Shown here: one piece after another, positions 1 through 64,000 of the stretch
Position numbering within the stretch: position 1 is the first letter of the stretch
Layout of the letters: the number at the start of each line of letters is the position of its first letter
Source of the DNA: Vermamoeba vermiformis
Taxonomy: Eukaryota
Direction of reading: 5' to 3'
NCBI GenBank assembly: GCA_045837725.1
Contig: JBEWZL010000063.1
Span: 186,001-250,000, forward strand
Length of the DNA stretch: 64,000 bases
The notes under the pieces: generated by a model
Database searches by the model: none
What the model was told of the DNA's origin: nothing
What the model saw: only the letters and a program-made list of their open reading frames with translations
Program-made: the position numbers and the translations under genes

Positions 1-232
1 GAATTAATAAAAATCAGCATTATTATAATTCAATATTTTTACAATTAAACGATAATGCATGGGCGTAAATAAATAAAAATGCGCCAAATTAATGAAATTC
101 GAATTTTTCTGATCGAAGATACTGTTCAGGTGCTTCGCGAAATTATTTAATAATAACGTGGGAGTTAATATAATATTGTTAATGTAATTTACTTTACCAC
201 GACCAACGTGGGATTTGGAAATCCAAGACCGT

Positions 233-406
233 TGCGACGATCCAATGTCGCTTTGGAAATTCCGTTTTCCTAAAATAGAAATATTAGTTTGTAAACCGTT
301 TTTGTATCTTTTTCGTATTTCGAATAAAGCACCACAACAGGTATTTTCTTACCTATTGTCTGTCTCCGTACTGATCTGATCCGTGAAGATAGTCTGCATC
401 TTCATA
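233..406 (+). repeat. 5' LTR (174 bp)
   Basis: TGCGACGATCC...CATCTTCATA, base-for-base identical by eye to 6615-6788. AATAAA at 323-328. Confidence 0.95.
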
Positions 407-408
407 TT

Positions 409-418
409 TGGTGCGCCC
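409..418 (+). promoter_or_regulatory. Primer binding site (TGGTGCGCCC), possibly tRNA-Gly-primed
   Basis: TGG-initiated motif 2 nt after the LTR end, complementary to a tRNA 3' end ...GCGCACCA, as seen in eukaryotic tRNA-Gly. The tRNA identity is inference. Confidence 0.65.
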
Positions 419-474
419 TTCGCCTGAATCCGTACTCCGTCTCTGCAACCGCGCCTTCATTTTCCACGTAGCTA

Positions 475-3400
475 ATGGAGAAGAATACGCCTGTTTCACG
501 CTCGTCCTCTAGAAAGGGGGAGAAGCGTCCGTCACATCTGTCAACGTACCACATCGAACAAACTTCAAACGGTAGTGATCACGATTTTTGGGTCGAACAT
601 CATGGGAGCGATGACTCCGACGACCAGATTACTTGGGACGATCTTGCCTATCTCGAGTCAAGCTCTGAAGACAGTTCCGAAGTCGAGCACAACCCGTCAC
701 ATCCAAGATCTGTGAATCGAAAGATCGAACCGACATCGGAAAAGAAGTCCAACAAGAAGAAGAATGTCCTTAAGGAATTTCTGGTTACCCATGCGACTCT
801 TTTGAAATCACTGTCGATCGAAGTCAAAGCGCTGCGTAAAGAACTCGATGAAACGAAGCGCAAGAAGAAGAGCAAGAAAGCTCCGCAAGAAGATCTGAAT
901 AAGACTATTTATCGTCCTTCTACTGAGCGCGATAACGATTCTGAGGACGATAGATCTGAAACTCCGCCCAAGAAGAAACTGTCCTTCAACACTCCAGGAC
1001 ACTCAACGCCTTATCGACCTCGAGGCGAAGAAGGACTCATTAATGACGATGGTCCTTATTTGGAGATTGGTCTGCAAGAGTCCATCAAGTTTCCTGCTGG
1101 TGCCGACCAACTTGAGACTTTCCAAGGCGAACAAGGTGACACGTTTGCGCTTTGGTGGGCTCACTTCCGTCGAATCTCTGCCAAGTGGAGCGACTCTGTT
1201 CGCGTCCACGTGCTGCTGGCTAAGTTTGGCCGCAATCCTCGTGCATGGCTCTTGAATGTGCTTGAAAACAAGATCACGTGGAATGGTCTTGTCAATGAAA
1301 TCGAACGCGCGTACTCGTCCCTCAACTCTGACACGGAGCTGCGCCAGAGCATGCGAAAGCTCAAGTGGTTGCCGAGTACCAAGAAGACTGCTCAAGTTTG
1401 GCTCCAGAAGATGGAAGCTCTGCGCGTGCGAATGAAAGAGAAGATCCCCGACAAGGAATTCTTGCGTCTGATCTTTGATGACTGTCTCCCGGCGAAAAAT
1501 CGCATGTATTTAGGAGACCCTGACAATTACTCGACGTATTTGGACTTCCGTGCAAAGTTGCTTCAACACGAGCTCACCTTCATGCAAGTGCTAGAAGAAG
1601 AGAACAATGAGCGTCAGAAGAACCACAACAATCGCGGTAGTGCTAAGAGTCCTGCCCCTGCAAAGGCCCAGTCAACAACTGCTGCCACTACGACCCCTGC
1701 GACGTCAACGACAACAGACGCCGCCACGACCGAGGTAAAGAGCAAGCCGGATGCATCAGGCGTCACTTGCCATTATTGTAAGCAATTGGGTCATTACAAA
1801 TCCGATTGCCCTAAAAAGAAGCGAAATGCTTTCATGTATGTCGCTTCTTCCGATCCAGGACCGTCCGAGGAGTCTTCGTCTGATACTGATGAGGACTCTG
1901 AGGAGTCTATTCAAGGCTCTCCGGGATCTAGCGTAGCCATCGAGCCTGTCGACGAAAACTCCGCTGAGCCTGTCATCGTCTCAGTTCATCATAGTTCGTC
2001 AATGCGTCAACAAATACAGGCATCTCGCGGCGATGGAGACGCTAGCCCACCCGTCCCCGATCGGCAAGTACCTCTCTATTCTATCCCACAACGCGTGTGG
2101 ATGCCAGACCTGATTGATACTGATGACTTCGGAACACCAGTTCGCTGGACTACACAACAAATTATTCCAACCGTCAACAACGCTGTTGTCCCGGATTTCC
2201 CGATCCCTGGTGTTCTTCCTGACACCCCTGGCTTGTCCCCCGAGCTGCTGATTCAGTTTGACGACATGCCTCAGCCTGAGCCTGGCAACAACACCAACGT
2301 TCAAGTGCCTGGTTCACCCCCTGTTTCTGTTTCAACGGAGACATCACTGCCCTCGCCCTTGAAAGACATCGTCATAGGCGACAAGAAGAGCCGTTTGTCC
2401 TCCGTGACTCCTGCTGAGACCGTCGTGACTATCGACGAGAACCCCTTCAAGTGTCTGTTGGACTCTGGTTCGAACGTCTCGCTCATTACAGCAGCTGCAT
2501 TGCAATTGTTGCCTGTTAATAGCTTCACTGTAATCCCCGCTAGCGACTCTTTTAAAGTCGGCAATAGCGAGTCTGTCTCCCTTCATGGTGCGGTGTATTT
2601 GCCCGTGACCATGTGTTCTTTGACTGTTCCAGTGCGTTTTGAAATCGTAGACCAATTCGAAGGCTACGACGTAGTCATTGGTCTTGACGAGATGATTCGT
2701 CTCGACATGGATTTATGTCTGCCGCTACGACAATTTAATTTGCCCGGTGGACATCCACAACTTTTGTGGATTGGCTACGCCCCAACGCACAAGATCCCTG
2801 TCCTGTCCTATGCTCCCGGTCCTTTTGCTGACAAACAGGTCCTTCAACCGTCTGTCACAACCCCTGTCAAAGTACGACTGCCAGTTGTCATTCCATCGAA
2901 TATGTTTTTCCGCATCGTCGATCCAACATGCCAAGATGCGTTTATTTTGACGCAAGATATTATTCAAGGCAGTGACAGTTTGTTTTATGAGCTCGACGCT
3001 TATAATCCTAGACTCGCCCGAGTGCATCTACTCAACGGGTTGCGGATCGCGAACATCGAGATCGTTGGAACTGATTCTCTCTTCCAAAAAGGGGAGAAGA
3101 AGGTCAATATAGAAGACAAGAATAATAACAACATGACTGTTGACCCAGAAGTTCCGACTTCGGCATCTGCTTCGACATCTGTTTCAACGTCAACGTCAAC
3201 AAATCAGAATTCCGACTCACAAAATCTTGATCCGGCAATGTTTGGTCTGAAGATTGGCAAACTAGAAGCTGAACAAAGAGCCAAGTTAGATCTATTGATT
3301 GCGAAATATTCATCAATTTTCGATCGACCCAAGAAGTGGGGTGCCAACATCCGCGTTCAGCACCAGATCGAACTGAAGCCCGATGCTGTCCCGTATCGTA

Positions 3401-6400
3401 CAACACCAAGACGCGTGCCTCCTCTCCAACAGAAGTCCCTGGATGATCAAATTGAAGACTTGCTGAAGCGTGGTATTATCCGTAAGTCCTCAAGTCCTTG
3501 GGCCTCGCCAATCGTACTGGTTAAGAAGAAGGATGGGTCTTGGCGAATCTGCATTGATTTCCGCATTCTCAATGACAAGACGAAAAAGGTTGCCTATCCC
3601 TTGCAACGAATCGACGCTGCACTCGACGGTATGGCTTACGCGAAGATCCTCTCGTCATTCGATCTTGAGAAGGGCTATTTTCAACTCAAGCTTCAAGAAG
3701 AGGACATTGAGAAGACTGCCTTCGTAGTACCCAACGGCCACTACGAATTTGTGTTCCTGCCGTTTGGTCTGACCAACGCACCTGCGACTTTTCAACGTGC
3801 CATGGACGACCTCTTCCGTGAAGAACTTTTCAAGTTCCTGATTGTTTATTTGGACGATATCATCGTCTATTCAGAGTCATTCGATCAACACTTGGAACAC
3901 CTCGAGATTTTATTCAAGAAATTGCAAGAGGCCAATTTGTACCTCAACTCGCCCAAGTGTCAACTCTGTCAAGACAAGGTCAATTACCTGGGTCACGTCG
4001 TCGGATCCAAAGGTATCGAGACTAATGGCGACAAGACCAAGGCTGTCAATAGCATGGAGCCGCCTCGTAACGTCAAACAGCTGCGCAGTTTCCTTGGAAT
4101 GGTTGGTTACTATCGCCGCTTCATTCAAGACTTCGCGACTCTCGCCGACCCTCTGCACAGACTGTTGAAGAAAGATGTCCCGTGGAATTGGAGTCTAGAC
4201 TGTCAGTATTCGTTCTTAGAACTCAAGAGTCGACTCACCAAGGCCCCAATCCTTGCTTTCCCGCACATGGACAAACCGTTTATTCTGCAAACCGACGCTA
4301 GCAACACTGGTATTGGCGCAGTTCTTGCCCAAGTCCAAGATGGTGAAGAAAGAGTGATTGCGTACTACAGTCGCGCCTTGCTGCCTGCCGAACGCAACTA
4401 CCACACCACTGACCTCGAGTGTCTCGCCGTCGTCGCTGCTCTGAAACACTTTCGCTGTTATTTGCTTGGCAGTGAATTCGAAGTGTTTACTGACCACTCT
4501 GCGCTGACTACTTTCCTGACTCGCAAACAAACCTCTGCCAGACTCCTGCGTTGGGCTCTCGAACTCGCTGAGTTTGGTAATTTCAAGATCAGTCACCGTT
4601 CTGGCACCAAGAATGCCAACGCTGATGGGCTCTCGCGCCTGGGTTCTGAGCGCGAAGACCAGCCTCGTGTCAATCACGCTGTTAGGACTATCAAGCCCTG
4701 TCAACTGTTTGTCTTGCATGGCACGAAGGATCGTCCTAGCTCAGTACAACTCAACTACGGAGAAATCTCGCAACTTCAACGCGAAGACGTTTGGCTGAAT
4801 CATATCTACGAGAGCATCGTCAATAGCAAAGTGCCTGACGACCCTGATGTAGCCAAAAGCGTTGCTGCTCAAAGAGACCTCTACATACTTGAAAATCAAG
4901 TCCTGCATCGCATCTACTCTGTCGAATCCAGTCACCGCCGTCACGAGACTCGCAAGCTCGTTGCTGTTCCACGCAGTCAAGTCCCGACCATTCTCAACGC
5001 GATGCACTGCAATGTCGAAGGCTCCCACCTTGGCATTGACCGTACCTACGAGAAAATTCGTCTGCACTTTCATTGGCCGTCAATGTATGGTGACATACGC
5101 CGCTTCGTTAAGGAGTGCGCGACTTGCGCAAAGAAGAAGCCGCCTGTGCGTTCCCCTGCTGGCCTGTTGATGCCAATCCGAGCTGCTGGACCATGGGACA
5201 CTGTTGGTGTCGATATCCTTGGCCCCTTGCCCATCACTCAGTCCAAGCACCGCTATATTGTCGTTTTTACCGACTACCTGACCAAATGGGTCGAAGCTTT
5301 CCCCATGAAGGACGCTGACGCAAAGACCCTGGCTCGTATATTCGTCATGGAGATCATATCTCGCCACGGAGCGCCTCGCAAGCTCATCTCTGATCGTGGT
5401 TCAATCTTCCTGTCAGAACTCAGCACTGCTATTTACGAATTCATGAATATCAAGAAGCTGTTCACGACTCCGTACCACCCCCAGACCGATGGTCTCACGG
5501 AGCGATTCAACAAGACAATTGCGCAAATGTTGACAGCTTACGTCGATCTGCATCAGACTAATTGGGATCAAATCCTGCCGTTAGCGCTACTTGCGTACCG
5601 CACTGCCCGTCAATCCTCGACAAGAGAGACTCCATTCTTCATGACCTATGGTCGCGATGCCTTTTTGCCGCTCAATCGTATTTACCCGTCAGAATTGGAT
5701 GAAGAGTACTCTCCCGACGAGTATACTTTCAAATTACTCGAGAACCTGAAGGCTGCATTTAAAATGGCTGATGTTAACGAAGACACTGCCAAGGCTGCTC
5801 AAGAACGCAACTATAACCCTGGACGCAAACCGGTGACATTTGAAGTCGAACAACTGGTTTGGTACTATTCTCCGAAGCGTGTCAAGAATCAAGTTCAAAA
5901 GTTAAGCCCGCTTTGGACTGGACCGTACCTCGTCGCTCAACAGCTCAGTCCTGTCGTCTATTTGATTGAAGACATTGACACTGGCAAGAAATTTGCTGCG
6001 AACATTCAACGACTCAAATCGTGCGAAATTTCATACGCTGAAGCGAAGAAACTCCGCCTTCGAGGCCTGCAACTACGCGACTCAGCTCAAAAGGGGGAGA
6101 AGATTCCTGAAGAATTGACCCCTACGGAACAGAAATTTTTAGAACAAGTTGAAGCCATGGACAAGTTCGACCTGTTTGACAAAGCTGAATCTGATCCGTC
6201 AAATTCAACATCCGTCAAACAAGAAGCTGAAATTTCTGCGGAAAATGCTGCTATTGAGCAAATCACTAAAGAAGAGGCTGATTTCATCGTGTCTCCTGAA
6301 GACGAAGTATTCCCGATAGTTCCGACTAAGGTCAGTCATTTCTTTGACGCATTATTCCGAATGTACACGACATTCCGCGACATTTCTACGTTCAAGATTA

Positions 6401-6603
6401 ACAAAATGGCCCAACAACTCGATCAGTTCTTTGATAAGCCGTTTATTATGGGTTCTACAGAACGAAAGAAACTCCTCGCCGAATTGAAGACTGCTAAGAA
6501 GTCCCGATCCGCTCTTTTGAAATTCCTCTTGGATTGCACTAGCAATTTCATGATTAAATTTGCTAGTAGCATTGATCGCCACCCTGACATACCGTCCGCC
6601 TAA
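475..6603 (+). CDS. Gag-Pol polyprotein in a single ORF: Gag, CCHC knuckle, aspartic protease, RT, RNase H, integrase with GPY/F, extra C-terminal domain
   Basis: CHYCKQLGHYKSDC; LLDSGS; SPWASPIVLVKKKDG..RICIDFR, LPFGLTNAPATFQR, YLDD; QTDAS..IGAVL..TDHSAL; HHCC zinc finger; VDILGP..SDRGS..HPQTDGLTER; WTGPYLV. Confidence 0.98.
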   Translation: MEKNTPVSRSSSRKGEKRPSHLSTYHIEQTSNGSDHDFWVEHHGSDDSDDQITWDDLAYLESSSEDSSEVEHNPSHPRSVNRKIEPTSEKKSNKKKNVLKEFLVTHATLLKSLSIEVKALRKELDETKRKKKSKKAPQEDLNKTIYRPSTERDNDSEDDRSETPPKKKLSFNTPGHSTPYRPRGEEGLINDDGPYLEIGLQESIKFPAGADQLETFQGEQGDTFALWWAHFRRISAKWSDSVRVHVLLAKFGRNPRAWLLNVLENKITWNGLVNEIERAYSSLNSDTELRQSMRKLKWLPSTKKTAQVWLQKMEALRVRMKEKIPDKEFLRLIFDDCLPAKNRMYLGDPDNYSTYLDFRAKLLQHELTFMQVLEEENNERQKNHNNRGSAKSPAPAKAQSTTAATTTPATSTTTDAATTEVKSKPDASGVTCHYCKQLGHYKSDCPKKKRNAFMYVASSDPGPSEESSSDTDEDSEESIQGSPGSSVAIEPVDENSAEPVIVSVHHSSSMRQQIQASRGDGDASPPVPDRQVPLYSIPQRVWMPDLIDTDDFGTPVRWTTQQIIPTVNNAVVPDFPIPGVLPDTPGLSPELLIQFDDMPQPEPGNNTNVQVPGSPPVSVSTETSLPSPLKDIVIGDKKSRLSSVTPAETVVTIDENPFKCLLDSGSNVSLITAAALQLLPVNSFTVIPASDSFKVGNSESVSLHGAVYLPVTMCSLTVPVRFEIVDQFEGYDVVIGLDEMIRLDMDLCLPLRQFNLPGGHPQLLWIGYAPTHKIPVLSYAPGPFADKQVLQPSVTTPVKVRLPVVIPSNMFFRIVDPTCQDAFILTQDIIQGSDSLFYELDAYNPRLARVHLLNGLRIANIEIVGTDSLFQKGEKKVNIEDKNNNNMTVDPEVPTSASASTSVSTSTSTNQNSDSQNLDPAMFGLKIGKLEAEQRAKLDLLIAKYSSIFDRPKKWGANIRVQHQIELKPDAVPYRTTPRRVPPLQQKSLDDQIEDLLKRGIIRKSSSPWASPIVLVKKKDGSWRICIDFRILNDKTKKVAYPLQRIDAALDGMAYAKILSSFDLEKGYFQLKLQEEDIEKTAFVVPNGHYEFVFLPFGLTNAPATFQRAMDDLFREELFKFLIVYLDDIIVYSESFDQHLEHLEILFKKLQEANLYLNSPKCQLCQDKVNYLGHVVGSKGIETNGDKTKAVNSMEPPRNVKQLRSFLGMVGYYRRFIQDFATLADPLHRLLKKDVPWNWSLDCQYSFLELKSRLTKAPILAFPHMDKPFILQTDASNTGIGAVLAQVQDGEERVIAYYSRALLPAERNYHTTDLECLAVVAALKHFRCYLLGSEFEVFTDHSALTTFLTRKQTSARLLRWALELAEFGNFKISHRSGTKNANADGLSRLGSEREDQPRVNHAVRTIKPCQLFVLHGTKDRPSSVQLNYGEISQLQREDVWLNHIYESIVNSKVPDDPDVAKSVAAQRDLYILENQVLHRIYSVESSHRRHETRKLVAVPRSQVPTILNAMHCNVEGSHLGIDRTYEKIRLHFHWPSMYGDIRRFVKECATCAKKKPPVRSPAGLLMPIRAAGPWDTVGVDILGPLPITQSKHRYIVVFTDYLTKWVEAFPMKDADAKTLARIFVMEIISRHGAPRKLISDRGSIFLSELSTAIYEFMNIKKLFTTPYHPQTDGLTERFNKTIAQMLTAYVDLHQTNWDQILPLALLAYRTARQSSTRETPFFMTYGRDAFLPLNRIYPSELDEEYSPDEYTFKLLENLKAAFKMADVNEDTAKAAQERNYNPGRKPVTFEVEQLVWYYSPKRVKNQVQKLSPLWTGPYLVAQQLSPVVYLIEDIDTGKKFAANIQRLKSCEISYAEAKKLRLRGLQLRDSAQKGEKIPEELTPTEQKFLEQVEAMDKFDLFDKAESDPSNSTSVKQEAEISAENAAIEQITKEEADFIVSPEDEVFPIVPTKVSHFFDALFRMYTTFRDISTFKINKMAQQLDQFFDKPFIMGSTERKKLLAELKTAKKSRSALLKFLLDCTSNFMIKFASSIDRHPDIPSA

Positions 6604-6614
6604 AGGGAGGTGAG
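6602..6614 (+). promoter_or_regulatory. Polypurine tract
   Basis: AAAGGGAGGTGAG lies directly before the 3' LTR and overlaps the gag-pol stop. Confidence 0.8.
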
Positions 6615-6788
6615 TGCGACGATCCAATGTCGCTTTGGAAATTCCGTTTTCCTAAAATAGAAATATTAGTTTGTAAACCGTTTTTGTATCTTTTTCGTAT
6701 TTCGAATAAAGCACCACAACAGGTATTTTCTTACCTATTGTCTGTCTCCGTACTGATCTGATCCGTGAAGATAGTCTGCATCTTCATA
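6615..6788 (+). repeat. 3' LTR (174 bp)
   Basis: Identical copy of 233-406, followed by the CCGT target duplication. Confidence 0.95.
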
Positions 6789-6936
6789 CCGTGCCAACCT
6801 TTTATTGTAAATTGCTACATTATAATACATAAAGTCTAATGTTAGACTTTTAATCTAATCGCTAGCATTCAACAAAATAATTTAACTTGTGCTCAATCTG
6901 CTCGCAAACAAAAAAGGTAAAAAACCGCAACTACTC

Positions 6937-9229
6937 TTATTTCTTGTTCGCGCCAATATTATCCATTGTCTGTACTGGTGTCAGTTGCTTGTTTGACAAT
7001 TGAAGACCAGTCATGGGAGAAGTATTGTTGTTCTTCAGCCACAGTTCGATTGCTGTTCTCTCGTACGTGTGACCGTCACTCGCAACCACTGGCTCCTTCA
7101 TCACGTCATGGGTGATGGGACATATCGGTGCTTCTTCACTTTCATCGTCACTTGCATTCAATTCCGTTGTTCGATCGGCAAACTTGGGGTCTTTTTCGCT
7201 GTTTTGTACAGGCGCTCCTAACAAGAGCGGAGTCGATTTCACTTGCTTATTGTTGTCTTTATCGCCCTCTTCGTCATGGTCGCTTTCGGGCACCGAGAAG
7301 CGTCGTATCTTTACTTCCGAGTTTTCTAGTGAGAGCTGCTTTGGTTGCGGTTGCTGAGTACCAAAACTTGAAGCGAATGGCGAATTTGCAATAGGAGCAA
7401 AACTAAATCCGAATTGGACAGGCGATGTAACCGAGTTGTCTTGCGATAGCTGCTTCGGTTGTGGTTGCGTAGAAGAATTCACAACGGGACTGTGAGTACC
7501 AAAACTTGAGGCGAATGGCGAGTTTGCAGCAGGAGCAAAACTAAATCCGGATCCGAATTGGACCGGCGATGCAACCGAGTTGTCTTGCAATAGCTGTGTT
7601 GGTTGCGTCAAAGGATTTGCAGCGGAATTTTGGGTACCAAAACCTGATCCGAATGGTGAATTTGCAACAGGAGCGAAACTGAATCCGGATCCGAATTGGA
7701 CCGGCGATGCACCTGCTGCAGAAGTTTTCTCCTGTTGACCGAGCTTAGTCGCATCATCGTTACTTGATTTTATCCGATATTTGATTTTCCGACGTCGGGC
7801 AATCTCTTCCTCGTCCGTTGTGTTGGCAGGAGAAAACACAGAAGTACTCGCAAAAGATGGTCCAGATTCTTGTCGTGGAGCACTACTAAACCCAAACGAA
7901 GGTACGGAGGCGAAGCCCTTGAACTCCGGTACTGGTGACTGTACTTTTTGATCTTCATCTTGTGCTGGCTTGTTATTGACTTTGGCGGATTGTTCGTTGT
8001 TGTTCGCATTGGACCTTGCCAAAGCTTGCGTCTCAGACAGGGAGTCTTTAAGTATTGCAATCTCTTTCTGCAATTTGACGACGTCACCGAGTGCTTTGAT
8101 TTGAAGGTGGTGCGTCAGATCCAACTTTTCCAAAAATGCTAGTTCAGCCCCAGTTATCTATTAAGTATAGAGTTAAGACCTTGTAGAGCTGAAATAAGTA
8201 TTTGAGACTTGCCTGATGCTTCCTAAAGACATCGACCAAGTGACCAAACTTGTTGTCTTCGAGCCACGTGCACACAGTGTCGTTGTTCCACTGCAGCACT
8301 CCTGCAGGTATCGTGTAGATGTCGCGACGAGTTTGAACCAAGTAAATATACATTTGGAGCTTCTTGGCGTCTTTGAAAGTTAGTTCAAGAGTGGCTGTCA
8401 AATCGCTTGCGTCAAGTGTCAAAAGCACTGCGCCGTCAATTTTGTTCGCCGAAAATGAAGTTGAATATTTTTGCAATCCAATGTCACTTAACAAGAATAA
8501 AACATCCTCGCAGCTCCATTCAGCAATATCGACTTGAAGTTTTTTCTGCCATTTCTGAAGTGCGGGTTCGTTCGTCCTTAGCGAAGCTTGAAACACCTGC
8601 AGATTGATTTGTAAATCTTGTTCAGCTCGTTTACGATCTTCCAAGTCTTTCGAGTCTGATTTGACTTGTGCGGTGACTTTTGCCAGTTTGATTTCAACGT
8701 CGTCAAGTTGCTTTCGTAATTTGTCTCGTTGTTCGGTCAGCGATTGACACTCAATTTTTGTGACGTCCAAAGCGACTTCAGCCTCGTTGTTTTTTGTCCG
8801 CATTTCTTCCAACAAGGGCTGCAAAGACTGAATAGCTAAGGAGTCGATAAACGTCTTGGTGCTCAAATCGACCTGGCAAGAGTAGTGCAAGTTAAAGGCT
8901 AGATATTCCGTGCTATGGTCTTTGATGTACGCTGCAAGTTCGTCCCATCTCTTATTCGCAATTAAATGTGCTGGGCTTTGTCCTTTCCTTTCGATCAAGA
9001 TTGACAGCTTTGCGGCCCGTTCCTCTAAGAAAATGTTACAAGAGTGTCTAATAAGAAATTGATTACGTACGTGTGGTGAATTCGTTCGGTGAAATTTCGT
9101 TATAAGTATCTTCGTTTTGTCCTAGCAAAAGATTTAACGTGGGTCAGGTCGTCGTGGTAAACTTACTTCGAATTGATACTTTTATAACTGTAGGGTTCTT
9201 TTGTAACGCTTCAACTATTGGCTTGACGG
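6937..9229 (-). CDS. Coiled-coil, SAM-SAM, FG-rich repeats, U-box E3 ligase (no own start found; 5' end joined to the kinase gene)
   Basis: U-box PICPITHDVMKEPVVASDGHTYERTAIELWLKNNNTSPMTG; two SAM domains (WSCEDVLFLLSDIGLQKYSTSFSANKIDGAVLL; WNNDTVCTWLEDNKFGHLVDVFRKHQ|ITGAELAFL). Small upstream exons at about 9166-9229 and 9073-9121 splice in frame. Confidence 0.8.
7355..7712 (-). repeat. Three coding tandem repeats (~40 aa) with SPVQFG(SG)FSFAPxANSPF
   Basis: Visible in both the protein and the DNA (aaactaaatccg..ccgaattggac..gcgatg x3). Confidence 0.85.
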
Positions 9230-9272
9230 CTGTTAGAGGAGGGTCTAACCCTGCGAATCCGAGCAGACGTAC

Positions 9273-12200
9273 CATCCACCGCAAAGGACCAACGTTCGTC
9301 TTCGTTTTTCCCTTGGAATCTTCATCTTGAATGATACGAGACATGCCGAAATCTGATATCTTTGGTTGACCTTCAGTACTTAGCTATTGAATACATCGTT
9401 AATAAGAATATCTATGGCGTAAGTGGTGACTTACCAAGATGTTTCTTGCGGCCAAGTCGCGGTGCACGATGCTGTTGTTGTGAAGGTGAATTAAGCCATA
9501 TGCAATCTTCAATGCAAATTCTTTTCGTTTGGCATCTGTCATTGTACTCGCGTTGTTGAATAGAAGCTTGTCGAGACTTCCACCACCGCAAAATTCAAGC
9601 ACAATGCACGGATAAGACCCGTCGAGACTGACCCCAAATGTTTGCACCAAGTTCGGATGCGGTGTAATGCCAAGTGTCAGCTTGGCTTCAGCAAGGAACC
9701 CTTCCATGTCAGTGACTGTATTGTTCACTTTGATCGCTACTTCTGCACCTCGCCATTCCCTGAAATTTAATTCATTAGCACCCTAAGTTTGAACAATAAC
9801 GTTTGGTTCGTACCCTAAGAACACTTTTCCGTAACTTCCAGCACCGATCTCTTTGGTGAAGACAAGGCTCTTGTAAGGAATGTGCATTCTTTTGTCGATT
9901 TCTGCGGGATTGATGCCTGTCGGATTGATCTCCAGCTCACCAACGTCATACTCGTCGTCAATTTTAGGAATGTTACTGTATTGACCACTCGCTCTGTCCT
10001 TTGCTGGAACCGTTGAGTACGCTGACGGCGCAATACCTGTAGCTGTAGCTGTAGATTTCATAGCAACAGCGCCACTACCACTCTCCACATCATCACTACT
10101 GGACTTTGGCTCTTTTTCATTCTTCTTGGCTTGTGCCTTCTTTCCGAAGTATACGCCAAAAAAGATTGCGGCTGCAACTCCGACAACAGGAATGACAATC
10201 GCTGGTACCAGTACTTCAGCACGAGATTGTGAAAGTGGCTCGTGAGTGACGTCTGCCGATGGCTGGCCTACGGGCTCGTTCATGGGAGGCTCAACTGGTG
10301 GGTTGACTGGTGATGCAGTGGGAGCAGTTGGTGCGATAGGAGGATTAGGAATTCCTTGTTGGGCATTTGCAGGCTTATCTGTGGATATACCTAAGTTAGC
10401 ATTAGTCTTGCTCGAGCAATACATATTCTGTCTGTGCACCAAACTTACCGTCTAATTGTACGCCTGAAGGTGCGTAGGGATTGGACGTAACTTTGTCAAT
10501 GAATCCACCTTGTTGATTATCAATGAAGTCTGAAACTATATCTCCGGCACTAGGCTCACTTTGATCTCCTAAGATATTCGTTAATAGACAGTTATTGTAT
10601 TTTTTGTTCGTACCTGGTGAGATTTCCAGTTCGAGTTCCAAAGTAGAATCGGACTGATAGACCGACCGCTTTGCATTTGATATAGTAACCCGTGCAACTC
10701 GCAATCGAGACACTCTAATGCCTGTAACATTCGCAAATGCATCGAGGACGATATCTGCAAACGATTCAGTGAAAGTAGCTTGCGCTCGAAATTTCATCGT
10801 GAGATTGAAGCCTGTAAGTCGGTCGTTAGTAAACAGTATCGTGCTGATTCTGATTTACGTACCTGTAGGACAAGCAAGAGCTGCGTTATGTGAAAAAGTC
10901 AATGCGTAGTCTTCGAGAACCCAGCGATAGACCGTTGAAGTGTTAGAACCAAGTTGTACTTTGAACCCGAGTGGGTAATGAGGAGCGCCAGCGATATCAA
11001 AGTAAGTCATAGGTGTTGTGCTTAAGGGCTCCAAATTGTTTCTGTCTGCCACAAAAGGCAACCTGAAGTTGTTGGTAGCGGAAATTTCGTAGGAAAAGTG
11101 AGCGACGTTGTTTTGATCGATGCAGTCTAACACAGGAATAACATTTTGAAGTGGCAATGGTTCAAAAGTGTATAGAGCGCCGTCGACTACAACGTGCACG
11201 TTACAATTTTCGCCAATAACTGCTTCAGACTACAAAAACATGAGTGAGATGACACGTGTCAGATGTCAATTTTTGACACTTACCACAGCTCGTGTTACGT
11301 TGACAGCTGGCGGCAGATTTTCAAATAATCCAATTGCTTTGACCGAGTAGAGGTTGTTCCAATCGAGTGCGCGTAACTCCAGATCACCATTCTCGTCTGC
11401 CAACGTCATCAAAACAGCGTTGTCCACTAATGCAAAAATTAATCCGAAGTACTGTTATTATACTGTAATTGCTACAAACCTAATGAAAAGGTTGGATTGC
11501 CTGCGAATTTTCTTCCGGAAATAATCGTTGTGTTGGTGTTGATTTCAACGATGTAGTTATTCTTTCAAGGAGTTGTTAGCACTATAGAAGGACTTGAAAG
11601 CGATCTACTTACTGCCTTGTCATATGAATAAAGACTTGCAAGTGCTTTGGACCCTTTGATCATCATGGATTTGTCCATAAAAGTTTGACCCAACACGTCC
11701 CATGATTTGGTTCCCATTGGAGCTCCAGTTTGCTAAAAATTGGTCAGTATAGTCTATTGACGTGGTTTAAACGTATCATTATACTTACAGGATTATAATA
11801 AGCTATGACGTTGTTCTCCAAAAAGACCGCCAATTTTCCGTCGACAATAAACGGATCAACTGCGTGCAATCTTCCAGTAACAGACCGCTGATAAGTTGTA
11901 TCGTGCGTGCGAATAGTAATTAAATTATTTGAATTCGCTGAAGAGTAACCAACGATAATGAGTAGCTCCGTATCGTTTTTGTATATCATTGCCTCGCGTG
12001 GGGCTCCAACGTTAAAAGCAGGACTGTCTTGTGACCAAAAGCGCTCAGTAACATTCAACAAAGTGAAAGCTGAATCCGTCACGTCCGAATCTGCGATCCC
12101 CACGTTGGTTCTAACCATTAAATCCGAGCCAAAGGGAATCATGGAAGAGAATCCACCGCCAACAGCATTTTCTGCAATTATTTCGTAGTCCATAGTACTA

Positions 12201-12852
12201 TTGAAAGCTACTGTACTTCCAGAAGCTGAAAAAAAGGTAAAGCCGGATTTGGTGGCAGTGCACGTTGCTCTATCCCATAATAAGTAGCTAAAGGTGTCGC
12301 ATAAATTAGTCAATATTATGCACGATGTGTAGGAGTAAGTAGCTTGTGATTTTTAGCAGCGACAGATTTTTAAAAACAAGATCAAATTAACTGATCTAAT
12401 TTGATTGCGTTGGTTACGTACTCCTCCCATAGACGCGTTTCCAGGTTAAGCTTTAATATATAGCCAGTAGCCGAAAGGTAGGCATAGCGCTAAAGATTGA
12501 AGTTAAAAGAAATTGCATCTCAGATCTGGCTTTTCAACTTACTGCGCTCTCCAAAATTGGAGGAAGACCGTCGAGCAATCGATAAGTTGCTGTACTTGTG
12601 CTCCATGTATTACTGAATACTGTTGTTTTTCCTTGCGAGATCGCAGAACACAATAACTGTCAAAAAAAATAGGATCAGTTCTTTCATCCGTCAGTTCAAG
12701 ATTAAAATACTTACAGCCCGATTTATTTGATTATTTCGTTCATTGTTTGCTTTGTTCACCGGATAGCCTGAGTTAGCCAATTCTTCAGCCAAGATCAAGG
12801 CAGACGCGAAGATCAAGACGCCGAAGAAAAGCAAGGCAGGTGTGGGCTTCAT
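9273..12852 (-). CDS. Receptor tyrosine kinase-like protein with large ectodomain; kinase truncated after subdomain VIII
   Basis: Signal peptide MKPTPALLFFGVLIFASALILA; ectodomain paralogous to 18187-20958 and 21059-23654; TM VLVPAIVIPVVGVAAAIFFGVYF; GAGSYGKV, VAIK, HRDLAARN, DFG, GPLRWM. No APE or subdomains IX-XI follow. Confidence 0.85.
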
Positions 12853-13060
12853 TTGATTCGATTTGCGATATATTAAATAAACGGGAAGGAATTTGACATT
12901 AACTACGTGCGTAACAGCAGAAATGGGGTAGCGGACCCCAAATGAAAAGTCGGTAACAATTTTCCAAAGTGTGTCGGTTTATTAACAAACATCGAAGTGT
13001 TGCTCAAAAGGCAATGCCTCGACTAAAAATATCATCTATAATAAATAAAAAATCTAACTC

Positions 13061-14804
13061 TTAAAGGCAAGCAATCAACAATCCAGCCAAAGCGACGAAT
13101 CCAGCAATGTTCTTCACAGCACCATTCTGCAAGTTGTTAGTAGAAGGAGTTTGCGTCGATGGAGTAGTAGTAGTCACGGGCTGAGTGGTCGTAGTAGGTT
13201 GAGTCGTAGTGGTGGGCTGGGTAGTAGTAGTCGGTTGATTGGTTGTGCTAGGAGTCGTGGTAGTTTGAGGAGTTGTGGTCGTAGTAGGTGTGGTAGAAGG
13301 TGTTGTGGTGGTAGAGGGAGTGGTGGTAGAGGGTGTAGTGGTAGAGGGAGTGGTGGTAGGTGTAGTAGAGGGTGTAGTTGTAGGAGTAGATCCACCAGCA
13401 GCGACGCTCAAAATGGTCAATTGAGGAGGATTGGGACCTTCTTTCGATGAGAACTCAGCGTAGCCAGAAATGAAGCTGGTCACGGCAAAAGAGACGACGC
13501 CGTTACCAGTAGGCAACTTCCAGCGGACCCAAGGAGTGACGTCGAAGTCGATCCATCTGTCTTGAGCTCCGAGGAAGCTATAGAAGACTAAAGAATGGTT
13601 AGCACATGATAGCGGATCCGCTCTTCGTATTGACTTACTCGTTGCTTCATTGCCGCTCATAGGAGCTGGAGCGTTGTTGAAAGTCAAGGTCGTCTCGGAC
13701 CATGTTCCCTCAATGCCGTAGACTTGAACAGGAATGGTAGTCGTATTGTCAGTGCTGTTGTTGCTGCCGAAGAGCTTCAATGTAGCCTTGGTGATGATGG
13801 TATAGGCTAGGGAAATATTAGAGAAGCTCATGTTGAGTATAGTGCACGTGTACTTACCAGGAACGTTGAAAGAGAGGTAAGCAATGCGATTGAGGCTGAC
13901 GTCGATCGAGAAGTTGTTGTCGATCACCAAAACACTTTCGTTTCCGAAGTTCTGGTTAGCGAAGCTTCCGTTGCGGACGTAAGTATCAGCAATGGCATTC
14001 TCATTAACAGTGACCAAGTTGGGAGCATCTAAACCTCGAGGTTAGTACAAAGCTTGAAAAAGATTTTGCTCGTCAAATTTCTGATTTTTGACCGTCAAAT
14101 TTCCTTTGCCAGTACGTACTTGAGCCAAGAACTTGGAAGTTCAATGTAAGCGAGACATTGACGATATTTTGACCATCAAAAGTGCCAGGAACGAAAGTAA
14201 GACGTGCAATAGTCATTTGGATGTCGTTAATGGTTTTGCTGCTTAGATCTTGAGCTGGGGTACCTATTTAGACAAGAATATTAATCTCTGTGGCCAGAAA
14301 ACTCCTTTAATTTAGATTATTTACCTCCGCCAGCGGTGTAACCGGACATGGGGAAGTGGAGTTCGTATCCGAGGGTGTAAGGGAAATAGTTATTCAAAAG
14401 ATCGAAAAACTTTGCAAGATCTTTCGGCGAGTTCATGGTGGAAGCAAGGAAGCTCTTTCCGACGTCGCTAGTTCCGTGGTTGCCAAAGTTCAAGAACAAA
14501 AGCAAGTGGCATCTGTAACAAGTAGCATTAATGAGTAAATTTGCTACACGAGTAAAATCCAGCGTACCTTTCATTGCACATGTCAGCGGGAATACCACCA
14601 AGTGAAATATTAGTGCTAGTTGCTCCCTCAGCTTGGAAGACTAAGATCGAGTCCGCGCTAAAGGTAAAAGAGTGGATCACGTCTGTAAAGAACGAATTAG
14701 CTCATTTTTACTATTTTGTAAATATTTGAATCAATTTGCGTACCATTTGTCAGAGCGAAAGGAAGCAAGCAGAAAGCTAAAAGTAAAATGCGCAGTGCTT
14801 TCAT
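13061..14804 (-). CDS. GPI-anchored-type surface protein: unknown N-terminal domain, CBM96/DNRLRE-like domain, Thr/Pro mucin stalk
   Basis: Signal peptide MKALRILLLAF; DTYVRNGSFANQNFG..RIAYLSF..ATLKLFG..WSETTLTFNNAP..FDVT..FSSKEGPNPPQL; TTTP repeats; hydrophobic C-terminus. Confidence 0.8.
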
Positions 14805-16234
14805 TTCGATTGTGTTTGTTAGTATATTGCAATGAGTATTGACGAGTAGACGTATCGTATTTATAAGTAGCTGAGAATTAAAATTTGATGAATTTACGCT
14901 GGATTTGGGTAAAATTAGAAATTTTGTCACGATTCCGGACAACCACTTGGAAATTCGTCAAGAAAAGCTTCGATGAAAACGTTTATGTAAGATTGTCACT
15001 TTGATATGACGTTTTATAGGCGTTGTTTTTGAAACACGCCTTGTGGTAAGTTTTTGGATCTGATCAATTGCTAGTGTAAAGATGCGGCCTATGGTTGAAC
15101 GGGTTTTTTTAGAAAAGGTAAAGAAAAATAATAGGTTTGGGTTTTTTTTGTGTGCGGAAAACCGGGTGGTCCCCCCCCCGTAATTGAATAACGAACGAAA
15201 TGCGAAGAAAAAATTACACTGAAAATGCAACGTGCTATAAATAGTACGCGTACCTCAAAAGGTGCAAAGGATTCCTCCAGTAATTTTGTTTTGGATCAAG
15301 AATAAATTTCTAACATCGATTCTCTTAGTGCGTATGATTCAGCCTTCGCAACAGTGTTTCCAGTCGCACGACAATAATTTTTGCAAAGGCTGTTACTGAA
15401 TTATCCGCGTTGTTTTCTTCGAGTTCTATGGCAAGTTTGGTTCAGCTTTCTAGCAAGGGCTGCGCATCCGCTGTTTCGCCGGGAATACGGCCTCGTTTCG
15501 TGTGTTTTTTGTGTTTTAAATAATAGCAAAATACTTGCATTTTGTGGTCGTGTGGTGGCAGTTGTTGCTGAAAGATCAAAATTTTGTTTTGGCGCGCAAT
15601 CTTCATTCTGCTGTAAGCTTCGTAAGAGCTCACAATGCGACAAGCATGACTGTATATGTTTATGATTGAGCATGTTCATGCCGCAGTTGCGCTATTTAAG
15701 CTGGTAGCGGACGGATGAGAGATTTGATCAGCTGTTGGTACCAATCCCACATTCCCACTAATCCAACATGTTAGCAACGATATGGCACAATTTATGCGCT
15801 TAATAACTAAATTATTACAGCTGTACAGAATAATCGTAAAAATTAATTATTTTTCTTGGCTTGTTTGCAGCGCTAAAATTAGTTTATACTGTACAGATTC
15901 AACATCGTGGTAATATTTATCACTGTAGCATCGTCGTATTAAAGTTGAGTCACGCCACGACCAGCCAACACTCGACCACATCTCGAGCCAGCTAATCAAT
16001 TTCCATTGCGGTAATGTAAAAGATATAAGTGTAGCAAGTGCTGCTAGGCATATGGCTAATCGTAGTATATAATAGAAACAGAAATAATACGCACGGGACC
16101 ACGCACGTCAAAAGATTTGTGATTTGTAGGAACTCACATGTTACGACATTGTGCTCGAAATTAGTTGCGCCAAATGACACTCGCCATATTTGATTAAAAC
16201 CAACACCGAGTGCACATATTAAACAAGCAAATTG

Positions 16235-17903
16235 ATGGAACCAGTCGGAAATTCAACGACGGATCCATTCTTTTGTGAGACAGAGGCGGACTGCTTTAAT
16301 CATGGTCTTTGTGAACAAAATAAATGCATTTGCTGGACCTTATGGACAGGTAATTGTTAAAAACATCCGAAATTCATATTAAAACTTTTACTAACCGTTG
16401 GATCCTGTTGGTAAATTGCGCGTGTGTCAACGTATGACTTGCAGTTTAATTTTAACTTTTTCATGATTTCAAATTAAATATATATTAATTTCGATAAATA
16501 ACGTTATTTTGAGTCATTGACTGCGGCTAATAGAATTATTTCTCAGGTGACCAGTGTCAGACGAATAAAGTAGACGCCAACGAAACTATATTTCAGTTCT
16601 TCTGGATACAAAATTCTATATGTGCCGCGCTATTTCTAGGTATAGCGATTGCAGCCTTAGTTCAAGTGGGCTTCTTGATTGAACGGAAGCGCAGATTCAG
16701 ACGAACAAATTTGGTACGTGATTTTCCGCGTGCAAATCAATAACTACAAACAAATGCTAATATATAATGCTATTAGGCAACTTGGACTCTATTCCTAATG
16801 ATAGCATTTGTCGGAATTGGTACGTGATCTGATCGTGGAACTCGCATTGTATTTACTGCAGCTCAGTACTAATTTTATGATTAGAGCGTGTATTATATTT
16901 AATGCTAGACCCGTACCGTTACAGAGCCATAATTGGTGCTGGTAAGGTTCCGCTTTTCGCCGCGCATCCGGATTTATAGTCTCATTGTCTCATATTTGTT
17001 TAGTTGCGGAAGAAATTCTGTTTGGCCTTGCTATTTGGGGCTTTGTTTGTATATACCTCACGATATTGATCATATGGTAAGTCAGCGTCAAAATTTTTAT
17101 TAATGCATATGTGAACTAATCAGATCTGCAGGATGAAAATGTATAGCTCGACGAAGAATTCAGAACAGTTCGTATCTAAGTTGATCAAATATATATGGAT
17201 TACTATGGGCATAGTGTTGGCCGTTGAAGTCACGTACGACGTAATTCGAGCGTTATTCGCCGTTGGATCGGCCAGAACTACTGCTTTAAGTAAGCCGGAA
17301 ATAATTATTATTACATATTCTAACGTTATTCTATAGTTGTATATTTCGTGGTCGTAGCAGTCGCTGGTTTGGCGTCTTCAATATGCTTTTTAGTTTACGG
17401 GCGGTTGCTTTACAAGAGACTCAGCAAGTTCAGAGATCACGATCCAACGCGCCAAGCCAAGCTAGACAAGGTAATTATACAAATTACATAGTTAGCAGGT
17501 TATTCCGAGGCGTATTTGAAGTTTTTCGACTTGCAGATCCGACACGGTAAACTCATTCCAATTCTTTTAGGTTATGCGCTTTACTTCAGCCGCGAGTATT
17601 ATTATTATATCATATGCAGTAGCTTTAGCAGCATTGATCAGTGTCACGCTGATCTACGGCGAAGACATTACGGTGTTTTTAATTGTACATTTCTTGGAAA
17701 GATTAATCGAGTTTAGTGGCTGTTTGGCGATCTTAGTCACGCACCACGTCAATCTCAAGAGCATTAGAGCGCAATCTACGACAGCTAACAGCACGAACAA
17801 TAGCACGAGGCTCAGATCCAATAGCGCTACGACTAATGTAGCAGCGCGCAGTTCAGTGATAGCTTCAATGGCTGACAATACAGTTGATAGCACCACTGCT
17901 TAA
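16235..17903 (+). CDS. N-terminal EGF-like domain plus seven-TM (THH1/TOM1/GPR137-like) membrane protein
   Basis: CETEADCFNHGLCEQNKCICWTLWTG|DQC, then hydrophobic exons (LDPYRY, IYLTILIIW, VHFLERLIEF) and an S/T/N-rich tail. Confidence 0.7.
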
Positions 17904-18186
17904 AAAAAATATGTAAGTAATACTTGTAATTTTAGATAAATCATTTGTTTAGTTAGCGAATCTGAGATCGGTTACAGCCAACAACAAAACGGTTTGCGAT
18001 ATTAATACGCCGCAAGAATATGGTGTCGTCCGTATTCTTAGAAATGTGCACGATGCGACGAAGTTAACTTAATCAGCGAATTGATCACGTGGGCGATAAA
18101 AATAGCAACTTGTGACAACTGACACCTGGCAAGGGATAAATATCGCACTTTCCAATAACGACGTTATCATTTCAATATCATCCAAC

Positions 18187-20958
18187 ATGGCGAACACTAC
18201 AAAACAATTAGTGCTATATTTGTTATTGTTGGATGCGGTTCTACTGTTGGTAACGGCGGAGAAGTTAGCGAAGTCTGGATATCCTATTAAGGGCGCCAAT
18301 CCTCAACGAAATAATAAGATTAATCGCGGGGTAAGTTTAGATAATTATTTTATCGTTTTCTACTACTCCCATATAATTTCAAATTTTAATGAATCGATGT
18401 TCGTTGCTGGTTCAGAAAATTTTCGCTAATTTTTTAATTAATTACAGATTTTATGTCCTAATGTAGCTCCTGGCCGAACAACTGTCTTAGCCGAAGTTTG
18501 GAACTCACAAGCTGCGCTCATGCTCGAGATCCAGACTCCTTACCTCGACGGACAGGTAATCATTGCTGATTAAATTATTCTCGGATAGCTATTCTAATAA
18601 TTGGTACATTAGGGAGGTATTTATGTGTACGATGACAATACTGGATCGATTGTAAAATTGAATGCAACTACTGGCCTAACCAATGGGTGAGTTCTAACCT
18701 TTAAAACCATTTTCAATAGTGCAGATATTACATTATTATTCGAAATCGTTACAAGAAAGCAAGATTCTGTGCCGTGTTGACGTTTTTTTACCTTTGCTGA
18801 TCCATTTACATCCGCATCCAGTAAATTTGGAACTTCGCCTGGTGCTATTACTCTTGGTGAATCTGGCGTTGCATATTTATCTCCAGGTGCTTACTCAGTT
18901 GTTTTTGATTGGACAACAATGTCGCAGATCGGCAGCAACATCCCCTACGAGGCCGCTACAGCCGTATCAACATCGTTCGTACCATATGGTTCCAAGTATA
19001 TGCTGCGTGCAAATATCAACGACGATACAATCCCAGCGGTTAGCTTTTTGGACACGGATCTGTTTAATTGGTCCAACTCCCAGCCAAAAGTCTCGCCAGG
19101 TGTCACAAAAGACATCCTAGTATTTACCGATAGCAATGGTATCGATCATTTTATTGCTATTGGCGACGGATTCGATGGTAGTCTATATCATGTGGAGCTC
19201 AAGTCAGATCTGTACCAAGTCAACGTGACGGACTTGTCGCTCAGCAGTTATGATTCTGTTTGGCCCTTCATCTCCGACAATATTCTATATGTGGTGACAG
19301 CTGATAGCGCAACGCATAGATTTCACGTTGTAAGTATAGCTGTTAATACAAACGTTACATATTATTACTAACTTACGCTGATCAGATGAACGGCACGGAA
19401 ATTTTGCCGCCAATTCCAGCTCCTCCTCCACCAACTTTCTTCCTTAGTAGAAACGGAATAATTCACGATGGCAAATACGTCGTAAATTGGGACGGTGGAT
19501 CTGACGTAAGTGGGGACTTTTATTGAAATTTTATAAATTTGGAAGCTGACTAACTTATTTAGTACCGCGTCGTCGAAATGTTCTCAAATTATACTATCCA
19601 CGATGCCTATGCCTTTTCTGGCAATCCAACATTCTCAATACCAGACAACGTGTTCATATTCCCTGGTTATCTTCGTCAAGATGGCACTCTCGGTAAAATA
19701 CAAGTCGTGGCAATGGATTGGAATGACTGGAGCATTAGAGCAATTGGAGAGTTGCCAGAAACGGGCAGCAATCCTAGTGCGGTACGTTAAGTAAAACATT
19801 GCCTTTTTTGGTATTTGTTCGGCTGATACTTTGACAGACTGAAGTTGTCATCGGAGAGAACTGCCAAGTTAATGTTGTCGTTGGAAATCCAGGCAGCGGC
19901 GTCCTCCACACATTAGAGCCCTTGCCTATTCAAAATATCGTTCCTGTTCTCGAGTGCGTGGATGAGAACAATGTGGCTTACTTCTCCTACGAAAACCTTG
20001 GATCCCGCAATTTCAGAATGCCATTCGTAGTAGATCGTAATAACCTATCGCCAACGGTACGTTATATTAAATTTATTAATGCAAAGACTAACGGCGACTA
20101 TAGGGCAAAGCCCCCGTGTCTGTTTTCCGAGCTGGTGAAGGACCTCATTACCCGCTGAATTTCCAAATGAATATCACTAGCTTCATGAATATGAATGTAT
20201 CGTGGTTCTTGGAAGATTACACGCTTTCGTTTGTCTACTCAGAAGGCAACACGGATCTGATGTGTCCTTCGGGTAAGTACCGGATCTTCAGCTCAAGGTT
20301 CATGGCTAACGTCTACTTATAGCAATCAATGTCACTTTCCTCCTTAGCTCATCGTCGGCGTTTAAAGTCGATGTGATTGGCCAAGCCGTCCGTGACGCCT
20401 TTGTGACCGTAACTAAGATCAGATCTGATCGCGTAGTGTTAATCCGCGTCGGTTCTCCTAAGCGTGCAATACTGCAAACCAACGAGCTGGAAGTGGAGTT
20501 GCAGGTTGAGGCTGGTATGTTAACTGCTGTCTAGCTTCTGACACGTGTGATTAAATTGGATCCTTTATCTAGGAAATTCAACGAGCGAGCCGAGTGCGGG
20601 AGAAGTCGTTCAACAATTCACGCAAGGGCAACAACAAACTTTCAATACCGAGCTAAGTAATACGCCTGGCGCTCCTCCTGATACAACCCTTGAAAGTAAG
20701 ATCAAGATCTAGATCCGAATCATTTTCTGAAAGAAAAGTCATTCTAAAATTCTGATTGTAGATATTTCCACGAAACAACCCTCCACAGCTGTTAGAGGAA
20801 CGCCGAATCCAGTTCCAGTCCCAGAAGTTTCGCCAACAACTAGCCCGCAAGCAAATACTAACAACCCGTCGACTATTCCTTCTGCCGTTAGTGGCAGCAA
20901 TATCGCAAGTTTTAATATTATAGTATTTTCAATGCTTTGGTTCATTGGCGCTTCATAA
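18187..20958 (+). CDS. Cell-surface protein, kinase-less paralog of the RTK ectodomain, likely GPI-anchored
   Basis: Signal peptide; LAKSGYPIKGANPQRNN; PLPIQNIVPVLECVDENNVAYFSY; SEA-like module (DAFVTVTKIRSDRV..KRAILQ..EPSAGEVV); P/T stalk; hydrophobic end. Confidence 0.8.
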
Positions 20959-21058
20959 ATATACGTTTTGTTGCAAGAGCTGTCAAATTAAATGACAGGC
21001 GTTACACAACGACAGTTTTGGAATTCTGTTTCTATTATTGCTATATAATACAAGCACA

Positions 21059-23654
21059 ATGAAGCAAAGACTTTTAGTAGCTTTAATTGTGCTTTGTTCT
21101 GTGATCGCGATCGTGCAAAGTGAATTGCTAGCAAATTCAGGTTATCCTATCAACAGAGCCAATCCTCAACGCAATAATCATATAAATCGACATGTATGTA
21201 TTAGTTGGCTAAATTAGTAACATCCATTTTTTTTTGATTTTGCATTTCCAGATTTTGTGTTCAGCGATCTCAAATGGAAAAACAACAGTTCTGCAGCGAG
21301 AAAAAACCGTAGGAGAACCTCTATTTTTCCCGTATTGGATTCCTCCTGTTTTGGATGACCAAGTAAGATCTTAATAAAATCTTCGTTCGACAGATCTAAC
21401 CGTTTATTTTTATAGAATTACCTATATTCACAAATTAATCATAACACAGTGGTAAAGGTTGATTTATCAGCATTTAACATTACGGAGTATGTTATTTTTT
21501 AAAAAATTATATTTTTTCAATATTTATTAATTACACGCGTAATTTCATAGGAGCGTTAGCTTTACTGATACCCATATTACCGTTGGCACGAATAATTTAT
21601 TCCTTTCGAGCGCCACAACAACTGCGATCTATCGAAAATCAGATCTTCAACAAGTAGCGACAAATGCAAATACCGGAGGCGATGGCGAATCATCTTTAGC
21701 TCCATATTCATCAGATATAATGATTAGAGCACAAATTGGCGAATCATCCGCGTCTACAGCCCCTTCGTACGTCTTCCTCAACACATCTACTGGTCTTTTT
21801 TCGTCAACGCAAGAAGTACCTTTAGTCGGTAGTCCTCGTGATGCTATTATATATAAGACTGATAGTATTGAGTTTCCAATCTTCGTGGGTCAATCCAACG
21901 ATATTAGCAATACTCCTAATGTCGTCATATCTGCTGGTCCTGGTCGCTATGCAGTTAACATATCCAATGCTGGGCTGTTATATAAGACCGACCCTTTTGT
22001 TGTCGATAATAGGCTCTTAGTATTTACAGACACGAATCATATCTACCATTTCAACGCCGTAAGTCTAAAGTGATACGTGTCAAACGGATCTGGCTTACTT
22101 ACTTTTATCCTATTTAGGAAACTGGAGATCTCATGCGAAAAGTCACGTGGAACTTATATGGAACCACAAATTTGGTAAACAGTGTGATGATCAAAGGCTC
22201 CAAGGCTCTCGCTAGTCTTGAAATAACTGATCCGGAACAATACGTGATCGTGGAGCTGTACACCAACATGACAGTATTGTCGGACTTGCGGTTCGTTGGA
22301 AACCCCGTATTTTCATTAAGTAAGTACTATTGGTCAATTATATTATCAATGTTCTAATTTTACGTTGTAGCCGACAACGTGGTTCTGATGAGCGTGGCGG
22401 ATCCAAACACCGGTTACATCAAGTTATTAGGACTTGATTGGGATAGCTGGGATGTGAAGGTTGTTGGTGACGTTGGTGCGCCTTCTAATCTTGTCGCGGT
22501 ACGTCACAGACGGACATTTTTGTCAGTCGGTGGTGCGTACTTTGGCTAACTTTTTCATAGTCTGAGCCTGTAATTGGCGAAGATTGCAACGTGTATATCA
22601 TAGTAGACGGCGACCTTCAAGTGTACAAGCCATTGCCGCTTCAGAAAGTCGTGCCTGTGATCGAGTGCATCGAGTCAGACAACACTGCGTACTTCTCCTA
22701 CGACAACTTGGAGGCTCGTTCATTCAACATTCCATTCGTTACTGACAGAAATAATCTTTATCCCATGGTACGCTCTACAACTGCTATTAATATTAGCTCA
22801 CTATGGCAATGCAGGCCCAAGCTCCAGTTACTTCTTTCAACATCGGATCCAGCGCGCACTACCCGTTGTCGCCCTCGATAGTTTTGACAACCAATCCTTC
22901 AGCATCGTACAAATGGATCCTCGAAGACTACACTCTCGAGTTCGCCAACACGCCGGCACTCAGATGTCCGACAAGTAAGTGTCAAACCTCAATGACACGT
23001 GTCAAGTGTCAAACGAGCAACTAATCACACCGTCACAGACATAACTCTTCAGCTTAAATTCACTGCCAACTCAAGCTTTGATGTACCTTCATTCAGCAAC
23101 ATTGTGCTCAATGCATTTTTGAACGTGACTGGCATCCGAGAGACACGTGTTGTTATTGGCAACATCACGTCACGCAGTACCTCAACACGTGCTGTTCATC
23201 AAAGCAGTGACTCTTCGCTAGAACTTGAGCTGCAAGTTGGATCTGGTAAGGCAACTTGACATCGTCATTTGCAGAAACATAATAACCATTTGCAGGCAAT
23301 CAAAGCGAGCCATCGTCATCAAGAGTTGTCATGGACTTTGTTACGAACCAACAAACTGAGTTCAACAATCAAGTGTCAAATGATCCCAATGCTCCGTCAA
23401 ATGTGGCATTGACATGTACGTTGACACGTGTCAACCCTTTAATCTCAGTTGTTTTTAACTGTTTGTTATCATTAGCTGTCACAACAAAGCAGCCAGACGC
23501 CGCACAAAGAGGCGTTCCAAATCCGGCAGCCCCAACCAACGAACCACCTGTCGTGACCGTTCCTCAATCTGCGCCAGTAACGTCATCAAGCAGTACAGTG
23601 ATGGCTCTGTCAGCAGTAATTAAGGCATTTATTGTCCTCGTTTGTTTAATCTAA
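21059..23654 (+). CDS. Cell-surface protein, second kinase-less paralog of the RTK ectodomain, likely GPI-anchored
   Basis: MKQRLLVALIVLCSV; LANSGYPINRANPQRNN; PLPLQKVVPVIECIESDNTAYFSY; NAFLNVTGIRETRV; intron positions shared with the paralogs; hydrophobic C-terminus. Confidence 0.8.
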
Positions 23655-23688
23655 CAAGTCAAGTGATTTGCGCAAATAATAAATGATG

Positions 23689-24810
23689 TTAGCAGCACTT
23701 TCTGTGAACAATGGCAGGACCAGACTCGTCATATTCTTCCTTGGAGATCCACATTTGTCGAAAGCAAGGATAAGAGGCCAAGATGGAACCACCAACCCAA
23801 ACGGAGTTCTTGCGCTCAGGAGGAGCAATGATCTTGATCTTCATTGTGGCAGGAGCAAGTGCAGTCAATTCCTTGTGCAAGCGGTCTGCAATACCACGGA
23901 GCATGGTTGTCCCACCAGACAACAGAACATTGTTAAAGAGATCCTTTCTTATATCAGCATTGCACTTCATGATGGAATTGTAAATAATCTCGTGAATGCC
24001 AGGATAGTCGTATTCACCATTGATCAAGTAGGGTTGGAACAGTGCTTCAGGGCAACGGAAACGTTCGTTTCCAATTGTAATAGATGTGCCATCAGGAATT
24101 TCATAGCTGATATCAGATTTAGAAGCACTCATCTCCTGTTCAAAGTCCAAGGCAACATAGCAGAGCCTCTCCTTGATTGTGCGGACAATTTCACGTTCAG
24201 CTCCAGTGGTGAAACAGTAACCACGCTCATTCACGATTTTCATCAAGTACTCTGTTAAATCACCACCAGCCAAATTAAGACGCGTAATGGCGTGAGGAAG
24301 GGCAGAACATTCATTGATTGGCACAGCGTAGGTGACACCTTCTCCAGAGTACAAGACAATACCAGAATAGGTGTTAGAAGAGTAGAGCGGCAAGGCAGCT
24401 TGATTGGCAACGTACATGGCAGGGGTGTTGAAGGTCTCGAACATAATTTGAGTCATCTTCTCTCTGTTGGCCTTGGGGTTCATAGGAGCTTCAGTGAGCA
24501 AGACAGGTTGTTCTTCGGGAGCAACACGAAGCTCGTTGTAGAAGGTGTGGCGCCAGATCTTCTCCATATCGTCCCAGTTGGTAACAATTCCATTCTTGAT
24601 GGGGTAGTTGAGGGTCAAAATACCACGTTTGTATTGGGCTTCATCACCAACATAATTATCTTTTGTTAATTCCTGACCGGATGACTTGCCTGAGCGAAGA
24701 CGGCCAACAACGGAAGGGAAGACGGCACGAGGAGCGTCATCTCCAGCAAATCCGGCTTTAATCATGTGAGAACCATTATCAATAACTATGACAGGAGGGT
24801 AGTCTGCCAT
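23689..24810 (-). CDS. act: Divergent, intronless actin paralog (373 aa)
   Basis: [80 protein letters not shown]. Start taken at MADYPP. Confidence 0.93.
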
Positions 24811-25068
24811 TGTGGTTGTGTTGGGGGTTTTTGTAAAAAGAATAAGCGGTGTTTTGCCGAGCAAAGTTGTGAAATGTCACGTGTTGCGATTTTTGACAGC
24901 TCGTCATCCGTGATTCTGTAAACGAAAATTCCTTGTTGACCAATCCAAACACGTTTTCTATTCTTTTCTTCGTTGTGGATCAAAATTACTTGGAAGTTTC
25001 ATATTGTGGATCTCGGACCTAACACATGCCAACGCATCCAGCCGGCTGAGTTACATCAACTAATTCCC

Positions 25069-27125
25069 TCATGTTGTTCTGACGTTAATTAGTAAAATCG
25101 ATCCAAAAATTATACTGCAAAAACCTACTTATTGAAATAATCGAGTACGGCCTTATCATCGGACAATAGGGCACGATAAAATGGTGCTTTTTCATCACGC
25201 TCTTTTTCAATGTCAAAAATTTCTATCATGCCGTTCGATGCGTAAATTAATTGTTGCTCATTTGCACCAATGAAATCTCTGCTGTTCAGTGAAAATTGAC
25301 GCGGAAGTGATTTCTCGACGGGTTTGTGGCCGTTAAAGTTATCGCTCCCGAAAGTTGTCACTTTTTTGGTTTCTAGATCTATCACTACTGGCCACTCATC
25401 CGTGCTCAGAAACACCTATAATTAGTGTTATATCAATAAATCTTACTAAAAACTCGTCAAAAGCGTAAAACATATATTTTCGTACCAGATCTTGAGTGAC
25501 GGCTACAATGTTCCTTAAAGTCGGATTATCGAATATAGTCGATGCATGAGTATTCAAATCAACAATCTCTAACGCGTAGTCTGACAGAAATAACAAATGA
25601 TTGTTGGTCATGCGCACTGTGTGGACCGGTGGACCCGTGTCAAACTTGCGTTTGAGGCTCATTTGACCGAGGGCTAGGTCATACACCTATTTACGTACCA
25701 TATTAGTATTATAGTATTGTATAGTGCTTGCCAGCTAGACTAATATTTACCTGAACGGCTCTTTTGGCTATTAATCCAACGTATCTTGAGGTCGGGTAAA
25801 GTGTGTGCGGAAGAAATTTCAGATCCAGATCTACCGAGTGCCAATTCTGTAAATAAGTTAATATAAGGCTTTTTTATGAGCAATAAAGCTCACTTTAACG
25901 CTCTGCAAATTGCGGTCCATTTCGATGACGATTAAACTTTGAGTTTTGTTCCATGAAGTAGTCATAGCGAGAAATGCAATTTTGTTATTACTCTTTGCGA
26001 AATTTCCTTTTGGCAAAGAATCTCCGATAATAAATTCGGAGAATTGTTGATTTGTGACTGGTTCTGCGATGTAACTAGCCGGATACAAAAGTGTACGGAA
26101 ATTATCTTCAAACTTCACCATCACTCTTTTCGTCCTTAAATCGAATACCTATATATAACATTATAATTATAGTGTTATAATATTAATATTCATGATTTAC
26201 TTACGGCGCATTGGGTTTCGCCAATAGAAGCGATCAAAGTGTCGCAGACAATGTTAGGATTTATGTTAGTGATTAATCGTGTGGGACTTATATCAACAAG
26301 ATCATATGGCTCGTTAGTCTTATCTAGCGAAACAACCGTTGTTGCTAAGATGCAGTAGTTTCCCTAAAAAGGAAATTAAGAAAGATACCGCAAAAAAAAT
26401 ACTCTTCAAATCGATTAAGATTTACTCGCAAGGGAAAATTATATTTTACTACATATGATTATTAATAAAAATCGCAATTTGTGTTTATTTAGAAAGCAGC
26501 AAGCAAAATTTTGGATTAACGGATGCATCTGTTTGTTCTAGCAACCAGCCAACGTCGTAACGTACCTTATATATCATATTATAGTGCAGAACATTAACTT
26601 CTATTGCTGTACTTCGTAAAGTGTGGAGATTTAGCGTGGCTAGAATAGTGTGATCCGCAATACTTTTTACTATGACCAACCTGCATAATTAAACATTTAA
26701 AATATACTAAAATTGATATTAATTATCGTGATAGATATTATACCGTTCTCCATCAACGTAAACTGCCTCATTCACAATAGAAAAATGGTGGATCAAGCTT
26801 AACTTTGCTTCGGTGTCTTCAAATATTCTTGTTAATTATTTGGAAATTATATAATATAATCATTAGAATAATTACCTGATAGAAACCAATTATTTCTCCT
26901 GTTCAACTGAAATCTAATTTTTTCGAGAGCAGAACGATTTGGATCTTCAATTAACTTCGATACGAAGCTCCATTTCCGTAATATTTTTGGCAATAATTTT
27001 CTTAGAACAAAATCACTGAGGAGTAAACTGTTTAAGTCCTTATTCGTGAGGAGCAGCGAATAAAAAGTATTCGGATCAACTTCTGTGGCTATCTGCGCCA
27101 CGAGCTCTTTTGGCAAACCATCCAT
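25069..27125 (-). CDS. F-box protein with beta-strand-rich (propeller-like) C-terminal region
   Basis: MDGLPKELVAQIATEVDPNTFYSLLLTNKDL is F-box-like, followed by many short beta-rich exons. The 3' end is uncertain. Confidence 0.6.
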
Positions 27126-27281
27126 TATACTATTGTAGTACTGAGGTTGCTATAAATAAACAAAAAAGAGGAGACAAGATTCGGAAAAAACTCAACCTAA
27201 TTTTAAGGAGGCCATTGGCGAGTACGTGCGTTTTGAATCAAACAAGTGCTATTGATTTTCGATTTAATAATTAAATGTTTT

Positions 27282-28772
27282 TTACAAGAATTTTGATGAT
27301 CTGCTCGATCCAAAGCGTGATAGCAACGCGTCATTTTCTGATAGCAATTTTGACGTCCTATGATATTAAAATATTAAAATTAGTATACCATATAAGATGA
27401 AGTAATAATAGCCGTACCTCTTCGAGTCAATGATTCCAACTTTCAGATCTCGATCTCGATCGAAGTACGGTACGTATTCTTTCTCGTCTTTTTTCTTCTT
27501 ATCTTTTTTATCCTTCTTATCCTTTTTATCCTTTTTATCTTTCTTATCTTTATGCTTCTTATCCTTATGTTTCTTGTCTTTATCTTTGCCTTTCTTTTCC
27601 TTCTTATCCTTATCTTTATCTTTCTTATCCTTCTTTTCGTTCTTTTGCATTTTCATTTCATAATGTTGTTCCATTAATGATTTTTGTCTATTAACGCCGC
27701 TATGTTTTTCAATTGCTTCGCGGTTCTGTCGTTCTTTGTCAGCAGCCACTCGTTCAGCCACCATTTGCTTGGCCAGTTCCAACGCAGACAACTAATAACA
27801 TCATAATATGAATACATTATATCGATATTATTATAGGGCAGTATTATTATAAGTACCTGTGGTGCAGCTGGTTCTTCGCCGGGTGTGGAAGTCCATCCAG
27901 AAACGTCACCACGATCATCGACTCCTTTGCGGCTGAACGACGTCACGCTCTTTTGCATTAAATCTAATAGTATTATTGTTAGTAAGGATGATACTACATC
28001 GCTCAGCTAATGCGAGCAGATCCGCGTACCAAAATCGAGTGAAACTTTCTTCGTGTCTGGCAGCTTAGTCATCCATTCTTCTCGCTTTGCGGGGCCAGTC
28101 TATATGATATACTATTAGTATATGCAGTATTTATTGCGGTATTAATGAATGTCAATGTACCTGGATCGAGCCAGTTGTGTTCGACCGCAACATTTCCCAT
28201 TGCTTCTCTTCTTTTTCGCGGCGGAGTCTCTTAGTCTCCTCGGTGTCTTCTGAATCTTCCTCTGGTTGAAACATATTTGCAAGTGCTGGACGAGGGCCAA
28301 AGGTGTCCTAAAGCAGATCCATTAGAACAGATCGAGAATTAAATTGCAAGTAGAATTTTCGTACCTATCATCGTCCTCTGGTTTTTTAGGTTCATCTTCG
28401 TTCAATTTTCTTCGTTTTCTATCGGGTTCATCATCGTCTGAATAATTTTAGAATTTTTTCGGTGGATCGTGAAAATAATCGAACTTACCTGAATCATTTT
28501 TGTCCGCCAACCAGTCAGGTAATGCTGCCCCTAATTTTCTCTTATTATTTGAGGTATTTTCGGGTGCGTTGGTCTCCACTGCAGGTCCCGCTTCAGATTC
28601 GCTAATTTTTTCTGGCTTTAGCAAAGAATTTTAGTATTGATTTTAAAATATTGTATTTTTCATTAATAACAATTATGTAAACAATATGCGCGATAAAAAA
28701 AGCAAGAAGTCGCAAAGAATTTTCTCCTAGGAAACCAGATCTTACCTCTACGTTATTATTATTTTCGGCCAT
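27282..28772 (-). CDS. GPALPP1/DUF3752-like protein
   Basis: GAALP, REEWMTKLP, SGWTSTP, RQKSLMEQH, K/D-rich tract, YFDRDRDL, LLSRFG..KFL*. Confidence 0.85.
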
Positions 28773-28968
28773 TATGTCTATATTGTGTACACTCTATTTA
28801 CAGCAAAATAGTTATAACAGAATGCTATGAACGGAAGAGGGCTTTTTTTTTGGCCAAATTCACGGGCTTGATAACTCGGACCTAAATAATACGACCAACT
28901 ATATTTTACACTTTCACTAGAGTAGCACTACCCATTATCAAAGTAGCGCTAATATACACCAATCAGCA

Positions 28969-30084
28969 ATGGAAAACAAAACAGCAGATCAATCAAATAG
29001 CACTCAAAAGCAATCTCCTCTTGGTTCTGTCGTGTCAATTGTTAAATCAATATTTTCTACGAAAGAAATTACGACGGTAGAAGATTACATTGTACAGTTG
29101 GACAGATCCAAGTTTGTAAATGTAGTGAGTTTATGTACTGCATTAGGATTAGCGATGGGAGCTACAAATGGTTACCAGGAGGTAAGTTCCATATTTATAT
29201 ATTTTTTAAATAATTATTGTAATTTTGTATTATTTTCTGCATCTGATCCAAAATTAGTTTCGTTTGTTTAACGTTTGTTTGTAATATTCTACGCATCCAA
29301 ATATATAATTATTTATTAGGGTATTCAAAGAGGTCAAGATGCGCTATCAAAGCTGACAGTAGATCCCGCGTCCAAAGAGGCACAACGCGTGTATCATAAT
29401 CAAGTCTATGGCAGATTATTCATTCAAGGAGCCACAGGTGGCTTTAAGTAAGTGCTTATAATACGATAATAGATAATAACAATTATTAACGCTTTAATTA
29501 ACAGACTAGCATTGTTCGCAACAGTGTTTGGAGGTGGCAAGTTGTATTTACAAAATCTTAGAGAGAAGAGGGACGCATTAAACTCGATTGCATCCGCTGG
29601 TATAGCTGGTCTGCTAATAACATTACCACTCGGTAAGACCTCATAATGATACTTACACGACTCAAAAATAGAAGTTGAAACACGTGTCGCGCACAACTTG
29701 CTTTTCTGATACCAAACTGTTTGCAATTATTTATTGAGACAATTAACTGATTAAATATAATATATTAAGGTTTTAGAACTGGTTTATTTGGACTTGGCGC
29801 AGCTTCAGCGCTTGGTGCAGTGGATGGACTTTTAGAACAATACGTACTGTAAGTTCAAACTTGACGAAATCGATAAGAATGTATTAGAAGAGTTTATTAA
29901 TAATATTCGGTATAGTAAAAAATCACCAGAAGATTATCTCAAAGGATTTGAACGGGCTTTAGCACGACAAAATGCAGAAAAAGCGAAACAGGAAGCTGAA
30001 AGACCTGCAGAAAAGATTGATACCGAGTTAAAAATGCATCAAAAGTTTATGCAAGGCTCGAGCACGGATAATAATAAAAAATAA
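28969..30084 (+). CDS. Tim17/Tim22/Tim23-family mitochondrial inner-membrane protein
   Basis: Gly-rich TM segments, GATGGFK|LALFATVFGG, LREKRDALNSIASAGIAG (R..D..N motif), GLFGLGAASALG. Confidence 0.75.
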
Positions 30085-30318
30085 CCTTACTTGATTAAAA
30101 CAAATTTTGACACCAAGATCTAGACTACAACGAAACGCGGAGCGGTAAGATCAGACCTGCAGAGCTTACTAATATATGAAAGTCTAATGGGCTGGCCTTC
30201 GCTTCTTTGAGGAGATCCGACGTAAATTTACTCCGGGTGCACCGCGAGTTTAGAAACCATTTTTTTTTGGTTGCAATAGCTGAAATAAAGAAATTATTTC
30301 ACTAACATCAACACCACA

Positions 30319-32583
30319 ATGGACAAGACATACGATATCGCAATTTGGGGAGCTACTGGCTTCGTTGGTAAGCGCAGCTCCAACTTGGCGTGTCACTAAG
30401 CCGAAAATTTTCAACAATTTATGGAGAGCTTAATTTCGACTTTTAATCGATATAAATTATATCTAATATGTTTTAAAATGCAGGAAAATTGATCTCACGT
30501 TATTTCGCGAAGAACTACGACCAGGATCATATTAAAGTCGCTATTGTTGCTCGTAACAAGGAACGTCTGGAGGAAGTGAAGACAAACATGGTTCAAATCA
30601 ATCCTAAATATAAGGTAATTACAATCAATAGGCAAAATTATCTTCGCGGCCTTCGGGAATACTATTTTTCCTGATCCACGATTTTGCTTTTGTTAATTCG
30701 CAGCAGAGCTTCGATAACTCAAAGCAGCTCGGGTACAATGTATTGAATTAAACCTAACTTCGTTTAGGACGTTGGTGTTCTCATTGCCGACGTGCACGAT
30801 CAGGAATCCGTGGATCACGCCATCAAGAGGGTTAAAGTTGTCATTAATACTGTAGGACCATACACTATATACGGGTAAGCATATTTGCAACTAAAGCAAG
30901 CGATTCTGAAACTAACTCGCTTTCAGGCAACCTGTCATTGACGCGTGCGTCAGATTTGGCACCCATTATGTCGATTTGACTGGAGAAAGCAATTGGATCA
31001 AGTAAGTACCAATCTTGACTATTAATAAGACGATTTAACTGAATATGCTTTATTAGGAAAATGATCCAAACGTATCACGAACAAGCCGCTGAAAAAGGTG
31101 TGATCATCGTGCCTTCATGCGGATTCGATTCAGTGCCCTCTGACTTGGGTGCATTTTTGGCTGCCGAGGCACTGAAAAAGGTACTTTCTACTTCAGCTTT
31201 TTGGATCAGCCTGATTTTGCTAATGATCATCCTTTACAAACACTTATCTTCTTTACTATTAATACTTTCTAACAATGCTCGTCATGTAGAGACACAATGA
31301 AGACGCTGCTCTTATTAAGCACACTGTTATGGACGTCAAGGGAGGCGTGAGTGGTGGTACTTTGGCGACTATGATGGTTGTCTTAGATCACGCGAGCAAA
31401 GAAGACTTGACGAACACTCACTTGCTGGACCCGACGCCTGCTGAAGAAGGTCAGTCTTACCTCAATTTACTCACTTTGCAATGACTAATAATCACTCCAA
31501 CAGACCTCATCAAGCGTGACCGAGCAGCTATTTTGCCGCAATACGACCCTGATTTTAAGTAAGTAGCACTATAAACTAATCATATTATTACCTTTTGGTT
31601 ATCGTTATGTTAATTTCATCCGCTCGAACAAGTCACTAATACCGTGTTCAGGACTTGGACGCACATGTTCGTTATGGCCTCAGCCAATGCTCGTATTGTT
31701 CGTCGATCAGCTGGTTATTTGCAATCTGAAGGCGCTGGTTACTCTAAGAACGTCAAGTACATGTAAGTCGTACTTAACAATTGTGCCATGCCACGTGTCA
31801 CTTACGTGGGACTGATCTCTTGTCCAGTGAGAACCAAGCGACTTCAACATTTATCCGCGGTGTCCTCTTCACGGTACTTATGGGTGTTATTGTTATTCTC
31901 TTTATGATTCGTCCTGTACGCAAAGTAATTGAACGAGTAAGTAACGGATCTTGCCTACCTGGTGATGACCTTCTTTACTAATGTACTTTGTTTTTTCATC
32001 GCATAGTTCTTGCCCAAGTCAGGCTCGGGACCCTCTGAAGAAACAATGCGAAATGGCCGCTACCATGGCAAATTCGCCGCTAAATCCGCTTCGGTAAGTG
32101 ATCGAGTAGCAACTTCGCTTTCTGATCAACGGTAGCCGGTTGATATCGAGCCTGTTACTATAATACATTAATTACACGAGAGCTAACACGTCTTTCCATT
32201 TAGGGCAAGTCTGTGGCCATCGATTTCAGAATCAAGGGCGATCCTGGCTACTCGTAAGTTTGCGGAATGAATTAACTCGTGGGATTACCTTAATATTAAT
32301 ACTTGTATCGTAGGCAAACGGCCACTATGATCTCCGAGTCCGCTCTTTGCTTGTTGGAGAACAGAGATCAACTCCCGTTCACCAAATTGGCCAAAGGTTC
32401 GTTACATAATTCTTAATATTACGAAAAATATCTATTTTAACCGCAATGGAAGAATTTGCTAATAATGGAAATTTAGGAGGTGTTTTGACTCCTGCCACTG
32501 CTTTTGGATTTGTTTTGGCTGATCGATTAAGAAAAGCTGGCTTCGAAATTCGTGAGGAAGCTGGTGTCACCACCCAAGCTTAA
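30319..32583 (+). CDS. SCCPDH: Saccharopine dehydrogenase-like oxidoreductase
   Basis: YDIAIWGATGFVG, VINTVGPY, HYVDLTGE, IVPSCGFDSVPSDLG, SGGT, GDPGY..TATMISESALCL, GGVLTPATAFG. Confidence 0.93.
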
Positions 32584-33109
32584 GAGATTAATTGCACGAG
32601 CCACACTAATTTTGCGTGCCGCTTAGATTAATTTCAAAACGGTAAATAATGCAATTTAATTCCTATTGAATTGAATTTACATGTAAATAAATAATTATGT
32701 TATTTTCTTACAAATAATATTGCTTTCTTTACCAGCGAATCAATTAGATTTTCATTCAGGCCTAAGCGCCTGGAATCTAAATCCAAGCCGAGATGAAGTT
32801 TCATTCACCAGGTACTCGAATTAATCACTGTAAATATCATTAATAATCACCGTTAGTGCTTGTGCGTTGCATCGCGTTAATAAAATAAATAAAATCTCAT
32901 CTGGTATAGATTTCGTTTCATTTTTACAGGTGAAACAATCTGATCTAATTACGGTACGTGTTTTGGCATTCAATATCATAACAAGCTTGTGTATTAAATC
33001 GAATTCCCGCCGAGTTTCTGTGTGAGCTTTTGGCCTATTTATTAAATCCGGTGAAAAAAAACGGTTCGATAAACATTCTATTATGAACTGTACAAGCAAC
33101 AAGAAGAAC

Positions 33110-35155
33110 ATGTGTCGGTGGTGCGTGTACATCGGTGACCCTATTCTCTTGGCCACAATTTTAACCAGACCAAAGTAAGTCAGATCAAGCGCAAGCGACA
33201 TTACTTAACCGAAAAAAGTTTTCAGCATCTAACGTCTATTTATTTAATTTTTAGCCATTCAATTTTGAAGCAAGCCTACGAGAGGTATCTGCCTCATATT
33301 GAGACGAATTGGAACCTAAGCAATTTACTGTCGACTGTACAGCGAAATTCGTTATTTAATGCAGATGGCTTCGGTATTGGCTGGTACACCAAAGACCATG
33401 ACGAAAATGATCCTACCCCGTGCATATTTACAAGGTATAATTGATATATTTGCCGAGTGGGTGGTTACGTGAAAATAACAATCGGAAAATTCACTCCGAA
33501 TCCAAATAATTTTACGAAAAGACGCACCATTATGATTCGCTATCATTAATATTGCTTTATTTAGTATCCAACCCGCACCGACAAACAGAAATTTTACCCG
33601 ATTAGCAGAGAAAATTAAATCAGAACTGTTTTTCGCTCACATCCGTGCTGCATCTCCTGGATTGCCTATTACAGAGACAAATTGCCATCCATTCCAATTC
33701 GGAAGGTACGTGCATAATATTAATTGTGTTAACATCATTATGGCGCGATGCTAAAACGAAATCTATGTAGATTTATGTGGATGCACAACGGTGGTATTTA
33801 CAAATTCAAAAAGATCAAGCAAGGTAACGATATTAACAATTACTATTTCATTATGCACGTGTATCTGACTGTTTTGTGCGTTATTTAGAGTTAATTAAGC
33901 GATTGAGCCCGAAAGCATATTCAATGGTTACCGGCACAACAGATTCAGAGCACATTGGCGCCCTTTTCGTCGATCAATTGCCTAATGGCGATCCTATGGC
34001 TGAGCACTCACCTGCTGATATTTGCAAAGCTATTAAGTACGTATCTTTTCAAACTCCGACGAGTCTAGTTACTGATCTCCGATCCCGCATTTCAATATCT
34101 TTCGTTTCACTACATTACCATGCAACTTATTATTATGCAATATATGTGCAAATATATCCGCACGTAGATCTTCATTGAGCTAAAGAAGCAAAAAAATTGC
34201 TACGACGGATCGGCGAACAATTTTAAAGGAGCCAATGAGCTAATCATTGTTATCTATAGGAACACTATATTCATATTAGTCGGTATAGTACGAGAATTCT
34301 TCAAAGAGAAGTCAGGTGCTTCGTCTTTGAATTTTGCTTGTACGGATGGCAAAACAGTCGTTTGCACGCGTTTCAGAGATCATCCAATTGAACATGCACC
34401 GTCACTGTATTATATTCGCGCTGGTAGTGTGCAAATGGAGGAGAAAGAAGTCAATATTTGTCCGGCTCGTGAATGCGAAAAACCAAAGGCGATCTTGATC
34501 TGCTCTGAGCCAATTACTTAGTAAGCATCTTTAGCGACATTGTGTCAAGCCTATCACTATTACAATATAGCGGTGATAATATTTCTATCGATAAGGCTTA
34601 AAGGCCACAAAAATTTTCTGATCTCGATCTGACTTTATTGTTTTCTTAGTGACGATTCTGCTTGGACTTTGGTTCCTAATAATCACTTAGGTAAGTCTTG
34701 GGACTAATATAGGCATATATATCGCTACTGCAATTAGTTAATTCGAATTTTCTTCGTGTACTAACACTCCGTCTAACGTTTTGTTTTAAATAGTGCTTGT
34801 AAAGGAAGATAGAACTACTAGCTTTGAACGAATAGACGTCAATCATCATCATCATAGCGTGCAAGAAATATTCAGCTCTTGGAAATCTCTTGCTTTCTCG
34901 CATAAGCATCCGGATGTGGAGGCAATTCCCTCGCCGCCAGAGTCACCTATCAACGAAAGAAAGCTAGTTGATATGATTAAGACGAAGCTTGATATTAAAT
35001 CATCGCCTTGCAGTAGTTTAGAAGAAATTCTAATGGCTGCTAGGACGTTGAAAAAAGAAATGAATTGCGAGAGCTTTAGCGAGTCGAATAGTCTTACCAA
35101 TAGCACCGCGTTAGAGACTACAACACCAATGAATAATGTAACTACTGAAAAGTAG
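33110..35155 (+). CDS. Class II glutamine amidotransferase, DUG3/EgtC-like
   Basis: N-terminal MCRW (Cys2 nucleophile), NADGFGIGWY, FAHIRAASPG..TNCHPF, WMHNG, GTTDSEH, SLNFACTDG, CSEPIT. Confidence 0.92.
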
Positions 35156-35400
35156 ATTGTACAATAGAAATAAATACTATTTATTGAGATCGTTTTCTGA
35201 GATTTGAAAACCGATCGCCTTTTCCTCAATAAAGGTGATCTAGTATTCCCTTCGCCTTACTCTGCTGCAAGCGGCATTGCCTTTCCTTAATTAGCCGTCT
35301 TTAAGTTTTTAATTGAATTTCAACCAAAAATAACCGTTGCAAACTTGTTTTTCATTTTCAATTTATTTGTAACAGCGAGAACAGCAGATTTATAGTAAAT

Positions 35401-37423
35401 ATGTCAAAATTTGGAGGAGGAGGCGAGAAGTGCGTGTCTTGTGGCAAGAGTAAGTGATCAGGACCTGAACCGGCAAATTCCATCTGCCGTTCCAATCAGA
35501 TTTTACGCTAAAAATTGGTAGAATATTTGAAATTTAATATTATAATATTATTGTATGCGAATATAAGCTTAAATAATTTGATGAATTTATTTTAAAATTA
35601 ATTTTTTCCGATCAGCTGTCTATCCCGCTGAGCGAATCGTACCGTCAGATAATGTCATATTGCATAAAACGTAAGTTGATTAATATTAAAATAAATATCT
35701 CTTTTTATTACAAATTTCATAAAAATGTCAACGAAAATCTCTTCGCTTACAATAGTCATTAGGTGCTTTCGTTGCGCGGTATGCAATTCCGTGTTGAAGC
35801 CAGGAAGTTTTTCAGCATATGAAGGCAAATATTATTGCAAGCCTCACTTTACACAATTATTCAAAATGAAAGGAAGTTACAATAGCATCGCTGAAAATAC
35901 ACCAGACGATGGATCTGGATCTAATCCAACAACTCCTAAAGAACCACAAGTACGTTAATACTTTAGTACTATTTCGCGTTAAAATAACACTGAGAGCAAA
36001 AAATAATAGCAAATGTAGCGTTACGGATCTGCTACTTTGAGAGTGTTTTCTAATATTAGTAATTAGTTGGAGAAGACCACGTCAACAGCAGCTTTAGGAG
36101 GTCCCTCGAAAAACAAGGATTTAATAGCAGAGTTGAAAGATAAGACTGAGGACGCGAAGCCCGAGGACAAGAAACCAGCACCAGAGCGACAAACATCGAG
36201 CCGCTTTGCTAACAATGCGTTTATTCGCCAAGACAGCGTGAGCAGTAACCCGCCAAAAGAAACATCGCATTCACGCGAAAGCAGCAGTAGCAAAGACACT
36301 TCGTCGTCATCGAAGCCTAAAGAAGATGACACTAAAAAACCATCTTCGTCGTCTTCGTCCTCGAGCAAATCAACGTCAACTTCCAGCGAAAAAGATTTGG
36401 CGCCGAAAGATAGCACAGAATACAGTACCAAACAATATTGGGAATCTCGTTACAAACAGTGCGTACAAATTGTCAATTTTTTCTAGATCTAGGCTCCGAA
36501 ATTGCTACGGAATACTAAACTTTGTATGGTTAGGGATGACGGTACTTTTGATTGGTTTGCGGGCTGGGACATTCTTGGTGATACTTTGAAAAAGTTGGTC
36601 AAAAAAGACGACAAAGTTTTATACCTCGGATGTGGTAATTCAGGTACCCTCTTTGCTTTAGTTTCATATAATCACATTAATAACATACTTCGTATTATCA
36701 GAATTGATGGAGAATTTATATGACGAGTTCAAAGGCGCCGTACAAATCAGTAACATTGATATCTCCGAAACGATCATTGAAAAAATGAAAGGCAGAAATT
36801 CTTCACGATCAAAAATGAATTGTAAGGATCACATATAATCATAATATACATAAGTATATTCACATTTTAAAGGGACTGTCATGGACGTATTATCGCTGAG
36901 TTTCCCCAGTGGTAACTTTGACGTCATCATTGACAAAGGCACGATTGATTCAATAGTCGTGAGTATCAAAATATCATAGGAGGTGTCAAGTGAGTGTACT
37001 GACACGCGATATAAATATAGATGGGTCAGAAGAGCGATAGATCTAAGCTCGAATCTTCAATGGAAAGCAAGCTTGAAAAAATGCTGAGTGAAGTCTCAAA
37101 GTAAGTTGTTGTGAATTGATATTAGATTTCGAGTGTATTATAGGACCTCGCTATTATACGCGAGTTTTAAAAATTAATCCGTTTACTAATTCGGATATTT
37201 GCAGGATCCTCAAGTCCGATGGCACGTTCTTTTACGTCACATTTGTCAAACCCTATTATCGCAAATCAATATTCGAAAAGTCAAAGTTTAATTGGACCGT
37301 CACAACGCAAGGAATGGGTACGTAGTATTATATAGTGCTAGCGAAGAGTAACTAATGGGGTCTGAAATTGTTACAGCAACGGAAAATGGTCCTATCTATT
37401 TATATACAATGAAAAAGAAATAG
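35401..37423 (+). CDS. LIM domain fused to EEF1AKMT4/METTL13-like class I methyltransferase
   Basis: CVSCGKTVYPAE..HKTCFRCAVC..YCKPHFTQLFK; Ser-rich linker; EYSTKQYWESRY..FDWF..LYLGCGNS..NIDIS..MDV..FDVIIDKGTIDSI. Exon phases are compatible with one ORF. Confidence 0.85.
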
Positions 37424-37633
37424 TTTATGATGCACGTAATAGGAGTCATAACTAATTTTTATTTATTTTTGGTTTTGTAAACATTTTCGATAAAAATTTG
37501 AGTTTGCCTCGTGAATTCTTTTTTAATCAGAATTACCCCTAAAAACTCGTTATTATTCGTTGCAAACAAATATAAATATCGCTGCTACATCATTATCTCC
37601 ATTCAAATCGCTTCACTCACAACGATTTTGAAA

Positions 37634-40600
37634 ATGACGATCCGCATCCTGCTTTTCTTCGTACTTTTTGGAAGCTTTACCTACTCAGCCTTTGGGAACA
37701 ACGGTACGTACTCCTACTTAATAATGCCTTGCTAACTCTTTCTTCATGCAGATGTGTTGCTCCAGTTCAGAGTAAACAAGAGTCAAACGGTGACTTGTCC
37801 TAATAGCACCGTCTGCGCAAATCCATCTAGCGTTGCTTGGAATATCTCACTTGGTGGTGTTCCAGATAAATTCTGCAACGAGAGGTAAGTTCTAAGTGGA
37901 TCGAGAACTTATGTTTTTGTAACGAGCTGGATCTGACTTGTTTTAGATGCCATCTTCTGTTCTTCGTGCATTTCGGAGCTCATACCCCAGGAGTGACACC
38001 TGGAACTATCTTCAGCGCTGCTAGCTACACAACTACACGAGATCTGTACCGGTTCTTCGACTTGCTGAATAACTGGTTTCCGTACACACTCGGCTATGAA
38101 TTCGACTCGAACACGATCGGAGGATTCTCCGAGTTTGGAGGTTCGCAATATTTAATTTTCAGGCTCTTTCAATAATTTACTCAAACTTTTCCAAATTAGG
38201 CTTTCCGTCTGTAGATCTGAGCAATGCAACGATATCTGATATAAGATTGACTGTAAACTCCTTCACGGCCACTGCAGCGACTGTCAGCGGCTCCCCTGCT
38301 TTGAACCTGACCTACGATCTGACTTTTACCGTATTAGGCAATTGTGAGTGAAATGAATAATGCCACGTACGGATATCAAGACTAATCTTTATACTAATAG
38401 GGCACCCTAATTTGACTAATATCACTGCTCCTCCTACCGGCGACGCATTTGTTCGTAATGGCACTGCGTTTAGAAATACAAACTTCGGAAAATTAGACTA
38501 CTTGCTCGTCTCTCAAAACTTCTCGGATCCAAGTGCTACTCGCTACTCATACTTCGAGTTCGACCTATTCTGTATGTATAATTACCTGGTAATAGAAGAG
38601 ACCTCATCTGACGAGCTTTTTTTAGCTTGGACTGTGATCAACAAAGCGACGCTGAAATTGTGGGGCAGTTCGCTAGATAACGTTAGTATTGCTGCGATAG
38701 CTTTTTCAGTGAACGGCACGTTCAATGAAAGCACAATTACTTGGGCTAATGCTCCTCCGTTGAATTTGACCGCCTCTCGTAAGTTATTCTGTATGTAATT
38801 AATACCATTCTAACAGTCATTTAGTATTCCCTACTGATATTAATTCGACCGTTCGATGGTACGAGTTTGATATCACTCCATTGGTAAGTTCTAAGAATTT
38901 CGGCGGTTATTCGTACGGATCTGATCTTACGTTCCTTAGGTGCGAGAAGAGTTCCCTCACGGAAATGGTACTATATTCTTCGCATTAGTATCAACCTTTG
39001 GAGGCACCATGAGATTTTCATCGCGCGAAGGACCGTTCCCGCCAAAACTTGAGATCATCGCTGTGGTACCTGAAAACGAACAACTAGCATTACCCCCACT
39101 ATTCTCGATCGTTACTCCTCCCCTCCCAACCAGCAACCTCAAGCCCAACCTCAGGCTCAGCAACCGCAAGCACGGCCTGCGCAGCCTCGGCTCAAGCACA
39201 GCCTCAGGCTCAACCACCACTAATCCCACTCGTTCCTACTTCACCGCCTCAAGCTCAGCAACCACAAGCACGGCCTCAGGCTCAACCTCAGCCCCCTCAG
39301 GCTCAGCAACCGCAAGCACGGCCTCAGGCACAGCCTCAGGCTCAACCTCAAGCGCAACCACCACTCATCCCAATCGTTCCTACTTCACCGCCTCAAGCTC
39401 AGCAACCACAAGCACGGCCTCAAGCTCAACCTCAAGCGCAGCCTCAGGCTCAGCAACCGCAAGCACGGCCTCAAGCTCAGCCACAAGCGCAACCACCACT
39501 CATCCCAATCGTTCCAACTTCACCTCCTCAAGCTCAACCTCAAGCCCAGCCTCAAGCGCAGCCTCAGGCTCAACCTCAAGCTCAACCGCAAGCGCAACCT
39601 CAAGCACAGCCACCACTAATTCCTATCGTTCCTACTTCACCGCCTCAGGCTCAACCTCAAGCCCAGCCTCAGGCTCAACCTCAAGCGCAACCACAAGCGC
39701 AACCACAAGCGCAGCCTCAGGCTCAGCCACAAGCTCAACCTCAAGCGCAACCACCGCTCATCCCAATTGTTCCTACTTCACCTCCTCGGGCTCAACCTCA
39801 GGCACAGCCTCAGGCGCAACCTCAAGCTCAACCTCAAGCTCAGCCTCAGGCTCAACCGCAAGCGCAACCACCGCTCATCCCAATTGTTCCTACTTCACCC
39901 CCGCGCAGCCGCGCGCCGCCTCAGGCCCAACCACAAGCACAACCTCAAGCACAGCCGCAGGCGCAACCTCAGGCTCAACCACAGGCGCAACCTCCACTAA
40001 TTCCAATCGTTCCTACTTCACCGCCTCAAGCTCAACCTCAAGCCCAGCCTCAGGCTCAACCTCAAGCTCAACCACAGGCGCAACCACAAGCACAGCCGCA
40101 GGCGCAACCTCCACTTATCCCAATTGTTCCTACTTCACCGCCTCAAGCTCAACCTCAAGCACAGCCTCAGGCTCAACCACAAGCGCAGCCTCAAGCACAG
40201 CCTCAAGCGCAACCTCAGGCTCAACCACAAGCTCAACCACAAGCGCAACCACCGCTCATCCCAATCGTTCCAACTTCACCGCCTCAGGCCCAACCACAAA
40301 CACAACCACATGCGCAGCCTCAAGCTCAGCCACAAGCGCAACCTCAAGCGCAACCTCAAGCGCAACCTCAGGCTCAGCCACATGCGCAGCCTCAGGCTCA
40401 ACCACAAGCACAGCCTGAAGCGCAACCACCACTTATCCCAATCGTTCCTACTTCACCGCCTCAGGCCCAACCACAAACACAACCACATGCGCAGCCTGAA
40501 AGTCAACAACCTCACGGGCAACCACCACAGGCGGAACAACCTCACGGGCAACCACCACAGGCGCAACAACCTCACGGACAACCACCACAGGCGGAACAAC

Positions 40601-40857
40601 CTCACGGACAACCACCACAGGCGGAACAACCTCATGGGCAACCACCACAAGCGGAACAACCTCACGGACAACCACCACAGGCGCAACAACCTCACGGGCA
40701 GCAACCACCACAGGCGCAACAACCGCACGGGCAACAACAACCAGACAAGCAACAATCATCGGTGACTAATGACCCGGCAGTCTCTGAGGCCAGTGTCAAA
40801 CACATCGTGGCTGTTGTGCCCACTTTGTTGATTGGTTTGTTATTAGCTTGCTGCTAA
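37634..40857 (+). CDS. GPI-type surface protein: unknown N domain, CBM96/DNRLRE-like domain, very long Gln/Pro/Ala stalk (two apparent frameshifts near 39130 and 39190)
   Basis: Paralog of 13061-14804 (FFDLLNNWFPYTLGYE; DAFVRNG..NTNFG; ATLKLWG; FSSREGPFPPKL). The QPQA frame runs open to SVKHIVAVVPTLLIGLLLACC*. Confidence 0.72.
39130..40740 (+). repeat. Coding minisatellite: 12-nt QPQA units punctuated about 10 times by PPLIPIVPTSPP, then about 8 x 30-nt QPHGQPPQA(E/Q) units
   Basis: Directly visible periodic CAACCTCAAGCG/CAGCCTCAGGCT and CAACCTCACGGGCAACCACCACAGGCG repeats. Confidence 0.92.
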
Positions 40858-41374
40858 ACTACGATGTGATATTTGTACGCAGCGTGCAAATAAACCAACG
40901 CATTTCTTATAGCGAAGCGATTTTTTTTAAGTTGTAGAACTAGAACGCTCAGGATAATAGGAAGTGACACGTGTCATTTTTAACAGGACTGGCATGCCCC
41001 TGAGCGTTTGCGAACCACTAATATCGACGCCCAGTTCTCTACATTTTTTAAATAATTAATAATAGTACTAATAAATTCCACGTTAGCAATTTTTATTGCG
41101 CTGGCAAAAGTGGATCGCTCCCGCAAACCTGCGTCGTTGTGGAGGCTGCAGATCCATCTAATACATCACAAACTTCATCCAGTAAATATAGCCGACATTA
41201 ATTATTCTATTCAAAGTTATTTTTAGTTCTGCCGTTAAGTAAAGGTTACTATTTTTGGAATATTCTGCGAGGGAGATTTATCAATCACCTGTCACGGTGA
41301 ACGATAAACTGGTCCCGTATAAAGCAACACTTAAATTAAGGCAACCACAACAAGCTACTTTTCGGCCGGATCTA

Positions 41375-43301
41375 ATGGCAACCGCTTCGCGACTAAGAAC
41401 TTTTGGGAAATGTGCAACGTTTATCCTTACAATCGCTATCTTATTATTATCGGCGGATGCTAATATAGTGGTTAATCTCAATAACGGAACTCAAATTGAA
41501 ATGGAAGCTTATCAAATATTTTACCGAGGTAAGTTTCAGTTTTTTAACCTAAGAGTAGTGATTCTCGAATTAATAAATCGATTCATATTCTATCAATTAA
41601 TCTTTATGGAAAATAGCGATAGAAAATTTCTTAAATTGCCCATAACGATCCATTCAAATTTAATTTACTGCTCAATCGAAACTGATGTATTGATATCATG
41701 ATATAGGAAGTTCGGTAGAGCCTCTAACCGAGCCATTGACATCTAACGTCACGTTTGATATCAGCACGTCAAACAATCGTATTTTACTTGTTTATCAAGA
41801 CACGCCAATTGAAACAATTATTGTTGAAGCACAAAAAAAAGGATGTATTGGCGTTATATACGGATCTAGCATCGATGGTAAGCTCATACCAACGCCCCAA
41901 AATTTCCGTATTCGGATGCTAACCTTTGTTTTTAGTGGTCGGTGGATATTTGCAATATCGTAAGAACGACTTTTATGTGGCTAGTCAAGTGAATATCACC
42001 GTTGTCGACGTTGGCTTCGTTCAGTTGGGTGCCGGACTTGGCTCCGAATTACTCAAAATATTGGCAACGAAAGATCTTATAGCCAATGTAACTATACTTC
42101 CTGATGGTACGAATATCTTGATAATTAATTAATTTTAAACTCAAAATAATCGAAATTTAGAGGCAGAAAATCCTTGGGTGACGGTCATTTCGTCTGGCTG
42201 GATCTACGTTTGGAGCAGTAAGTAGCGGCGATGTAAGGCTATCTTAGTCATAACGTTATTATTGTAGTAAGTTTAATACTATTTTCGGCGGCGAACATCG
42301 TCTTGGCTTCTCTTCAACTCCGAAAGTTCTATTTTTACTACGGCGGATGCACCCAAGCAATTGCGATCTACGTTCTCATTATAGAGATCATGTCTAATTT
42401 AAGTAAGTCAATACAATACTTTTTTTGTTTACCGTCTCTTACCCAATTTGTTTCAGTTCGCATTCTAGCCTGCATCGATTTCTTTGGATCGAACTATTTA
42501 TACCCAGAATGGGTGTTTGTCTTCTTAGGCGAGGTCTGCCTTCCATTCGTCATTGCAGCGTTCTTGCTGTTCACGTTATACTGGCACGAGATGATGACGA
42601 GCGCATCTATCATCGTGCATCCGTTCATCGTCAAAATGAGAATTCCATTCTTCGTCATTTCTGGATTCATTCTAGCCTTCCAAATCATCAAGACACTCAT
42701 GCGCAGCTTAACTCTATTCACTGGCTTTAACTTGATCATTTGTAAGTCTGCCTTAGTATCATCAACAGCCGTTCGTGCACGCAGATCTGACCAACTTTTC
42801 TCAGCTGTATTTTATCTGGCCTCGTTCTTATTCATTACAATATTCTACAATATCACTGGCATTAAGCTGTTGAGGCGTATGAAAAAGAGCAAGTCAATGG
42901 GCCGAACAGTCAGGTTGACAAAGGTACGTACTCACATGTTTTTTTAAAAGTATATTAATTTCTATATTTAGACAACGATTAAAGTCCTCGTCAGCGGCAG
43001 TATTATCTTCGTTTTCGTGATCCTTGCCATTCTTTTCGCCACTGGCATTCCAATGACCCCGATTGGTACGTCCGTTGATTGACGTGCTTTTTGTGACACT
43101 TTTGACACTTTATCAGGATACGTCGTCACGTGGTATGTCACGTATGCTGTCATTAATGTCGCCTCCTTGATGAATATCTTGGCATTTGAACTGCCATCGA
43201 AGTTCTCGAGCACCAGTCAAGGCAAAGATTCGTCATCGAATCAAAAAAACAGCGTCATGGTGGAAACTGCAAGTGCGACAAATCAGTCCTCGGCCAACTA
43301 A
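41375..43301 (+). CDS. Signal peptide, PA-like ectodomain, seven-TM membrane protein
   Basis: IIVEAQKKGCIGVI (PA-domain-like), NVTILPD|EAENPW, about 7 hydrophobic segments (RILACIDFFG, FLLFTLYWHEMM) and a Ser-rich tail. Confidence 0.7.
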
Positions 43302-43735
43302 GCAGATTCACACTACGAGCTCATTACTTCTTTTTGTACATATTTAGTTAATTGTATTACTTACCGGCAATGATTAAAATTTCGCATTGCTTTTTTTTAA
43401 ATAAAGTACGGAACAATTCCCTTAAGCCGTGAATTACTGTTACGCCGAAAATTGGCAACGACATAAAACGGCAACTTTGGTAGACACTTTTTTTGTCTCC
43501 CCTGAAGTGATGATCTAGACTGGAAGATTTCTTGGTAACGAGTTCTTGTAATCAACGCTTCGTTATAAACGACAAAAATAGCATGTTGTGGTATTGTTAA
43601 TTGAAATTAAATCAATAATAAATGGCACAAAAGAAAAAAACACAATTTTATTTATTCCTAAACTTCCACGATAAATAATGCCTGCCACGACATAATGAGT
43701 ATCATGTAAGGCCAGTTACAGCTAATGAGATAGAT

Positions 43736-46293
43736 CTAAGTAGTGAAGGTGAGAGAATTGACGGCAATGACGTCAATAGTTTGACACGCGTCATCGCACA
43801 TTCCGTGCTGGCAATAGCATCGTTAGTAAATTGAATAAACGCTATTTAAATATTATATCGTACCCAGTTCCAGTCTTCAGGACCCAAATGAGCCTTTTGC
43901 TGGTGTCCTAACGAGTCTACAGCACGAGCGCGAAGTTTGTACATGCCCACATCCAGCGTCAACTCCACGGAGAAATTATGCCACGCAAAAACGCCAATTC
44001 TTGGCTCTAATTTCGCTCGTTTCCATGTTTGTCCATCGTCAAGACTAACTTCGACGAGCGCGATCGATCGGTAAAATCCTCCGCCGACCCAGACTTTGCC
44101 GTGCCAGACATGCGTGCCAGCCGTCAGGAATCGATTTCGCTCCATAAATGACGGATAACCAATCGGTTTAATCATGGCACGTGGTCTGATTTCTTGAGAA
44201 GGCACGGCCAAGTCCAAATCAAAATGTTGTCGGACATAGCTGTAGCTGACCATTTGGTGTCCTTTGCATTTATGATCGACGACTTCAATCGACTGCAACC
44301 ACTTGACGTTGTTGTCGCCGTACCAGCCAGGCGTTAAAATTCTTAACGGGAAGCCGTGTTCGCGTAACAAAGGCACGCCATTGTTCTCCCAACAAACCAT
44401 CATGAAATCTACGATCGGATCCGTCACTTCAACAGCACGCTGGTAATATCTTAGTGCGTCTTCTTGTACTCCTGCGTCGTAGCCAGTGAACACAATGTCA
44501 ACGGCTTTGTCCGTCAAACCCACGTGCTGCAATAATAATCGCAAAGGTATGCCGGACCAAATATAGCAACCAAACGCTTGAAGTTGCCAAGGCACGTGAT
44601 GATTGAATCGAGGTTTCATGAGAGTTCTGCCGTTGCCTGAGCACTCCATGACCAATGGTTGACGAACTACAGCGTTTTTGCCAAAATTTTTCAATTCTTC
44701 TAAAGTCCATTCAGTCGGCTTTTGAACGCATCCGTGCACTTTGAGCTTGTAATTCTCGGGCTTGATATGCTGCACGTCAAAATGGATCAGCAAGTAGTGA
44801 TTGCCTAACGGAGTAATGTCTTCGCCGAGAGCTTCGAAGTGTGTGCCGTGATTTCTGAGAGCTAATGCGACTTCGACCTTATTGTAGCTGCCGTCGAGAT
44901 CGTCGGTGTGTTTGTCCGATTTTAGCCATTCAAAATAACTCTTGGTCTTGTCCACAGTACTTTGCACGACCATCGGAATATTTTTGATCTTTTCAACGAT
45001 AACGCTTCCGAATTCTTTCTTGTGGGCTTCTTTAATAGCGTTTTCGGTAGCGGAAATTTCCTCTTTTTGCAGCTGTTCCATTCTTTTTCGGTCTTCTTCC
45101 GATTGCGCATCCGGCACTTTTTCAAAGCGAGTTGTCGGAAGACCAATAGGTGGATACTCCTAAGCATTAGAATTAGTCAATGGATTTCGGGTAATATTGA
45201 CTATACCGTATTTGGATTTATCTCGGGAGGCTGGATCACTTCGGATGCTTTGTCAAGATGCGCCGGAACATTATGCAAAATTTCCGGTTTTGGAGCCATA
45301 AACTCGGATGGCATTAGCGGACCACCTCTTGCAGTATCAGGAAACAGCTCAAAACCATCTTTGCACGACCAATCAGGTTCGTGTCTTGGTTTTGGAATTC
45401 CTTGAAAGAATCCAGTGCGCAGATGGTACTTTCGGAGCACTTGCCACATCTGAACGAGCTGTTGGCCGTAGTTCAAATCTTGGTTAGGAGGTGGAGAAGG
45501 GTTTGGAATGGGTTGCGCTGAAGTTCCGGACACTTCGGCAAGATTTGGAACTTGGAGTGTTCGCATCCACTCGACGACCGGCAGCACGAGGGATTCTCGC
45601 TCCCATTCCCAGTTTTTCTTCCATACTTGTTCAATATTATCCAGATTGGCCAAGCCTATAACCAAGAGTAAGCTTAAATTAGATATTGCCGGATTGAAAA
45701 TTACAAGATCTGGCTTACGTACATTGTCTATCCTTAACGTCAGCCCCAATCCGTTCTCTTATGATTCTTAATTGTAGAATAAACGATTCTCCGCGCTCTA
45801 AACCGTGCGCGAACAATGACTCTCCGTTCTGAATCTGATCGCGTGCCAGCGGATAAATCATGGCTTGACGTAAGTAGTTGTTGATGACCAGGGCAGATAG
45901 AAGATCTATAATACTCTCTAGTACTTGCTTGTCATGCGCCGATAAGCTCTCGACGATTTTTTGTTTTTGATGGAGCAAATCCAGTTGCGCTTTTTGCCAC
46001 TCTTGCGTCATAGTTATCTGTTCATGAGTAAGGTGCGACTTCTGGCGCTTAGCAATAGCAAAATCACGCTTTCTTTCTTGAGACCAGTCCAAATCCGACG
46101 GTACTGCGGCGACAAAGGCTGCAGAATAAACTTGCTCTTCTTCAGAAGGCTTCATTTCGACATTTTTTCCATTAAGAAGATCTTTGAGGCGTATAAAGCG
46201 ATCTGATATCGCTTTAGCTTGCAGATCTAGAGCTTGCGAAGTGGTAGTGCCCCACCCGTAGCCCAGGAGAAAACTTGATCCAGTAAAAGCCAT
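43736..46293 (-). CDS. Degenerate hemerythrin(HHE)-like domain fused to sulfite-oxidase-family molybdoenzyme (Moco and dimerisation domains)
   Basis: RNHG..ITPLGNHYLLIHFD, MECSGNGR (Mo-ligating Cys), HGFPLR..PGWYG..VKWL, VEVSLDDGQTW, RARAVD. Phase-compatible introns near 45662-45724 and 45160-45206 join three ORFs. Confidence 0.82.
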
Positions 46294-46884
46294 TAATATG
46301 TGGTGCACAAAGCAAAATAGATATTGAATTGGTCAGACGTGACATTGCGAAGTCAATTTAAGGCTAAAGTAAGGAAATCTCGAACGGTAATTATTTTTTT
46401 TGATTACTTTGCGAGTTTCGGGTAATTTTTCGGAGGTCCTCCGATATAAATATGCCAAAAATAATGGGCTCTGATTGCAAAATAAATCAATCAACAGGAT
46501 TTCGGTACATAAATAATTGAATTGCATTATTCAAGTCCGTAAAACGCGTATTAAGCACTAGTAATGTGCAAAACCCTACTTACTTGTTCCTTGTTTACTG
46601 AGAAGCCTTCTGCCACGATAGTTCGGTTAAAGTATGCTATGTTTCTCTGCTCTCCTTTCTGTATGTGGATCCGAGTTGGGTAGTTCAATTTGAATTTAAG
46701 TTTTGGCATGGGTAACGAATGGTGCGAGGAAAGAGACCCTGTAACTATAGTTAAGAAATTCTTATTGTTAAAGTATTTGCTCAACGTACTAGGGATTTTC
46801 GGTACTAGATGTCGACGGATGCGTAAGCGAGGTACGATCAGGAGGGAATTATTTGAATCGAAGGTCCACTAAGCCATCCAGTTT

Positions 46885-49800
46885 TCAGCTCTGATTTTCT
46901 TCGTTAACGTACTTGTCGCACACAGATTGAAGCTGCTCAAAGGTACAAGGCTTCGTAATCACTTCTTTCATGCCTGTTTTCAATGCCTCGTCTCGTGTTT
47001 CAGCCAACGCGTGTGCTGTTAATGCGACAATTGGAGTTGGATCTAGTCTTTCTTGAAGTATGGAAGCTGCTTCGAGACCATCTATAAAAAAGTAAGTTAC
47101 AATAAAAAACCAAAAATCAATTCTCGTGTCAAATGTCAAACAAACCAAAAATTTGTCAAAGTGTCAATTTTTTTCACGGATCCCGGACTTTATAAAAAAT
47201 GCGAATTAAACGATAATAAAATTAATGATATAATTACTTACTCATTTCAGGCATTTCAATGTCCATGAAGATCAAATCGTAGTGTTTTTCTTTCGTCTTT
47301 TCAATCGCTTCGCGACCGTTATTCGCAATGTCAACGCTACAATTCATCTTTTTTAGCATTGCTTTAATCACTAATTGATTGACTTTGTTATCCTACGCAA
47401 AAATCAAGTATTAGTACGCCGTTTAAATTGTGGATCCGATCTGTTATCGCTCGATCCGCTTACTTCAGCTAAGAGCAAAGATATTTTGTCAGGCTTCTCT
47501 AATGACTCTCTTAATGAAGGTGAGGCATTTTGATAACTGTGGATTAATGCTGTTTGTTTTTGACTTGGAACGCGAGGAATTGGAGCCAATCGATAATCGG
47601 GACTTAGATCCGGCTCTTGCGAGGTATTGCCATTAAAGTATTCAACAGTAGCTGTGATTTGCTTGTCTTCGCTCGGTACTTCATGATACGGAATGTAAAA
47701 ATAGAACGTTGTGCCTTCATTTTTCCCAGGGCTGAAAAACAAGATCCGGTCAGGATTCTATTACCATATTAGGAAACTTGGCGTATTACCTCATTACGGC
47801 AATGTCGCCTCCATGAAGAAGACAAATTCTCTTGCTAATCGCTATATTAGGAATGTCAGTACAGGTCGTAACAAGTGGCACGTCAAATTAGCTAGTTGAC
47901 ACGTGTCAAATATAATTTTGCGTACCTAACCCCAAACCACTTCCTCCGTACTTTGTACTCGTATCAGAATTTCCCTAAAGTTATGAAAATGATAAGCACT
48001 GAAAAAGTAAAAATGGACCAGATCGGATTCAGATCTATGAAGTCACGTACTTGTTCAAAGGCATCAAATATCTTCAACAAATTATTTTTTTCAATTCCAA
48101 TGCCGGTGTCTTTCACTGAAAATATTAAATAAGCTTTCTCTTTTTTTGATTGGCTGTCACCATTCCCGCTGTCAATTTTGAAGTCGTGGTCATCCGCGCT
48201 GCTAGCCAATAATTTCCGCTTAGAAAATACGGAGCTAGGCACTCGTAAAATCTGCGGTCTCGGAGATAACGTTGAAGTCCACGGAAGCGTTCCTAAACTG
48301 TTTCTTAATGACACTTTGACAGTGATTGTGCCTTGTTCAGTGAACTTGATGGCATTCGAAAGAAGATTGATCAACACTTGTCGAATGCGCAACGAGTCAC
48401 CGAGGAATTTTTGCGGCAATTTTTGAGTGTCAAAATTGACTTTGAGCTGGACTTTTGGATTCGCTGAGATTAACGGAGATACAACTTGCGTGCACGTGTC
48501 AATGAGCTCTTTCAAATTAACGCTTTCAATATGTAATTTCATCATCTGCGCTTCAATCTGAAAAAAAATCGTTAATTCTCCGCGGCCTAAAATTAGGGCT
48601 CAAAATACAAAAGTCATAAAAATCGACTGTAATTTGCGTTATTCCGTTACAAATATGATATAAATTGTATTATAAGGATATGTAATATTATTATGGCATA
48701 CCTTTGAGAAATCAAGCACGTCGTTAATAATTCCTAATAAATTGTTCGCACAATTCCTTGCGATCTGAATCAACTTCAATTGATCAGACGTAATGTTCTT
48801 AGCGCTATCTAATATATCAATAGCTCCAACTATTCCTACTAACGGCGTCCTACAAGATCCAGCGGTTAATTTTAAAGTGGGATCGGAATAAAGTCTGAAG
48901 AGGATTTCATCACGCGACAACAACGCGCAAACTCCCCTCGTGTTAACAATTGATAAGAATCATTTTCATATTGAATTAGGGTTATTATTGCAACTTACCG
49001 CAACTCATGCGACATCCGGCACAAAAATTCTGTCCATTGAGAAATAATCAATTAGTAACTATCAAGTGCCTATATTTTAGTGCGTATATTATTACCTGTC
49101 TTATATTGGTTCGCTTTAGCTATATCTGCAATAATTTGGGTATATTTCCGTTCATAACTCGCCATTATGACAAGCAGCGAGAAGTTTAAATAAAGAGAAT
49201 GTATCCTAAAATTAAATTTGTTAGTGCTTGACAATATTTTAAGGGAATATTGCGTAATTGAGAGAATCTAATGGCAAAAATTTTTGGGATGCCGTTGGAT
49301 CTTACGAAAAAATTCTTGTCATCTCTTCAGGTGATCTTGTTCCATTAAAATCGTATCCATTTTGCTCCATCACGTATAAAATGAACGTCGAGAGTACGTT
49401 ATAAGCGATACCAATTCCGATCCCCAAGTTGCCTATTAATTGTTAAAATTTATTAGTTTAATGCTCGGAAAATAGCCAAAATATAATTAAAATAATTACC
49501 ATATAGGACGTTAAAGAAAAATACTATAATGCCATGCCTGGACATTTGCGTCGTTATTCCTCCAAACATTACGCTCAATAAAAATACACAGAGCATTGTT
49601 CCACCAACCACTACTCCATTTGCAATGCGTATACTACTAGTATAGGCTAGTGCAATAATTCCGATTATTACTGAGACTAGAAAAACCAGGAATGGAACTG
49701 GATGCGCATGTTCATAGAGGTATGGCGGTGAAAACGGGAATAAACCAGCTAATAATAGCAATAGTGTGGCCTCGAATAATTTAAAATAAATATTGATGAG

Positions 49801-49914
49801 GTGCTTGACCTGCGGATTGGAAGTGTAGAGTTGAGCAAAATCCGCCGGAAGCCTCCGCATGAGCCAGGCCAATATTGCACGTTCGAATCGTAACGGCGAA
49901 AATGCTCGATCCAT
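46885..49914 (-). CDS. Hybrid histidine kinase (multi-TM sensor, HisKA, HATPase, receiver)
   Basis: [86 protein letters not shown]. Confidence 0.93.
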
Positions 49915-50294
49915 GTTGTTGCATTACTAAATATATAAATAAATAATGGAAATGAGATTGCAAACCGAAATTTGTCAGAAGATACGAAAGTATACGAAAG
50001 TATATCCCACCCTCAAACACTTTTCCATCTTTAGCATAAAATAACATTAGTACCTAAAATAGTCCAATTAAACATGAAGCGTGCAAGATCTTGGTTTGCG
50101 AGCGGATCTGCTTTTCTTCGAATTGATTTTATCTCTCATCAGTACATGAACAAGAGTCTAAACAAAATTCTTCAAACAAACGGAAATCACATTGTATTTT
50201 CGCTTGCTGAAGGCTAATAATAAATACAATACAAAAATCGATCGCTGACTTTGGGAGGATCAGATGCATCCAGGACCAAGCCTCAAGAGTTCCT

Positions 50295-53200
50295 CTAACT
50301 CAAGAAGTACTTGTTCAATAAAAACAATGTCTCGGGCACGTTCAAGGTGAAGTTATCCATTTCGTACGAATTGATACCTGTCTCTTTCTTGTCCAACAGA
50401 TCGTCCAACTCGAGCTTCAATTTGGCAACGACCACTATCAACAACACTTGTTAGTATAAATTACTAAAATATGAAAATGTTGTTACGTACATCCTGCCAA
50501 TTTGGCCTCAATGTCAAAAGTACCGTTCTCGATCGGATCCAACATCTTGATAAAGAGATTGATCTTCTTCCTGCAAAATAATAATTGAATTAATAACCTA
50601 AGCGCAATAATCAAGCTAAGATGTATCATATAAACGAGTATTAAGACCAATTCTGCCACGAAATTGCTCAAAAAGGATGGAATCCGGATCACATCCAGCG
50701 AAAAGTAAATTAGAGTCCTATAGGCGGTATAATACGTACTCTGAAGCACTCATTTCACTCTCGCCCATTTCGATAACACCACGCTTAACGAGCTCTTTGA
50801 AATGGAACTTTTGCACCATCTTCTTTCTGTGCTTCGAATTGCGGTACACGTTCTGACGGCACGAAATGAGATATTTTTGATATTCCATGAGCTGATTGTT
50901 CAAATAGCCTTGGTACTTCATAATATTCTTGTACGCTAATCGCAATCGTTCAAGTTCTTTCAGTTGCTGTTCTCGTCGGTTTGTTCGGTTTACAACTTTC
51001 TATAATATCATATTATTAATAAAACCATTCAAGTCAGCAAAATTAACTAGGAATTGTCCGAAGAAATTCTCCGAAAAAAAAATGAAATTAACTTACGAAA
51101 GCAACGTCACGCAAGAACTCGGAGTAATTCTTCTCGGGATCGACTTTGTTATGTTCCGTTAATATTTTCAAGTTGTCTTCCGTCTTAGTAACAAGACTTT
51201 GTAGGATTTTGTCGTTGGATGCGCTAGCATACTCGCGTGCTGCTTGAAGCACTTCCATCAACGTGTGTTGCCTGCATAAATCTCGTCAATAGCTGTAATA
51301 TTATACTAATGTCTATGATCATTCGTACCTCTTGCCAGTCTTGACAATTGCGCCCAAAATCTTGACCACATAATCAACGGTCTGCTCGTATCTGACATTG
51401 ATATTCGAGTCATCATCTAAATAAGGGTAATTAGCACTGTAGATTGATGTATGTACAATTAACGCATCGTACCGAGAATATTCTTCGTCAATTCTTTGAA
51501 TCGGTTCTCGAGAGTCAATTGCACCTCAGTATCTTTTTGACTCTCAGTCAGCGTCGGAACGTCTCCGAGATCAGCCATAATAATTCTATTCTGTTGTCAG
51601 TACGAGCGACTAATAGTGAGTCAACTAATATTACCTTAAGGGATCGTTGGCTTCAGGTGCAAGTTGGCCCAAGTGCCTGTACAACAACGCGTGGATCTCG
51701 GTGATTTCTTCCAGAGAGATAATAATGAAGGGCTTTTCAGTGCTATACAAGTCCATGTATTTGTTGACCTAAGCATAATTAGATATTTATACTATGGTGT
51801 ATATTTCTACTTACTTGCAAATACTCCTCGGGATCCGTTACATCCATCAAAGTCTTAAAGTATGACTCGACACTAGTGTACTTATTAGAAACGGTATCGT
51901 TGATTATAGAGCCATTGAAAACTTACGTTGGAATGTTCTTGCTAATCCAATCGTTCAAAGGCGTCATGACGTTCTTGTTCGGGAACAAATCCAAATTGAA
52001 CAAGCGTTGAAGAACAATAGAAATCTGCGCAACAATTAGCCTACTGTAATAAATAATAAGACTTTAAGACTTACCGTGATCAAGTTCTTTCGTTTTCCAG
52101 CAGGAGGAGCTTCAATGTCAAAAGCTTCAGGCGTGACAATGATCAAGTTCATGAAGCGATAAAACACGTAGTAGCCAATGACCTTAAGAATGTCTTGGTG
52201 GTTTGCCTTCGGGAATCTGGCTTGAGCACTAGCCATGATCTGTTTGCAAATCAAACGAAGACCGTAAGGCACACTGTTCACGTTGTCAATCGCGATCTTC
52301 AAGATGTCATCGCAAACTTTGGTCAATTGTGCCACGCGTTGCTGAAGAATATCTTGCACTTCGGTATTGCTGCTCAACTCTTCAACGGAGATATCAGTGT
52401 TCGTCTTGCCTTGTTGCTTTGCTAAGCCGTGATAAACCTGTCAAAAGTGTCAAAAAAATGACACGTGACACGTGTCTCAATTGTGACTTACAGCCAACGG
52501 CTTCAATTCGAATTCATAATCTTCGGTCAAGAACTTCTTCAAGTAGATGCCCAACGTGCTCTTCAAGAACTCAACACCTTGCTTTCGCTTGTTGTAAGTG
52601 ATCAACATCTTGGGAATGATTGAGTCTGTTTGAGTCAACTCGTTGATATCTGACTTGAGATGCTTGATTTCGTTCAACACGGCCAAATAGAACAGCTTCA
52701 GCAAGAGGTATTCTTCACGTGGTGCGAAGCTGTGTCCGAACAAGGTCAACAGAATCGTGTCCAAGAATTTAGTGACGGAGTCTGATTGTACCAAGAAGGT
52801 CCTTCACAAGGGACATGTCAGCAACTTTTTCACGAAAGTGAAGCATTACTTACAAGTTAGCGAGGTATCCAGGCTCAGTCTGCAGCAGGTAGAACAAGTG
52901 ACTGTAGATTTCAACTCGTTTGGGCGCTAACAAATCGATTTTTGATCGAGGAGATTCGAGCACCGCCTTCGTCTTGGCTTTGCGCTCTTGACGATCCAAT
53001 TCCTAATTAAAGCAAGATACTTAGTATTTTGATAGTGGCCTAGAGGTACTATATATACATACTTGAATGGAAGTTCTGTTTGCAATAAGTAGCGAGATCT
53101 TTTTCTCGAGTTTCTTGAGTTCCTGCTCCAACGAATAGTTCTTTCTGTTCTCTTGAATAATCATTCGCTTCAATTCTCCGATTTCTGAGTGCATGTGGTT

Positions 53201-55188
53201 AGTTTAAGAGCTATAATTATATGGATGATTGCTCGTACCTAAGATCCAGGCCTTGTCGTCTGCTTGATCGGGACTCAACGCCATAATATTTTGCATTTCA
53301 TCAATGCTCAAGTTACCGTTCTTCATTCTCTCAGCCTTAAGCTTGTACTCAGCCATTTCTCTTAACAACATTCGAACTTGAAGGGTCAAAAGCAAGCACT
53401 TTCGTTCCATGATGAAAACCGAATCCGGGATCAAGGCTTGTACGTCGAGATCTTTTGCTACTTGAATGGCATTGGCGGTAACAACACCTTCGTGGATAGG
53501 ACGCTCGAGGTCAGCCAATAAATCATCAAAAGCAGGATCCGCTGGAGTTTCAACCGGATCAACGGAAGTGGAACTCGTTGTAGCTTGCTTCTCCATGCTA
53601 GTCGAGACATCTGTTTAGTTAATAAAATGCAGTTAGATTCGACGCACGTAAATTCAGTCAAAAATGCGTGATAAAAATACTCTTTCGTATCGGATTTAAA
53701 CTTACTAGTCGATCGAGAAAAGCTCAGACGAGTTTGGATAGGCAAACGAGAGCGTGATAATGACAGTCTAGGAACTGCCCCTCTGAATGAGCCTGAAGTG
53801 GACAAAGTTGCTGTTGGAGCAGGAGTAGTGTTCGTGGCAGCTGCGCGTGTTGGTGAAACGGATCCTGATCTGGTCGTACTAACAATGCTAGAATTGGTGC
53901 CAGATGATGCACTAGACTTTCTCCAGTTAATAGGGCTGTTGCTACCGGATCCAGGGTTACCAGAAACGATTGGTACTGGCGGATTCGCTACGCGTCCACT
54001 CATTGCAGAAACATCGTCGTCTGTAACTTGTTTGGGCGCCATTTGTCGTGGAGAAGCAGGATTAGATGAGTTATTGCTCGAAGTAGCATTTGTAGCGCGA
54101 GGACTATTTTGCCAAGCCAGATTCGGTACTTGTCGTGGGGTAAGTCCAGTTCTAGGGCTTTCAATGGCCGAAGATGGCGTCGATGAGGCATCACTGGCAC
54201 GACTAGGAGGAGGTGTACGAGGATCAGTCGCTGTTTCAGCTGTTGAACTACGAGAACTGTTGTCGCCGCTCGAAGTACCAGATTTGAGTTGTTGCTGCTT
54301 CAAAGCGATCTCTTGTAGCTTTCTTTCTACCTCTGCTTGTCGCTCCGACAGCTCCTTAAGCTTATTTTCTTCATCTGAAATAAAATAACCATTGTAAGAT
54401 CACGTGCACCAAAAATGATTATTTTGCGTCCGCAACACAAATTTCGATTAAATTAGCGTGCAATTGCTATCTCATATTTAGAATTAGTTATGACGAATTT
54501 TTTTAGACCGAAATTATTTCAAAACGACGATACGGAAAGCGGATCTAGCCGTTGCCAATCAAAAATTGCAATCTTCGTAATATTAAGAATCAAAAATAAG
54601 CGCCTGTGCGCGTTGATGTCCAATAATATATAAAATAATTTCCAATATTTAACGCTTAAATAAAACGGGAAACACGAAATTGCTAACGAGTCCCATCTCG
54701 CCCAAGCACACAATATTTGACGAATGAATCACATACCTGCGTTCCAAACACCTTCTCCTGGTGGTCTATATGATCCTAATTGAAAACCTCGCTTCGGCGG
54801 TGTTGATTGACTGGATACCGTGCTCGTTTGAAATTGTTTGTTGCTGGGAGAGCCCGCAGCAGGCTGTGTATTTTGTGATTGTTGTAATTGTGTGCCTGTC
54901 GATACGTGGTATTAGTACCGCTGTGCCGATATTTCTGTATTCCACAGATGTGACAATAAAAAAATCGTCTATCGAATCTTTTGAAATTAAAGCCAACGGT
55001 CCGTTGAATAATCTCATAATTATTTGTAAATCATAATAATAATTTTGATAATTACCTTGAGAATTGTTGGAGTTAGCAATTGGGATGGGATTTGACGCTG
55101 CAACATTTTCTCTTGGACTCGTCGGTGTATTATTGCTGGCTGCCGTCGGATTTGACCGCTGCGATCCTAATAAAAATCTACTAGACAT
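50295..55188 (-). CDS. IQGAP-related RasGAP-domain protein (Dictyostelium DGAP1/GapA type) with long S/T/P-rich N-terminus
   Basis: KISLLIANR, YSHLFYLLQTEPGYLA, PREEYLLLKLF, VPYGLRLICKQI, FYRFMN..VTPEAF, and a RasGAP_C-like end (LELDDLLD..LNVPETLFLLNK). Confidence 0.88.
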
Positions 55189-56118
55189 TTTGACTGATTT
55201 AATAAACTTCTATTCTAGATGGAACGCATCCGGATTGTCTGTCAAAGTTGACCGTGGAATAAATAAATATGCAAATATCTCTTTGTACTGCACGGTTGTA
55301 ATAGTGTTACTATGCGCAAAAAATCTTGAGAACAAAGTAAAGATACGATTTTGTGTCATCGTTCGTCAATTTGCTCGTGACATCTTGACACAAATCCAGA
55401 CTAAACAACCACAAATCTGTTCTACACGTTAACTATTAATTATTATTGGCTCAAGCAAATCTTGGAGACTCGGTTAGGTGCTAAAATTGGAATTACGCCT
55501 CCGCTTTCGAAAAAAAACGGCTGCAATAAACAGACCTCTCCCGTTCTAGCTAATTAATTGAATAGTAACAAAATATGTTAATTAATTCGTGACGCAGAAA
55601 TTAATAGAAAGTTTGTAGTAGCACATACAAGTAAAATACGGATGGAGTTAGATTCGACATCCGAGACCGACGACACGGTCCAAAATAAGATATAATCGTT
55701 AATTCTATTATTTTTTATCTCACAGGATTGCTGTATTTGATCTCAAATAAAGAATCCTAGTTGTGTTGGTCGGGGAAAATAAGGGGCACGACCGTTACAA
55801 ATCATTTAAGTGAACTGAACAACCCGATAACAACAATATTTTCGCTAATGAAGTCACTATAGCAATTAACGTAATAATAACATTCAAAGTTGAGTCAGAA
55901 AACGTAACCCGATAACTAGATCAACCTGGTAAGGCCCTAAATACCACTAAAATAAATTAAAAATTCTACTAATAATACACATTCATTTTCTTTATCGATT
56001 TTCGGAAGTAGGTACAATTATTTTGAGCTAATTCGTAATTTTCCCTCAAAAAATGTAATGCAACTCCGAACAATCCCCCAAATTGATGATTGTATCTGAT
56101 AATTTATCTATAGACAAT

Positions 56119-57909
56119 ATGGCATCAAATACCAGTGAAGAATTGGAGAAAAAGGATGAGGAGTGCTCGACGGAAAATTCAACATCACCAGATCCGTGTG
56201 TACAACCCAATGAAGTGGCCGATTGGCTTGGATCATTTAATTTCTCTACATATACTGCCATTTTTTTGGATCAAGGATACGACAGTCTTTTTGTGTGCTC
56301 GCATCTTGACGAGAGCGATCTAGATCTGCTTCAAGTAACGAAGCCTGGACATAGAAAGATGCTATTGTTAAAATCGAAAGAATTGGCAGAAACGAGAAAC
56401 AATATTGAGGCTGCAGTAAGTATCACAAAGCGAGATGTAGCTTACTACTTTTGGATCGAAAAGTTTAAATTCGCTAAATGGGTCATTAATATTAAAACAA
56501 TATCGTATTTATACACTTCTATAGAAAAAGAAGAAGGAGAAATTCAAATTCGCCAAAGTCAATCGACAACTGAGCGACACTTATTGGGAACGGACAAAGC
56601 CACGGAAAGAACCCTATGATACTCAATTGCCCATCATTGACATAACCAGCAATACTAGTAGTCACGGTGAGTATTTGGCTTCCAAGTCCGTTTCCAGATT
56701 CTAGAACCGACGGATCAGATTCTGAAATCTAATGAACATTCAAAGTTGGATACGATATGGATAATATCTCGTATATTGATACTGATATTATATATTTTTA
56801 GGTATACGAGTGTTTCTTGTCAGGCACGGACAATCTCTGGCGAATGAAGATCCGTCGTTTTACACGAAGATGGCGGACCACGCAGTACCGTTATCAGATC
56901 ATGGACGCGAACAAGCGACTGACGCAGGCAAGCACTTATTAAGTATATTCAAGTAAGTCATACAATGCATAATATAATGGAGCACAACGGGTATGAAATA
57001 ACGTGGCATTGACGATGTTCTTCTGTAGAAATATTTATGGCACAGAAAAACCCAAACATCATTATTGTCGATTATGGACGAGTCCTTATTTAAGAGCACG
57101 AGAGACTGGGGAGCTGATTTGTAGAGAGGCTCAAGGTTCGTTGCTACGGAAGTGGTTTGATGGATCACTTTCTTAAAGAGATATTTCATTAATAGGTTGG
57201 ATCGATGATACTAGAGAGCACATGTTTTTAGGAGAACAACAGTTTGGCTTATTTGAGGGTACGGATCCAGGAACTTTTCGACTAGATTTTCGAATTAATT
57301 GCTGATCGTGCTTAGGAGTGGATTGGGATTCAGACGAAATTACAGAAGCATATCCAAAAGAATTAGAATATTATCAGGTAAGCATTTAAAAAGAAAGAGA
57401 ATTTTATGTCACGTGTACTGACCGAACTTATGAAGAAATGTGCGGCGTTTGGCGGAAAATTTTGGGCGAAAATTCCATTAGGCGAGAGTCGATTTGACGT
57501 CTGTTTGCGTGTGTCACAAGCGTTTGGAAGTTTTCATCGCGACGCTGCTATGCACGGTATCAAAAACATAGGTACACGCATGAATATTGTTAATAAGAAG
57601 CTATTTCTTATCACTAATAACGGTCTATTTTAGTTATTGTTAGTCACGGTATTACTATTAGAGCATTTTTAACAATGTGGCTGCATTTAACGCCCGAGGT
57701 AAAGTGACACGTGATCTGTTGCAATAACACTTTGATTAATTTACTCATTACAGTGGTTTGAAGAAGAACCTAATCCGGCTAATTGCTCTATTCGACTAAT
57801 AGAGAACAACATCGACAAAGGCTATTTATACACACCGAAACGACCGGAGTTATCAACTTCGACCACCGATCTGCTGTTATCGAAGAACACCGAGCGAGAA
57901 CAACCGTAA
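56119..57909 (+). CDS. SAM domain plus histidine phosphatase (PGAM/DET1-like)
   Basis: VADWLGSFNFSTYTAIFLDQGYDSL..KPGHRKMLL (SAM); FLVRHGQS, TSPYLRARET, LGEQQFG, GESRFDVCLRV, IVSHG. Confidence 0.87.
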
Positions 57910-58195
57910 GAATAAATGTAAATATTGGTAATCTACTAGGCAACTTTGATCAATTTACAACGTTCATTGAATAATGAGATCTTTGCACGCTGATCAAGAA
58001 ACTAATTGTTCCGCGTTCTAGTGGCAATAACTTAGATATCACAGCGTGTGATTATAGCGTTAACCAAAAGTATCCTTTCTAGCGACTGAGGTTATTAGAA
58101 AAGATAATTTCGTAAATTTACTCGTTTTTCTCCAATTGCCTTTTAAGGTAATTTATGGCAGGACAACAGTTATTATTGGCAGTATTATCAATTCA

Positions 58196-61027
58196 ATGCC
58201 CATCATGAAGCAACAGAAGAGTGGGCGAAATGCCTATCTTGCTTGGGAAGATGGCGTTATGCACAAATTACTCCGCATCCTACCGACGGGATTCGTTGCA
58301 AAATACAATACGTCGGCAGAAATACGAGTAGTGACGCTCTCATATTTACGATATTTTTTATTATACATTGTGCTATTATTATCATCATTTTATCCGCTTG
58401 GAAGATACATAGATCTTCTTGCCAATACATCCGGCATGCTTATTGGAACAACAACAACAATTATTGGATTTTTTCTATTTGTAATAACGAAAAATCCATC
58501 GGTTGGCACGAATCTCGTAATGATTAACTCAATGACGATTTTGTGCTGGCTCAGCTACAGTTATGGAGGAATGGCAAACAACATATTAAGGCATGACGCC
58601 CTTATATTTGCTATGGGCATGTTTTTCGGTAATATCAGAAATAGAATTTTGTGTTTTTAGAATTGTTGTGGATTTGACTCCCAAATTATTTTTAGGATTG
58701 AAGGGCGTCATCTCAGGCGTGGCATTCAATATTATATCGACGACTGCCTTTATGTACTTGGAGAGGAATGGCATGGACTTCTACGACGGCAGATCGAGAG
58801 AAGAAATTCGCGAGATTATGTGGTACGTTCCACCAGGTGTAAAAACTTACGTTTATCTTAGCTGCTATGCAAAATCCATTATGAATAATAGTATAATACG
58901 CTATCGGCGGGCGATGTTTTGAAATTTAGAATTTTTTTAAACGGAAGGCGTCCCAATTCCCTCAATGAAGCTTATAATGATTATCCAGCTGATTTCTTTC
59001 GCATTTTATGTTGTATTTGATTTGAAAAACTTACTTAGCATCATTTTCAGGTATCACGCTATGTACCAAACAATTATCAGCACTTTCTTGATGTATAGCT
59101 ACGAGCGAAAACAAGCGCAAGCACTAAGACATATCTCAGAGGTTAGCCAACATAAAACTGGTAAGGATGCATATAAATTTATTTCCAGATTATCGGAGAA
59201 AAAAAATGTACTATTTTTAGTTGCCGAAAATATTAGCAAAGGATAGATCCATGCCCCGAGATTATCCGATTTCTTACTATGTTTACTAATGCTCGCATTT
59301 TTAGAATTCCTTTGTCGCATGTCGCATGAGCTGAGGTAAAACCGAACCGATCGCACATTTGATCCCTTAACTAACTCCATTACACAACTTAGAACACCAC
59401 TTGTTGGTATAGTAGGAGCAATAGATATTCTAAACAACGCAAAGAACATTACGGCCGAGCAGTTGAAGCTGATTCAAATTGCCCGAAGTTGCGCAACTAA
59501 CTTACTCGGGATCATTAACGACGTACTTGATTTTTCAAAAGTAAGAATGTCTTTATCATATTATACCTAATAATAATGTAAATGAATTTAGATTGAAGCT
59601 GAGAAGATGAAGTTACACTTTGAAAACGTACACTTACGAGATCTGATCGACACGTGCGCACAAGTTGTATCTCCGTTAATCTCAACGAACCCAAAAGTAC
59701 AACTCAAGGTCGATTTTGACTCCCAAAAACTGCCTCAGAAGTTTTTTGGTGACTCGTTGCGCATTCGACAAGTGTTGATCAATCTTCTTTCGAATGCCAT
59801 CAAGTTCACTGAACAAGGCACGATAACTGTCAAAGTGTCATTAGAACAAAATATCAACAATATTCCGTGGTTGTTCCAGAAATCTCCGGTGGTACTCAAG
59901 AAGAGCGACAGTTTGGATAGCTTCGATCGAACGCGGTCTTCTTCACATCGCCGATCTGGTTCCGTCGAAAAGATGATGAAACCTGATAGTCCTAAAGTAC
60001 CAGCAGCATCCGAGAGAAGTCCGTTGTTCTTAGTTTTCTCTGTTATTGACACTGGCATCGGGATTGAACCTGGCATCATCTCGAAGCTATTTGATGCCTT
60101 CGAACAGGCTGATTCGTCAACAAGCAAGAAGTACGGAGGAAGTGGTCTTGGATTAGGTAAGTCAATTTCAACAGTGCGTGCCCTGGTGATTTTAGCAACG
60201 CGTACTGACTCGCTTATTTTTCAGCTATTTGCAAAAATATTTGCAAGCTGCATGGAGGAGATATTGCTGCTGAAAGGTAATAACGATCTTTTTGTACATC
60301 TTAAAGGTATAGAGGTCTAATAATGCTATGAAAGTGCTGGCAAGGGCAAAGGAGCTGCGTTCTATTTCTATGTTCCGTTTATTGAAGTAGCGGACGATAG
60401 TTTGACCAAAAGCATGAGCGAGATGACGAATTCGAGCAAGTTTTCAATGACTGTTATCAATATAGACCAATCGAATGTAAAGGTTGACGACGAAGAGGAA
60501 GCAGATCCAATTCATCCAAGTCAGACCGAAGTGAAAAGCGACGAGAGTGTGCTCCTTGCAGAAGACAACAAAGTGAATCAATTGGTTATTAAGACGATGT
60601 TATCGAAGTTAAATTACAGAGTTGATATTGCCAACAATGGAGCCGAGGCGGTCGAATTGATGAAGCAAAAGCGTTATTCCATCGTATTTATGGACATCGA
60701 AATGCCTATATTAAGTAAGTACCTCTCAGCTATTTAACAAATTTCGGTGGATATTCCTATTGATAAATTAGTGTCGAAGATTATGACGTGTAAAGTGAGT
60801 GGATCTAACTTTTTTTAGACGGGCTTGAAGCGACACGACAATTGCGAGAACTAGGATTCAACACACCTATAGTAGCACTCACTGCTCATGCGTTAGTTGA
60901 GACAAGAGAAGAAGCGTTTAAAAATGGAGTTAATGACGTGATCGCAAAACCTTGCAACTTCGAACAACTCCGACAAGTCTGCACTACATTCATAACCCCC
61001 AGCAACGGCGAAGACAAGCCGAGGTGA
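58196..61027 (+). CDS. Hybrid histidine kinase, paralog of 46885-49914
   Basis: TM region; [65 protein letters not shown]. Confidence 0.93.
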
Positions 61028-61386
61028 TAAAAGCGCGATGCTTCTGTAGTATTAAATGTAAATAGTGTAAAATATGTTTGTTGGGACCGTTTAAAAAATT
61101 GTTGTTCTGAGGTTTGAAGTTCAACTTTCAACTTTAAAGTTCAAACCACAATCCATCATATGATGTGCGATTATTTTAGCATACGTTATTCTAATTTTCG
61201 ACCGCCAAAAACCTGGCGTAGTACCACCAGCTCGTTGCGGAGAATCCAATCAAATCTGGCTTGATTCTCTGAAAGCAACCAGATCAGGACACACCAAGAC
61301 AGATCTGAGGTAATTTTCTTGTCAAGACAAAGAAGAAGGACGCACCGAAACAACCAACTACACATCTGTTTCCCTTCATTGCGCAA

Positions 61387-63938
61387 ATGCTCAAAAATAA
61401 GAAACAAGCAAAAAAGGCGGCTCACAGCCAGGTTCAAACAAAGCCCTGCGATACAGTGCTGATCGATGACGTTGTGCAACACATCTTCTCGTATCTGCCA
61501 GTCCGAGCGCGTGCCAAGGTTGGAGAGGTAATAAATATATTATTTTGAATATTATCCAATTTTTTTGGCAATTTGTGGCGTGATTAGTAATTTAAAAGAT
61601 TTTGGCGCCAAATCCGGATTTGTTATGTTGACTCAAGTTATTAAATTATTAACGCCTCACGCAGGTTTCAAAACAATGGAATGCGATTTCACGAAAGCCA
61701 TCTCTCTGGCCTGCTTTTGAAATGGACTTTAAATCCCGAGCTAATCGTAACGTCAAGCGCAAAAGGGACATCAACTCTACGAAGCATCTCATTAGCCTTG
61801 CTTCGTTTTTGCTCAAGTACTGCACCGACCTTCAGGACCTGCACTTGTCTTACGATCACCACGCGGAAATGACACCTGATCGCCTGGATGCATTCTTTCA
61901 AATCAAAACCTTGAAGAGAATGAAAATCTTAGAGCTCTCTCCACACGATATCAGCTACCAATACCTTCCTTCTAAGATTCCTGCGTGCTCCAACTTGGAA
62001 TTACTAAACATAGACTTGTACATCTCCGTCCAGGCTACGAGAAAACTGTTCCAAGTAAGTTATAGTAATGGCACACGTAATACGGGCTTGTAGTTACCAC
62101 TTATTCGAGATGAGCGTGCTCTAATTATGATTTGTAGGGCCTGCCTAATTTAAAGGAATTATACGTCCCACACGCCGGAATCGACTTTTTAAATCATAAG
62201 AACGTGTTCTCTTTCGCTAAAAAATTGGAGCGATTAGCCCTCAATTACTACAGCATGCCTGCGGAGTTGTTAGTCAAAACTTGCCCTTCATTACGCTTCA
62301 TTATGTACTATCGATGCCCGTACGCGAAGGATAGTGATAGCGAGGAAGATGATTTCAAGCCTATTGAAGTTATCGGCCAGACTGTTGCTATCAGGCCCGA
62401 GGGATTTGAAGACGAGTCACTAAGGGAAAACTACAAGCTGCTAGCACCTGTCCTTGTGCCTTATTTGGACAACACATCTTCTATGTCGTTCTTAGCAGCA
62501 CTGGCGACTGATTATTACTTTAACAAAGAAATAATTAAGTACTTGGTTCAGGAGCAGAAATTCGATCTGCATTACGAGTACGTTTCTCGTTTGAAATATA
62601 GTCTTAATTTGCTAACATTATTTATTCTTGTTGCTAGGCCTCCTAAATACAGTTATCGCCAATCGTTTTACTACGGAAAATTGAGGTTTCAGTTTCCACT
62701 TGACGCTGCGCTGCTAGGCTACTGGCGAGACGTAGAGTCAGTTAAAGAGTTGATAGAGCTTGGAGCCTACGCTGAATGCCCAAAAGTAGGGTATTCATAT
62801 TTGGCCCAAGCTAAGAGAGCCGACGTGCGCATGTTGTTGTTGCAACATGGAGCGGATCCAAACAAAATGGTCGAAGTCGATTTAGACAACAGAAAGAATG
62901 AGGATTATGCCACAAGTTCATTTCGCAATATAATTCATGCTCCAGCATTTGTATTTCACTTTATCGACGAACAGTTTGAGGGTAAGTTAAGATCCGTTTA
63001 ATTTAATAATTGATTTAGCGCTAACTATTGCATATATTTATAGATTCGGAGGAGTTTGTGTTTGCCTTGAAAGGAAGAGTCGATTTCAGTATTCAAGTGC
63101 GAAACAAGACCATGCTGGAGGTAAAATTCTTTCTTTCCATGTATCACGGCACTAACAGCTATAAATATCTAGTGGGCTATCGAACATAAGAAGTGGAACA
63201 GTATTTATGCGTTGCTTAAACTGGGCGTGAAGAAAATTAATGGCTGGGGTATGCACACTTCGTTCGCGCTGACCAATGGCAAAGTTGACGAGGCCAAGAT
63301 CAGACAAGCGCAAATGGCTCAAAAGGCGAAAGAAGAAGAAGAAAGGCGCCAAAGAGAAGAGATCAATAAGCGGCTAAAGAAGATGATTGAAGAGGGCAAT
63401 CCGCCTTGGTTGCACATCAATGGCAGCGATGACAGTGAGAGGTGCTGTAGCGATTGCGATAGCGATAGTGAAAATAATCTGTGGTGGTCAAACTCCGATT
63501 CGGACGAGCACGAGCATCGCAGTATCTTTAAAAATATTGAGAGTACGAGCAGCGAGGAGTCACACGACCCTTTTTTCGAAGAATTTAGCGACGAGGAATC
63601 CGAAGTAGAAGAGTCTGAAGTCGAAGAAGAGATCGAAGAAAATGATACTGAAGTGCGAGAAAAATTGCCTGCGAAGTTACAACGATTGTATGACGCGTTG
63701 GTGGGGATTCAGAAGATTATTCAAGATCTCGAAAGCTTTTCAGTGAAAGCGTTCCAGAAGCAACTCACACGAGACATCTTCCCTGCTTACATTACGAACT
63801 CAAATAGGAAGCGGCAGCTGAAGAGCGCGACTGGGGAAGCTGAGTCCAAAGATCTGTTCAAAGCGCTCTTGAAGCAGGTGGATCGATAATTTTCTGACAG
63901 AGTTTCAGCACGAAATTGAGAGCGTGGCTTCCAAGTAA
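61387..63938 (+). CDS. F-box, LRR, ankyrin-like repeats, acidic tract and retro-integrase-like C-terminal domain (stop at 63889 as given; 63938 if a +1 frameshift is corrected)
   Basis: LIDDVVQHIFSYLPVRARAKVGE|VSKQW (F-box); CTDLQDLHL, CSNLELLNI, CPSLRFI (LRR); VKELIELGA, LLLQHGADPN (ankyrin-like). The last exon is in frame. Confidence 0.8.
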
Positions 63939-64000
63939 GCAGTAGTTAACACGCAATAAATAAATTTTTCGGATCGGCAAAGGAAACAATATTTTCTCGA

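Follow-up and report, generated by a model that had tools for sequence, protein, structure and literature searches.

Two proteins encoded in a 64,000-nucleotide stretch of the Vermamoeba vermiformis genome (contig JBEWZL010000063.1, positions 186,001 to 250,000; hereafter the window) end in the same domain. The last ∼90 residues of a host F-box/LRR/ankyrin gene and of the gag-pol open reading frame (ORF) of a Ty3/gypsy retrotransposon are homologous. The explanation that we favor, with a probability of roughly 75%, is that a clade-specific Ty3/gypsy integrase tail was captured by the F-box gene from an element of the type represented by the integrase fragment P0009, and was kept. Relative to the libraries searched, an unnamed accessory domain that ends the integrase in a small Ty3/gypsy clade is new, as is the putative capture of this tail by a ubiquitin-ligase substrate receptor in which it was kept across species.

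The host and integrase tails are homologous

The host frame at 63173-63889 and the 2043-aa ORF end in the peptides that the original prediction had aligned, and, in line with its description, both copies of the domain lie C-terminally behind an acidic tract. BLASTP of the host tail against the element tail gave 32.7 bits (E 3e-6; 26/101 identical). In Smith-Waterman alignments (BLOSUM62) the two domains scored 67, compared with a shuffle mean of 25.1 (SD 4.6; z 9.2; 0/2000 shuffles as high). With the +1-frame continuation the score was 80 (z 11.8; 0/2000), and longer C-terminal pieces that included the acidic tracts still yielded a z of 8.3 (0/2000). Alignment of a host-only profile (A8) with a TE-only profile that contains no host-like sequences (A6) by hhalign resulted in 97.9% probability and an E value of 6e-13 over 86 columns, end to end. 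The proposal of a shared domain was thus borne out by both the shuffle control and the profile comparison. A tblastn search of the window with both domains detected no third copy and also left the known pair unlinked at E ≤ 10, and is therefore too insensitive for this host/element pair.

Table 1. Positions of the retrotransposon and host gene features within the window
Feature	Position	Strand	Basis or remarks
Target-site duplication, 5' copy (ACCGT or CCGT)	228..232	+	4-5 bases flanking both LTRs; 3' copy 6788-6792
5' LTR of Ty3/gypsy element, ∼174 nt, starts TG	233..406	+	Identity to 3' LTR
PBS-like TGGTGCGCCC (TGG motif)	from ∼410, after 5' LTR	+	Read directly
gag-pol ORF, single, uninterrupted, 2043 aa: zinc knuckle, protease region, RT, RNase H, integrase (H2C2, rve, SH3-like), linker, tail	472..6603	+	
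Acidic linker, poorly conserved, aa 1851-1949, between integrase SH3-like region and tail	6022..6318	+	
Integrase tail domain, 94 aa, predicted helical bundle	6319..6600	+	Host-tail homology, model, relatives ending other integrases
Polypurine tract abutting 3' LTR start at 6615	6602..6614	+	Purine run read directly
3' LTR	6615..6788	+	Identity to 5' LTR
Host exon 1: start codon, F-box first half	61387..61527	+	Matches P0002 N-terminus; GT-AG intron 61528-61664
Host exon 2: remaining F-box, LRR region	61665..62054	+	57% identical to P0002 residues 46-179; F-box, LRR_4
Host exon 3: LRR and ankyrin-like region	62138..62981	+	66.8% identical to P0002
Host exon 4	63044..63120	+	GT-AG introns of 62 nt and 52 nt either side
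Host exon 5: ankyrin-like end, Lys/Glu-rich stretch, acidic Ser-rich tract (∼63419-63664), tail	63173..63938	+	
Host tail domain, 90 aa with extra base disregarded	63665..63935	+	Homologous to integrase tails
Apparent frameshift: window one base longer than either X1 haplotype contig	63875..63878	+	

The retrotransposon is a Ty3/gypsy element

The element at 233-6788 belongs to the Ty3/gypsy group (Metaviridae), given its LTRs, target-site duplication, PBS-like motif, polypurine tract, and gag-PR-RT-RNase H-IN order (Table 1). Its LTRs are 100% identical over 174 nt, and together with the target-site duplication and the open reading frame they mark the element as intact and apparently recent. 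Pfam matches within the ORF comprised zf-CCHC (aa 432-448; E 1.2e-4), RVT_1 (1017-1176; E 1.3e-36), RNase H (RT_RNaseH, 1240-1368; E 6.2e-40), Integrase_H2C2 (1499-1557; E 1.6e-18), and rve (1580-1670; E 1.4e-8), while the protease match was weak (Peptidase_A2B; E 0.048). Since no chromo-family match follows the integrase core, a chromovirus-type integrase was ruled out for this element; a chromodomain was absent from the complete ORF (Pfam, E ≤ 0.1) and from 15 tail sequences (E ≤ 1). The 64-kb window contained no tRNA gene, which for one insertion says little about targeting.

The tail belongs to the F-box gene

A five-exon gene model with GT-AG introns encodes a 738-aa protein that is 60.8% identical (417/686) to the 698-aa orthologue P0002. 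P0002 is encoded without interruption on an mRNA-sized contig of 2282 nt, tail fusion included, and it shares its architecture, as does its cluster, with the gene in the window. The tail-bearing F-box gene is known from two host species, that of the window and the source of P0002. By its N-terminal motif the host product is classified as an F-box protein: residues 25-65 of P0002 matched PF00646 with 22.4 bits (cut-off 20.5) and F-box-like with 24.2 bits (cut-off 24.3). Intron 1 interrupts the motif in the window gene, and the exon 2 piece alone matched with an E value of 0.0021. Matches to the repeats fell below the cut-offs, with 21.7 bits for LRR_4 in P0002 (cut-off 27) and an E value of 0.0067 for Ank in exon 3 of the window gene.

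The tail is encoded in the same exon (exon 5) as the ankyrin-like region, with one open frame between them. In comparison with P0002, no other part of the host protein is as well conserved between the two species as the tail (70/90 residues identical, or 78%, versus 417/686, or 61%, for the whole protein and 63/134 for the rest of exon 5). From the gene model and the orthologue we conclude that the tail-bearing last exon belongs to the F-box gene, as originally assumed. Three RNA runs of the same species label contributed 0 reads over 61000-64000, which is no measure of expression. The original prediction's statement that no LTR or PPT follows the host copy covers only the ∼60 bases that are left before the window ends.

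In the sequence of the window, the frame 63173-63889 runs into a stop at 63887-63889, inside the tail domain. Removal of one base had been predicted to restore the register, and this proved correct. Both contigs that cover the site in DNA run X1 are one base shorter, at 63875 and 63877 (171.2 + 208.7 of 380 depth), and the predicted extension is open and in frame in the orthologue P0002 and the near-identical P0007. By tblastn, the final 19 residues of P0002 map to 63879-63935 in another frame. Because both haplotype contigs are one base short and two related proteins are in frame, the frameshift is most likely an assembly error and not a lesion.

The tail is an unnamed C-terminal domain of diverged integrases

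A profile search of 1,835,955,588 representative proteins (E ≤ 1e-3) retrieved 12 matches, all of which end ≤10 residues from the C-terminus. Integrase-type Pfam matches lay upstream of the tail in five of the 12 (P0001, P0009, P0011, P0015, and P0017) and in P0018 from a second search; they exceeded the curated cut-offs in P0001 and P0015 only and were below them in P0009, P0017, P0011, and P0018. P0012 aligned collinearly to the last part of the window integrase. Another five matches were short fragments of unknown carrier context, and one was the host gene (P0007). The only carriers outside transposable elements seen in these searches were the F-box gene and its orthologue, which constitute one gene family. 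Scans of metagenome contigs returned 347 matches to the host-type pattern and 557 to the element-type pattern, none of them confirmed. The tail is a family of ∼90 aa that sits at the extreme C-terminus, after an acidic linker, on integrases of several diverged lineages.

AlphaFold models of the host tail (pLDDT 93.9) and the element tail (pLDDT 90.6) showed the same helix pattern, with helix boundaries in common except at the single alignment gap; 29 of the 50 top VIA-align entries were common to both models. The predicted fold packs four long helices, with short C-terminal ones, into a compact bundle. Two residues of the final N-F-x3-F segment, F76 and F80, were invariant in 15/15 tail rows. 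The domain had been called unnamed, and it stayed so: neither a Pfam family nor a PDB sequence matched it, and its fold was no more specific than a generic four-helix bundle. Specifically, Pfam searches of 15 tails gave nothing below E 0.0079 and no family common to more than 3/15, and the best E value in a sequence-profile search of the PDB was 0.18. Foldseek found generic helical bundles only (best E 1.6 against the PDB and 0.49 against BFVD). The best VIA-align Z scores of 7.3 and 7.1 (BRIL fusions, Dus C-terminal domains, and Bpa) were below the helical-bundle background, and the ESM Atlas gave no usable match to the tail.

The host tail groups with a different element lineage

Identities to the window element in the SH3-like region and the tail, respectively, were 83 and 78% for P0001, 63 and 47% for P0011, 55 and 57% for P0018, 38 and 28% for P0015, 32 and 25% for P0009, and 26 and 23% for P0017. 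Linker identity was lower than both values throughout these six comparisons; for P0001 it was 54%, with flanking domains at 78-89%. The tail occupies the same position even on integrases that share no more than 26-38% identity in the SH3-like region, and it diverges in parallel with them; it is therefore old in the elements.

The host tail is 63-66% identical to the tail of P0009 but only ∼20-26% identical to that of the window element, and hence groups with a different lineage of transposable elements. The P0009 fragment is 283 aa long and comes from a 995-nt contig, and its tail is probably integrase-borne, judging from Pfam integrase matches that are below curated cut-offs. It aligned to P0007 with 59/93 identities over the tail (E 5e-37) and to P0002 with 71/133 (E 3e-36). 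In an unrooted tree of 94 columns, the two host tails, P0009, P0013, and P0017 were split from 10 other tails with a support of 93/98. Forcing the host tails together with the window-element lineage cost 13 log-likelihood units (p-AU 0.028, for groups named after the tree had been seen). The window's own element is thus not of the presumed donor lineage. Of the two directions of capture initially offered, acquisition of an integrase domain by the host is the better supported.

Order within the host/P0009/P0013/P0017 group received low support (23/14 and 28/27; AU p 0.22-0.47), and since the tree is also unrooted, its topology alone would allow a root on the host branch. P0009 and P0017 depart from the general co-divergence, with 63.9% identity (39/61) in the SH3-like region versus 28.1% (25/89) in the tail, so that the P0009 tail could have been exchanged.

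Origin of the host tail

We propose that the tail is an accessory integrase module of one Ty3/gypsy clade, joined to the SH3-like region by a variable acidic linker, and that it diverged in step with the integrase. The F-box/LRR/ankyrin gene would have gained the tail, probably with part of the acidic linker, from a P0009-type element before the split of the two host species seen here. The tail would have been joined, in frame, to the last exon at its 3' end and afterwards kept under purifying selection, as protein-level conservation (70/90) suggests. Transfer from element to host is the likely direction, since the domain was otherwise found here only at the ends of integrases of one Ty3/gypsy group, from which the host gene most likely took a piece.

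The opposite direction could have taken two forms: an ancestral host domain was captured by an ancestor of the elements, or the P0009 lineage replaced its tail with the host version, e.g., by template switching on packaged host mRNA. Placing the host pair as one side of a branch in the unrooted tree costs only 0.09 log-likelihood units (p-AU 0.47), the terminal branch of P0009 is very short (0.067), and the discordance between the SH3-like region and tail in P0009 and P0017 is what a nonvertical P0009 tail would produce. However, tails co-diverge with integrases, at the same position, across SH3-like regions as distant as 26-38% identity, and host carriers were limited to one gene family in our searches. 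A root on the host branch would moreover demand rate differences of about five-fold or greater; the path from host to P0009 measures ∼0.55, and those from host to other element tails exceed 2.5. We consider transfer from host to element improbable.

Of two further readings, the first is largely refuted already. Here, a degenerate retroelement fragment beside the gene would have been joined to it by gene prediction only, as the stop within the domain in the window as written might suggest. That stop is gone in both X1 haplotype contigs and in P0007, a single open frame leads from the ankyrin-like region into the tail in exon 5, the same fusion exists as a 698-aa ORF on an mRNA-sized contig in P0002, and the tail is the best conserved segment; a tail outside the host protein is thus very hard to maintain. 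Even more remote is convergence or shared composition of two amphipathic helical segments after acidic tracts. It could draw on the pairwise identity of only 26% and on the failure of tblastn to link the pair within the window at E ≤ 10, but 0/2000 shuffles reached the observed score, hhalign aligned the profiles over their full length at E 6e-13, intermediates such as P0009, P0017, and P0014 link both tails, and the predicted helix boundaries agree.

Possible functions of the tail

In the element, the tail may act as a protein-binding integrase appendage, like those by which integration complexes are tethered. Within the host protein, it may serve as an extra substrate- or partner-recruiting module that brings the ligand of the integrase tail to an SCF ligase. 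This ligand might well be a conserved cellular partner shared with the integrase, although we hold this only tentatively; that it is the integrase or a retroelement complex itself seems rather doubtful, and the remaining odds fall to something else. Within the host protein, conservation is highest in the tail (78% versus 61% overall), a pattern that a conserved ligand explains no less well than would an arms race against a fast-evolving element.

The original prediction had suggested an SCF-based system directed against transposons. As a dedicated receptor of this type, the host protein would contact integrase tails or their complexes through the captured tail, and SCF would ubiquitinate them. 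Its architecture would suit this role, since it combines an F-box with a C-terminal copy of a module from the class to be targeted, the window also contains an intact and apparently recent element with such a tail, and TRIMCyp-type fusions as described in published reports provide a precedent. Yet interfaces of host-parasite conflict are typically fast-evolving, whereas no part of this protein is better conserved between species than the host tail. The latter also shares only ∼20-26% identity with the tail of the window element. A complex prediction for the P0009 and host tails, run without alignments or controls, returned a score of 0.02 and a mark of 0.34, which is evidence neither way. On balance, such a receptor seems unlikely. 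The broader idea of SCF-based retrotransposon surveillance, in which the F-box receptor would reach integrase complexes by tail-tail contact or through a shared chromosomal tether, ubiquitinate the integrase or the tether, and limit integration, appears to us a speculative option of about the same low standing.

If surveillance of this kind existed, it would amount to a counterpart of TRIMCyp outside animals, based on a ubiquitin ligase and assembled with a piece of the element itself, and the F-box protein would join the few E3 ligases retargeted by retroelement-derived or retrotransposed modules. Integrase C-terminal appendages determine where retroelements land. A host protein that carries an integrase module on degradation machinery offers an experimental handle on the ligand of that module, and with this system one can examine whether copied element parts serve hosts in controlling or exploiting integration.

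Comparison with known systems

Among open-access articles, as judged by titles and the beginnings of abstracts, we found none on a fusion of an F-box with a domesticated integrase, which leaves its absence from print unproven. The chromovirus chromodomain and the Ty5 targeting domain are C-terminal integrase modules. In Ty1, a C-terminal integrase segment is described as binding AC40, and the Ty3 integrase is reported to act with TFIIIB (PMC7459421; bioRxiv 10.1101/2021.07.27.453949). Like these targeting modules, the tail is C-terminal beyond the SH3-like region, follows a flexible linker, and is conserved within its lineage; unlike them, it is a predicted ∼90-aa helical bundle, neither a short peptide motif nor a chromo fold, and belongs to no named family. 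GIN1, SCAND3/KRBA2, and similar host genes are described as retaining a portion of the integrase of a mobile element (PMC3424704, PMC3575427, PMC3670739), a feature that the F-box gene would share. In contrast to those genes, which according to these accounts kept a catalytic DDE core or a zinc-binding domain, it would have received only the noncatalytic tail, grafted onto an existing multidomain gene.

Fv1 is an element-derived restriction factor. Ty1 p22 is presented as a restriction factor in a review (PMC13709905), and integrated domains of NLRs are described in PMC4759884. In all three, as portrayed there or generally understood, a host uses a copy of a parasite or target domain, as the F-box gene may do; their domains come from Gag or from host targets of effectors, whereas here the source would be an integrase tail. 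The closest parallel is TRIMCyp, reported as TRIM5-cyclophilin A fusions in owl monkeys and macaques (PMC4378998, PMC4936896). In both cases, a retroelement-related event apparently added a C-terminal recognition module to an E3-ligase component, and selection then maintained the fusion. The two differ in that the TRIMCyp module is described as host CypA that binds viral capsid, while the module here would derive from the integrase of a retroelement. The ligase part is also different, an F-box receptor and not RING/TRIM, and restriction, reported as demonstrated for TRIMCyp, is a conjecture for the host F-box gene.

Shared C-terminal domain of the F-box protein and the integrase

The host F-box/LRR/ankyrin protein and the gag-pol polyprotein of a Ty3/gypsy LTR retrotransposon in the window (here, the window element) had been proposed to end in the same domain. 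BLASTP aligned the two C-terminal pieces with an E value of 3e-6 (26/101 identical). Smith-Waterman alignment of the bare domains yielded a z score of 9.2, which rose to 11.8 once the +1-frame continuation of the host tail was included, and in both cases none of 2000 composition-preserving shuffles reached the observed score. Using profiles, hhalign of the 2 host tails (A8) against 10 element tails from which every host-like sequence had been left out (A6) gave 97.9% probability and an E value of 6e-13 over 86/90 columns. AlphaFold produced confident models (pLDDT of 93.9 for the host tail and 90.6 for the window-element tail) from different inputs, namely all 15 sequences for the former and the 10 non-host-like ones for the latter. 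The predicted helix boundaries were equal, shifted only by the single alignment gap, and of the 50 best VIA-align entries the two models shared 29. The shared domain was confirmed, on stronger evidence than the original prediction had available.

Features of the window discussed in the text
Feature	Position	Strand	Remark
LTR pair	233-406 and 6615-6788		174 nt each, 100% identical to each other
gag-pol ORF	472-6603	+	2043 aa; terminates in the element-side peptide quoted in the original prediction
U-box ORF	6937-8157	-	tandem units (3 x 138 nt) at 7324-7711
SAM ORF	8144-9121	-	adjoins the U-box ORF
CBM96-containing ORF	13061-14041	-	
Actin	23689-24876	-	
Overlapping open frames	38940-40857	+	492, 589, and 254 aa
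Molybdopterin oxidoreductase	43846-45159	-	
Hybrid histidine kinase	59340-61027	+	HATPase_c and response-regulator receiver
Host exons	61387-61527, 61665-62054, 62138-62981, 63044-63120, 63173-63938	+	five-exon model
Host frame	63173-63889	+	closes with the host-side peptide quoted in the original prediction

Structure of the host F-box gene

All introns of the five-exon model are GT-AG (137, 83, 62, and 52 nt), and with one extra base in the window disregarded, the model encodes 738 aa with a sole, terminal stop. It is 60.8% identical (417/686) to P0002 (698 aa), an orthologue whose F-box passes the Pfam cut-off and whose LRR matches are subthreshold. P0002 is encoded by one uninterrupted ORF on mRNA-sized contigs of ∼2.28 kb, and a 3-kb contig holds two pieces of the protein, as an intron-bearing gene would give. 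Exon 5 comprises both the ankyrin-like region and the tail with no stop between them, and the tail is the best-conserved part between the host model and P0002 (70/90 versus 63/134 in the remaining exon 5). The gene model, the orthologue with the same fusion, and the exon 5 frame thus argue that the tail-bearing last exon belongs to the F-box gene. A hybrid histidine kinase is encoded immediately upstream.

Removal of one G near 63878 had been predicted to extend the match, and this was borne out: P0002 and the near-identical P0007 (230 aa, the host gene itself) read in frame through the extension, and in a tblastn search the P0002 C-terminus (19 residues) matched 63879-63935 in a different frame with 79% identity. 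In X1, a DNA sequencing run that may derive from the sample from which the window was assembled, two contigs of about equal depth span the site, each one base short, at 63875 or 63877, and jointly accounting for 380/380 depth. One of them reads K-Q-W and the other K-R-W; P0007 matches the K-R-W contig, also in a change at 63924. At 63870-63880, the window string appears to combine both alleles, and the resulting extra base creates a stop at 63887 that is probably false; the reading-frame break would thus most likely stem from the assembly. Over 61000-64000, X1 gave two contig sets, each at about half depth, that differ by SNPs and small indels (e.g., gaps of 3 bases at 62832 and 2 bases at 63949), which suggests a heterozygous or mixed sample.

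The window element and its neighborhood

The gag-pol ORF is part of a complete LTR element. The same 4-5 bases border both LTRs, a TGG-initiated PBS-like site lies downstream of the 5' LTR, and the 3' LTR is immediately preceded by a purine tract. In the order typical of Ty3/gypsy elements, Pfam identified a zinc knuckle, RT, RNase H, the zinc-binding domain of integrase, and the rve core; it had no match in the last 94 residues. Because of its identical LTRs, target-site duplication, and single open gag-pol frame, the element (228-6792) looks like an intact, recent insertion. Its 3' LTR ends ∼150 bp past the stop-codon end of a U-box gene on the minus strand; the U-box ORF, whose tandem units encode Phe/Gly/Ser-rich repeats, and the SAM ORF are probably exons of a single gene. 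Elsewhere, three long open frames overlap in different phases, and a Pfam scan of the two longest gave no match. The window is gene-rich eukaryotic chromosomal DNA with short introns, and the two loci are surrounded by ordinary cellular genes (actin, a molybdopterin oxidoreductase, and a CBM96-containing ORF).

Distribution and origin of the tail

Searching 1.84 billion representative proteins with a profile built from four tails gave 12 matches at E ≤ 1e-3, all with the domain at the extreme C-terminus; one further carrier, P0018, came from a word-indexed search of 5.8 billion clusters. Integrase-type Pfam matches lie upstream of the tail in P0001, P0009, P0011, P0015, P0017, and likewise P0018, with curated cut-offs passed by P0001 and P0015 only. 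P0012 is collinear with the window integrase end and its linker, and P0008, P0010, P0013, P0014, and P0016 are short pieces with no readable context. The F-box gene, represented by P0007 and the orthologue cluster P0002-P0006, was the only nonelement carrier among the proteins recovered. The family has few members, and those sampled are overwhelmingly integrase-borne.

Across element lineages, SH3-like/tail identities to the window element fall together, from 83/78% (P0001) to 26/23% (P0017), so that the tail appears to be ancient in these integrases and to have been inherited vertically with them; the intervening linker is less conserved in every element lineage compared. Of the two directions of capture originally envisaged, acquisition of an integrase domain by the host was the better supported, but not with the window element's lineage as donor. 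The host tail is ∼20% identical to the window-element tail (26/101 in the wider BLASTP alignment) versus 63-66% to that of P0009, an integrase fragment collinear with window polyprotein residues 1732-2035. An unrooted maximum-likelihood tree separated both host tails, P0009, P0013, and P0017 from the other ten tails (support, 93/98), leaving the order inside this group unsettled. Forcing the host tails onto the window-element lineage cost 13 log-likelihood units (p-AU of 0.028, with the group defined post hoc from this tree). The simplest reading is a single capture by the F-box gene from a P0009-type element before the two host species diverged. The P0009 lineage may still have seen an exchange in the reverse direction: the tails of P0009 and P0017 are far less alike (28.1% identical) than their SH3-like parts (63.9%), whereas in other element pairs both diverge together. 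Overall, we assign a probability of about 0.8 to transfer from transposable element to host.

Possible function and comparison with known systems

As originally stated, the domain is unnamed: the tail had no counterpart among Pfam families, PDB sequences, or specific solved folds, and an ESM Atlas search gave no usable match. The best structural matches were generic up-down four-helix bundles; at a Z of ∼7, these do not rise above the background that the tool states for helical proteins. Preceded by an acidic linker, the tails themselves are positively charged (net, +2 to +9). By analogy in position and behavior with the tethering modules of LTR-element integrases, exemplified by Ty1 and Ty3 (PMC7459421; bioRxiv 10.1101/2021.07.27.453949), the tail may act in the element as an accessory module that tethers the integrase to a cellular partner. 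Once grafted onto an F-box receptor, it would hand its integrase-side ligand over to the SCF ligase. The strong conservation of the host tail slightly favors, as this ligand, a cellular partner of the integrase that is itself conserved; alternatively, the F-box protein may recruit the integrase complex, as the decoy model of the original prediction holds.

A search of the open-access full-text literature for an F-box/integrase-tail fusion found nothing pertinent. Nearest in logic is TRIMCyp, an E3 component with a gained C-terminal recognition module (PMC4378998, PMC4936896); by origin, the closest are domesticated integrase genes (PMC3424704, PMC3575427, PMC3670739); and nearest in position to the tail are integrase targeting appendages. 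In contrast to all of these, the piece captured would be a noncatalytic integrase tail of an unnamed family, and its recipient an F-box protein.
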